From an uncultured Nitrospiraceae bacterium (GTDB taxonomy: Bacteria > Nitrospirota > Nitrospiria > Nitrospirales > Nitrospiraceae), in the NCBI GenBank assembly GCA_963730935.1, contig CAVSTP010000003.1, positions 672,001 to 736,000 on the forward strand: 64,000 bases of DNA. The letters are read 5' to 3'. The notes under the pieces are model-generated. The model saw only the letters and a program-made list of their open reading frames with translations. It ran no database searches and was not told the DNA's origin. A program made the translations under genes and the position numbers. How positions within the stretch are numbered: the stretch's first letter is position 1; the number at the start of each line of letters is the position of its first letter. Below are positions 1 through 64,000 of the stretch, in pieces.

Positions 1-513
1 GGAACTTCTCTTTCGCGGCGTACGAAGCGATCTATATTCCTACCGGTCCTTACAGCACCACCAACCCGCTCAATCTCAACCGGGGATACTGGAGCTTTGA
101 CACGAATGTCGCATTGACCTGGTTCAATGAAAAGTCAGGGACGGAACTTTCTGCGACGGCTGGCCTGATGGCCAATACCGAGAATACGCACACCGACTAC
201 CACACCGGCACCGAATTCCACCTCGAATACGTCCTCAATCAATTCGTGACCGATTTCCTGTCCGTCGGTCTGCATGGCTACTACTATGACCAGATCGCCG
301 ATGACCGGCCGGGTCCCTCGACAACCGCCGCCCTCAACCTACTGAATCTGAGCGCAAGCGACCTGAGGAGCACGTCTCATGGACTCGGTCCCCAAGTCAA
401 CTGGGTCGTGAATGACAAGCTTCATCTTATCCTTCTCATGGATCCATGACCTCTACACTCACTACCGTATGCCGTCGGACTACTTCTACCTCAATACGTA
501 CATCACATTTTGA
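1..513 (+). CDS. SphA/MetA-pathway-like outer-membrane beta-barrel transporter, 5'-truncated by the window edge, one frameshift near 435
   Basis: Frame 3 from position 3 reads NFSFAAYEAIYIPTGPYSTTNPLNLNRGYWSFD...YHTGTEFHLEY...VGLHGYYYDQI. After a shift near 435 it continues WIHDLYTHYRMPSDYFYLNTYITF* (TGA 511-513), ending in Phe as OMPs do. Confidence 0.7.
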
Positions 514-574
514 TACGTAGGTGATTGGATGATGACCTGGGCCATCACGTTGCGGATCGAGCTCAAGGAGGATT

Positions 575-1361
575 GTGCCACAGATCTGCGACCTGCGCGG
601 GGCTGCTGTGTCCTGTGTCTGCATGCTGTCGGGTTGCCCCGGGGCGGAATATCTCTGGGAAGTCAGAACCGAGTCCACGACAAGGCCCCCTTCATTCAAT
701 CCCGCCGTCTTCGAGCAACAACCTGTGGCGGTGCTGGAAGCGCTTACCTGCACCGGGTCTCCATGGTAATGAGGTCGGTCTCACGCTCTCCCTCAGTCGT
801 AGTCTGAAACAGAATCGAACCGAAGTGGAAACTGGTGTACCCCCAAGAGACAGCGACCCGAATCAATCAGGAGGGATTGGCGGCCGAGTACACGCGCATG
901 AGGACGGATTACGAGCGAAGTGACATCCTGGATCGTGAGCCACTGCGGAAAATCGGGGCCGCGCTCGGGGCGCGCTACGTCTTCCAACCCCGGTTGGCGT
1001 CTTTCACTCAGATGCTCTACGAGCGTTGGGAATTTCCAGGACTGAATGTGAAGGTCTTGCGAACTCGCGTCGAGCATCCTACGCATGTCATTACAGTTGT
1101 GGGACACAGAAACTGGCGAGTTGATATGGGCTTCAGCAGCGGAGGCCGCCTTCCAGGAGGAAGCGTTATTTGATGGCCCAGTATACCTTCGGGAGGCGGG
1201 ACTCAATTACCTGGGGCAGCATTATCTCAGATTTAACGCATAACAGGACGGCCTTCCGGTACACGCCGGCGGACGCCCTACTTGATGCGCTGAGTGGACC
1301 AGATGGTGTCGACGAGGACTCAGCTAGCAACAACCCTGCAGAGTCCTCGGGAGGCAAATAG
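575..1361 (+). CDS. Putative lipoprotein, paralogue of 13789..14565, split by several frameshifts
   Basis: Fragments LSGC...WEVRTES...SFNP / PGLHGNEVGL / RYVFQPRLASFTQMLYERWEFPGL / WGSIISD align in order with the 13789..14565 protein. The start is uncertain. Confidence 0.65.
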
Positions 1362-1624
1362 AATGTTCTCTGACGGTGCGCTCGCATGACGAAGGTTCAC
1401 TTCACCCCTGTCCCACTACATGGAAAAGATTAAACGCAGGATTGCGGACGAACAGCAACTTCAAATCAAACACCATCCACGAAAGAGCAAACGACTATGC
1501 ACCCCATGAATCGTCGCGATGCGACGCCGCAAGAAGAGGCTCTAGGCGGCAAATGGGCCGCGCCGAAGGTAAAGGGAGCTGAGTGAAATACCCGGATCAA
1601 ACGACGACCCATAGGAGACCGATC

Positions 1625-3115
1625 ATGAACATTAAATACCCAAAACACTTTATCACCGGAGCTGCAGGGCTAGGGCTCGTCGTCACGCTCGTAGCCGCCA
1701 ACGCGCTGGCGCAGACGCCCGAGACGCGTCGAAACCCGCATCGGCGAGCTGAAGTTCGAGCGGGGCTACCCCACCGAAGAGACCACGCGAAAAGTCTTCG
1801 ACGAGATGGACTACCAGCGGCCGTGCAAGCCTACTTGTGGGCCTACCCGGCCGTTTCGTTCGAGTCGATCCGGATTGGAGTCAAGCGGGACCTCGGCCTC
1901 GACTACAACGAATTCACCATCGCCGACAAACTCGCCGACGCCAAGTCCGTCTGGCTCACGGCGAACGACAGCACGGTCTATGCCTTGACGCTCGTCGATC
2001 TTGGGAAATCTGGACCGATGGTGGTTGATGTCCCGCCCGGCGCCATCGTGGGCCTGATCGACGACTACTGGCAGCGCTCGCTCACCGACCTGGGCCTGCC
2101 CGGTCCCGATGGCGACAAAGGCGGAAAGTTTCTCCTCCTGCCCCCCGGCTACAAGGGCGAGGTTCCCGAAGGAAGGCTACCACGTCCTGCAGGGGACGAT
2201 GAACGACTACAACGTCATGGTCCGCGGCATCGCGGTGAAGGGCGACTTCGCCGGTGCGGTGCAGGTCGTCAACAAGATGAATGTCTACCCGTGGAGTGAA
2301 CGCGACAATCCCAAACCGGCCAAGTTCGTTTCCTTCTCGGGGAAGGTGATGGATACCCTTCCGCCAGGCGGCATCGAATACTGGGCGCGGCTTTCTGCGT
2401 TCATCAACAACAACCCCGTTCAGGAGCGCGACCGTTTTTTCATGGCGATGCTCAAGCCGTTGGGCATCGAGAAAGGCAAGCCGTTCAAGCCCGACGCGCG
2501 GCAGCGAGCATCCTCGAAGACGCGGCCCGGATCGGCGACGCCATGGGCCGCGTGATGCTCTTCGAGGGAGAGCAGCGCATCAACAGGGCCAACGCCTTTC
2601 GCGGCACTAAGTGGAACTGGGTGGTCCTCAACAGTCCCGACCAGGAAACCGAAAACTACAGCCAGCTCGACGAACGGCTGCACTACACCTACGGTGCCAT
2701 CTACACGTCGCCCTACATCGGAGTCGAAGAAGCCCGGCCCCGGGTCGGAGTACGTCCAGGCCTTCAAGGACAAGGACGGCAATCGCCTCGACGGCGGCAA
2801 GTCCTACCGCCTGCACGTGCCGGCGAACGTACCGGCCGCGACCTTCTGGTCGCTGACGATCTACGACACCGCGACTCGCTCCATGCTTCAGAACCCGAGC
2901 GGTGACGCCGCCCACTCGTCCTACGACAAACTCAAGACCAACGCGGACGGCTCGATTGACCTTTACTTCGGGCCCAAGGCCCCCGCCGGCCAGGAGAGCA
3001 ACTGGACCGAGACGGTTCCCGGCAAAGGCTTCTATCCGATGTTCCGCTTCTACACCCCAAAGAGGGCGTGTTTGACGGGACATGGAAGCTGCCGGACGTC
3101 GAGTTGATGAAATAA
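1625..3115 (+). CDS. DUF1254/DUF1214 periplasmic protein, frameshifted in several places
   Basis: Signal peptide, then TANDSTVY, GPDGDKGGKFLLLPPGY, DKDGNRLDGGKSYRLHVPANVPAATFWSLTIYD, NADGSIDLYFGP and WKLPDVELMK* across ORFs 1583-2299, 2109-2555, 2543-2905 and 2694-3107. RBS GGAG upstream. Confidence 0.85.
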
Positions 3116-3266
3116 CGAAGACGAAACGACAGCCATGAAGTGCAAGTAGGCACCGAACCCACTATTAAAAAAGGAGACCCGGAAAATCGCACAACATTCA
3201 GTTCAGTCGGCAGTCGCTGGTGCTGCCAGTTACGCCCATGTCGAGCGGATCGGCTTTGGTATCTGC

Positions 3267-3887
3267 ATGATCGTAGCGCCCATCTTTATGCTCGGAGCGG
3301 CATTCCTTCACCCAGCGCATGGGATCGAGGGTACGCAGTACTACCACGCCGCGCATGACTATTCCCCGCGGTTCTACGTGGCCCACACGCTGTTCTTCCT
3401 CGCAGCGGTCCTCTTCGTGCCCGCTATCGTCGGGCTGGCGCGCTTGGTGCACGCCCGCCATCCCAAGGCGGCCTTTTGGGGCTGCACGCTTTCGCTCATG
3501 GGCTTCATCGGCTTTGGGGCGTTGGACGGCGCGGACTACTTTGCCTGGGTGGCTGGGAATCCGGACAATGCGCTGGACCCAGCAATGATGCAAAAATTCA
3601 TCGAGACCGCGCTGACCAGTATGTCCATCCTGATCCCGATCATGCTGGTCTTCAGCCTGCTCCCGATCGGTCTTGGTGTGCTCGCTGTCGGAACGGCCCG
3701 AGGAGGCATCCTTCCCACCTGGCTCGCTGTGTTGATGCCGGTAGGCATGTTCGGCATAGCATCTTTTCTTGAATATCCGATCCCGCTGGTCCTGTCAGGC
3801 CTCGCCCTGCTCGCGAGCTTCGGGACGGTCGGTGTGAGGCTGCTGAAGGATTCGAATGGGATGCAATCTCAGGCGGCCCCGGTCTGA
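3267..3887 (+). CDS. Multi-pass membrane protein (DUF4386-like); true start probably further upstream
   Basis: 206-aa ORF with about six hydrophobic segments; the frame stays open upstream towards an AAGGAG near 3171. Confidence 0.6.
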   Translation: MIVAPIFMLGAAFLHPAHGIEGTQYYHAAHDYSPRFYVAHTLFFLAAVLFVPAIVGLARLVHARHPKAAFWGCTLSLMGFIGFGALDGADYFAWVAGNPDNALDPAMMQKFIETALTSMSILIPIMLVFSLLPIGLGVLAVGTARGGILPTWLAVLMPVGMFGIASFLEYPIPLVLSGLALLASFGTVGVRLLKDSNGMQSQAAPV

Positions 3888-4009
3888 AGAGCCCTGCAGC
3901 GGATTTCCGAAAGGGCCTCAACGCTTGCCGGCGTGAAGAGCGTTACAGCTTTTATGCGAAGGCCGGTCCGCCAAGGGAGCTCTCGAGCTGGTCAATCAAA
4001 GGTGAGATT

Positions 4010-5012
4010 ATGAAGATCAAACACGCTCATTCCATCATCGCCGCCGCTCTCTTTTGCGGGCTGGCTGTCACGACGAACGTCGCGCAGTCTGCCGACCCGC
4101 TGCCATCCTGGAACGATGGCAAGTCGAAGCAGTCCATCCTGACTTTCATATCAAAGGTCACCGAGAAGGGCTCGCCGGATTTCGTCCCGCCCGCCGAACG
4201 CATCGCCACGTTCGACAACGACGGCACGCTGTGGACCGAGCAACCCTTGTATTTCCAGCTTCAATTCGCGCATCGACCGAATCAAGGAGCTGGCTCCGCA
4301 GCACCCCGAGTGGAAGGACACAGAGCCTTTCAAATCGGTCCTCGCGGGGGATCTCCAAGCCGCGTTTGCGGGCGGTGCAAAATCGCTGGTCGAGATTGCG
4401 GGTGCCGGTAATGCAAACATAACGCCCGAAGAGTTCGATCGAATCGTAAAAACATGGGCCGCGACGGCAACGCACCCGAAGACGGGGCGGCTATATACCG
4501 AGATGGTGTATCAGCCGATGCTCGAAGTGCTGGCCCACCTTCGAGCCAATGGTTTCAAGACGTACATCACCTCAGGTGGCGGTGTCGATTTCATGCGCGC
4601 GTTTGCGGAACGCGTGTATGGCATTCCGCCCGAACAGGTGATCGGCAGTGTGGGCGAGGTCAACTTTGAGATGCGCGACGGCAAGCCCGTGCTGATCAGG
4701 CAAGCGGCCCTGGCTTTCTTTGACGACAATGTATTCAAACCCGTCGCGATACACCGGAACATAGGCCGGCGGCCGATCGCCGCGTTCGGCAACTCTGACG
4801 GCGACCTGCAGATGCTGCAGTGGACGTGTGCTGGTTCTGGCACGCGTTTTTGCCTTTTTGTTCGCCATACGGACGGCGATCGCGAGTGGAACTACGACGT
4901 CACGCCGCTTGGCCGTCTTGAAAAGGGCCTGGAAGAAGCCAAGGCGAAAGGCTGGACCGTCGTCGATATGAAGAACGACTGGAAGGTAATTTATCCGTTC
5001 GAGAAAAAGTAG
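4010..5012 (+). CDS. Exported HAD-family hydrolase (acid-phosphatase-like), frameshift near 4271
   Basis: DPLPSWND, motif I FDNDGTLW, VYQPMLE, SGGG, AFGNSDGDLQML, WTVVDMKNDW. Removing one C at about 4271 joins the two ORFs. Confidence 0.85.
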
Positions 5013-5049
5013 ATCACGTGAGTAGATCGCTGCATTTAGCTCAAAACGC

Positions 5050-5180
5050 GGCGAAGGCTTTCTACCCAAAGATGCGGTTCTGCAGCCCCAAAGAGAGCGT
5101 GTTCGACGGGAGATGGGAGCTGCCGGACGTCGAGTTGATGAAGGAATGAAAGACGAAACGACGACAACCATGAAGTACAA
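5050..5180 (+). repeat. Relic copy of the 3' end and downstream flank of the DUF1254/DUF1214 gene (3021-3145)
   Basis: Reads GEGFYPKMRFCSPKESVFDGRWELPDVELMKE* versus GKGFYPMFRFYTPKEGVFDGTWKLPDVELMK*. The flank aagacgaaacgac...ccatgaagt is also shared. Confidence 0.85.
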
Positions 5181-5246
5181 GGAGCCATAATAAAAACCAC
5201 ACAGCCCCATCCTGATGACCACTGGCGCAACAAGGAGAAACCTTGT

Positions 5247-5783
5247 ATGAAAACAACAGAGCCACACACACTCGCCCAGCTTGGGTGGAAATACATCGTT
5301 TGGGGTCTGGGCCTGTTCCTCACAGGGTTTCTGACTGGCTTCATCCCGATCCTCCATTACGTGCCCGGCGCACAATCGGGAGATGTCGGCCCGGTTTTTC
5401 TCAAGAACGTGACACTGTGGTGGGGTTGCCCGGCGGTGCTGGCGGAGCTCACGCTGAAAACCGGCAGTTTGGGCATGATGGCGATCGGATTCGCTTATCT
5501 CGCAATGGGCCAGCAAGGTCCGACAGCACTGACAAGTCGCGAGCGAATCGCCCCGACGCTGTGTGGGTACGGGCTCATCGCTGAACTCGTGACCGCTGGC
5601 GTCTTCTTTGTCGTGTGCAACCTCATCTGGCCGAACTTCTATTTCGAGCCCGTTCAGGCGGGAAAGAATGTATGGCTCGTGGTGCAGGGCATCAGCATTG
5701 CCGTCTATGTTGTGGGTGTTATGTTTGCTTTTTCTAGCATCCGCAATCGGTCGACAGCTCTTGTGCCGGCTATGGCCCGGTGA
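5247..5783 (+). CDS. Hypothetical membrane protein (about 4 TM)
   Basis: 178-aa ORF with AAGGAG RBS and hydrophobic segments. Confidence 0.65.
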   Translation: MKTTEPHTLAQLGWKYIVWGLGLFLTGFLTGFIPILHYVPGAQSGDVGPVFLKNVTLWWGCPAVLAELTLKTGSLGMMAIGFAYLAMGQQGPTALTSRERIAPTLCGYGLIAELVTAGVFFVVCNLIWPNFYFEPVQAGKNVWLVVQGISIAVYVVGVMFAFSSIRNRSTALVPAMAR

Positions 5784-5897
5784 GGTTTAGAGATGATCGA
5801 CCGTACACTTAACTGTTCACGAGTCTTGCAACCACGTCTGAAACGACTGTGGTCTCGACGTTGACTAGTCCTATCGACGATCCATAGGAGACCGATC

Positions 5898-7525
5898 ATG
5901 AAGATTAAACACAAAAACAGCTTTATCCCCGCCACCGCGCTGTCGCTCATCGTCACGGCAATGACTGCCGGCGCACAAGGGGCGGACATCCCAAGTCCGT
6001 CACCACGCCGGACACCGTCGAGACGCGCCTCGGCACGCTCAATTTCAAGGACGGCGTGCCCGACGCCGCCACGACACAAAAACTATATGACGAGTTGGAT
6101 TACATCCATGCGGTGGATGCCTTTATCAACGGATACCCGTTGGTGAACCAACTGGCCCTCCGCAAAGGATTCATCGCGGCAGGCATCAACGACAACGAAT
6201 TCATGGTGACGCCGAACTTGATGGATTCAAAGTCGCTGTTTCTGACCGCCAATGCCGACACCTACTATTTCTGGGGTTATCTCGATCTGACCAAGGGACC
6301 CCTGGTGGTGGAAACGCCTCCCGGCGCACTGGGTATTTTCGATGACATGACCTGGAAATGGATTTGTGATTTTGGATTGCCCGGCCCCGACCGGGGCGAA
6401 GGTGGAAAATATCTGCTGGTTCCGCCGGGCTACGACGGCGCGCTGCCCGAAGGCGGCTATTTCGTCGGCCACTCGAACACCTGGCAGGTCTCCTGTTTGG
6501 GCCGCTTGTTTCTGCAGAACAACGATCCCAAGCCGGTCGATGACGATCGTCAAGAAAACGCTCAAGATCTATCCCTATGTGCCCGGCGGCATGGGATCGA
6601 GCATCGGCAATTATTTGAACGGACAAGGCGAGCTGGGACCACTCAGCACACCGGTGTCGCCGAGGTTCGTGGATGGCACATCGAAAGTGATGAACACCAT
6701 CCCGCCGGCTGACGATACCTATTTTGAATTTCTCAACGAAGTGATTCAAACGCAACCCGCGGGAGCGGTGGACCCTGAAATCGCCGGACAATGTGCGGCC
6801 ATCGGGATTGTCAAAGGCAAACCTTTCAATCCGGATGCCCGGATGAAGAAAATTCTCACCGACGCGGTCGCCGTCGCCAACGCCGCCAGCCGTGCCGTAA
6901 CCTTCAATGCGCGCGCACGAAGAAGGCTTCAATTATTACGGCGCCGACATCCAACTGGGTGAACTCCCTGTTCACCGGCGGTTATGAATTCATGACGCCG
7001 CCACCCGAAGTCACCGAAGGAAGGCGTCAAGCCCTATCCGAGCGATGGCGCCCGCAAGCTCAATGCCCGCATCTGGTTTTTCTATCTGGCCACCGGCATC
7101 ACGCCGGCGATGTGCATGCGACTCGACCAACGTCGGTTCGCAATATCTGGCGGTCTATCTCGATAGCAAGGACGTGCCCTTTGATGGCGGCAAGACCTAT
7201 CAAGGTCACGCTGCCGAAGGACATTCCCGCTGCCAGGTTCTGGTCGTTTACCGTCTATGACAATCAAACGCGCTCGATGCTGGACACACCGCAGCGCTAT
7301 CCGCGTGCAGGCAGCCAGAGCTATCCTTCGCCCGCAGCAAAAGCCAATGCCGATGGATCGACGACGGTATACTTTGGTCCCACGCAGCCCAATGGTGTCG
7401 ATCGCGGCAACTGGATTCAAACCACACCCGGCAAAGGCTGGTGTGCGTTGCTGCGGTTGTACAGCCCGCTGAAGCCATTCTTCGACAAGAGTTGGCGGGC
7501 AGGAGAAATTGAATTTGTCAAGTGA
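5898..7525 (+). CDS. Second DUF1254/DUF1214 periplasmic protein, frameshifted in several places
   Basis: LFLTANADTYY, GPDRGEGGKYLLVPPGYDG, IGIVKGKPFNPDARMK, FWSFTVYDNQTRSML, NADGSTTVYFGP, LRLYSPL spread over ORFs 5898-6146, 6056-6712, 6366-6962 and 6791-7525. Confidence 0.85.
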
Positions 7526-7747
7526 GCAGTCGCGATTAGCCAAGGAAGCGATCATTGGCAAGCTTCGATGAAAGCATCGAATTCGACAACCGAATAAGTG
7601 ATGCTGTGCTTCGCATAGACAGTCAAAGGTATTCCTGTAGACTCGCGGCCGCTGTAATTCCGTTAAGGCAGAACCGCCTGTTCAAAAGTGACGCCCGAGA
7701 GAACCGCGCCCGAAAGACATCCATTAATTCAATGAGGAGGAAAGCTC

Positions 7748-8634
7748 ATGAATGAGTCGGCGTTGCTAAGAGCGGCACTGGTGCTGCTCATCGCCTCGAT
7801 AGGCTACTGACGTTTTCCTCGACCCCTGAAGGCTGAAGAAAAAAAAGCGGAAGAAAAAAGCGAAGCTCATTCCAGGATAAACTCATGATCCGCGGCGGTT
7901 GGGCCTATGTCTTCGGGGCCACCGCCAACGTGGCGGTTGGTGGTCCTCTCTTAGGGGTTGGGGCGAGCGTTGACTTCACGCAGACGTTGGGCGGAGACAG
8001 CAGCACCGATGCCTTCCGAATTGATACCCTCTACCGCTTCAACGAACGTCATGCTCTCGGATTTTCCTGGTATCGAGTGGGGTTGAGTGGAGATAAGCTC
8101 CTCACCCAGTCAATTCAAATTCGCGACCAGATTGTCTCAGCCGGTGCTGCGACCCAAACCAGCTTGAGTTTTAACACCTATCGGCTGATTTATAACTACT
8201 CGTTCTACCGGAACGACAAGGTCGAATTGGCGGTGTCGCCTGGGCTTTACATGATGAAAACAAATTTTAATTTCGCAGGACAGGGCGCCATTACTCCGCC
8301 AGGAGGAGGTACTGCTACGCCTGGTAGCGTCATCATCGTGAATGAACAACTGACGCTTCCGCTTCCATCCATTGGTCTGGTCGCGAACTACAACATTACG
8401 CCGAAATTGCAATTTCAAAGCCGCTACGACGTTTTCTACCTGTCAATCGGCAATTACGCCGGCTCGATGTTTGAGTTCTACGCCGGTCTCGAATATCGGA
8501 TCGTTCAACATTTCTCTATGGGCGCTGCCTATGACCGTCTGCAGGCCGAGTTGAGAGGCAATGGGCATGAAGGCTTTAGCGCGAACTTCAGCTATAACCT
8601 GTTGTACCTGTATGCAACCGTTTATCTGTTCTAA
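7748..8634 (+). CDS. Outer-membrane beta-barrel protein; N-terminus disrupted around 7810-7870 (A-runs)
   Basis: GAGGAGG RBS and ATG at 7748 with a signal-peptide-like start. The 7885..8634 ORF has alternating beta strands and ends YATVYLF. Confidence 0.7.
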
Positions 8635-8866
8635 CCGGCGTTTAATGGGCGCCGCTATGATGGCGGTCCGGAGGTCGAGAGGAAGACTCTGGTGATTCTC
8701 ATTTTATGGTGCAAGAGAGAGCGAACATAGACGCTCTGCCGGCTCGGTGTCCTGAGTATCCACTACCATCACACGTCAGCTTGCGGCGTCCCTCTTCCTT
8801 CCATTCGCCTACATCAATTCCGAAACAACACACAGGTGCGTCATGAATGTAAAAGGAGGGCGGGTC

Positions 8867-10678
8867 ATGAAACACTTTCAGCTCCATGTGCGCCTTGTCG
8901 TAATCATAGCGCTCGTTGTGGCAATTGGCGCTCTGTGGTCAGCCCCGTTGCAGGCAGAATCGGATACCGCACAGCCGACCTTGAAGGAGATCCTCGAGAA
9001 GAGATCGAAGGACAAGGGTGGGATAGATACCGCTGCGCCTAATGTCCCGGACGATCCACTGGGCCGCGGGACGCCGCGGTCGAGCGTGAGGGGGTTCCTC
9101 GCAGCGGCGAAAGACCGCAACTATGTTCAAGCCGCCGAATACCTGGATCTCCGTAACCTGCCGCCGAGTCTCACTGAAAGTCAGGGACCTGAATTGGCAC
9201 GTCAGCTGAGAATCGTCCTCGACCGAACACTCTGGATCGACCTGGAAGTGCTGAGCACAAACCCTGAGGGAGAACAGAGCGATAATCTGCCTGTCGTTCG
9301 GGAACGGATCGGACGGATTTCGGCCGAAGGTAAAACCTATGACCTCCTCTTGCAACGTGTTCCGCGAGGCGACGGTGTGTACATCTGGAAATTCGCCGAC
9401 GTGACCGTCGCAGAGATCCCCGACCTCTATCAGCAGTTCGGATATGGCCAGCTCGAACGGTTCTTCCCGCCGTGGATGTTCGACGTGTCGATCCTCGGCA
9501 TTAACCTCTGGTTGTGGGCTGCGGTCATCGGCCTGGCAATCGTACTCTACCCGGTTGCGATGCTCGTGACCAGGCTGGCCGCCAGCGTCCTCCGTCTCGC
9601 CAATGCCGACCTGGCGAATCAGTTTGAGCGGCTCTTCAAAGGACCGGTCACGCTGTTGATTTGGACCGTCATGGTGAGGAACGCCGGCACTTTCCTGGGG
9701 TCGTCGATCGGGCTCAGCGCGCTTAATCAAGCCCGGACTGTTCAGGTGATCGGCCTTGCATGGTTATTGATGCGCGTCGTCGATTTTATGGCTCAGCGCG
9801 CTGGTGCCAACCTGGAACGGAAAGGTCTTGGAGGATCTCGGGTTCTGTTGATGCCTGTTGCCAGGTTGATCAAGTTTGTCGCCCTTGCCGGTGCCGTACT
9901 CCTGTGGCTGGACAACGCCGGTTACAAAGTGACCACTCTTTTGGCCGGCCTGAGCATCAGCGGCGTCGCCGTGGCCTTGGCGTCGCAAAAGAGCCTGGAA
10001 AATCTTTTCGGCGCGGTGACGCTCTTTACATCGAGACCCGTGAAGGTCGGAGACTTCTGTCGCTTCGGCGATACGATCGGTACGGTCGAAGAAATCGGCC
10101 TGCGCGCCACCAAGGTCCGGACCTTGGACCGGACGGTCATTACGGTCGCTAATGCGGAGTTTGCCAATCTTCATCTCGACAATTTCTCAGCCCGCGACCG
10201 GTTCTGGTATCATCCGACGCTCCAGTTACGGTACGAGACAACGCCCGATCAGATCCGCTACATTCTCGTGGAAGTCCGCAAAATGCTCTATGCACATCCT
10301 AAGATTGTGGCGGAGCCGCTCCATGTGCGCTTTAAGAGTTTCGGACAGTACTCATTGGATGTGGAAGTGTTCTCCTATATCGGAGTGACGGACTACGGCG
10401 AGTCGTTGGAAGTCGCCGAAGATCTGAACCTCAGAATCATGGACATCGTGAGCGCGTCAGGATCTGACTTTGCATTTCCGTCGGAAGTGCAGTACTCGTT
10501 GCCCGGGAAGCCGCTCGATGAGGAGCGCGCTAAGGCCGTCAGTCAGCAAGTTAAGGAGTGGAAAGCGAAGCGGGAACTCTATTTGCCGAACTTTCCTGCC
10601 GAGAAGATCGCGGCCATCAAGAACTCATTGGAGTATCCGGGCGAGGGCTCGCCGCAATTTTCACAGACGCGGGGTTGA
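8867..10678 (+). CDS. mscS: MscS-family mechanosensitive channel with large periplasmic N-terminal domain
   Basis: DPLGRGTPRSSVRGFL, LAGLSISGVAVALASQKSLENLFG, GTVEEIGLRATKVRTLDRT, DFAFPS; AAGGAGG RBS. Confidence 0.9.
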   Translation: MKHFQLHVRLVVIIALVVAIGALWSAPLQAESDTAQPTLKEILEKRSKDKGGIDTAAPNVPDDPLGRGTPRSSVRGFLAAAKDRNYVQAAEYLDLRNLPPSLTESQGPELARQLRIVLDRTLWIDLEVLSTNPEGEQSDNLPVVRERIGRISAEGKTYDLLLQRVPRGDGVYIWKFADVTVAEIPDLYQQFGYGQLERFFPPWMFDVSILGINLWLWAAVIGLAIVLYPVAMLVTRLAASVLRLANADLANQFERLFKGPVTLLIWTVMVRNAGTFLGSSIGLSALNQARTVQVIGLAWLLMRVVDFMAQRAGANLERKGLGGSRVLLMPVARLIKFVALAGAVLLWLDNAGYKVTTLLAGLSISGVAVALASQKSLENLFGAVTLFTSRPVKVGDFCRFGDTIGTVEEIGLRATKVRTLDRTVITVANAEFANLHLDNFSARDRFWYHPTLQLRYETTPDQIRYILVEVRKMLYAHPKIVAEPLHVRFKSFGQYSLDVEVFSYIGVTDYGESLEVAEDLNLRIMDIVSASGSDFAFPSEVQYSLPGKPLDEERAKAVSQQVKEWKAKRELYLPNFPAEKIAAIKNSLEYPGEGSPQFSQTRG

Positions 10679-10684
10679 CAGAAA

Positions 10685-12149
10685 ATGAGGACGACAATGC
10701 AAGGACGGTTCAGACCTCCATGTGCCTACCTACTGCTTTTCGTAATGTCGGTCATGGTCGGATGCGAATATGTCCGTCCGACCCTCAACGCCCCCTTGGA
10801 AAAATGGGTGCCTGACGGCGGATATCGTTTCGTCAATGTCGCTCGGCCAGAGGCGGACAACACGGATAGTTTGCTCTTTGTCGCCGCCTTTTCGGGCGGC
10901 GGAACCCGCGCCTCAACCCTCGCATTTGGTGCTCTTCGAGAGCTCGCGCACCAGCAGATCGTTTGGGAAGGCAAACAGAAGCGGCTGCTCGATGAACTCG
11001 ACCTGATCCATGCCTTATCCGGAGGCACGTTTACCGGCGGCTACTATGCGCTGTATCGCGACCAAATCTTCCATGACTTTGAATACCGCTTTCTTCGGAA
11101 GGACTGGGAGACCGAATTGAGACACCGGGTATTTCGGTCCCCCAGTAATTGGGTTCGGCTGTGGTCGCCCTATTTCGGCCGGGCGCATCTGATGGCCGAA
11201 CTGCTGAATGAAGCGTTGTTCGATCATAAAACCTATGGGGACCTGGCTGCCCTCCAACAACGACCGATGCTCATCATTCACGCCTCGGACATGGCCACTT
11301 TGGCTCGGTTTGAATTTACGCAATTTCAGTTCGATTTCCTCTGTTCGGATCTTAGCCAATTGCCGATCGCTGACGCCTCTGCGGCCTCTGCTGCCCTTCC
11401 TCTTGTGCTGAGTCCGATCTCCTTAAAAAATTACGCAGGCAAGTGCGAGCTTTGAAGCGCCGGCCTGGTTGGCTCAAGCCAAGAGGGGAGGCCGAATCGG
11501 TGCACAGCGCGCCAACGAAATGCTCTCCTTCATGGACGCGGAAAAACGTCCTTATATTCATCTGCTCGATGGAGGCCTCTCGGACAATCTCGCGCTCCGA
11601 GGAATTATCGAAGGCAGCGGTCTGCAAGGATCATTTGAAAAGTTACTCGTTATGGCCCGTGTGAAGAATGTGAAGAAATTGGTGATTCTCGCGGTCAATG
11701 CCGAAACCTCTCCTGACGTCCTCGAATTCCGTAGCGACCATGTCCCCGTCATCTCCAAAGCGATGAGCTCCATGATCGATATTCCGATCAACCGGTATTC
11801 TTTTGATACGACCACGCTCATTAGTATGGGAGTGGAGAAGTGGAAAGCGGAGCTAAAAGCAAAACCAAGAGGTCCGGACAGTCCCTGGGCGAAGGATGCC
11901 GAGATTTATTTCATCAACGCCAGCTTGAGTGAAATAGAGGATCCCGACGAGCGTGTGTCGCTGATGAAAATCCCGACCACGCTGTATCTGAACGATGAGC
12001 AGATCGACCGGCTGGTGATGGCGGCATCCAAGCTGATCCGCGGCAACAAGGAGTTTCAGAGGCTGATGAAGGATATCAAGGCTCCCTCCGATGGTTCAGT
12101 GACAGCGCTTGAGAATGAAAAGCTTGATAAGGGGCAGACAGCTCACTAA
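10685..12149 (+). CDS. Patatin-like phospholipase (lipoprotein-type), frameshift near 11450
   Basis: FSGGGTRA, ALSGG, ASAALP in ORF 10685-11455; HLLDGGLSDNL in ORF 11469-12149. Confidence 0.85.
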
Positions 12150-12305
12150 TAGAGATGCAATCAATGGTTCAGGGGCCGGTCACCCGCCGCCGCTTTCCAT
12201 GCCCTGTTACTTTTGACAGTTCCAGGAGCCGGCGAATGGTGATATGCATGCCGCTCGCTCAAGCGGTAACCAGGGGTGTGTGACCTTCAACTGAAAGGAT
12301 GCGTC

Positions 12306-12782
12306 ATGACGATCAGGTTGATTTTGTGTGTATTTACCGGCATTTTCCTGCTGGCGGTTCCCGCCTTTGCTGAGCCGGCCTCAGATACGAACATGGAGAT
12401 CCTGAAGGAAAAACTTAAAGCCGACAAGAAACTGCTGATTGCCGGCAACATGGACCTTACCGACGCCGAAGCCAAACAGTTCTGGCCGCTGTACGACGAC
12501 TATCAAAAAGATCTTGAAGGCATCAACAAGCAGCTTGGTCAAACGATCAAGGAGTATGCGGATGCCTTCAACAAGGGGACGATTTCAAATGACACGGCAA
12601 AAAAGCTGCTCAACGAAGCCCTAACGGTCGAGGAGCAAGAGGTCAAGTTGAAACGCTCTTCTGCCGAGAAGCTTGGCAAGGTGCTGCCCGAGACTAAGGT
12701 TGCCCGCTATATCCAATTGGAAACCAAAATCCGGTCCCTGATCAAATTCGAGATGGCGCAACAAATTCCGCTGGTCTACTAG
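12306..12782 (+). CDS. Conserved periplasmic helical protein (Spy/CpxP-like)
   Basis: Signal peptide ending AFA; MDLTDAEAKQFWPLYDDYQ; KVARYIQLETKIR. Confidence 0.7.
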   Translation: MTIRLILCVFTGIFLLAVPAFAEPASDTNMEILKEKLKADKKLLIAGNMDLTDAEAKQFWPLYDDYQKDLEGINKQLGQTIKEYADAFNKGTISNDTAKKLLNEALTVEEQEVKLKRSSAEKLGKVLPETKVARYIQLETKIRSLIKFEMAQQIPLVY

Positions 12783-12803
12783 GCCCAAACTAGCATACGT
12801 TTG

Positions 12804-12838
12804 ACCGTGACCCCTCGCTCGATCGGAGGGGTCACGGC
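12804..12838 (+). terminator. Hairpin after the 12306..12782 gene (terminator or processing stem)
   Basis: ccgtgacccctc...gaggggtcacgg inverted repeat with a weak T tail. Confidence 0.45.
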
Positions 12839-12869
12839 GGTTTGTGTCGTGACGTCGGAGGGGAGCGAT

Positions 12870-13742
12870 ATGCCGGCAACTGATTCCAGCACTGTTCCAC
12901 TCATTCAACAGATATTTCATCCATCCGATTTCACTCCTGCCAGCGATAGTGCGTTTGTACACGCGCTGAAAATTGCACTGCTGGCGAAGGCCGAGTTGAC
13001 CATTCTCCATGTTTCGCCAAAACATGAATTAGAATGGACGGAATTCCCCGGCGTCCGATCGACGCTGGAACGCTGGAGACTCCTGCCCAAGAACAGTTCC
13101 CAGGCGGACGTGCTAAGGCTCGGCATCAACGTCAAGAAGGTTCAGGCCAAGCACGACGATCCCGTAACATCTGTCACGGGTTATTTGAGCACGCACAACA
13201 CAGATCTGATCGTCCTGGCCACCGACCAGCAGAAAGGACGGGTGCAGTGGCTGAGCCAGTCGATCGCCGCTCCCATCGCGCGCAAATCCCGTCAAATGAC
13301 ACTCTTCATGCCCAAAGGCGTTGAAGGATTCGTGTCAGCGCGGGATGGATCCATTTCGCTCACGAGCATCCTGATCCCCGTGGCGGAAACCCCGCCGGCG
13401 CAGCCGGCGATTCAGGCTGCCGCGCGAATGGCCAGCGGGCTGAATAGCTTATCGGGGGTATTCACAATTCTTCATGTCGGAGAAAAAACGGCTATGCCTG
13501 AGGTCCAGTTCACGGATGTGTCTGGTTGGAGTTGGAACACCGTGGTCCAGTCGGGCGACGTCGTCGACGTCATCAGCGAAACGGCAGCGGCAGTCAAAGC
13601 CGGACTGATCGTCCTGACGACAGAGGGGCGAAATGGGTTTCTCGATGCTCTACGTGGAAGCCATAGCGAACGAATTCTTCAACGAACTCCTTGTCCGCTG
13701 TTGGTGATTCCTGCGAGCGGCTTCATGGCCTCTGTGGTCTAG
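12870..13742 (+). CDS. Universal stress protein, two Usp domains
   Basis: IFHPSDFTPASDSAF...LTILHV; LIVLTTEGRNGFLDALRGSHSERILQRTPCPLLVIP. Confidence 0.9.
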   Translation: MPATDSSTVPLIQQIFHPSDFTPASDSAFVHALKIALLAKAELTILHVSPKHELEWTEFPGVRSTLERWRLLPKNSSQADVLRLGINVKKVQAKHDDPVTSVTGYLSTHNTDLIVLATDQQKGRVQWLSQSIAAPIARKSRQMTLFMPKGVEGFVSARDGSISLTSILIPVAETPPAQPAIQAAARMASGLNSLSGVFTILHVGEKTAMPEVQFTDVSGWSWNTVVQSGDVVDVISETAAAVKAGLIVLTTEGRNGFLDALRGSHSERILQRTPCPLLVIPASGFMASVV

Positions 13743-13788
13743 GGGCACTTGTCCGTTGGAAGCACTGGTAGTGAAGAACGCAGGGCGC

Positions 13789-14565
13789 ATGACTCGATCG
13801 GGAGCCCACATAAGTCTTGTGCTGATGATTGCGTTGGCGACGGGTTGCTCCAGTTCAATCTATGGCTGGCAGGTGCGAACCGGTTCTGCAGAGTTCGCGC
13901 CCTCGTTCGATCCGGCAAGACTTACACAAGAGCCAGCCGCAGTGTTCGGGGCTCTTACGATGCCAGGACTCCGCGGAAATGAGGTAGGTTTGGACTTCAT
14001 GCTCGCTCAAGTGCTGCATCGAGTCGCCCCTCAGATACAGATTGTCAGCCCGCAGCGCAGCATGTCGAAAATCAATGAACTGGGTCTGGCATCGGAATAC
14101 ACGCAGATGCGGGCGGATGCGGAGCAGAGCCATATTCTCAATCGTGAAACCTTGAAAAAGCTTGGAACGGCAATTGGCGTTCGGTATGTCTTCCAGCCCC
14201 GTTTGGCTGCTTTCACCCAAACCATGTACGATCGCTGGACTTTTCCCGGTTTGGGAGTGCTCCTCATGCAGGTTCGAACGAGCAACTTGCGAATGTCACT
14301 CCAGCTGTGGAATACGGAAACCGGTGAGCTGCTGTGGGCCTCGATAGCGGAAGGGACCATGCAGAGTGAAGCCGTGTCGAAGGATCCCGTCTATTTTGAG
14401 GATGCGGCACGGGTTGCGTTGGGCAGCATCGTCTCAGACTTTCTGAATCGCCAGACGGCGTCAACCTACACTCCACTGGATAAGCTCCTCGACCAATTAA
14501 TTCAGGTTCCGTCGCCGGAAGAAACAGCGAGGAGCACGAACACAAATCCCCCACGGAGTCAATAG
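13789..14565 (+). CDS. Hypothetical lipoprotein
   Basis: Lipobox LATGC; LQLWNTETGELLWAS resembles CsgG/LpoB-like folds; paralogue at 575..1361. Confidence 0.75.
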   Translation: MTRSGAHISLVLMIALATGCSSSIYGWQVRTGSAEFAPSFDPARLTQEPAAVFGALTMPGLRGNEVGLDFMLAQVLHRVAPQIQIVSPQRSMSKINELGLASEYTQMRADAEQSHILNRETLKKLGTAIGVRYVFQPRLAAFTQTMYDRWTFPGLGVLLMQVRTSNLRMSLQLWNTETGELLWASIAEGTMQSEAVSKDPVYFEDAARVALGSIVSDFLNRQTASTYTPLDKLLDQLIQVPSPEETARSTNTNPPRSQ

Positions 14566-14569
14566 ACCT

Positions 14570-15019
14570 ATGAAGGCCGTCCGGAAGCATCAATCGCGCA
14601 CATCTCTTCGATGGTCGATGGCAGTGCTGGCCCTCTTTTGCCTCGCAATGAGCCCTGCCTGTGAAACGACGGATCGTTCCGAGCCGCCGCAATGGGTGCA
14701 GTTCCCCATTACCGACGTCTCCGAGGTTGCGGGAAAGTGGGATGGCCTCATGCGTCGAATACCGCCCGATCGAAGGGACGACTGGGTCACGGTCGCCATC
14801 GGCCCTGATGGAAAATATGAGTTCAGTAGCCTCCGAACCATCGGAGTCTTCAGCGGCCATGGTGAGTTTGCCCTCAACGAGGGAAGATTAGTCTCGAAAT
14901 CCGAACGAGGGACCGTCGAAGCGGTCCTCTATCAGGACGGTACCCACCGCATGCTCAAGGCCAAAGGCCGCGCTGCCGATGGAATGGAGTACACAGCAGA
15001 GGTAAAACCAGCCAAATGA
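14570..15019 (+). CDS. Hypothetical lipoprotein/exported protein
   Basis: Signal-like N-terminus with Cys (SPAC); VAGKWDG; in operon context. Confidence 0.65.
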   Translation: MKAVRKHQSRTSLRWSMAVLALFCLAMSPACETTDRSEPPQWVQFPITDVSEVAGKWDGLMRRIPPDRRDDWVTVAIGPDGKYEFSSLRTIGVFSGHGEFALNEGRLVSKSERGTVEAVLYQDGTHRMLKAKGRAADGMEYTAEVKPAK

Positions 15020-15065
15020 ACGCTACCACACGATTCACCGGGTACGACCCATCGGGAGAACGACT

Positions 15066-16562
15066 ATGATGATTCGCGCTCTGACATTGGCTCGACAGCC
15101 TGTGAAGAATCTCTTTCTAGTGATACTGCTGGCAGCGGCAGCCGGCGCCTGCTCGATTAATCCTGTCAGCAACCTTCCAGAGGTCACTCTCATCACCGTC
15201 GAGCAAGAGAAGAAAATTGGCGAAGAGGAATCGAAGAAGGTTGAGCAGGAAATGGGCTTGCTCGATGACGCCGCTTTAACAAGTTATGTTGACGCGGTTG
15301 GCCAACGGCTTGTCAAGGAATCGCCACGACACGACCTGCCACACCAATTCCATGTCGTGGATATGGTCGAGCCGAACGCCTTTGCGCTTCCCGGCGGCTA
15401 TGTGTACGTCACGCGCGGGTTACTGGCGTTGGTCAATACTGAAGACGAGTTGGCCGGGGTAGTCGGCCATGAAATTGGGCACGTCGCTGCGAGGCATACA
15501 GTCCAGAGGATATCCCGCCAAGGGCCGTTCGCGCTCATCACCAATCTCGTGTCAGGCGTGACCGGCTTTTTTGTTCCGGTCGTCGGAAATATCGTCGGAG
15601 GCGTGGGCAATTTCGCCCAGAGTCTCGTGTTTTCTCCGTATAGCCGGTCCCAGGAGAGTCAGGCGGATGAAGTCGGACAGGAGATGGCGGCCAAGGCCGG
15701 CTGGGATCCTGTTGGACTCGCCACCTTTTTGGCCACCCTGGGGCGTGAGGAAGCGCTATTAAGCGACGGCCCACGCAAGCCCAGCTTCTTCGACTCCCAT
15801 CCTGCCACGCCGGATCGAGTCAAGAATACGACGAAGCACGCGAAGGGTCTCACACAGGCCAAGCGAGAACCAATTTCGCCTTCACATGACGCCTTCCTTG
15901 CGAGGCTTGACGGTCTCGTCGCGGGTCAGCGGGCCGCGAACGGCATTATTCAGGGATCGACCTACCGCCACCCTGATTTGAACTTTTTTGTCCAGTTCCC
16001 GGCCTCGTGGAATGTAGACAATACGCCCGTGCAATTGGCCGCGGCGCCGAAAGATGGGGGCACAGCAGTCGTCCTCCGTGCTGTCGCCCAGGGGAATGAT
16101 CCTCTGGACGGGGCCCGCGCCTTGGAAAAGGCCAGCAAGTCCACGCTCCCCAGAACGGAGACGACGACGATCAACGGGCTGCCTGCAGCCCGCACGCAGG
16201 TGGGCGACTCCAGGTTGAAGGTCGATCTCACGTGGATCGCCCATGGCGGCATGATTTACCAAATCGCGGGCATCGGGGAGACCAGGAATTTTGACACCGT
16301 TCGCCCGGTGTTCCAGACGGTCGTTGAGAGTTTCCGCCCTCTGTCTCCTGACGAGCGAAAGAACATCCGTGAAAAACGGATTCGTCTTGTAAAAGCGAAA
16401 GAAGGGGAAACGGTGAAGGAATTGACTGCCCGCTCGCAATCGGCCTGGAAGGCCAATCAAGTGGCCGTCGCGAATAATCTCGAGGAATCGGACCGTCTGC
16501 GGGAAGGACAGTTGATCAAAATCACCGTCGAAGAACCCTATGCCGGAAAACAACAGCGATGA
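15066..16562 (+). CDS. M48 zinc metalloprotease lipoprotein with C-terminal LysM-like domain
   Basis: AGACS lipobox, PNAFALPGGYVY, HEIGH, YSRSQESQAD, SHP; C-terminal VKAKEGETVKEL...NNL...LREGQLIKI. Confidence 0.9.
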   Translation: MMIRALTLARQPVKNLFLVILLAAAAGACSINPVSNLPEVTLITVEQEKKIGEEESKKVEQEMGLLDDAALTSYVDAVGQRLVKESPRHDLPHQFHVVDMVEPNAFALPGGYVYVTRGLLALVNTEDELAGVVGHEIGHVAARHTVQRISRQGPFALITNLVSGVTGFFVPVVGNIVGGVGNFAQSLVFSPYSRSQESQADEVGQEMAAKAGWDPVGLATFLATLGREEALLSDGPRKPSFFDSHPATPDRVKNTTKHAKGLTQAKREPISPSHDAFLARLDGLVAGQRAANGIIQGSTYRHPDLNFFVQFPASWNVDNTPVQLAAAPKDGGTAVVLRAVAQGNDPLDGARALEKASKSTLPRTETTTINGLPAARTQVGDSRLKVDLTWIAHGGMIYQIAGIGETRNFDTVRPVFQTVVESFRPLSPDERKNIREKRIRLVKAKEGETVKELTARSQSAWKANQVAVANNLEESDRLREGQLIKITVEEPYAGKQQR

Positions 16563-17107
16563 GCTCTTCTTCTGACTCGCATGCCTCGGCGGGAGTCTCC
16601 ACCGGTCCAGACGGCGGGCGCCGACGGTTTTTTCAGTTGGTCATCAAGGCGTCGGCCGGCTTGATCGGGCTCAGCCTTGCGGTTCCTTTGGTCGGCTACC
16701 TCGTCTCTCCGGCATTCAAGCGGCGGGCGCAGCAGTGGGTGGACGTGGCCTCTGCGGGCGAGCTGCCGGCCGGCGTTCCCAAACAGTTGGAGTACGTAGC
16801 GACTATTCAGGACGGCTATCTCGAAACCAAGACGCAAAAGGCCGTCTGGGCGGTGAAACAGGCCAACGGAGAAGTCACGGTGTTTTCTCCCATGTGCACT
16901 CACCTGGGGTGCGGCTATCACTGGGACGGCGCAGGGCAACAGTTCAAGTGTCCCTGCCATGGCAGCGTGTTCGACATCTCGGGACGTGTCGTTGCGGGAC
17001 CGGCGCCGCGGCCGCTGGATGCCTTGCCTACAAAGATCGAGAACGGTCGTCTCCTTGTGGTGTTCAAGGAGTTCAAGTCGGGAGTTGCGAAACAGCTCGA
17101 ACTGTAA
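16559..17107 (+). CDS. qcrA: Rieske 2Fe-2S subunit of a cytochrome bc-type complex
   Basis: Tat motif RRRFF plus TM helix, CTHLGC, CPCHGSVF, GPAPRPL. Confidence 0.92.
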   Translation: MSSSSDSHASAGVSTGPDGGRRRFFQLVIKASAGLIGLSLAVPLVGYLVSPAFKRRAQQWVDVASAGELPAGVPKQLEYVATIQDGYLETKTQKAVWAVKQANGEVTVFSPMCTHLGCGYHWDGAGQQFKCPCHGSVFDISGRVVAGPAPRPLDALPTKIENGRLLVVFKEFKSGVAKQLEL

Positions 17108-17145
17108 TGGGCAAGGTGAGTCACGCTTGTGCGTGAGGAGGGGCT

Positions 17146-18666
17146 ATGGATGAGGTCGACGGACGACGCGCCCGGAACGCCATGACCCCTGACGCGCGGT
17201 TGTTCAACCGATGGTTTCTCTGGACGCTGTGGTGTGCGCTGGCCATGACGTCGACCACCGTCATGACGGTCGATGCCGCTCCAGCGACGAAAGCGCACAG
17301 TGCGAAAGCCAAGGGCAGCTCGTCTCAAGGGAAATCGGCTGCCCAAAAGGGCGGCACGATTCCGGCCATCCTGACGGATGCTCCCAAAGTACCGCCGCGT
17401 ATCACGCGCCGTCACCCAAGCAAGGTCGTCGTCGAACTAGAGGTGAGCGAGGTCAACCTGTCGATGGCCGACGGCGTCGAATACACCTTCTGGACCTTCG
17501 GCGGAAAAGTTCCCGGAAAATTCATTCGAGTGCGGCAAGGCGATACGGTCGAATTCCACCTCATGAACCATCCCGACAGCCGGTTCCCTCATAACATCGA
17601 CCTCCATGCGGTGACCGGCCCAGGCGGTGGAGCTGCCAGCAGCAACACCGCACCAGGGCGCCGCACGCAATTCACGTTCAAGGCGCTCAATCCAGGGCTC
17701 TACGTCTATCACTGCGCGACGGCGCCGGTCGGCGAGCACGTCGCCAATGGCATGTACGGACTGATCCTGGTCGAGCCGCCAGGGGGATTGGCTCCAGTGG
17801 ATCGTGAGTATTATGTGGTGCAGAGCGATTTTTATACCAAAGGACCGCACCATGAGAAAGGTCATCAACCCTTCGACATGGAAAAAGCCATCGAGGAACA
17901 TCCCACCTATGTCGTGTTTAACGGCGCCGAAGGGTCCTTGTTGGGTGACAAGGCGCTCAAGGCCAAAGTCGGGGAACGTGTCCGTCTGTTTGTAGGAAAC
18001 GGCGGACCGAACCTCGTCTCCAGTTTCCATGTCATCGGCGAGATCTTCGACCGGGTCTATGCGGAAGCTGGTACCCGCTACTCTGAGCACATTCAAACCA
18101 CGCTTGTCCCGGCAGGAGGAGCAGCCATCGTGGAGTTTAAGGTGGAAGTTCCCGGTTCCTACAAACTCGTGGACCATTCCATTCTGCGCGCGTTCAACAA
18201 AGGGGCGCTTGGGGAGTTGAAGGTCGAAGGGCCGGAGGCAAAGGGAACTTATTCAGGGAAGCAGGCGGAATCGGACTATCAGCCGAAAGTCGGCGTGACC
18301 GGCAAGCCTGCCATGGCGGCCGCGACGATGACCTCCGGAGTGGGTGGTCAGCGCCTCTATCAAACCTACTGCATGGGATGTCACCAGGCCGAGGGACAGG
18401 GGATTCCGGGCACGTTTCCGCCACTCGCGAAATCGGACTACCTCTTGGCCGAAACCTCCCGATCAATCGACACGGTTGTCAACGGTCTTCACGGACCCAT
18501 TGAGGTGAACGGGCAACCGTACAATGGGACCATGCCGCCGATGGGGCATCTGAAGGATGAAGAGATTGCCGATATTTTGACTTACGTACGGAGTTCATGG
18601 GGCAACGAGGCCAATCCCATTTCGGCGGCGGAAGTGGCGGCCGTGCGGGCGAAGATTTCTCATTGA
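17146..18666 (+). CDS. nirK: Copper nitrite reductase (AniA-type) fused to C-terminal cytochrome c
   Basis: [37 protein letters not shown]-terminal CMGCH...FPPLA...YNGTMP. Confidence 0.95.
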
Positions 18667-18679
18667 AGAGGACCTGACC

Positions 18680-19030
18680 ATGAATCGGGGGCTGTTTGCA
18701 GCGTTATGTGCAGGACTGGTTCTTGGACTACTGTTGTGGGGCACCCGGGTCGTCGATGCCGGCGATCCTGCAAAGGGTAAGGCGCTCTATGAGAAGCACT
18801 GCCTCGTCTGTCACGGGCCGCAAGGCAAGGGAGACGGACCGGCAGGAAAAGCCCTCAAGCCGCCCGCCGCCGACTTCACGAGTCCGGAAAGTAAAAAGAA
18901 GCCCGAGGCCGACTTGAGGCAAGTGCTCGAAAACGGAAAACCTGGTACTGGCATGGGTCCGTGGAAGAGTCAGCTGCGCCAATCTGAGCTGAACGAACTG
19001 ATGGGCTATGTCATGACTCTGAGAGAATAG
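18680..19030 (+). CDS. Monoheme class I cytochrome c
   Basis: Signal peptide, CLVCHGPQGKGDG, GKPGTGMGPW. Confidence 0.92.
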   Translation: MNRGLFAALCAGLVLGLLLWGTRVVDAGDPAKGKALYEKHCLVCHGPQGKGDGPAGKALKPPAADFTSPESKKKPEADLRQVLENGKPGTGMGPWKSQLRQSELNELMGYVMTLRE

Positions 19031-19059
19031 CCGTTTATCAGTGGCAGGAGAAGCGTGCG

Positions 19060-20388
19060 ATGACATCCCGCATCTATGAGTGGCTGGATAGTCGGCTGAA
19101 GCTCAAGTCTCTCGAAAAAACATTGTTAGACGAGCCGATCCCCGGCGGAGCCAGCTGGATCTACGTCTTTGGCTCGGCCACGCTCTTCCTCTTTATTCTC
19201 CAAGCGGTCACCGGCATGTTCCTGGCCGTCTATTACGCGCCGACCCCGGACCATGCGTACGACAGTGTGCAGTTCATCGAGCAGCAGATTACGTTTGGCT
19301 GGTTCGTCCGCGGCCTTCACCACTGGGGTGCGTCAGGGATGGTGATCGCAGTCGGCCTGCACATGCTGCAAGTGTTTCTCTACGGCGCGTTCAAGCCGCC
19401 GCGCGAATTGATGTGGATGGTCGGCGTCGCATTGTTCTTCCTCGTCATGGGGTTCGCCTTTACCGGCTACCTGCTCCCCTGGGACCAAACTGCCTACTGG
19501 GCCACACAGGTGGGCATCAACATGGTGGGCACGGTTCCGCTCGTCGGTGACTTTCTGGTGAAGGTCATGCGTGGCGGAGAGACGCTGGGTGCTCTGACGC
19601 TCTCACGGTTTTTTGCGGTTCATGTGCTGTTTCTTCCGGCGCTCATTGTCACGGGGATTGTCGTGCATCTCTTCATCCTTCGGCGGGTCGGACCGGCCGG
19701 TCCCTGGGATGAACGCAAAGCGGCGGCCGTCCGTGAACCTTTTTATCCTCGCCAAGTCTACATGGATGCGGTGGTGATGGTGGCGGTCTTTCTTGTCCTG
19801 GTCTTCTTGGCGACCTTCGTACCGTTTCCGCTGGCCGACAAAGCCAACCCCGCGGATACCAGTTTTGTGCCGGTGCCGGAATGGTATTTTCTCTTCTATT
19901 ATGAGTTACTGAAGCACGTCCATGGTCCGCTGGAACCGTTGGCCACGTGGGTACTACCGGCAATTGCGATTGCAGTGATGCTGCTCTGGCCGTTTCTCGA
20001 CTGGCAAAAAAATGTCCGGGCTCCGGCCTCGCGCCCGGTGGGTATGGCCGTCGTCGCCGTGTTTCTCATCACAGTCTTTTCTCTCCTAGGCATCTCGTTG
20101 AAAAGCCTATACGGCATGAAGCGAACGGATCCGGCGATTGTGCACGGTCAGTCGCTGTATACGAATCTCGGTTGCTTGGGGTGTCATCGCATCCATGGCA
20201 ACGGTGGCGCGATCGGACCGGATCTCTCTTATGAAGGGGACGCCCGTCCGGATCGGGAATGGCACATCAAGCATTTCCATGATCCGCAATCGGTGTCGCC
20301 GGGATCGATCATGCCGAAATTTCCATTGACCGAGGCGGAACTGCAAGATCTGACGAGTTACATACTGAGTCTCAAGCGGACGACGTAA
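19060..20388 (+). CDS. qcrB: Cytochrome b (unsplit) fused to C-terminal cytochrome c
   Basis: RGLHHWGAS...LHMLQ, FTGYLLPWDQ, FFAVH...VVHL, Qo motif PEWY, then CLGCH...GPDLS...SIMP. Confidence 0.93.
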   Translation: MTSRIYEWLDSRLKLKSLEKTLLDEPIPGGASWIYVFGSATLFLFILQAVTGMFLAVYYAPTPDHAYDSVQFIEQQITFGWFVRGLHHWGASGMVIAVGLHMLQVFLYGAFKPPRELMWMVGVALFFLVMGFAFTGYLLPWDQTAYWATQVGINMVGTVPLVGDFLVKVMRGGETLGALTLSRFFAVHVLFLPALIVTGIVVHLFILRRVGPAGPWDERKAAAVREPFYPRQVYMDAVVMVAVFLVLVFLATFVPFPLADKANPADTSFVPVPEWYFLFYYELLKHVHGPLEPLATWVLPAIAIAVMLLWPFLDWQKNVRAPASRPVGMAVVAVFLITVFSLLGISLKSLYGMKRTDPAIVHGQSLYTNLGCLGCHRIHGNGGAIGPDLSYEGDARPDREWHIKHFHDPQSVSPGSIMPKFPLTEAELQDLTSYILSLKRTT

Positions 20389-20472
20389 TATCCATGCTAG
20401 GGCAAGCCCTGCTTGACGATGTCGGGAGGGCAATTGTATAAGAAACACCCTTCCTCGTTTGCCGGAGGACGT

Positions 20473-35824: not shown

Positions 35825-36682
35825 ATGACTACACACACGAAACTCATTCTGGTGACCGGCGCGACAGGACAGCAAGGGGGCGCAGTAGCCAGGGTTTTGC
35901 TCAACAAGGGGCAGAAAGTTCGGGTCATGACGAGACGCCCGGAAAAAGCCGCCGCACTTGCGAAGGCGGGCGCAGAGGTGGTCAAAGGAGACCTGACGAA
36001 CCAGGCCGACCTTCAGGCGGCATTGCGTGGGATATATGGAGTGTTTGCCATGTCCACTCCGTTTGAGGCCGGGATGGAGGCGGAGGTACGTCAGGGCGTC
36101 TTGCTGGCCGATGCGGCCAAACAAGCCGGGGTCGCGCACTATATATATACGTCTGTGAACGGCGCCAATCGTCATACGGGAATCCCGCACTTTGACAGCA
36201 AGTGGCAGGTCGAGCAACACATCGCGAAGATCGGCTTGCCCACGACCATCCTGCGCCCTCCCTTTTTTATGGACAACCTTACGACCGTTGGAAAGCCGTC
36301 TCCTGAGGGCGTGCTCACCATGCCGATGCGACCGGATAGAAAGCTGGGCATGGTCGCAGTCAGGGACATTGGCCAGTTCGGGGCGGCCGCATTCAGTCGT
36401 CCGAAGGATTTTCTCGGGAACGCTATCGACCTGGGGGGCGATGAATTGACCATCCCGGAGGTGGCCGCGCTATTAACTAAGGCCATGGGGAGATCCATCC
36501 GGTTCCAAGAGTTTCCACTCGACCAGGCGGAAGCCGCGATGGGCCATGATCTCGCCACGATGTTTCGCTGGTTTAACGACGTTGGATATACAATCGATGT
36601 ACCAGGCCTGACGAAGAAGTTCGGGATTCCTCTGACCTCTTTTACAGAATGGATGAAGACGGTCGAATGGCCGAAGGGCTGA
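35825..36682 (+). CDS. NmrA/HSCARG-family NAD(P)-binding protein
   Basis: ILVTGATGQQGG, IPHFDSKWQVE, LRPPFFMDN. Confidence 0.92.
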   Translation: MTTHTKLILVTGATGQQGGAVARVLLNKGQKVRVMTRRPEKAAALAKAGAEVVKGDLTNQADLQAALRGIYGVFAMSTPFEAGMEAEVRQGVLLADAAKQAGVAHYIYTSVNGANRHTGIPHFDSKWQVEQHIAKIGLPTTILRPPFFMDNLTTVGKPSPEGVLTMPMRPDRKLGMVAVRDIGQFGAAAFSRPKDFLGNAIDLGGDELTIPEVAALLTKAMGRSIRFQEFPLDQAEAAMGHDLATMFRWFNDVGYTIDVPGLTKKFGIPLTSFTEWMKTVEWPKG

Positions 36683-36751
36683 CCGCTAAAATTGCCGATG
36701 TACTGAACGCGCATATCGCAAGCCGTACTCAATGCCAAGAGGAGACAAGCC

Positions 36752-37114
36752 ATGGCCTTCAGCATTTCGACCTTGCTGACCCGCAACCTCCATGACGTTT
36801 TTGGTGAAAACGATCCCGTGCGTCGGCGCGCGGCCATCGACGAGATCTTCACTGAAGATTGCATATTCTATGAGCCCAGGGGTGTCTACCATGGGCGCGA
36901 CGAGATCGATCGCATCGCTGGCGCGATCAAGGCTACTCACCCTGACTTTCGATATCAGCCACTTGCCGAGCCCGAGGAATTGGGCAATGTCGGGCGAGTC
37001 CGGTGGGTATCGGGTCGCCCTGGTGAGGTTCCAGCTTACGCCGGGACTGATTTCATAATCGCCAGGGATGGCCGCATTGCTGGCGTGTATCTCTTTTTCG
37101 ATAAGGTGCCCTGA
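36752..37114 (+). CDS. SnoaL-like (NTF2-fold) protein
   Basis: RNLHDVFGENDP..RRAAI, GTDFIIARDGRIA. Confidence 0.85.
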   Translation: MAFSISTLLTRNLHDVFGENDPVRRRAAIDEIFTEDCIFYEPRGVYHGRDEIDRIAGAIKATHPDFRYQPLAEPEELGNVGRVRWVSGRPGEVPAYAGTDFIIARDGRIAGVYLFFDKVP

Positions 37115-37208
37115 GCAGTGAACTCAATTGCGGGCCCACGTCTGACAGGCCATCACACATGGTGGAGCCTACGGTCTGAGGGTGCCATTAGAAAACAAGG
37201 AGAATGCC

Positions 37209-37832
37209 ATGAGCAATCAATCCCATCCCTACCTGCCTCTCACTCCACAAAACGCAGCGCTTGTCCTCGTCGATCATCAGGTCGGTCTCATGACCGGCGT
37301 CCGTGACTATTCAACCGGCGAACTGAAACACAACGTCGTGGCCCTGGCCAAGGCTGCGAAAGCCCTGAAACTGCCCATTATCGTCACCACGACGGCGCGC
37401 GACAGCATGTGGGGTCCGACCTTCCCCGAGCTTGTGGAAGCGCTGCCAGGTATCGAGATCATTGATCGCTCTTCCGTCAACGCCTTCGACGACGCACGCG
37501 TCGCTCGTGCGATCGAGGCGACCGGCCGCAAGAAGCTCATCTTTGCCGGAATCTCACTCGAAGTCTGCGCGGCGTTTCCCGCCATCACAGCGGTGGGTAA
37601 GGGGTTCGACGCCTATGTGGCAGTCGATGCCTCGGGGACCTTCAGCGAGACGAAGCGGCAAGCTGGGCTCTTGCGCATGCTTCAGGCAGGGGTCGTTCTC
37701 TCGGACTACGCGACCTTGATGGTGGAAATCCTCAAGGACAACGCGCGACCGGAGGCCGGTGAGGTCTACGGCGCTATGGATATGGCTTGGGCCAAGCTTG
37801 TAGGTCAAATCGCCCAGGCTTACGGAAAGTAA
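37209..37832 (+). CDS. Isochorismatase-family cysteine hydrolase (YcaC-like)
   Basis: LVLVDHQ, IDRSSVNAF, AGISLEVC, VDASGT. Confidence 0.9.
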   Translation: MSNQSHPYLPLTPQNAALVLVDHQVGLMTGVRDYSTGELKHNVVALAKAAKALKLPIIVTTTARDSMWGPTFPELVEALPGIEIIDRSSVNAFDDARVARAIEATGRKKLIFAGISLEVCAAFPAITAVGKGFDAYVAVDASGTFSETKRQAGLLRMLQAGVVLSDYATLMVEILKDNARPEAGEVYGAMDMAWAKLVGQIAQAYGK

Positions 37833-37870
37833 GAGGCAAACTGCCTTTTGAAGGGCATCCGGTTGGGCGC

Positions 37871-37987
37871 GACCCTGTGGGCTCATCGCTATTTCCGGAG
37901 GCGCCCCGCGATTCGCGACTCCGCCGAAGGCCAGCCGGCGTCGAAGGGATGGCCGGGGTTGTCGATGTTGATGACCAGCGTGCGTGA
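37871..37987 (-). pseudogene. xth 3'-end relic R2
   Basis: Minus strand reads LVINIDNPGHPFDAGWPSAESRIAGRLRK*, plus the shared downstream flank; homologous to 41660-41776. Confidence 0.9.
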
Positions 37988-38093
37988 CTTTTCGTGAAGG
38001 CCAGTAGACATCGCGGTCGACGGCGGTGACTTCGTGAGGCGGGCCCGCTAATATTCCATTGCGCTGTCCGTAATCTAAGCCAAAGGAGATCGG

Positions 38094-38636
38094 ATGAACA
38101 CCAGAATCGGGACGTTCTCTTGGGCCGCGTTGTTGCTCGCTCTGTGGATGGTTCCCGCATGGGTAGAGGCACAAACGCCGCGTCAGCAGGCGGAGAAAGA
38201 GCTGCAACGAAAGGCACCGAACGCCGGAGTGGAGGCCTGTTCTCTGATTACGCGCGCCGACGTGAAGGCTGCCACCGGCAGGGATCCGTTTGTCGACCCC
38301 GAGTCCGCCGGCCAGGGCGGCTGGATGTGCAACGTCGGCACTGGCGAATTGAAGGTGTATTCGGGCCCGAAATCGTCGGAGACATGGGAGTCCACACTGC
38401 AGAGTTTCAAGATGGACAAGGAGCCGCGGACGCCGGCTCCAGGCTTCGGCGAGCAATCCTACTTCCTTTACCCAAAGCCGGCGAAGAAGTCTCAAGGCAA
38501 CGTCGCGGTCTTGGTTGCGAAGTCTGGCAACCACACGCTCGTTCTGTCACTCGACGCACCCGATGACAAGCCGGCCGAGTCAATGCGCCCAGCGCTCGAA
38601 TCGCTGATGAAAACGATCCTCGCCCGGCTGCCATGA
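38094..38636 (+). CDS. Hypothetical exported protein
   Basis: AAGGAG RBS, signal peptide ending VEA, ACSLITRADV motif resembling 43886..44419. Confidence 0.75.
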   Translation: MNTRIGTFSWAALLLALWMVPAWVEAQTPRQQAEKELQRKAPNAGVEACSLITRADVKAATGRDPFVDPESAGQGGWMCNVGTGELKVYSGPKSSETWESTLQSFKMDKEPRTPAPGFGEQSYFLYPKPAKKSQGNVAVLVAKSGNHTLVLSLDAPDDKPAESMRPALESLMKTILARLP

Positions 38637-38643
38637 GAAGGTA

Positions 38644-38752
38644 CCAGCCGGCGTCGAACGGATGGCGGGCTGTCGATGTCGATGACCAGCGGTTCGTGAT
38701 CGGAGGGCAACGGTTTTCCCTTCCTCGCCTCACGATCGATCTCGGCACAGAC
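38644..38752 (-). pseudogene. xth 3'-region relic R3
   Basis: Near-identical to 41719-41829 (AEIDREARKGKPLPSDHEPLVIDIDS), with a small deletion. Confidence 0.9.
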
Positions 38753-38900
38753 ATCGCGGGGTTGATTTGCTGTTCGCCGACCCTAAGGCCGGCTATGGAG
38801 CCTTGACAGAGACTGGCAAACGGGATAATGAAACGCTCCCGTCTGGGCTCCCTGTGCTGATCAGGTCTTCGTACTACGGTGGCCAGCAGCAGACCTTTCA

Positions 38901-40187
38901 ATGCTCCTTATGCCTAAGGATCAAGTCCAGCCTCCCGTCATCGTCGTTCCAGGGATCACAGGAACGGGTCTGGAGGACTATTATCCAATCCCACCGGAGG
39001 AAGTGTGGTCCGCCGTTCTCAAGAAGAATTACGAACGTATCTCGATGCATCCGGATAATCCTCGCTATGAGGCGCTTGAGCCGGCGCGGGTGCAGCCACA
39101 TGGCATCTTTGGAATCATCTACGAAGATCTGGTCGAGGCCCTACGTCACGACTTGATGATAAGACGTACGGAGCCAACCCCAGTCTTTCCGTTCAGCTAT
39201 GACTGGCGACAGGACTGCACGCAGTCCGCTGACTTGCTCGCTGGTTTTATTGAAGAGGTCATCGAACGGACCGTACTCCTTCCTCATTACCGAGAAGCAA
39301 GTAAATCGCTCTGTGTCGACCTCGTGGCCCACTCGATGGGTGGCCTTATCGTAGCTGACTACCTGACACGTTACGGCAAAGAAAAAAAGGTTCGTCGTGT
39401 CGTATCGATTGCTTCACCTTTCGAGGGTGCAATCGACGCCATAGAAAAAGTTTCAACAGGCATGGGTACGTTGACCGGCTCATATCCACGAGATAGAGAA
39501 CGCGAAGCGTCCCGTACCATTCCGGCTATCTACCAGCTGCTACCGTCATATAGTGGTGCCATCGAAGACGAGCCTGGACAGCCGAATGACATCTTTGACG
39601 TTCAGACTTGGCGCGTATGGCAGCGTTCAGTCTTGATGACTCTGCGCGAGTACATCCGCCTGCATAAGGCCGAGATAGACCCCGAAAAGCTTCTGGGACA
39701 GTATCTAGAGACAGCATGGAAACATCGGCAACGGATCAGAAAACTAAATTTGGCGCAAGTTCTGTCGGAGGGCGTGAAGGGTTGGATGGCGATAGCGGGG
39801 CTAGGAGAGCCGACCCGAATAAAAGTCGAAACAAAAAAGGATGTCGGAGGACGGTGGTTTGCATTTGCGCCGCCGGTCGAAGAGTGGAAGAATGATCACA
39901 GCAGTATGAAAACCGGGGATGGGACCGTTCCATTTGCAGGGGCGATACCACGCTTTCTTAAAATTGAGAATCTAGTCTGTATCAGCCGAGCCGAGTTCGG
40001 CATATTCGAACTTGGTGATCGGGCACTCGCCCTGGGGGCCGGGCTTCATGCGGCTCTCCCTACAGTCAACCTCGTTCAACGGCTGACGATTAAATTCCTG
40101 CGCCGCGAATATTCCGGCGATATCGAGGCGAGGCCCGCTCCCGGAGTGACCACGCCGGAATGGCCAATGGACATTCCGGTAAAATAA
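38901..40187 (+). CDS. Alpha/beta hydrolase of lipase/LCAT-like type
   Basis: VIVVPGITGT, FSYDWR, AHSMGG, GDGTVP. Confidence 0.85.
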   Translation: MLLMPKDQVQPPVIVVPGITGTGLEDYYPIPPEEVWSAVLKKNYERISMHPDNPRYEALEPARVQPHGIFGIIYEDLVEALRHDLMIRRTEPTPVFPFSYDWRQDCTQSADLLAGFIEEVIERTVLLPHYREASKSLCVDLVAHSMGGLIVADYLTRYGKEKKVRRVVSIASPFEGAIDAIEKVSTGMGTLTGSYPRDREREASRTIPAIYQLLPSYSGAIEDEPGQPNDIFDVQTWRVWQRSVLMTLREYIRLHKAEIDPEKLLGQYLETAWKHRQRIRKLNLAQVLSEGVKGWMAIAGLGEPTRIKVETKKDVGGRWFAFAPPVEEWKNDHSSMKTGDGTVPFAGAIPRFLKIENLVCISRAEFGIFELGDRALALGAGLHAALPTVNLVQRLTIKFLRREYSGDIEARPAPGVTTPEWPMDIPVK

Positions 40188-40280
40188 GTCCCAACCGGAT
40201 GTTCATGGCGTCAGTTCAGAAACAAGGCCGAAGCACGAAAGAGGTCAGGCCTATTGAGGCTTTGACACGCGCCCTGCAAT

Positions 40281-40358
40281 TCGCGATCGGCCCAGACAAC
40301 GCACTGTTTTAACGGCGCTGTCACGAGCAGGTGATCGATCCGCATCATTGCGTGTTTT
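40281..40358 (-). pseudogene. xth relic R4
   Basis: Minus strand reads MRIDHLLVTAPLKQCVVWA--DRE versus xth MRIDHLLVTTTLQHRVVWAEIDRE (about 41807-41889). Confidence 0.8.
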
Positions 40359-40364
40359 AGCCGT

Positions 40365-41567
40365 TTACCTGGGCGAATCCATTCTTCTTCGGACGAAGGG
40401 TGAATCCCAACGACTCCACAGAATTCCAAGAGCATTAAGCCATGGCGTCATGATCATCGTGGCCGCGACGACAATGATGCCAGTGGAGAATTGAACCTGC
40501 GTTTCTGTGCCGAGGGCCAATAACTCGCCAAGTGCCACGAAAGCAAATTCGCTGCATTGAGCGAGGAGAAAGGACATCCGAGCCGCCGCACCGTGTTGCA
40601 TGCTCATCGCTCGGGCGGCCAGATATAGCACGACAATCTTGAACGCGATGATCGCAAGGACGTGCAGAAGAATTATTGCGACATGTCCGCGCAGTACGCT
40701 GAGATCAACCGTCAGTCCTACGGAGACAAAAAACAGTCCCAGCAAGAGATTCTTGAGTGGCAGAACTTCCTCTTCCAATCGATGTCTGTACTCCGAGCTG
40801 CCCAGCGACACACCCGCGATGAACGCTCCCATGGCCATCGAAAGACCCGTGGAAGAGGCGAGCCATGCGCCGCCGAACAGGGCAATAAAAATGATTGCCG
40901 TAAAGGTTTCGCCGAAGTTTGGGGCCACCGCGAGGCGCAGGAGTCGGGGCCAGACGTACCGGCCAACGACGAAGATGATGATCATGGCCCCTGCGGCGTA
41001 CAGGACATCCCCCCATACGAAGCTCTCTGCTGATCCAGTCCCGGCAAACACCGGCAGCAAGGCGAGGATCGGTACGACGGTCAAGTCCTGAAATAGAAGC
41101 AGGGCTAAAGTCGCCTGTCCATATTCTTGCTCCAGTTCGCCTTTTCCTTTCAGGAGCTGGAGCACAAGCGCTGTAGATGAGTTTGACGCGACTAGTCCGA
41201 AAAGAAGCGCAAGAGACCAGGAAGGCGCGAAGAAGCGCCAATAAAACATCATCGCCAGACCGGTTCCAATCACTTGCGCGGCTCCAAGGCCGAAGGCATA
41301 TCGTCGCAGCGACCAGATTTTCCGAGGATCGAGCTCGAGTCCGATCACAAAGAGAAAGAAGACCACGCCCAGTTGCGAAATGTCGGTCAGGCGTCCAATC
41401 TGGCTGGTATTGAGGACATGTGATGATCCCAAAATGATTCCGGAGAGTAACAGCCCGAGTTCCGGACCGATCCCAAGCCGCCGAGCGAGGGGAATCATCA
41501 CGGCACTGATGGTGAGCAGCAACGTGACGGCCACTACTATATCCGGCAATGAGATATAGGGGTTCAA
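40365..41567 (-). CDS. CPA2 cation:proton antiporter (KefB/KefC-like membrane domain, no KTN domain)
   Basis: LGVVFFLFVIGLEL, SSTALV, LLFQDL, MGAFIAGV, LLGLFFVSVG, QCSEFAFV. Confidence 0.88.
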   Translation of the reverse strand: MNPYISLPDIVVAVTLLLTISAVMIPLARRLGIGPELGLLLSGIILGSSHVLNTSQIGRLTDISQLGVVFFLFVIGLELDPRKIWSLRRYAFGLGAAQVIGTGLAMMFYWRFFAPSWSLALLFGLVASNSSTALVLQLLKGKGELEQEYGQATLALLLFQDLTVVPILALLPVFAGTGSAESFVWGDVLYAAGAMIIIFVVGRYVWPRLLRLAVAPNFGETFTAIIFIALFGGAWLASSTGLSMAMGAFIAGVSLGSSEYRHRLEEEVLPLKNLLLGLFFVSVGLTVDLSVLRGHVAIILLHVLAIIAFKIVVLYLAARAMSMQHGAAARMSFLLAQCSEFAFVALGELLALGTETQVQFSTGIIVVAATMIMTPWLNALGILWSRWDSPFVRRRMDSPR

Positions 41568-41676
41568 GCTGAGCCTCCCAATTCGACCACGCGTGTCATC
41601 GCGGATTTCGTATTGCTATGCCGACCGATCGTCAGGACAAGTGCACCTTGGACGCCTCAGACCCTGTGGCTCATCG

Positions 41677-42552
41677 CTATTTCCGCTGGCGCCCCGCAAT
41701 GCGCGACTCGGCCGAAGCCCAGCCGGCGTCGAACGGATGCCCGGGGCTGTCGATGTCGATGACCAGCGGTGCGTGATCCGAGGGCAACGGTTTTCCCTTC
41801 CTCGCCTCGCGATCGATCTCGGCCCAGACCACACGGTGTTGTAAGGTGGTGGTCACCAATAAGTGGTCGATGCGCATGCCGATGTTTTTGTGAAAATTGC
41901 CTGCGCGATAATCCCACCAGGTGTAACGCCCCGGTTCCGGGTGATGCAATCGGAATGCATCGACGAATCCCGCGCTCGAAAGCCCTGCAAAAGCTTGCCG
42001 CTCGCGCTCGGAAACGTGTGTCCCGCCTTGACAAGCACTGGGGTCCCACACATCGGCATCTTCGGGCGCCACATTGAAATCACCGCCGATGACGGCCGGT
42101 GTATCCGAAGTGACGGCCCGACTGATCCAGCGAGCCAGCCTGTCGAACCACACGAGCTTGGCTTCATAAAACGGTGAATCCACGAGCCGGCCGTTCGGCG
42201 CGTACACGCAGATGATGCGCACGCCGCCGCATTCGGCAGCGAGCATCCTGGCCTCAGCCATCGGTTCATCGTCACCGGTTTCAGACGTACGGGCCGGCCG
42301 TAATGGCTCTCCAAAATTTGTGATGACGCTGTCGATGCCGCACCGACTCGCGATCGCAACGCCGTTCCATCGACCCTCACCGTGGTGCACCAGCTCGTAT
42401 CCGGCCTGCTTGAAGGGTTCGACAGGCGCATCCGCGTCCCCCAGCTTCGTTTCCTGCATCAGAAGCACGTCCGGCTTCGCCCGATCCAGCCACCACATGA
42501 CCTTCTCAAGGCGAGCCTTCAGCGAGTTGACATTCCAAGTGGCAATCCGCAT
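41677..42552 (-). CDS. xth: Exodeoxyribonuclease III
   Basis: MRIATWNVNSL, QETK, YAPNG, GDFNVA, YTWWDYR, MRIDH, SDHAP. Confidence 0.96.
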   Translation of the reverse strand: MRIATWNVNSLKARLEKVMWWLDRAKPDVLLMQETKLGDADAPVEPFKQAGYELVHHGEGRWNGVAIASRCGIDSVITNFGEPLRPARTSETGDDEPMAEARMLAAECGGVRIICVYAPNGRLVDSPFYEAKLVWFDRLARWISRAVTSDTPAVIGGDFNVAPEDADVWDPSACQGGTHVSERERQAFAGLSSAGFVDAFRLHHPEPGRYTWWDYRAGNFHKNIGMRIDHLLVTTTLQHRVVWAEIDREARKGKPLPSDHAPLVIDIDSPGHPFDAGWASAESRIAGRQRK

Positions 42553-42594
42553 GGCTAATGATTCTTCCATTCGGGCCGCGGCGTATGGCGGCAG

Positions 42595-43314
42595 TCACTT
42601 AGCATCATGGAAGATGACGCCGAGCGTAAAGCGTGAACCAGAGTGAATCGTGCTCACGCCGTGCCGCATGTTGACCCGGTAATAGCCCCGGCTTCCTTGG
42701 ACGGGACGGTGCCGCGTCGCAAAGATCACGATTTCTCCCTGCTGAGGGGCCAGGACTTCACCGCGTGATTGTGCCCGCGGTCGCTGTTCCACGAGCAGAA
42801 ATTCACCACCGACAAAATCGCGGTCAGGGCGACTGAGAAAGGCGGTGAGCTGCAGCGGGAAAGCGACGGCTCCATAGATATCCTGATGAAGGCAGTTATA
42901 ATCCCCCGCACCGTAACGAAGTAACAACGGTGTGGGCTTCGTCTGTCCGTTCCGACGACAGACGGCGAGCAGTTTCTCGTGACTCGGCGGAAACGTATCC
43001 CTCTGTCCCAATGCCTTTGTCCAGGCGTTGGCGATCACCGCAAGACGAGGATAGATGTGTTCGCGCAGCGTTTGGACCAGCGACGGCAAGGGATAGGTGA
43101 AGTATTTGTACTCCCCCTCGCCAAACCGAAAGCGCTTCATGTCGATCCGGCTTCGGAACAATTGGTCCTTGCCGTACAGGGCGACAAGAGCCTCGCACTC
43201 GTCGGCCGTCAGCAACGGGTCGGTTTTGGCATAACCCCGCTCCCATAACGATGCTTCAATGGCCTTCCAGTCTAGCTGGACCAGTCGGTCTTGGATGTTG
43301 ACCACTTCAGCCAT
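42595..43314 (-). CDS. 2OG-Fe(II) oxygenase (DUF2086 type, often linked to alkylation repair)
   Basis: YNCLHQD, GGEF..VEQRPRAQSR, RHGVS, GVIFHDA. Confidence 0.9.
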   Translation of the reverse strand: MAEVVNIQDRLVQLDWKAIEASLWERGYAKTDPLLTADECEALVALYGKDQLFRSRIDMKRFRFGEGEYKYFTYPLPSLVQTLREHIYPRLAVIANAWTKALGQRDTFPPSHEKLLAVCRRNGQTKPTPLLLRYGAGDYNCLHQDIYGAVAFPLQLTAFLSRPDRDFVGGEFLLVEQRPRAQSRGEVLAPQQGEIVIFATRHRPVQGSRGYYRVNMRHGVSTIHSGSRFTLGVIFHDAK

Positions 43315-43353
43315 TTCGTCCTAAGTAATGGATATAATTCGACACCATCCCTA

Positions 43354-43381
43354 TGTCGATTTTGGCCATCGAGAACGACTA
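43354..43381 (+). promoter_or_regulatory. ECF42-type promoter upstream of the DGPF/YciI gene
   Basis: TGTCGA-N16-CGACTA; the same motif occurs at 44514. Confidence 0.7.
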
Positions 43382-43426
43382 TCTGTCAAGAACATCGTTT
43401 CACAGTCAAATTGGAGGGTCGAAGCC

Positions 43427-43789
43427 ATGAAATATCTGCTCCTGTGTTGCCACGAAGAGAAGAAATGGGACTCCATGTCCAAAAGCGACTGCGACGCCGT
43501 GATGGAAGAGACCATGGCCTATGTCGAGGCGCTGAAGAAGAGTGGTCAGCTTCTTGCGGTAGAGCAACTCGACCCCATAAAGACGGCCATAAGCGTGAGA
43601 ATCCGGAGCGGGAAGTTGTCCGTGACCGACGGTCCCTATGCTGAAACGAAAGAGCAGCTCGGTGGCTTTTTCCTGATCAGCGCCCGAGATCTGAACGAGG
43701 CGATCCAGGTGGCCTCGAAGTTTCCGTCGGTGCGCTTCGGAACCATGGAGGTGCGGCCGGTCAGGGAAATTCCCGGCAGCGGCCACTAG
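43427..43789 (+). CDS. YciI-related DGPF-domain protein
   Basis: VTDGPYAETKEQLGGFFLI, EVRPV; GGAGG RBS. Confidence 0.92.
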   Translation: MKYLLLCCHEEKKWDSMSKSDCDAVMEETMAYVEALKKSGQLLAVEQLDPIKTAISVRIRSGKLSVTDGPYAETKEQLGGFFLISARDLNEAIQVASKFPSVRFGTMEVRPVREIPGSGH

Positions 43790-43885
43790 TCGGCGCGGCG
43801 TTGATGCTATGAATCACGTTTGGCTGTTGCTATACTGCCGGACTCCGATTTCCCGCCAGTCGTCGGTTTCAAACCGGAGGTGCAG

Positions 43886-44419
43886 ATGCTGCCGTTCAGT
43901 CTTGCCATGATCCTGATCGCGTTGCTCATATCGCCTGCCGACGCGAAAGAAAAATCGGCTTGCTCATTGCTGACCTCGAGCGATATTGAGGCTGTCGTTG
44001 GCGGGAAAGTGAGCGCGAGCCAGCCGATTCATTTTGATGACATTCCGAGTGGCAAGAAGACCGTGAAAGCGTACGGCTGCCTGTGGGGCGTCTCTACTAT
44101 AGGGCAAGTCTCCATCAGTTGGTTTGAAGGACCCCTCACCGATGACGAGATCGCCCAGTTGATCAAGATGACCAAGAACAATCCGGGAACCGAGGACCTT
44201 AAAAAGGCCAACTATAAAGAAACAGCAAAAGATTTTCCCCAAGCCTCGTGCTCAAGCTATACACCCCCGGCCGGTGCCAAAGATGGCATGCCCATGTCCA
44301 CCTGTGCCGGTGGAGCAAAGGGGCATGGTCTTACGCTCACGTTCATGAGCCCCAGCAAGACACTCACGATTGATCAGACGAAGGCCCTCTTGGACAAGGC
44401 CGCTTCGCACGTCCACTGA
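43886..44419 (+). CDS. Hypothetical exported Cys-containing protein
   Basis: GGAGG RBS, signal peptide ending ADA, ACSLLTSSDI. Confidence 0.75.
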   Translation: MLPFSLAMILIALLISPADAKEKSACSLLTSSDIEAVVGGKVSASQPIHFDDIPSGKKTVKAYGCLWGVSTIGQVSISWFEGPLTDDEIAQLIKMTKNNPGTEDLKKANYKETAKDFPQASCSSYTPPAGAKDGMPMSTCAGGAKGHGLTLTFMSPSKTLTIDQTKALLDKAASHVH

Positions 44420-44513
44420 GGCTGCACCTGGTCAATGCTATCCTGCCGAGTTTGGCGAGAGCGCTCGTCGATCGATTCCAACCACCGCTTGAACACTTAG
44501 CCTTTGAGGGCGG

Positions 44514-44541
44514 TGTCGATTTCTGGAATCTCGTTCGACTA
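44514..44541 (+). promoter_or_regulatory. ECF42-type promoter upstream of the SRPBCC gene
   Basis: TGTCGA-N16-CGACTA. Confidence 0.7.
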
Positions 44542-44601
44542 CAAGATACGAGGTTACGTCGTAATCGTGCTGGGCATCAACTAGAAAAAGGAGAAATAGC
44601 C

Positions 44602-45048
44602 GTGGGAACTAATACCATTCGACTCCATCGCGTGCTTCGTGCAACACCGGAACGGATCTATCGGGCATTTCTCGATGCAGATGCCATGGTGAAGTGGCTG
44701 CCGCCAAATGGATTTACGGGCAAGGTGCATCACATGGATGCCAAAGTCGGCGGCACTTTTAAGATGTCGTTTACGAATTTTACGACAGGCAAGAGCCACT
44801 CCTTTGGCGGTAAGTATCTTGAACTCGTGCCCCATGAGCGCCTGCGGTATACGGACAACTTCGACGACCCGAACCTGCCTGGAGAAATTCACGTGACGGT
44901 CACCTTGAAGAAAGTCTCTTGCGGAACGGAAGTTCATATCGTGCAAGAAGGCGTGCCTGATGTGATTCCGGCAGAGGCCTGCTACCTCGGCTGGCAAGAA
45001 TCGCTCATTCTTCTTGGGAAACTCGTCGAAGCGGAGATCCCAGACTAA
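44602..45048 (+). CDS. SRPBCC/AHSA1-family protein
   Basis: LHRVLRATPERIYRAFLD, KWLPP, CYLGWQESL; GTG start with AAGGAG RBS. Confidence 0.9.
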   Translation: MGTNTIRLHRVLRATPERIYRAFLDADAMVKWLPPNGFTGKVHHMDAKVGGTFKMSFTNFTTGKSHSFGGKYLELVPHERLRYTDNFDDPNLPGEIHVTVTLKKVSCGTEVHIVQEGVPDVIPAEACYLGWQESLILLGKLVEAEIPD

Positions 45049-45117
45049 TATCGCCGGCTGAGGAATAGAAAGGGGGTCGCAAGTCTCTCTTGCTGACGGG
45101 GTAGTAAGGAGGGCTGC

Positions 45118-45762
45118 ATGAGCAAGGTGAAAGTCGCGGCGTTTACGGTGTCGCTCGATGGATTTGGTGCGGGGCCCCGACAGGATTTGCAGAATCCGCT
45201 AGGAGTTCGTGGGGAAGAACTGCATTCCTGGTTTGTAGACACGGACGTCTTTAAGAAAATGAACGATCAAGGCGAAGGGTCGCATGGCATCGACAATGAT
45301 TTTGCCGCGCAGTCAATGGACAATATGGGCGCCTGGATTTTGGGGCGGAATATGTTCGGGCCGGTGCGCGGTCCCTGGAAAGACGAGTCCTGGAAGGGCT
45401 GGTGGGGGGATAATCCGCCGTACCACACGCCGGTATTTGTGCTCACGCATCACTCACGAGCGCCCCTGACGATGGAAGGCGGCACGACCTTTTACTTTGT
45501 GACCGATGGCATCGAGTCGGCCTTAAAGAAAGCGAAAGCGGCGGCCAAAGGCAAAGACGTTCGGATTGGTGGCGGCGTTGCCACGATTCGTCAGTACCTG
45601 ATCGCCGGCCAGATCGATGAGATCCACCTAGCCATTTCGCCGATTTTGTTGGGAGAAGGGGAGCATCTCTTTGCCGGCCTCAATCTCCACGCTCTCGGGT
45701 TCACATCCATCAAAACCGTCGCCAGTGAAAAGGCAACGCATGTTCTGATGAAAAAAGGATGA
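45118..45762 (+). CDS. RibD C-terminal/dihydrofolate-reductase-like protein
   Basis: SLDGFGAGP, GRNMF, VFVLTH, IGGGVATIRQYL, PILLGEG. Confidence 0.9.
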   Translation: MSKVKVAAFTVSLDGFGAGPRQDLQNPLGVRGEELHSWFVDTDVFKKMNDQGEGSHGIDNDFAAQSMDNMGAWILGRNMFGPVRGPWKDESWKGWWGDNPPYHTPVFVLTHHSRAPLTMEGGTTFYFVTDGIESALKKAKAAAKGKDVRIGGGVATIRQYLIAGQIDEIHLAISPILLGEGEHLFAGLNLHALGFTSIKTVASEKATHVLMKKG

Positions 45763-45842
45763 ACGGGTCGCCTCCGCTGCATAAGTCCTTCCGAAGAGAC
45801 CGATGCCGGCCTGCGATCGGCTCATGACGACCTTTTCTCGTT

Positions 45843-46535
45843 TTAACGGGTAATAAGCCCATCGGTGATGCCGTAGGCGAGGGCATAGCAAATGAAGATT
45901 CCTATGCCGCCGGCGATACCTGCCAGGACGGAGTCCCTCCACCCGCCGTTGGTCACGTGTCTTGCCATCAGCGCAAAAATAATCGCGATGCCGAATTCGC
46001 CAAGGATGATGTAGTAGGGCGTGTTGGACAGCATCCGGCAATTGCTATATACCCACCAGTTGATTCGGCGTGCCATTTCTTCATAATAAGGGATGTTGAT
46101 CGCACCCAAGACACCAATCGCGACCAGTCCCCACCTGTCGAACCGATTCCAAAGCCACAGACCGATATAGCCGAACTGCACAGCGACGACTTCCCAGGCA
46201 AAAGGCATCCAGAGGGGAGAGCGCCAAATCATGGGTCCGCCGCCGATGGCATAGTCCAACGTCTTGGTGTAATCCACCAGCCACGCATCGGCAATCAACT
46301 CAGCAAATCCTACGGTAAGGCCGAAGACAATGAATCGCGCCAGGACCCAGTCACGGCGCAAGATGATGAAACCGGCCAGCAGGGAATTATCGATGATATT
46401 AAGCGCGACTCCGGTTTTCCAATCCGACCACGGTGCGAGGCTCAGCAATGCGACGGCGACAACGTTGATGGCGATAGTAGCCAAGATGATTTTGAGACGG
46501 GCATCAGCAAGCGAGCTTTCAGCGGTCAGTTCCAT
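45843..46535 (-). CDS. Hypothetical multi-pass membrane protein
   Basis: About seven hydrophobic segments; ELIADAWLV, SPLWMPFAW, PYYEEMA. Confidence 0.75.
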   Translation of the reverse strand: MELTAESSLADARLKIILATIAINVVAVALLSLAPWSDWKTGVALNIIDNSLLAGFIILRRDWVLARFIVFGLTVGFAELIADAWLVDYTKTLDYAIGGGPMIWRSPLWMPFAWEVVAVQFGYIGLWLWNRFDRWGLVAIGVLGAINIPYYEEMARRINWWVYSNCRMLSNTPYYIILGEFGIAIIFALMARHVTNGGWRDSVLAGIAGGIGIFICYALAYGITDGLITR

Positions 46536-46710
46536 GCCTGATCTACGTGTTGGAGCATGCGCTGGATGTTTCGATGGGGTTGGATCAGAAATGCACGCAT
46601 TTCTCTTCCAACCCGTTGACGCTTGTATTCACGAAGAGTACCCTTACCTGATTTCTCCTCAGGTGATCAACCGAATCTGACTGCCTTTTCGGTTACCCCA
46701 AGAGTATTCC

Positions 46711-47322
46711 ATGAATGAAACGATCGTGGCGGCGATCATAGGTGGGGCGGCCGGCGTTTTGCCCGTTGTAGTGACAAGAATCTTTGGGCGGCTCGAGAGT
46801 CGAAATCAGACGAGGCAGCAGGTGCAGGCGCTTGATCTTGCCAAAAAGCGAGTGGACTTCTTGCAATCTTGGATGGGCGCCCGGAAGAGCTGCCTCCCGC
46901 GAGAGACCGTTGATGTCTCAATTCAGGAAGCCTTCAAGGAGCTGGATGAAATCCGCTTATCCCTTAGGCGCGTCCTTGAGAAGACGGTAAGTCACGCGAG
47001 AAGTCATGAAGAGCGCCCATTCATACAGCGTCTGTTGTTGGCCTATAAGCCGAAGAGGATGTCTGGTTGGTGGTGGCGGGTGGCCTATTACACATGGACC
47101 GGTGCCATTGCGGCGAGCATTCTCGACGGGGTCATTCGACGGGACTTCTTTACGGGGAGAGACGATGATGGAAGCTTTTCGGTGGCTGTACTTATCGGTG
47201 AAATAATCGGCGCGGTCTTGCTGATTCTTCCTTCTGTATTCTTTCATCGACGCGCCGTGCGATCTGATATCGCTCAAATGAAAGGTGCCGCTAAAGATCA
47301 GACAGGACAAGTTGCGGGATGA
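46711..47322 (+). CDS. Hypothetical membrane protein
   Basis: 203-aa ORF with three hydrophobic segments. Confidence 0.6.
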   Translation: MNETIVAAIIGGAAGVLPVVVTRIFGRLESRNQTRQQVQALDLAKKRVDFLQSWMGARKSCLPRETVDVSIQEAFKELDEIRLSLRRVLEKTVSHARSHEERPFIQRLLLAYKPKRMSGWWWRVAYYTWTGAIAASILDGVIRRDFFTGRDDDGSFSVAVLIGEIIGAVLLILPSVFFHRRAVRSDIAQMKGAAKDQTGQVAG

Positions 47323-47360
47323 CCGGCTTCCTGAGGATCGTAGTGAGTCTGTGTGAGGCT

Positions 47361-48746
47361 TCAGGGTTCTTTTTCTACTAGATCGATTGCCGCATCCGCT
47401 TCCAGCGCAAAACGGCCTCGGCCTCGCTGGACAAGTCTCACCTCCGGGCATTTCTGCTCAAGGCGTCGGCGGAGTAGGATCAGTCGCGTTTCGAGATTGT
47501 CCTTTAACTCCGGTAGTCCGAGCCAAGAATCCATCCGTAGCTCCCGGTTCGTGAACTCCACCCGACCCTCATCACGATACTGCTTCAGCAAGCGCCAGAG
47601 AATCCGGGCCGGAACATTGCGAATGAGATAGTCGCCATCCACGCAGATGCAGTCGTCCTTCTGAAAGAAAGTAAAGCGGCGTATAGCACCCGAGCGAGAC
47701 GCAGGGATCGGGGCTGCACTTCTGATCCGGTCCATCGGAGCATCGTCCGTCTCGCGGCTGAGTTGGTCGATTGCGGTCGCGAGATGTAAGCCTAAAGTAG
47801 TGAGCAGCGTGTTCTCACGCGGGAGAAAGGCGAGCGGATCCTTGCTTTCGACAGCCAGCACACCGACCAAACGTCCACGACTTACGAGGGGCACGGCGAT
47901 CTGACTGGCCGCGTCGGGGAGACCGGGAAGGGGGATTTCTCGTGCGATCGCCTCGGTGCATCCTAACGCTTCGGCGCGGTCCCGCACCGCGCGTGCATAT
48001 CGCAAGCCATGATCCATGGCCGACAGATAGAGCGTCCGCCGAGCCCGCGCGACCATGCCGATGAGACCTTCGCCGGCTCCAACCTCGGATCCCACTCCAT
48101 TTTCTGCATAGCCGTGGCTCGCAATTGTCAGCAGCTTCCTATTCTGCTCATCTGCGAGCAGGATCTTCGAATGATGGAATCCAAACTGTTCATCAAGGAG
48201 CCGCAGCGAGGCTTGAAGGACTTCATCGAGCGACTGTGCCTTGTTCAGGCACTCGGAGATCACCCGCATCGAAACCAGGCCCGAGTCCACAAAGAGGCGT
48301 GACGAACGCTCGGATGGTTGGGGAACAGGTAGTCGTGTGAATCCCTCCAAGCATTCGACGTCGAGCACCTCGTACACATCGGCGGCGAGTAGGCGAAACA
48401 CGTCAGTCATGCCCGAGTAGGATGCCACCGCCTGGAGTTGAAGCGACATGGACTCGAACAACGGGCCGGTCGATTCCGAATGATCAAAGCGGAGTCGAAA
48501 GCGATAGGCATGCAACGTTCGTGGGTCGAGGACCATGATGCAGGCAAAAGGATTCTCACGAACGTTGCGATGGGTCTTGTTGAAGAATTGAAACGAAATG
48601 GCTACGTGCTTCGTGTCCACATAGTAGACCTGACTGATAAACGTGATGTTCGGCGTGCCGTCGCTCGCGCAGGTACTCAAGGCTGCGGGAACGATCCCCT
48701 GAAAGCATGCCCATAGATCCTCAAGTTGCGGCGGCGTCTTTTTCAT
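47361..48746 (-). CDS. Putative regulator: PNPOx-like split barrel + GAF + C-terminal winged helix
   Basis: TCASDGTPNITFISQV...FQFFNKTHRNV; GEGLIGMVAR...SQIAVPL...VGVLAVES; ILWRLL...FTNRELR...NLETRLILLRRRL...GRGRF. Confidence 0.85.
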   Translation of the reverse strand: MKKTPPQLEDLWACFQGIVPAALSTCASDGTPNITFISQVYYVDTKHVAISFQFFNKTHRNVRENPFACIMVLDPRTLHAYRFRLRFDHSESTGPLFESMSLQLQAVASYSGMTDVFRLLAADVYEVLDVECLEGFTRLPVPQPSERSSRLFVDSGLVSMRVISECLNKAQSLDEVLQASLRLLDEQFGFHHSKILLADEQNRKLLTIASHGYAENGVGSEVGAGEGLIGMVARARRTLYLSAMDHGLRYARAVRDRAEALGCTEAIAREIPLPGLPDAASQIAVPLVSRGRLVGVLAVESKDPLAFLPRENTLLTTLGLHLATAIDQLSRETDDAPMDRIRSAAPIPASRSGAIRRFTFFQKDDCICVDGDYLIRNVPARILWRLLKQYRDEGRVEFTNRELRMDSWLGLPELKDNLETRLILLRRRLEQKCPEVRLVQRGRGRFALEADAAIDLVEKEP

Positions 48747-49204
48747 CCCCCGATCCTCTTTCCCGCACCTGGCCCTGGCGTCTGATCGAAGACATCAGTG
48801 ACGGTCATTTCCACGGCGACGGTCGGTTCGGCGATCCAGGCTTCACCCAGCGTGGAGGGCACGCCAATGGCTGTGAGCTCGGCCATGAATTCACGATGCC
48901 ACCGCTTGCTCGTCTCTCGATCAACGGACGTGACCGACTTCATGCTTCGGACCTGACCTTTCAGCTGGCAGGTGATGTGGTCCGTAGGTCGCGTGCACGT
49001 CACTGCAATTTTGCCGTTTTCACGCAAGTTCTCGATGGTCTTGCCGGCGATCGCTTTGGACAGAAGAATCGTGACGGTACGCCGGTCGGCCGCGGTGTGG
49101 ATGCCCCACGCACGCGTGCACTCCGGCATGAGTGACGCATCGCGAGTGCCGACCATGACCGAGATGCCCGTCTGGAGGAGAGCGACGATCGAGTCGGGAA
49201 TCAT
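48743..49204 (-). CDS. Pyridoxamine 5'-phosphate oxidase-like (FMN-binding split barrel) protein
   Basis: VGTRDA, NLRENGKIAVT, QLKG, FDQTPGPGAG; 4-bp overlap with the downstream gene. Confidence 0.85.
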   Translation of the reverse strand: MIPDSIVALLQTGISVMVGTRDASLMPECTRAWGIHTAADRRTVTILLSKAIAGKTIENLRENGKIAVTCTRPTDHITCQLKGQVRSMKSVTSVDRETSKRWHREFMAELTAIGVPSTLGEAWIAEPTVAVEMTVTDVFDQTPGPGAGKRIGG

Positions 49205-49219
49205 GAATCGATGTGGCGG

Positions 49220-49260
49220 TTAGGAAAGATTTAGGTAAACCTTAGCATAGTTTTAGGAAC
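49220..49260. promoter_or_regulatory. Four direct repeats TTAG(G/C) at 11-bp spacing; putative winged-helix operator
   Basis: TTAGG at 49220, TTAGG at 49231, TTAGC at 49242, TTAGG at 49253; extended -10 TGnTACTGT at 49278-49286. Confidence 0.7.
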
Positions 49261-49341
49261 CGTGTCGCGGACCTCCATGTTACTGTCCCCCACACAAAGG
49301 GGCGCGTTCAACGTGGATCGCGTCAAACACAGGAGGATCCA

Positions 49342-50193
49342 ATGCGAGACTTGTTATACGCTTCAATAATGGTTTTGTTCATTGCCGTAGCATCTGCGCC
49401 AGCCTGGGCGGAAGATCACGGCCGTGCCGCTGTACGGCGCGGCGGGGAGACGACCGTCGTGTTTGTCGCTCGTGACTACGGCTTCAGTGGCCCCGAACGT
49501 ATTCCTGGTGGACTCACGACCGTTCGGATAGTGAATGAAGGTCGCGACCTTCATCACATCCAGTTCTTGAGATTGCTGGAAGGCAAGTCAGCTGCCGACT
49601 TCCGTGCAGCTATCGCGGCCGATCCAAGTCGGCTGCCAAGTTGGGTGCAATATGCCGGTGGACCGAATGCGCACCTGCCGGGCAGCCAGGCTTCCGCCAC
49701 GGTAAATCTGACCGAAGGAGACTACGTGTTGATGTGCTGGATTCCGGACAAGAACGGCGTGCCGCACGTGGCGCTGGGGATGCAGAAGGCGCTGTTCGTG
49801 CGCGGCGGAAAGCCGACGAAGGTCTCAGGGGCTAAAGCTCCAATCACCATCACGCAAATTGATTATCAGTTTATTCTCTCAAAGCGAATTGAATCGGGCA
49901 TTCACACGATCGAAGTCATCAACCATGGCAGTCAGCCACATGAGCTCGTCGTCGTGAAGCTTGCACCGGGCGCTACGGTCCAAGACGCCATCGCCTCCTT
50001 CGAGCCGGGCGCCTCCGGGCCTCCTCAGGGTGAATTGGTGGGAGGAATTACCGGAATCGAAAGAGGGGAGCGCATGCACTTTACCGGCGAATTCGAAACT
50101 GGTAGATACGGACTCATCTGCTTTGTCCCTGATGCGGCTACCGGGCGACCTCACTTCCTTCACGGCATGACGACCGAATTCACGGTTGAGTGA
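49342..50193 (+). CDS. Exported protein with two cupredoxin-like domains
   Basis: Signal peptide ending AWA; NEGRDLHH...CWIP...PHVALGM and NHGSQPHE...CFVP...PHFLHGM, i.e. a His/Cys/His/Met set twice. Confidence 0.8.
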   Translation: MRDLLYASIMVLFIAVASAPAWAEDHGRAAVRRGGETTVVFVARDYGFSGPERIPGGLTTVRIVNEGRDLHHIQFLRLLEGKSAADFRAAIAADPSRLPSWVQYAGGPNAHLPGSQASATVNLTEGDYVLMCWIPDKNGVPHVALGMQKALFVRGGKPTKVSGAKAPITITQIDYQFILSKRIESGIHTIEVINHGSQPHELVVVKLAPGATVQDAIASFEPGASGPPQGELVGGITGIERGERMHFTGEFETGRYGLICFVPDAATGRPHFLHGMTTEFTVE

Positions 50194-50230
50194 GCTACGC
50201 TCAAAGGTCGAACGAGGGCTGGCAAGACAG

Positions 50231-50267
50231 AAAAAGGGCCGGTCAGAATCTACTACCTGACCGGCCT
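50231..50267 (-). terminator. Rho-independent terminator for the minus-strand MltF-like gene
   Basis: aaaaa-gggccggtcag...ctgaccggcct. Confidence 0.65.
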
Positions 50268-50356
50268 GGTCCGCTGGTCGGGAAGCATCTTTCAGCCGGT
50301 GTGTGTCGGTTGGTGACGGAAGACATTCGCTATCGTCGCGGCAGGTAGTGTGACGG

Positions 50357-51835
50357 CTATTGAGGCTTCGAAACGCTCTGCGGCTGGCCGTTGCGAAATT
50401 TCTCCCTCTCAGCCCGCTGTTCCTCGACCAGTTTGTAGGCGACGTAGTACTTATAAATGTTGGCCACATAGGTGACCGTTTCCTCGCCGATCCGTCGTGC
50501 GGCGATGATCTCGACGTTGTTGAACCAGACATTCGGATTAAGCCCGCGTTGCGCCGCTTCCTTTCTGAGTTTCTGAACACGGGCTGGCCCGCAATTGTAG
50601 GCGGCGAATGAAAAAAGGATCTTGTTGCGCGTGTCCATGGGCTCGTTTTCAAAAAATTGGTCCCGCACGAACCGCATGTACTTGATGCCGGCATGGATGT
50701 TCGGTTCGAGCTGTGTCACGTCTCCGGTCTTCATCTCTTCGGCCGTGGCAGGCATCAGTTGCATGACCCCGATTGCACCGACACTGCTTCGAGCATTCTG
50801 ATCAAGCAGAGACTCCTGGTACCCCTGGGCGACCATCAAGAGATAGTCCATATCGTACTGAGAACCGTATTTGCGAAAGTACTCGACCGTCTTTTGGAAT
50901 TTCTTGATCTCGCCGGCCGAAGTGGCCTGTTTCACGATGCGCGGATTACCATCCCCGCCATACTTCTTGATCAACTCATTGCCGAAAGCGGATTTCCCGC
51001 CGTGCTCTTTGGCAAACGCGGCAATTTCCGCTTTCAATTTCGGGCTGTCCTTCCGGATCATCCAGGCCAAGTCGCCTCCTGCGTTAATCACGATGCCTCT
51101 GTGCGGCTTGAGGTTTTTAAAAACCTTCGCCCAGAGGAGCGCTTGGTAGCGATCCACCACGATAATTTCTACGAGCCCGGCATTGACCATCTCCAACAGG
51201 TCGTCGTCCTGGAGATCCTCAGGGGCGGCCTTGAGCACCACCGGTGCTTTGTGCTCTTGAACGAACCGCTCATTGAGACGCTCCAGATGAGTCCAGTAGC
51301 TCGATGACTTGCGGACGAAGACCTCCTTACCTGAAAGATCATCGAGTGATTTCAGTTCCGGCGATGCAGGCCCCGTCACGGCGATTTCCCTGACTCCATG
51401 GAAAAAAGGTGCGCCAAAATCTACCTGTTCGAGTCGTTCCGGTGTGACGGTTAGGATACCTGCCGCAATGTCCCCGCGTCCCTCCAGAAGCCCCTGGATC
51501 AGCTGGTCCCGCGAGGTCGGAATAAAGACCACATGGATAAGGATGTGCTTGCCCTGAGCCTTGTAACGATTATTGATTTCCTCCTGGAAGGCCTTGAGCA
51601 GTTCATATTCGGCGCCGGTCTGCCGGGGACCATTGAGCCAGTAGGATGTGCGGGAGGGTGCCACAAGAGCACGAATGACACGACGTTCGATCATCCCATC
51701 GAGGTCCCCGGTCCATGATTTGAGGATCGAAGCCTGGATCAGTTCATTCTGGTCCGGTTTAGGTTGGTCCTGGGCGAAGACAGGTAGAGCTAGTGATGAG
51801 TAAATGAAGACGACGGTAAGAAGTGCGTGCTTCAT
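50357..51835 (-). CDS. MltF-like lytic transglycosylase (SBP + SLT domains)
   Basis: WTGDLDGMIERR, AQGYQES, GAIGVMQLMP, AAYNCGP, ETVTYVANI. Confidence 0.9.
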   Translation of the reverse strand: MKHALLTVVFIYSSLALPVFAQDQPKPDQNELIQASILKSWTGDLDGMIERRVIRALVAPSRTSYWLNGPRQTGAEYELLKAFQEEINNRYKAQGKHILIHVVFIPTSRDQLIQGLLEGRGDIAAGILTVTPERLEQVDFGAPFFHGVREIAVTGPASPELKSLDDLSGKEVFVRKSSSYWTHLERLNERFVQEHKAPVVLKAAPEDLQDDDLLEMVNAGLVEIIVVDRYQALLWAKVFKNLKPHRGIVINAGGDLAWMIRKDSPKLKAEIAAFAKEHGGKSAFGNELIKKYGGDGNPRIVKQATSAGEIKKFQKTVEYFRKYGSQYDMDYLLMVAQGYQESLLDQNARSSVGAIGVMQLMPATAEEMKTGDVTQLEPNIHAGIKYMRFVRDQFFENEPMDTRNKILFSFAAYNCGPARVQKLRKEAAQRGLNPNVWFNNVEIIAARRIGEETVTYVANIYKYYVAYKLVEEQRAEREKFRNGQPQSVSKPQ

Positions 51836-51983
51836 GAAGGCGTTCCCCTTGTGCAGGCGAGTGATTGACTATCTTGGGGCTATCGAGGAGAGCGAGGCTA
51901 ACATTCGTAGTTTGATCGGTCAAGGATGTGCTCGGGAAGCGGTCGATTGAAAATCCTCGGCACCTTTGCTTTAGTATGGCCGG

Positions 51984-52580
51984 ATGACAAGCATGAAAAC
52001 AGAAGGTCATGCTGTGCCGGTTTGCGCCATCTTTGCCGGCGTCAGCCTGGATGGATTCATTGCGCGGCCGAACGGTGATCTGGATTGGCTGATGGGCGAG
52101 GGTGGTGAAGACGGGGACGGCTCAGACCACGGGTACAACGAGTTCATTGCCGGCATTGACGCCATCGTCATGGGTCGGAAAACGTTCGAGAAGGTGTTGA
52201 CGTTCGACAAGTGGTATTACGCCGACAAACGAGTGGTCGTCTTGAGCCATCAACCACTTGATCTATCCGTCGCGCAGGCGCGCGGAGCCGTTGTTGGGCA
52301 AATGGCAGGGGCTCCCTCAGAGATTGTCTCCAAGCTGGCTGCTTCGGGTGCTAGCCGTCTTTACGTGGATGGTGGAATCACCATTCAGGAGTTTTTGCGG
52401 GCAGGACTTATCCACCGTCTGATCATCAGTCGACTGCCGGTGCTCATTGGGGAAGGCATCCCCCTCTTCGGTTCGGTTCCGCACGACATCCGGCTCAGCC
52501 ACATCACGACGCGCACCTATCCAGGGGGCATGGTTCAAGACGAGTACCATGTCGTTAGCCGAGCTGGCGAACTTTCATAG
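51984..52580 (+). CDS. RibD C-terminal/dihydrofolate-reductase-like protein
   Basis: SLDGFIAR, MGRKTFE, YVDGG, PVLIGEGIPLF. Confidence 0.9.
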   Translation: MTSMKTEGHAVPVCAIFAGVSLDGFIARPNGDLDWLMGEGGEDGDGSDHGYNEFIAGIDAIVMGRKTFEKVLTFDKWYYADKRVVVLSHQPLDLSVAQARGAVVGQMAGAPSEIVSKLAASGASRLYVDGGITIQEFLRAGLIHRLIISRLPVLIGEGIPLFGSVPHDIRLSHITTRTYPGGMVQDEYHVVSRAGELS

Positions 52581-52789
52581 ACGCAATTTGTCCCACCATT
52601 GCCTTCCTCGATGAGGCAGTACTCCGACCGTCCTCGTCAGGCCTTGCGTTGTGTTCCGTGTGTGGCTTGCATGAGGAAAGTTTTGACTAGTACAACTACC
52701 CGATACTAGGGGCTTTCCTAGTGGGCCTGTACGTATCTGAGCGCAAGCTCTGCCCCTACATCAAGAACGATCAACAAAAGGAGGGGGCC

Positions 52790-53116
52790 ATGCAACAGAA
52801 ACAGTTTATCTTGAGCAGCGCGGGAAGTGTTCTCCTCGTGCTTGCATCAGCATCGTATGCGGCGGATATGACTGCCGAAGCCACCGCCAATCCGATGCCC
52901 GAGGTCACGGCCAGCCCTCCGGCTGACGCAGTGGCCACGCCGGCGCCCGAGGCGGCGAGCAGTCCACCTACCGAGGTAACGACCAATGCACCGGCCGCCG
53001 CACCCTCGGACACGGCGACCAATCCGCCGCCTGAACAGTCGATGTCCGCTCCGGCGGAGACACCTGCTGACGCAAGTGCCGGTTCAGCGTCAGCCTCTGT
53101 CTCTCCAGAGCGATGA
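52790..53116 (+). CDS. Exported Pro/Ala/Thr-rich low-complexity protein, paralogous to the N-terminus of 53488..54348
   Basis: Signal LSSAGSVLLVLASASYAAD nearly identical to the neighbour; AAGGAGG RBS. Confidence 0.7.
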   Translation: MQQKQFILSSAGSVLLVLASASYAADMTAEATANPMPEVTASPPADAVATPAPEAASSPPTEVTTNAPAAAPSDTATNPPPEQSMSAPAETPADASAGSASASVSPER

Positions 53117-53156
53117 GCTAACAGGGCCAAGAGGTAGGGCACCTGATATTGTCGAT

Positions 53157-53191
53157 GGGGTGAGCGAGGCGGAGCCTGGCTCACCCCTCAC
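53157..53191 (+). repeat. GC-rich hairpin, copy 1
   Basis: ggggtgagcgaggcggagcctggctcacccctcac; one mismatch to 54391-54425. Confidence 0.85.
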
Positions 53192-53487
53192 ATGCACGCC
53201 TTACCATGCACGCCTTACGTAGTTCGCCTCTACATTTGTTCCACCACAATCGCCACTGCCTCTCCGCCGCCGATACACAGACCTGGCTAACCCTTGGCTG
53301 GCGCCGGTCGTTGCCATCCAGCCGTATCAAGTACTGGCGCGAGCAAAGCACAGCCCTGTCAAAAGTGACAGTTCCTCTTCTAGTGCTTTTCTGCCATAGT
53401 CCCCTTCGTAAAACTCTGGCAAGTGGAGGCTGATATTCACCCTCGAGTTGGCCTCTCAGCGCCAACTTTTCACAAAAGGAGCTAATC

Positions 53488-54348
53488 ATGACGAAACCAA
53501 TCTCTCAGGCGTTGAGTTGTGCAGGAGGTCTTCTCCTGGTGCTTGCATCGGCCTCGTATGCGGCCGACACGCCAGCTGGAGCAATGGCCAGTCCAACGCC
53601 GGAAGCAGCGTCCAATCCAACGCCGGAAGCAGCGTCCAATCCACCTCAAGTTGCGGCAGAGCCACCAGCCAATACAGGGATGACTTCTGCTCCTGCCGAA
53701 CAGAAGGCCTCGATCGAGAAAACAGCAGTGGCTCCTCCCGTGGTGAGCGATCCCGGGAAAGTCTATCTTATCAGGGAGAACCCCTTCTACTGGCAGCATA
53801 TTGACAAGTCTATAGAACATGCCCGTGCCGCTGAAATTGCAGGCAACATGGGACAGGCTGCAGAATTACTGGAACATGCCAAGATGTCGTTGATGCAAGC
53901 CCGGGAGGCACAGCGTGCGGGCAATGTGGGTGGCTTGAATGAAGGGATTGCCAATTTGAGAAAAGCGCTGAGTCTCCCGACATGGTTGACGCAATCCTCA
54001 ACACAGACTTCTCCTTCCGCCCAGGGCGCAGATCCTCAGTGTATCGAGGAGCTTGAGAGACAATGCGGGGAGGTTGAGCCTGGCAGCGGGCGTCTCCAAC
54101 AGTGTTTTGACGACAAGATAAACAACTTCTCATCGATGTGTCAGGAGAAACTTAAGGAGGGAAAGGCCGGGATCGCTGCCGCTTTTTTGGGGAACAAGCA
54201 GCAAAAGGAACTAAGAGGGATACCCCGTGAAGAGGCTGCCGTGCGTTCGGCGACTGGCTTTGTTCGTGAAGCTCGTAAGAACTTGTCGCAGGCGGCTGGA
54301 ACGAAGTACGTCGAAATTCAGCCTCAGAAAGCGACAGCATCGAATTGA
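53488..54348 (+). CDS. Exported SmbP-like (small metal-binding) protein with an inserted Cys-rich repeat
   Basis: HIDKSIEHARAAEIAGNMGQAAELLEHAK...LNEGIANLRKA...ATGFVREARKNL, interrupted by CIEELERQC...LQQC...SMC; 24-bp tandem repeat at 53593-53640. Confidence 0.65.
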   Translation: MTKPISQALSCAGGLLLVLASASYAADTPAGAMASPTPEAASNPTPEAASNPPQVAAEPPANTGMTSAPAEQKASIEKTAVAPPVVSDPGKVYLIRENPFYWQHIDKSIEHARAAEIAGNMGQAAELLEHAKMSLMQAREAQRAGNVGGLNEGIANLRKALSLPTWLTQSSTQTSPSAQGADPQCIEELERQCGEVEPGSGRLQQCFDDKINNFSSMCQEKLKEGKAGIAAAFLGNKQQKELRGIPREEAAVRSATGFVREARKNLSQAAGTKYVEIQPQKATASN

Positions 54349-54390
54349 TCCGGTACCTGTCTCTTCCTGACGCCGGGTAATAGTGTCGTA

Positions 54391-54425
54391 GGGGTGAGCG
54401 AGGCGGAACCTGGCTCACCCCTCAC
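54391..54425 (+). repeat. GC-rich hairpin, copy 2 (between convergent genes)
   Basis: ggggtgagcgaggcggaacctggctcacccctcac. Confidence 0.85.
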
Positions 54426-54463
54426 GAGCTCGCCTACAATCGCCAGGGACGGACGGAGGCGGA

Positions 54464-56356
54464 TCACTCTTGTATGTTACGGGGCACTCCGTCCTTTCTC
54501 AAGCAAGGCACAATCCCTTCTTCAAGCCAGGTGTACTCGCCGCTCATGATCGCCTTTGACAGGTGATATACGACCGAGTCTTTCTTGTACCGTCGTATTC
54601 TTCCAACCACGGAGGAGGGAGGATACAGGCGATCCGCCATATCCTGGCAGAAGTAGGTGACCAGCTCACGGATCCCCGGCTTCGTTCGCATCTCTGGTTG
54701 AGACGCAAACCAGAGTATTGCAGCCATGGGAAACAGCAACAGACTGTCGTTCACGAGATGGTGCAGCAGGAGTTGTTTATTGTGCAGTTTCTGCCGGTGG
54801 TGAAGGGTCGCAAGCAGTGTCGCTCGGGTCAGGCCTCGTGAGGAGGACTCGATAAACCGTATCCACCTTGCATACTCTTTTCCGCAGGCCGCGGAGGCCG
54901 AGCGGGAATGCAGAAAGGGGAGACAAGAGGAAAGGGACATGCGGGCGTAATAGAGCGCCGCGGCGACCTTGCGTGACATGGATCCCTGGAGAATGGCCAA
55001 GCCCTGTTCGACATAGGGAGCGAGGGACTCGCGTGCCATCCAGATTCGCAGAATCTCGCTGGTTCCCTCCCAGATGAGATTGATCCGGGCGTCGCGGAGC
55101 ATGCGCATTACTGGAATGGCCTGCTCGCCACTCTTGTGTTGCGCCTCCGTGGTCATGAATCCTCGTCCGCCGCGAACTTGAAACAACTCATTGACGGCTT
55201 CCCAGTACCACTCGCTTCCAATAATTTTGGCTGCGGCCGATTCCAACCGGAGATCGCCTTTCTTGTTGGCCCAAGCTCCGCAGAATGCCATGACGGCATC
55301 GAGAGCCAGGGTATAGGCAGCCACTCGGCAGAGCTTTTCTCCAATCAAATTGTGCTCCCCGATAGGCTTGTTCCATTGTACGCGGATGCGTCCCCACCAA
55401 CGCATTGCCGAGAGACATTGCTTGAGTCCCCCCAAACAAGCGGCGGGAAGGGTCAGGCGCCCTACCGTAAGGGTGGCGAGGGCGATCCTCAGGCCGTCTT
55501 CTTCGCTGCCCAGCCGGTTTTCAACAGGGACGTAGACGTTGTCGAACCGCGGCACCCCGTTATAAATCCCTCTGACCCCCTCGAAACGGAGACGTGTAAC
55601 GGAACATCCCGGCCACTGAGTTTCGACGATAAACGCTCCATATCGTTTCTGCCCCTGCGGGTCCCGGAGGTCTTCTGGACGATCCACGATCCGCGCGATG
55701 ACGACCAGCATGGAAGCCAGAAACTCGCCGTCCCGCTTGGCAGAATTGGTAATAAAAAATTTCTCTCCGGTGAGGCGATAGCCGACAGTCCTGCCGGCTT
55801 CTGTCACTCTGACTGCGTAGGTCTCCACTTTGGAGATGTCGCAGCCGACGTTTCGTTCCGTGAGAGCAAACCCTGAAATCTCCCCGCCCGCAAGCCGGGG
55901 CAGATACTTCGCTTTCTGCTCAGGCGTTCCGAAAAGCCGGAGTGGTTCTGGCACGCCGATCGATTGCGCCGCCGATAACAGCACCGTCAATGAGGCGTCG
56001 ACGCTTCCACAGAGGGTAGCGACTTGTTGATACTCGTATTGGGTAAATTCCTGCCCGCCGAAGGATCTTGGAATCTTGATGCCAAGTGCGCCGAGGTTGG
56101 CTAATGACTTAATGAGGGATTCGGGCAGCTCGCTCTCGAGATCGACCCGGTCGGGATCCAGAGAGAACAGGAGAGGCTTGAGCCCTTCCAGAAAGTCAGC
56201 GGCTTTTGGCGAAATCTCTGGAATGCTGATCTCGCTAAAGAGGTTCCAGCGAACATCAGCCTCAAACAAACCCGCAGTAAATCCGGTGTAGGCAGCTTTG
56301 TCCCGGGCCGCTTCCGCTATTGCCTCGGACCCCTGAAACAGCCCCGATTTTGCCAT
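54464..56356 (-). CDS. fadE: Acyl-CoA dehydrogenase
   Basis: SGFALTE..VGCD, LTGEKFFITN, LTVGRL, RDARINLIWEGTSEI. Confidence 0.92.
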   Translation of the reverse strand: MAKSGLFQGSEAIAEAARDKAAYTGFTAGLFEADVRWNLFSEISIPEISPKAADFLEGLKPLLFSLDPDRVDLESELPESLIKSLANLGALGIKIPRSFGGQEFTQYEYQQVATLCGSVDASLTVLLSAAQSIGVPEPLRLFGTPEQKAKYLPRLAGGEISGFALTERNVGCDISKVETYAVRVTEAGRTVGYRLTGEKFFITNSAKRDGEFLASMLVVIARIVDRPEDLRDPQGQKRYGAFIVETQWPGCSVTRLRFEGVRGIYNGVPRFDNVYVPVENRLGSEEDGLRIALATLTVGRLTLPAACLGGLKQCLSAMRWWGRIRVQWNKPIGEHNLIGEKLCRVAAYTLALDAVMAFCGAWANKKGDLRLESAAAKIIGSEWYWEAVNELFQVRGGRGFMTTEAQHKSGEQAIPVMRMLRDARINLIWEGTSEILRIWMARESLAPYVEQGLAILQGSMSRKVAAALYYARMSLSSCLPFLHSRSASAACGKEYARWIRFIESSSRGLTRATLLATLHHRQKLHNKQLLLHHLVNDSLLLFPMAAILWFASQPEMRTKPGIRELVTYFCQDMADRLYPPSSVVGRIRRYKKDSVVYHLSKAIMSGEYTWLEEGIVPCLRKDGVPRNIQE

Positions 56357-56558
56357 GCCGCGTTCTTCCGACGTGAGCTAGAGGCGTAGCGTCCGGCTCA
56401 TCTTTGTTAGTGTACCACCTTTTCAATTCGCACGCTGTCATTTAGGCACCTGACCCTAATGGGGGAGGCTGGATTGCATTCAAAAAGGATGAAAATCGCC
56501 ACTTGCGTGGTAGGATGGGTTGAGGGCATTACTCCTGATTTCTTACGGGGTATGCATC

Positions 56559-57884
56559 ATGCGCAATGTCGTCGTCGTTGAGGGATTTCGTACTCCTTTT
56601 TGTAAGGAAGGAACAGATTTCCGCGAGATAGACGCGGATGTGCTTGGCGCGTGGGTTGTGCGTGAAATGATCGCGCGCTGTCACCGCTGGAATCTTCCGC
56701 CGAGCACCATTGATTGCGTAATAGGAAGCAATGTCGCCACGCCGATGCACGCAGTGAATCCGACGCGTGTCGCTGCGGTCACCGGCGGCCTTCCCCCCAG
56801 CATCCCTGCCGATACTGTCGCTGGTAAGAATTGCGGTTCCGGCGTCACCGCACTCTACTATGCGAGCCTGCGCATCCGAAGCGGCGATGTCGATACCGCG
56901 CTCGTCATCGGCATGGAGGCGATGAGCCGGATCCCTGTGGCGTATGACCGTGCAGTCGCAGACCTGCTCCTGAAATACGGCAGAGCGAGAACGCCTCGCG
57001 AAGGTGTCATGACCGCTCTGACGCTCATCCCTAAATTGCTCAATCTCAAGCGCTATCCCCCTCGTATCGGACTCGTCATGGGTCTCACCGATCCGATGTG
57101 CGACCTCATTATGGGACAGACCGCGGAGAATATCGCCAAGGATCCCTCCCTGGGCATCACGCGTGAGGAGCAGGATGCATTCTCGATTCGGTCGCACAAG
57201 CTGGCGGCAGAAGCCTGGAAACGCGGACTCTTGGCAGAAGAAGTCGTGCCTATGTTTGTCCCGGAGAGAAACAGCTATGTTGAGCGGGACAACGGGATTC
57301 GGGAAGATGCCGACCCAAAGACGTTTCACGATGTGAAACCTGTCTTCGACAGGCGTCATGGATCGGTGACACCAGCCAACGCCTCGCAAATTACGGATGC
57401 CGCCGCAGCCATGCTATTGATGGACGAGGACAAGGCCAAGTCGCTTGGGCTCCCGATTCTTGGGTATGTGAAGGACTATGCCGATTTCGGCTATGAACCT
57501 TCCTGCATGGGCCTCGCTCCTGTAGGAGCCATCGCCAAACTACTGTCGAAATCTGGGTTGACCCTTAAAGATTTTTCGGTCTGTGAGATCAACGAAGCCT
57601 TTGCATCCGTGGTGCTAGGGATCACCCGAATTCTTGCGTCATCCTCTCTCATGGAGCGCAAGTTCGGCAGATACGGATGGACGGAGCGTCTGGGCGAGAT
57701 TCCCCCTGACGATCTGAATCCGCACGGCGGAGCGATTGCGCTCGGTCATCCGGTTGGCGTATCCGGTCTGCGCCTAGCGATGACCTCGCTGTACGAGCTC
57801 AAACGACGTGATGCCGAACGAGCCCTGATCAGCATGTGCGTGGGAGGCGGGCAGGGAGTCGCGATGATTGTGGAGAGAAAATAG
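56559..57884 (+). CDS. fadA: Acetyl-CoA acyltransferase (thiolase)
   Basis: RTPF, NCGSG, EINEAFA, GGAIALGHPVG, CVGGGQG. Confidence 0.93.
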   Translation: MRNVVVVEGFRTPFCKEGTDFREIDADVLGAWVVREMIARCHRWNLPPSTIDCVIGSNVATPMHAVNPTRVAAVTGGLPPSIPADTVAGKNCGSGVTALYYASLRIRSGDVDTALVIGMEAMSRIPVAYDRAVADLLLKYGRARTPREGVMTALTLIPKLLNLKRYPPRIGLVMGLTDPMCDLIMGQTAENIAKDPSLGITREEQDAFSIRSHKLAAEAWKRGLLAEEVVPMFVPERNSYVERDNGIREDADPKTFHDVKPVFDRRHGSVTPANASQITDAAAAMLLMDEDKAKSLGLPILGYVKDYADFGYEPSCMGLAPVGAIAKLLSKSGLTLKDFSVCEINEAFASVVLGITRILASSSLMERKFGRYGWTERLGEIPPDDLNPHGGAIALGHPVGVSGLRLAMTSLYELKRRDAERALISMCVGGGQGVAMIVERK

Positions 57885-57886
57885 CG

Positions 57887-60040
57887 ATGTCCAACGAGTT
57901 CAAACACTTCAAGGTCGCTCCTGTCCACGACGGAATTCTCCTGGCAGGGTTTGATTACGCCGGAAAATCGGTCAATGTGCTCAATGGGGAGAGCTTTGCT
58001 GAATGGCAGGAGCTCGTCCGGTTCGCACAGCACTCGAGTGCGGTCTCCAGTGTGGTGCTCGTAAGCATGAAGGAAGGAAACTTCTGTGCCGGAGCCGATC
58101 TGGAGCAGATGCATGGCGCACAGGAGCAGCGGTCCTTTGAAGCATTAGAGCAATTGGTCAATACGGCCCATACGGTCTTCGACGAAATGGGGCGCTCGCC
58201 AAAACCGTTTGTCGCTGCGGTGGAAGGGGCTTGTCTCGGCGGCGGGCTCGAACTCGCGCTGGCCTGCCATGCGCGGATTGCCAGCGCCCACGCGAGGACC
58301 ATGTTCAGCCTGCCGGAAGTCAAGCTCGGCATTCTTCCCGGATTTGGCGGCACGCAACGTCTTCCACGGTTAGTCGGCGTGCCGGCAGCCTTGGAGATGA
58401 TCACAACGGGAAAAACGGTGTTCCCGCGGCAAGCGCTGAAGATGGGGCTTGTGGACGCCATGGTGACCTCGATCCCTTCCACGGTCAGGACGCTGGAGCA
58501 GATTCAGCGCGAAGCGTTCGTTCAAGTCGCCATCTCCCAAGCACGTGAGCTTCGTTCATCGCCTGTTCGGCGGCGTTCGCTTCACGGGAGCCAAAGACTT
58601 CTGAGCGCACCGGGAATTCGTGCGCTCGTCTGTGGCTATGCGCGGCGTCAGGTCATGAAGCGAGTGCGACACTTTTATCCCGCTCCGCTTTGTGCCATCG
58701 ACGCGGTGAAACGGGGGATGGGTATGGCTGTACTGAAGGGATCGATGGCAGTCGAGAAGCCTCTGTTATTGGATCTCATGGCCAGCCCGGTTTCTGCCCA
58801 CCTTGTTGGCTTATTCCTGAGAGGTGAAGAGGTTAAGCGGAAGGCTGCGAGTGTCTCGGAGCCCGTGATGCGAGTGGGAGTGCTGGGAGCCGGCTTGATG
58901 GGCTCGCAAATCGCCGGTCAGCTTGCCGAAAAGGGGTATTCAGCCGTGCTGCGGGATGTGGCCTCGGACATTCTGGCGAAAGGCATGGGGAGGATCCATC
59001 AGGCTCAATCCGTCCAGGTCCGGAAACGAATCATTCTTCCCTCCGACCTGCGTTATCGCATGATGCGGATTACCCCGACCATCCGGCTGAGCGATCTGGC
59101 TTCCGTTTCCCTGGCCATCGAGGCAGTGTCGGAGAAGTTGGATGTGAAAAGGGCCGTACTGGCTGAATTCGAATCCGAGGCGCGTCCCGATGCCATCTTT
59201 GCCACGAATACGTCATCCTATACCTTGACCGACATTGCGGTGAAGGCCACCCATCCCGAACGGTGCGTCGGACTCCACTTCTTCAATCCAGTCGCTAAGA
59301 TGCAGTTGGTCGAGGTGGTGCGCGCGCCTTCCACGTCCGAGCAAGCCTTGGCGCAGGCCTCCAGCCTGGCGAAGCGGTTGGGCAAGTTTCCGCTCGTGGT
59401 CCGCGACGGACCAGGATTCCTCGTGAACCGGATTCTGGCACGCTATCTCGCGGAGGCGGTGATCTTAGCTGGCGAGGGCATCCCTATTCGTCGCATCGAT
59501 GCGGTCGCGAAGGACTTTGGGATGGCCGTGGACAGCGGGCACCCCATGGGACCTCTCGAACTCATCGATTTGATCGGACTCCCCGTCGCCGTGCACGTGC
59601 TCGCCTCGCTTGCTGTGCTCGGATCGCGCATTGAATCGCGTGACACGCTGCTGCGCGGCTTCCTTTCCGAGAAACATCCGGTCACATTTTGGAAGTCAGG
59701 AAAAGAAAACCCACAAGCCATCGACCTGATCAGGCAGTATCGTCGGACCGAGTCGTCAGATAGCGGCCCTGTCACAGACGACATGCTTCACCAACGCCTG
59801 TTCCTGCCGATGGTGGACGAAGCGGTGCGCTGTTTGAAGGACAAGATTGTGGACCATGCCTGGCAGGTGGATTTTGCCCTGACATACGGGATTGGATTTC
59901 CCGCGTTTCGTGGAGGTCTCCTGACCTGGGCGAGGCAGCAGATGGCGCCGGCGCAGCTCACAGCGGCCCTGGATTCACTGTCCCGCAGGTACGGAAAACG
60001 CTTCGAGCCTTGTCCGGCGATTGCGCACGGAGGATGGTAG
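57887..60040 (+). CDS. fadJ: Multifunctional enoyl-CoA hydratase/3-hydroxyacyl-CoA dehydrogenase
   Basis: FCAGADL, CLGGGLELALAC, PEVKLG, GAGLMG, TNTSS, GLHFFNPV, PGFLVNRIL. Confidence 0.92.
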   Translation: MSNEFKHFKVAPVHDGILLAGFDYAGKSVNVLNGESFAEWQELVRFAQHSSAVSSVVLVSMKEGNFCAGADLEQMHGAQEQRSFEALEQLVNTAHTVFDEMGRSPKPFVAAVEGACLGGGLELALACHARIASAHARTMFSLPEVKLGILPGFGGTQRLPRLVGVPAALEMITTGKTVFPRQALKMGLVDAMVTSIPSTVRTLEQIQREAFVQVAISQARELRSSPVRRRSLHGSQRLLSAPGIRALVCGYARRQVMKRVRHFYPAPLCAIDAVKRGMGMAVLKGSMAVEKPLLLDLMASPVSAHLVGLFLRGEEVKRKAASVSEPVMRVGVLGAGLMGSQIAGQLAEKGYSAVLRDVASDILAKGMGRIHQAQSVQVRKRIILPSDLRYRMMRITPTIRLSDLASVSLAIEAVSEKLDVKRAVLAEFESEARPDAIFATNTSSYTLTDIAVKATHPERCVGLHFFNPVAKMQLVEVVRAPSTSEQALAQASSLAKRLGKFPLVVRDGPGFLVNRILARYLAEAVILAGEGIPIRRIDAVAKDFGMAVDSGHPMGPLELIDLIGLPVAVHVLASLAVLGSRIESRDTLLRGFLSEKHPVTFWKSGKENPQAIDLIRQYRRTESSDSGPVTDDMLHQRLFLPMVDEAVRCLKDKIVDHAWQVDFALTYGIGFPAFRGGLLTWARQQMAPAQLTAALDSLSRRYGKRFEPCPAIAHGGW

Positions 60041-60069
60041 CCGCCGAGTCACCTCAAAGGGAGCACATC

Positions 60070-61803
60070 ATGCCCGAACAACCTTGGTTGGTCCATTATC
60101 CTCAAGGAGTTCCCCAGGAGCTCTCCCTGCCTGGTGAGACGCTCACGGCGATGTTCTCCAGAAGCGCGCAACGATTTGCGCGCCGACCGGCCCTGTATTT
60201 TTTTGGCAAAACCCTCTCCTACCAAGAATGTCATGCACTGGTTGAGCGATTCGCCTGTGGCCTTGCGGCACGGGGCATTCGCAAGGGCGATCGCGTGGCG
60301 CTTTGCCTGCCGAATTCACCGCAGGCGGTGATTGCGTACTTTGGCATCTTGCGGGCAGGCGGCATCGTCGTCGCCTGCAACCCGACGTACACGGAATATG
60401 AGCTCGCCCATCAACTGCGCGACTCTGGAGCACGAGCCATTGTCGTGCTCGACTTGATGCATCAAAAAATTCAACACCTCAATTTGGAACTGGTCATCGT
60501 CACCCGGATCACCGATTTCATGACGACGATCGCGAAATATCTATATCGACATCGAAATGGTCACCATCCGTCTCCTGACATTCAACCGGACGAACGAACG
60601 CGTTTCTTCCATGATGTGCTCGATGAGGCGTCTCCTGTCGCGCCGGAGCAGCTTCCGGTCGCCTCGCCGGACGATATCGCATTGCTGCAGTACACCGGCG
60701 GCATCACAGGGATCTCAAAAGGGGCGATCTTGCTCCACCGGAATCTGACGGCGAATATACGGCAGCTGGTCAGTTGGTTTTCTCCCGCAGAGCGGGTGGA
60801 GAGTTTTCTTGCGGCGCTTCCGCTCTTTCACGTCTTTGGCATGACCGTCACGCAAAATATCTGCCTGGGGATCGGAGGATGCATGGTGTTGGTGCCCGAT
60901 CCCCGCAACATCCCCGTGCTGGTCACGTTGTTGCGCAAGAAGCAACCGACCGTGATCACGATCGTTCCGGCGTTCGTGCGAAAACTGCTTGAGCACTGTG
61001 ATGCAAAGGATTTTACGTCGACGCGGTTTGTGATCTGCGGCGGGGCGGCGTTGCCGTACGACCTGCTGAAGCAGTTCAAGGAGCGCACTGGGCATCTCAT
61101 CTGCGAGGGCTATGGTCTCTCCGAAGCCTCGCCCGTCACGCACTGCAATATTGCTCGTGGGCTCTCCGTCAAGCGGTCGATCGGACTGCCCATCGGCAAC
61201 ACCGAGGCGAAGATCATGGATGAGAAAGGCCAAGAGGTTGCGACCGGCGAAAGCGGGGAGCTCTGGGTGCGTGGCCCCCAAGTCATGGCCGGGTACTGGA
61301 ACAATCCTGTCGAGACCGCAAACGCCCTGAAACCCGGTGGCTGGCTCGCCACCGGCGACATCGCACGTATGGATCAAGACGGCTTCTTCTACATCGTCGA
61401 TCGGAAGAAGGACATGATCTTGTCGACCTCCGGATTGAATGTGTACCCGGCCGAAATCGAGCAGGTGCTCACGCTTCATCCTCATGTGCGTGAGGCAGCC
61501 GTCATCGGAGTGCGGGCCATGGATGGAGGCGAATCCATCAAGGCGTTCATCGTGCCGGCGAACGAGTCCGTCTCCGTGGATAACCTCACCGCGCATTGCC
61601 GGAGTCATTTGGCCTCATACAAGGTTCCGAAGAAGATTGAGTTCCGCACGGAACTGCCCAAATCAATTCTGGGCAAGACGCTCCATCGGGTCCTGCGCGC
61701 CGAGGAGGATGCGCGCCTTCAACTTGAACGATCTACAGACGGTGAGTCACAGCCGAAGAACCCATCGGCCGGAAATGTTGTTGGATGCAAGGCAGGTCAC
61801 TGA
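60070..61803 (+). CDS. fadD: Long-chain fatty-acid--CoA ligase
   Basis: LQYTGGITGISKG, EGYGLSE, TGDIA, DRKKDMI, ELPKS..GK. Confidence 0.92.
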   Translation: MPEQPWLVHYPQGVPQELSLPGETLTAMFSRSAQRFARRPALYFFGKTLSYQECHALVERFACGLAARGIRKGDRVALCLPNSPQAVIAYFGILRAGGIVVACNPTYTEYELAHQLRDSGARAIVVLDLMHQKIQHLNLELVIVTRITDFMTTIAKYLYRHRNGHHPSPDIQPDERTRFFHDVLDEASPVAPEQLPVASPDDIALLQYTGGITGISKGAILLHRNLTANIRQLVSWFSPAERVESFLAALPLFHVFGMTVTQNICLGIGGCMVLVPDPRNIPVLVTLLRKKQPTVITIVPAFVRKLLEHCDAKDFTSTRFVICGGAALPYDLLKQFKERTGHLICEGYGLSEASPVTHCNIARGLSVKRSIGLPIGNTEAKIMDEKGQEVATGESGELWVRGPQVMAGYWNNPVETANALKPGGWLATGDIARMDQDGFFYIVDRKKDMILSTSGLNVYPAEIEQVLTLHPHVREAAVIGVRAMDGGESIKAFIVPANESVSVDNLTAHCRSHLASYKVPKKIEFRTELPKSILGKTLHRVLRAEEDARLQLERSTDGESQPKNPSAGNVVGCKAGH

Positions 61804-62908
61804 CGTGCCTCGCCAGCGCCAACGCAGCCGACAACCCGGGCGATTCAATGCCGACCAGATTGATGAGGAGGGGGGTCTCTCGGTCGACGGAGACAATAAA
61901 ATCGCTCTTTTTATGCTGGCCGATCATCACGCAGGGCCGGATGCCCGAATAGCCCCAGCGGAGATCAGACTCCTCCAGCACGGGAAGAAACCTCCGCAGA
62001 GCCTCGACGAAGAACCCCGGCGGCGTCTTTTGGGACAGATAGTCAGCTTTGTCCTTCACCGGTACCTCGTTAGGTCCCACGAACAATTGTCCATTCGGCC
62101 GGGGGCTGAAGTGGATACCTTTGCCGGTGGCTTTGGGCGGCAGGGCGGGGTACACGAGGCGTCGGATCAAGCGCGTCTTGGACGGATTGGCCAGCTCGTA
62201 GTACTCCCCTCGGACCGGGCGAATGCTATATTTACTATGGGAGAGTGCGAGGGCGGCGATCTCATCGGCATGGAGGCCTGCCGCATTGATCAGGCAGGCG
62301 ACTCGCAACTTTTGACGGTCGGTCGTAATGAGGAACTCGGTGCCTTCGTCTTCGATGCCGACGACCCGGTTATTGAACGCGAATTCGACCCCACTGGCTG
62401 CTGCGTCGTTTTTTAGTGATTGCACGAAGGCAGGCGAATCGATGACACACACACTTGGAATGACGATGCCACACGAGGCGCGAAGGTTCGGCTCGAGGGC
62501 CCGCAAGCCGGATGGCGTGACGAACGACATCCGGATATTCGATCTCCATGCGTTCAGCCACAGGCGTCGGAGCATGGACAGTTCACGCCAGAGACCTCGA
62601 CGGATATCCTCCCGCGAAATGGCGATGACCATGCCGCTGCGGAGGAGGGGGATGTTCTGTCGTGCCGCATATGCCACGGCCAAGGCGCTCCCTTCTCTTG
62701 CCAACCGCGCCTTGAGTGAACCCGGATGTTCGTGGATTCCGCTGTGCAGGACGCCGCTATTGCGTCCGCTGGTCTCCTCCGCCGTCCTCTCGTGTCGTTC
62801 CACCGTGATGATACGGAGTGGGCGCTGCCAGCGACGGCCTCCCAGTTCTCTGGCAATGGCGCATCCGACGACCCCCGCACCGACGATGCCGATGTCATAC
62901 GTCTTCAT
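61733..62908 (-). CDS. FAD-dependent oxidoreductase (LhgO/glycerol-3-phosphate-oxidase-like)
   Basis: GAGVVG, TSGRNSGVLHSG, INAAGL, RGEY, YSGIRP, GIESPGLSAA; overlaps the fadD 3' end by 71 bp. Confidence 0.88.
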   Translation of the reverse strand: MKTYDIGIVGAGVVGCAIARELGGRRWQRPLRIITVERHERTAEETSGRNSGVLHSGIHEHPGSLKARLAREGSALAVAYAARQNIPLLRSGMVIAISREDIRRGLWRELSMLRRLWLNAWRSNIRMSFVTPSGLRALEPNLRASCGIVIPSVCVIDSPAFVQSLKNDAAASGVEFAFNNRVVGIEDEGTEFLITTDRQKLRVACLINAAGLHADEIAALALSHSKYSIRPVRGEYYELANPSKTRLIRRLVYPALPPKATGKGIHFSPRPNGQLFVGPNEVPVKDKADYLSQKTPPGFFVEALRRFLPVLEESDLRWGYSGIRPCVMIGQHKKSDFIVSVDRETPLLINLVGIESPGLSAALALARHVSDLPCIQQHFRPMGSSAVTHRL

Positions 62909-62964
62909 CGCATTGGGTTCTCTCAGGCCGTTCACCGGTAAGATTCGTATCCAGGAGTCGTTGT

Positions 62965-64000
62965 ATGCCAGATAGCCCCTCGACCAAATACGGCAAAATC
63001 CTGTTCGTGTTTTGTGGGGGAGGGTGCAAGGCCATCCACCAAGCGGTTGCGGCCGCAGAGGTAGTCAATGCCGGCTTTACTCCCTCCCACATCATGAGTT
63101 CCTCGGCTGGCACATGCAACGCTCTCGGATTTGTCGAGAATCCCGGTCCCGTCGGAGCCGAGAAAACCATCCGCATCTGGGAAAACTATATCACTTCGCC
63201 CGAATCGATTTACGAGGTCCATCCCTTCCTCAGGGACAAATTGACGCGCCTCTTGGGAGTCGTGCCGGCGGCGACGCAAGATTGCGGACCTTCCGGATCG
63301 ATCCTCCACGACGTTCGGAGAGCCATCAAATTCCTGCCGTTGGTGCTCTCGTTCTGCGTGCGCATGCCATTGCGTGTGGCTGGCCGCACGGTCAGTTTCC
63401 TCTTTCGACTCATGGATACGTTCGAGGCCCAACATCAATCGTTCCGGAGACTTGTCCAAGCACCGGAGATTCTCGAAGCCTTCGATGAGGTGGATAAATA
63501 CTTTGAATTCAAACGGATGAAGGCTTTTCTCGACCCCTTCCCGCTCTTGGCCAGACTTGGCGAACAAATCGATCTGCAGAAGGTGCTCACCAGCTCCATT
63601 GTGTGGCACATCATTACCGAACGATATGAGGATGGAGCGACGGTGCTTTTTTCAAACAAGGATCCGGATCTCGTAATCGATGAACGCACAGACGCACGAA
63701 GTCAGAAGGCAAAATACGATACGTTCTATAAACGGATTCGCGCCTCTATGGCGTTGTATCCCCTGTTCGAGTTGGTTGAAATGGACGGCTTCCGGTATCT
63801 TGACGCCGATCTCGCGAATCCCCTCCCGGTAGAGGAGGCGTTCAACCTTGGATGTGACACGGTCTTCATCTTCCTCAATGTTCCGAAAAGGAGCGTGCGC
63901 GTCGATCCGCATCCATTGCGGGACCTTGTGGAGCTCAATGACCTGCTGCGATTGAATGAACGATACATCCATCACCGCCTTAAGGAAGCACAGGTGAGAG
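62965..64000 (+). CDS. Patatin-like protein, runs off the window (absent from the ORF track)
   Basis: AGGAG RBS and ATG at 62965; segments translated in this frame read LFVFCGGGCK, SSSAG and IRASMALYPLFELVEMDGFRYLDADLANPLP. Confidence 0.85.
   Translation, partial: MPDSPSTKYGKILFVFCGGGCKAIHQAVAAAEVVNAGFTPSHIMSSSAGTCNALGFVENPGPVGAEKTIRIWENYITSPESIYEVHPFLRDKLTRLLGVVPAATQDCGPSGSILHDVRRAIKFLPLVLSFCVRMPLRVAGRTVSFLFRLMDTFEAQHQSFRRLVQAPEILEAFDEVDKYFEFKRMKAFLDPFPLLARLGEQIDLQKVLTSSIVWHIITERYEDGATVLFSNKDPDLVIDERTDARSQKAKYDTFYKRIRASMALYPLFELVEMDGFRYLDADLANPLPVEEAFNLGCDTVFIFLNVPKRSVRVDPHPLRDLVELNDLLRLNERYIHHRLKEAQVR

Follow-up and report, generated by a model that had tools for sequence, protein, structure and literature searches.

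A described counterpart of the locus reported here is the octahaem nitrite reductase (ONR) locus of Nitrospira, in which a Rieske/cytochrome b pair is likewise encoded together with a periplasmic nitrite reductase and is the proposed electron donor to it (PMC12342949, PMC6606698, PMC5767232). ONR makes ammonium for assimilation and is placed after an intact Rieske-cytochrome b pair, whereas the reductase of the present module is NirK, a one-electron, NO-forming copper enzyme inserted between Rieske and cytochrome b; the cytochromes b of the two loci also differ, with 34% identity. An ONR locus (L002) is also present in G000, the 99.9% complete genome that carries the module. In denitrifiers, electrons pass from bc1 through cytochrome c or azurin to NirK (PMC13324648), and the chemistry and direction predicted here are the same, but here a single locus encodes all three steps, and G000 yielded no NO reductase. 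Going by architecture and a published description (PMC6606698), rather than by comparison with the N. moscoviensis sequence, the module corresponds to CIII_2 of that organism, a Rieske protein and fused cytochrome b/c that occur besides the core complex III; the third CIII_2 gene encodes a dihaem cytochrome c, whereas the adjacent cytochrome here is monohaem, and here nirK and the monohaem cytochrome c gene part Rieske from cytochrome b. The b6-like N-terminal half, the seven predicted helices and the fusion of a haem c to the subunit IV portion are shared with the Bacillus QcrABC and b6f complexes (PMC3475470), but the module does not belong to that class, its cytochrome b being a single, unsplit chain of 442 aa with Val35 where b6 has the haem-ci cysteine.

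The component parts are of known kinds, and the combination of Rieske/cytochrome b with a nitrite reductase is already published for the Nitrospira ONR. No published account of a NirK version of this design was found, and PMC6349771, PMC7193043 and PMC8756737 did not bear on a Rieske-nirK-cytochrome c-cytochrome b arrangement. The role of NirK in Nitrospira has been stated as an open question (PMC6606698, PMC3578206), and the in vivo electron donor of the haem-tethered NirK class is likewise described as open (PMC13324648). For NirK, the locus points to a candidate donor chain, to the direction of flow and to a condition that may induce it.

Gene content and cofactor motifs

The initial annotation of this window (the whole stretch of 64,000 nucleotides that was analyzed) had described a Rieske gene, a nirK-cytochrome c fusion, a cytochrome c and a cytochrome b-cytochrome c fusion, separated by 38, 13 and 29 bp. 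All four ORFs were recovered in this order with these gaps (Table 1), and the copper ligands, haem-b histidines, PEWY and CxxCH motifs that it had listed are all intact. The four genes sit within a co-directional run from approximately 12276 to 26512; the M48 peptidase ORF overlaps the Rieske ORF by 4 bp, and the RND adaptor ORF, taken from its first possible start, begins 24 bp past cytochrome b. Because the whole run is equally tight, the small gaps do not single out the four genes.

Table 1. Features of the module and of the run in which it lies, with positions in the window
Feature	Position	Strand	Remarks
Palindrome CTGTCA-N4-TGACAG, one mismatch	12204..12219	.	heads the co-directional run holding the module
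Hypothetical, Usp, two hypotheticals and M48 peptidase (upstream part of run)	12276..16562	+	kept in closest relatives only
Rieske [2Fe-2S] protein	16559..17107	+	182 aa ORF; twin-arginine anchor
nirK, three-domain copper nitrite reductase with C-terminal haem c (RpNiR/PhNiR type)	17146..18666	+	506 aa ORF
Small basic monohaem cytochrome c	18680..19030	+	116 aa ORF; N-terminal hydrophobic signal; pI 9.0
Cytochrome b with fused C-terminal monohaem c	19060..20388	+	442 aa ORF, unsplit
RND efflux adaptor, pump and outer-membrane factor	20413..26512	+	run continues; neighbour often, not always

NirK scored 357.4 bits against TIGR02376, above the curated cut-off of 296.3, and matched RpNiR (3ziy) with an E value of 2e-184 over both the core and the haem domain. 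The T1Cu ligands (H149/C190/H198/M203), the T2Cu ligands (H154/H189/H344), the catalytic D152 and H295, the gatekeeper Y378 in the linker and CxxCH409 are the same in all 41 aligned sequences; the C-terminal haem domain carries C409, C412, H413 and M463, and a signal peptide is predicted, as judged by eye. Architecture, copper and haem ligands and the Asp/His catalytic pair are common to the module NirK, RpNiR of Ralstonia pickettii (PDB 3ziy) and 2zoo, which we take to be the PhNiR structure. Y378 corresponds to the gatekeeper Tyr323 of RpNiR, S376 to Ser321, Q317 to Gln262 and F350 to Phe295, whereas Met92 and Met142 are replaced by Phe147 and Glu197, and in the nearest subclade the linker has some 10 residues fewer. 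The second NirK copy in G000 has 39% identity to the module NirK and lies on a separate branch, so the latter is not the usual two-domain NirK of Nitrospira; judged from its sequence, it is an acquired enzyme of the RpNiR type. The module leaves the usual NirK across the genus unexplained.

The Rieske protein matches PF00355 and has the boxes CTHLGC113 and CPCHGS131, the second of which reads CPCHGSVF, with the serine kept and phenylalanine in place of tyrosine. Cytochrome b has H87/H101/H188/H203, PEWY273 and CxxCH372, with b6-type histidine spacing, and its best PDB matches are cytochromes b6. The Rieske boxes with the Tat anchor, the four haem-b histidines and PEWY identify a Rieske/cytochrome b complex. 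G000 has three Rieske/cytochrome b pairs, of which only that of the module has a fused haem c. The core complex III next to the bd-like oxidases is present in G000. The small cytochrome c is basic throughout (pI 8.3-9.6 in 14/14), the haem domain of NirK has a pI of 5.4-6.3 in 14/15, and six further homologues of the small cytochrome are encoded in G000; it is a candidate electron shuttle, and a dispensable one.

Distribution and loss of nirK

The arrangement is not a one-off insertion, an outcome that the initial annotation had allowed for. This NirK is present in 14 of the 33 genomes of the genus, every time beside Rieske and/or cytochrome b-c; among the relatives this holds for 13 of 13 (11 with both flanks, 2 at contig ends), and the outer flanks of the module vary. 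In metagenomes, NirKs of this clade adjoin bc genes in 5/5 loci, in contrast to 0/75 loci of other three-domain NirKs, 36 of which are flanked by 1 kb or more on either side. The inserts are confined to one cytochrome b clade (28 rows, support 100/99), with 0/54 outside it, where the bc pair stands alone in 54/54 informative loci. Values of dN/dS between 0.03 and 0.13 indicate purifying selection on all four genes. Distances in the NirK and cytochrome b trees correlate with r of 0.82 over 14 loci; such congruence is the expectation for any neighbouring genes. Most of the phylum is without this NirK, which was carried by 2 of 301 sampled genomes, both of this genus; one cultured strain (P0080, listed by its source as Nitrospira sp. 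KM1) has an orthologue with 73% identity.

Among 26 informative clade loci, nine are without nirK and ten without the small cytochrome c. A single clade of nirK-bearing rows was rejected (p-AU 1.7e-119) and at least five changes are required; by these trees, nirK and the small cytochrome c have been lost repeatedly and independently of each other. Locus L057, whose cytochrome b is 91% identical, has a clean 32 bp gap in place of nirK. The slot between Rieske and cytochrome b is held by a protoglobin-GGDEF gene in L088, L097 and L131 and by a four-helix-bundle gene in L115. Given the separate losses of the two genes and the unrelated genes in the same slot, we conclude from the gene content that the nirK insert is not an obligate subunit of the bc complex. 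L071 was scored as having the cytochrome c alone. An apparent truncated nirK in L046 and L062 proved to be an assembly gap of Ns, and L044 and L045 were left out of the trees for frameshifts across many neighbouring genes, which are likely assembly errors.

The reading that we prefer, and to which we give an even chance, is that in one Nitrospira genus the gene of an acquired haem-tailed NirK lies between those for Rieske and cytochrome b-c in an accessory complex III, with which it is probably co-transcribed, and that the enzyme would serve as an electron outlet that is optional and loosely coupled. We take as established the gene order and the intact ligands, an origin in one clade with co-inheritance and repeated loss, purifying selection, and the common upstream palindrome. 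A tentative alternative, which we find distinctly less probable, is that only co-regulation is involved: the gap between Rieske and cytochrome b would tolerate insertions and lie behind a useful promoter, and NirK would be fed by the general periplasmic cytochrome c pool and have no particular link to this bc complex. The unrelated genes in four loci, the repeated nirK loss including that of L057, the six other homologues of the small cytochrome and the presence of a peptidase and an efflux pump in the same run all suit this explanation, but this NirK was never found apart from bc genes, in relatives or in metagenomes, despite changing outer flanks.

A strong reading of the initial annotation is a stable quinol:nitrite oxidoreductase supercomplex, in which direct docking of a NirK trimer on the bc complex would replace a soluble carrier. 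In five clade loci and in L138 and L139 nirK lies directly before cytochrome b-c with no small cytochrome, and F147, E197, N167 and E357 are fixed in 32/32 clade-like NirK sequences while differing in 8/9 more distant ones; both observations favour docking. We nevertheless think such a complex improbable, given the repeated nirK loss, the cytochromes b-c of nirK-bearing and nirK-less loci, which align without insertions, the lack of any NirK membrane anchor by hydropathy, and the description of NirK-donor complexes as transient (PMC13324648). An obligate complex whose subunits always occur together does not describe these loci, nirK being missing from 9/26. The relatives with and without nirK constitute natural controls.

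The upstream palindrome and host physiology

The same palindrome stands ahead of the run's first gene in L044, L045, L056 and L057 as well. G000 contains 16 perfect CTGTCA-N4-TGACAG sites, compared to 0-1 in each of five shuffles, and across loci it turns up 22 times in the 29 of the clade but never in the 55 outside it. It lies upstream of the nirK-less modules L057 and L069 as well, and was not found, at up to one mismatch, in the nirK-bearing loci L041, L062 and L068, where kilobases of upstream DNA are present. It is likely a genus-specific activator site, and a PAS kinase/NarL-type pair encoded at G000:C3:637.8-639.6 kb is no more than a candidate for its regulator. Genes near the G000 sites encode transaldolase-6PGD, glucosidase, catalase, DegP-like, BON and hemerythrin proteins; in L061 and L074 the module has gnd/zwf genes on its flanks, and in L072 an ORF with a zwf domain comes after it. 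A palindrome ahead of both the run and stress and sugar-catabolism genes points to an electron outlet for stress or starvation. That the regulon serves stress is read from Pfam labels, which many site neighbours lack. An AHL quorum-sensing (lux box) regulon was rejected, since G000 has the most perfect sites (16, tied with G030) but no LuxI match and no AHL-binding LuxR over the cut-off.

Scans for sigma-70 promoters and terminators gave counts at chance level (6 versus 8.0 and 18 versus 20.9), and FNR, NsrR and sigma-54 consensus patterns gave only two-mismatch matches upstream of Rieske, within coding DNA. Contigs from four soil/rhizosphere RNA runs (three studies) cover the module patchily and at low depth. 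A control stretch (40500-48000) is covered equally, so this coverage was ruled out as a sign of expression or co-transcription.

The host is, as initially supposed, a nitrite oxidizer, with an NXR-type Nitrospiraceae genome. The absence of an NO reductase, first noted for the window, extends to all of G000, which has no PF00115 match (positive control in 9/14); the NO reductase step of a denitrification pathway was not found. A search covering Hcp and PF00042 globins found neither in G000. Comammox was rejected, as G000 has no AMO match while 3/4 other family members were positive. A sustained NO flux would poison the cell, given that no NO reductase was found.

Direction of electron flow

Methyl-plastoquinone has a potential of +57 to +59 mV (PMC12324825), and the haem, T1Cu and T2Cu of RpNiR have potentials of +290, +266 and +255 mV (PMC13324648). 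On these values, which are borrowed from other species, flow from quinol to NirK would be downhill and is favoured over reverse flow. Under the preferred reading of an optional outlet, a regulator at CTGTCA-N4-TGACAG would turn the run on under stress or starvation, and oxidation of storage carbon would supply reduced methyl-plastoquinone. The bc pair would oxidize the quinol via a Q-cycle and reduce its own fused periplasmic haem c, from which electrons may pass to the NirK haem and then to T1Cu and T2Cu by way of the basic small cytochrome c or, in loci that have lost it, of another periplasmic cytochrome, through contacts that would be transient, as in denitrifiers. Nitrite would then be reduced to NO and, since no NO reductase is present, the NO would be released or act on the terminal oxidase. 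If so, some nitrite oxidizers of soil and water would be conditional NO sources.

The initial annotation had proposed a dedicated wire from quinol through Rieske/b and the c haems to NirK. The conserved arrangement, purifying selection, a NirK tree that tracks the bc genes and the downhill potentials speak for the wire, whereas the losses, the bc pair alone outside the clade and the reuse of the slot speak against a fixed, obligate oxidoreductase. A bolder version, which we regard as doubtful, would make the module a stress-induced quinol:nitrite oxidoreductase with the three-domain Cu-NirK serving a spare complex III as its dedicated terminal partner, so that a nitrite oxidizer would turn nitrite back into NO in a proton-pumping respiration for survival, governed by an undescribed, genus-wide regulon. 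Were NirK such a dedicated partner, the haem-tethered class would for the first time have an in vivo donor named from genomes.

Reverse operation, which the initial annotation had also raised and in which NirK would oxidize NO to nitrite while the bc complex drives electrons uphill to quinone for CO2 fixation, agrees with the need of Nitrospira for a reverse complex III (PMC12324825) and with speculation on NO as an intermediate in Nitrobacter (PMC3578206), but it is disfavoured on potentials and is the least probable reading, given that no NO source of matching size is apparent, that G000 has a core complex III, the copy with the higher expression in N. moscoviensis (PMC6606698), that most of the phylum is without this NirK, and that the common palindromic site adjoins catabolic genes.

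The nirK-bearing module and its relatives

The gene order given in the initial annotation, namely Rieske, nirK-cytochrome c, small cytochrome c and cytochrome b-cytochrome c with gaps of 38, 13 and 29 bp, was recovered as four open reading frames. That account omitted the co-directional run that encloses the module, has equally small gaps and also includes RND pump genes and an M48 peptidase gene. The copper and haem ligands claimed for NirK were confirmed. Like the gatekeeper Tyr and catalytic Asp/His, they do not vary across the 41 aligned homologues. NirK scored above the TIGR02376 cut-off in a profile search, and its alignment with the three-domain haem-tethered NirK of Ralstonia pickettii (RpNiR) spanned copper core and haem domain (E 2e-184). 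Cytochrome b is a single chain with seven predicted helices; it has b6-type histidine spacing and the PEWY motif and lacks the haem-ci cysteine. Standard topology would place its fused haem domain on the periplasmic side. In PMC6606698, the description of the second complex III (CIII_2) of N. moscoviensis agrees with the bc pair, and the role of NirK is termed undetermined.

The haem-tailed NirK was found in 14 of 33 genomes of the host's genus (7 of 18 high-quality ones), but in only 2 of 301 genomes sampled across the phylum, both from that genus. A synteny comparison, proposed in the initial annotation, placed nirK beside Rieske and/or cytochrome b-c genes in 13 of 13 relatives, with both flanks present in 11 and contig ends cutting two; the arrangement is thus conserved. 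Among the best 80 metagenome loci of the matches listed, all five with core identity of at least 86% adjoined bc genes, while none of the remaining 75 did; of these, 36 had 1 kb or more of sequence on each side. In two other families of the order (L017-L028), NirK matches at 55-61% identity end before the haem domain and represent a third lineage in Nitrospirales.

Full-text literature searches, which mostly excluded subscription papers, returned no description of nirK inside a bc operon, which does not imply its absence from print. PMC12342949 and PMC5767232 already propose a Rieske/cytochrome b pair as electron donor to the adjacent Nitrospira octahaem nitrite reductase (ONR). In term searches of two strain papers (PMC5767232 and PMC7522533), Rieske, bc1 and complex III were absent, and nirK had a single mention, in the legend to a figure in one of them.

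Features in the window and in compared loci (L-numbers; L002, L221 and L222 lie in the host genome, G000, of which the window covers C3:672001-736000)
Feature	Location	Remark
Co-directional run	window ~12276-26512	
Palindrome, one mismatch	window 12204-12219	heads run with module
Palindrome	window 53356-53371	among 33 sites in G000
Patatin-like gene	window 10685-12149	split into ORFs of 256 and 226 aa; single ORF (468-485 aa) in L036/L056, L042, L045, L057
Complete rRNA operon	window 27738-33054	16S, two tRNAs, 23S, 5S
Protoglobin-GGDEF genes	L088:6825-7931, L097:6885-7991, L131:5236-6336	globin-coupled diguanylate cyclases filling the slot
Sulfite-oxidase-family molybdoenzyme genes	L041:7368-8459, L063:4664-5692, L067:5814-6887, L071:5865-6920	divergent from Rieske
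Homologue of the same molybdoenzyme	L221:1043-2089	adjoins perfect palindrome
ORFs of ~960 aa	L099:9356-12229, L111:12795-15683	downstream of bc pair; several cytochrome c-like domains
PAS kinase/NarL-type regulator pair	L222:315-2114	adjoins palindrome site; candidate regulator
Cytochrome bd oxidase, gnd, zwf, Rieske, small cytochrome c, cytochrome b-c	L074:490-9326	co-directional run without nirK, headed by one-mismatch palindrome
Rieske, cytochrome b, eight-CxxCH cytochrome	L002:8026-11044 (G000:C3:554-557 kb)	in nitrogen-assimilation region
bd-like oxidase match	G000:C4:1584658-1585396	split: two pieces, different frames

Gain, loss and the insertion slot

A cytochrome b tree was calculated for the window, L041, L042 and the top 80 of 264 genome loci. 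Every nirK insert fell within one 28-row clade, which a careful 43-row tree supported at 100/99, and none of 54 informative loci outside that clade had nirK between Rieske and cytochrome b-c. Within the clade, 12 rows carried nirK and the small cytochrome c (two without the Rieske side), five nirK only, four the small cytochrome c only and five neither, the other two being uninformative. Monophyly of the nirK-bearing rows (n=18, one with its upstream side cut off) was rejected (p-AU 1.7e-119), at least five changes being needed. The bc-linked NirKs formed one branch (SH-aLRT 99; including four proteins without known gene context), nested within three-domain NirKs of other bacteria and distant from the usual Nitrospira NirK; sources name some neighbours as Verrucomicrobiae and Methylomirabilota, which does not fix the donor. 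Tree distances for NirK and cytochrome b correlated (r 0.82, 14 loci). The simplest reading is a single gain of nirK followed by repeated loss. Traces of loss can be seen: the 3' end of the small cytochrome c gene remains as a scar in L138 and L139, and Rieske and cytochrome b are just 32 bp apart in L057, which has the same outer neighbours and 91% cytochrome b identity. In loci that carry them, each of the four genes had dN/dS of 0.03-0.13 (window against six relatives; two values saturated). The nirK insert is real and conserved, made of known parts on a plan that has a precedent in the same genus, but it is not obligate.

The slot between Rieske and cytochrome b is tolerant of inserts: protoglobin-GGDEF genes occupy it in three separate branches of one bc family, and a four-helix-bundle gene does so in L115. 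A GGDEF-like remnant is retained in L104.

A genus-specific palindrome

In 7 of 73 loci, all within the clade, the palindrome CTGTCA-N4-TGACAG (at most two mismatches) lay immediately 5' of Rieske. G000 contained 16 perfect sites, against 0-1 in five shuffles, and 17 with one mismatch, against 5-13. Perfect copies were present in 25 of 32 other genomes of the genus versus 2 of 28 outside it, once each, and a reversed-palindrome control gave one site in total; judged by these counts, the palindrome is genus-specific. Fourteen matches to TAnnnT, a -10-like hexamer, were located exactly 23 nt from the 33 G000 sites, read in both directions, with 0-3 at other offsets, a spacing that would suit an activator overlapping the -35. 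The site heading the run is retained in L044, L045, L056 and L057.

Genes near the G000 sites encode BON, Ysc84, DegP-like, catalase, hemerythrin, transaldolase-6PGD, glucosidase and acetate kinase proteins, many others having no Pfam label. The palindrome thus likely marks a stress and storage-carbon regulon, with its regulator at candidate level. Against a tie between this regulon and nirK, the palindrome also precedes the nirK-less modules L057 and L069 and was not found in the nirK-bearing L041, L062 and L068. The palindrome resembles a lux box, but a quorum-sensing reading was ruled out, since profile searches of G000 returned neither LuxI nor LuxR over the cut-off.

Electron flow and the host genome

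PMC12324825 places Nitrospira methyl-plastoquinone at +57 to +59 mV and the nitrate/nitrite couple at +430 mV, and PMC13324648 gives RpNiR potentials of +290 (haem), +266 (T1Cu) and +255 mV (T2Cu). On these values, transfer from quinol to NirK would be downhill by about 0.2 V, while nitrite-derived electrons would have to go uphill to the NirK haem. PMC13324648 also names complex III or membrane cytochromes as a possible electron source for the tethered haem of three-domain NirKs. The small cytochrome was basic in 14 of 14 orthologues; an acidic haem domain was seen in 14 of 15 NirKs, and most clade rows had a cytochrome b haem domain between mildly acidic and neutral. This charge pattern crudely fits a shuttle role.

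The most favoured reading, at even odds, is that the module is a conditional forward branch from quinol to NO. Quinol would be oxidised through the bc Q-cycle, the electron would reach the fused haem c of cytochrome b-c, and the small or another cytochrome c would pass it to NirK, whose product would be NO. Contigs from RNA runs covered a control stretch of the window (40500-48000) in the same way as the module. Co-regulation only, in which NirK has no dedicated route from the bc complex, is a less probable alternative. A stable supercomplex of NirK and bc is improbable, and reverse electron flow, set beside the downhill step from quinol, is very improbable.

G000 (completeness 99.9%) encodes two type II molybdoenzyme pairs (1148/429 aa) that match NXR in size and probably are NXR. 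AMO gave no match in G000, the same search being positive in three of four other family members. Of three Rieske/cytochrome b pairs in G000, the core one lies among bd-like oxidases, another adjoins an eight-haem cytochrome and the third belongs to the module. Searches of G000 for haem-copper family proteins (which include cNor and qNor), Hcp and PF00042 globins gave no match, with positive controls. A second, two-domain nirK in G000 has 39% identity to the haem-tailed NirK. The eight-CxxCH cytochrome locus agrees with the published ONR locus.
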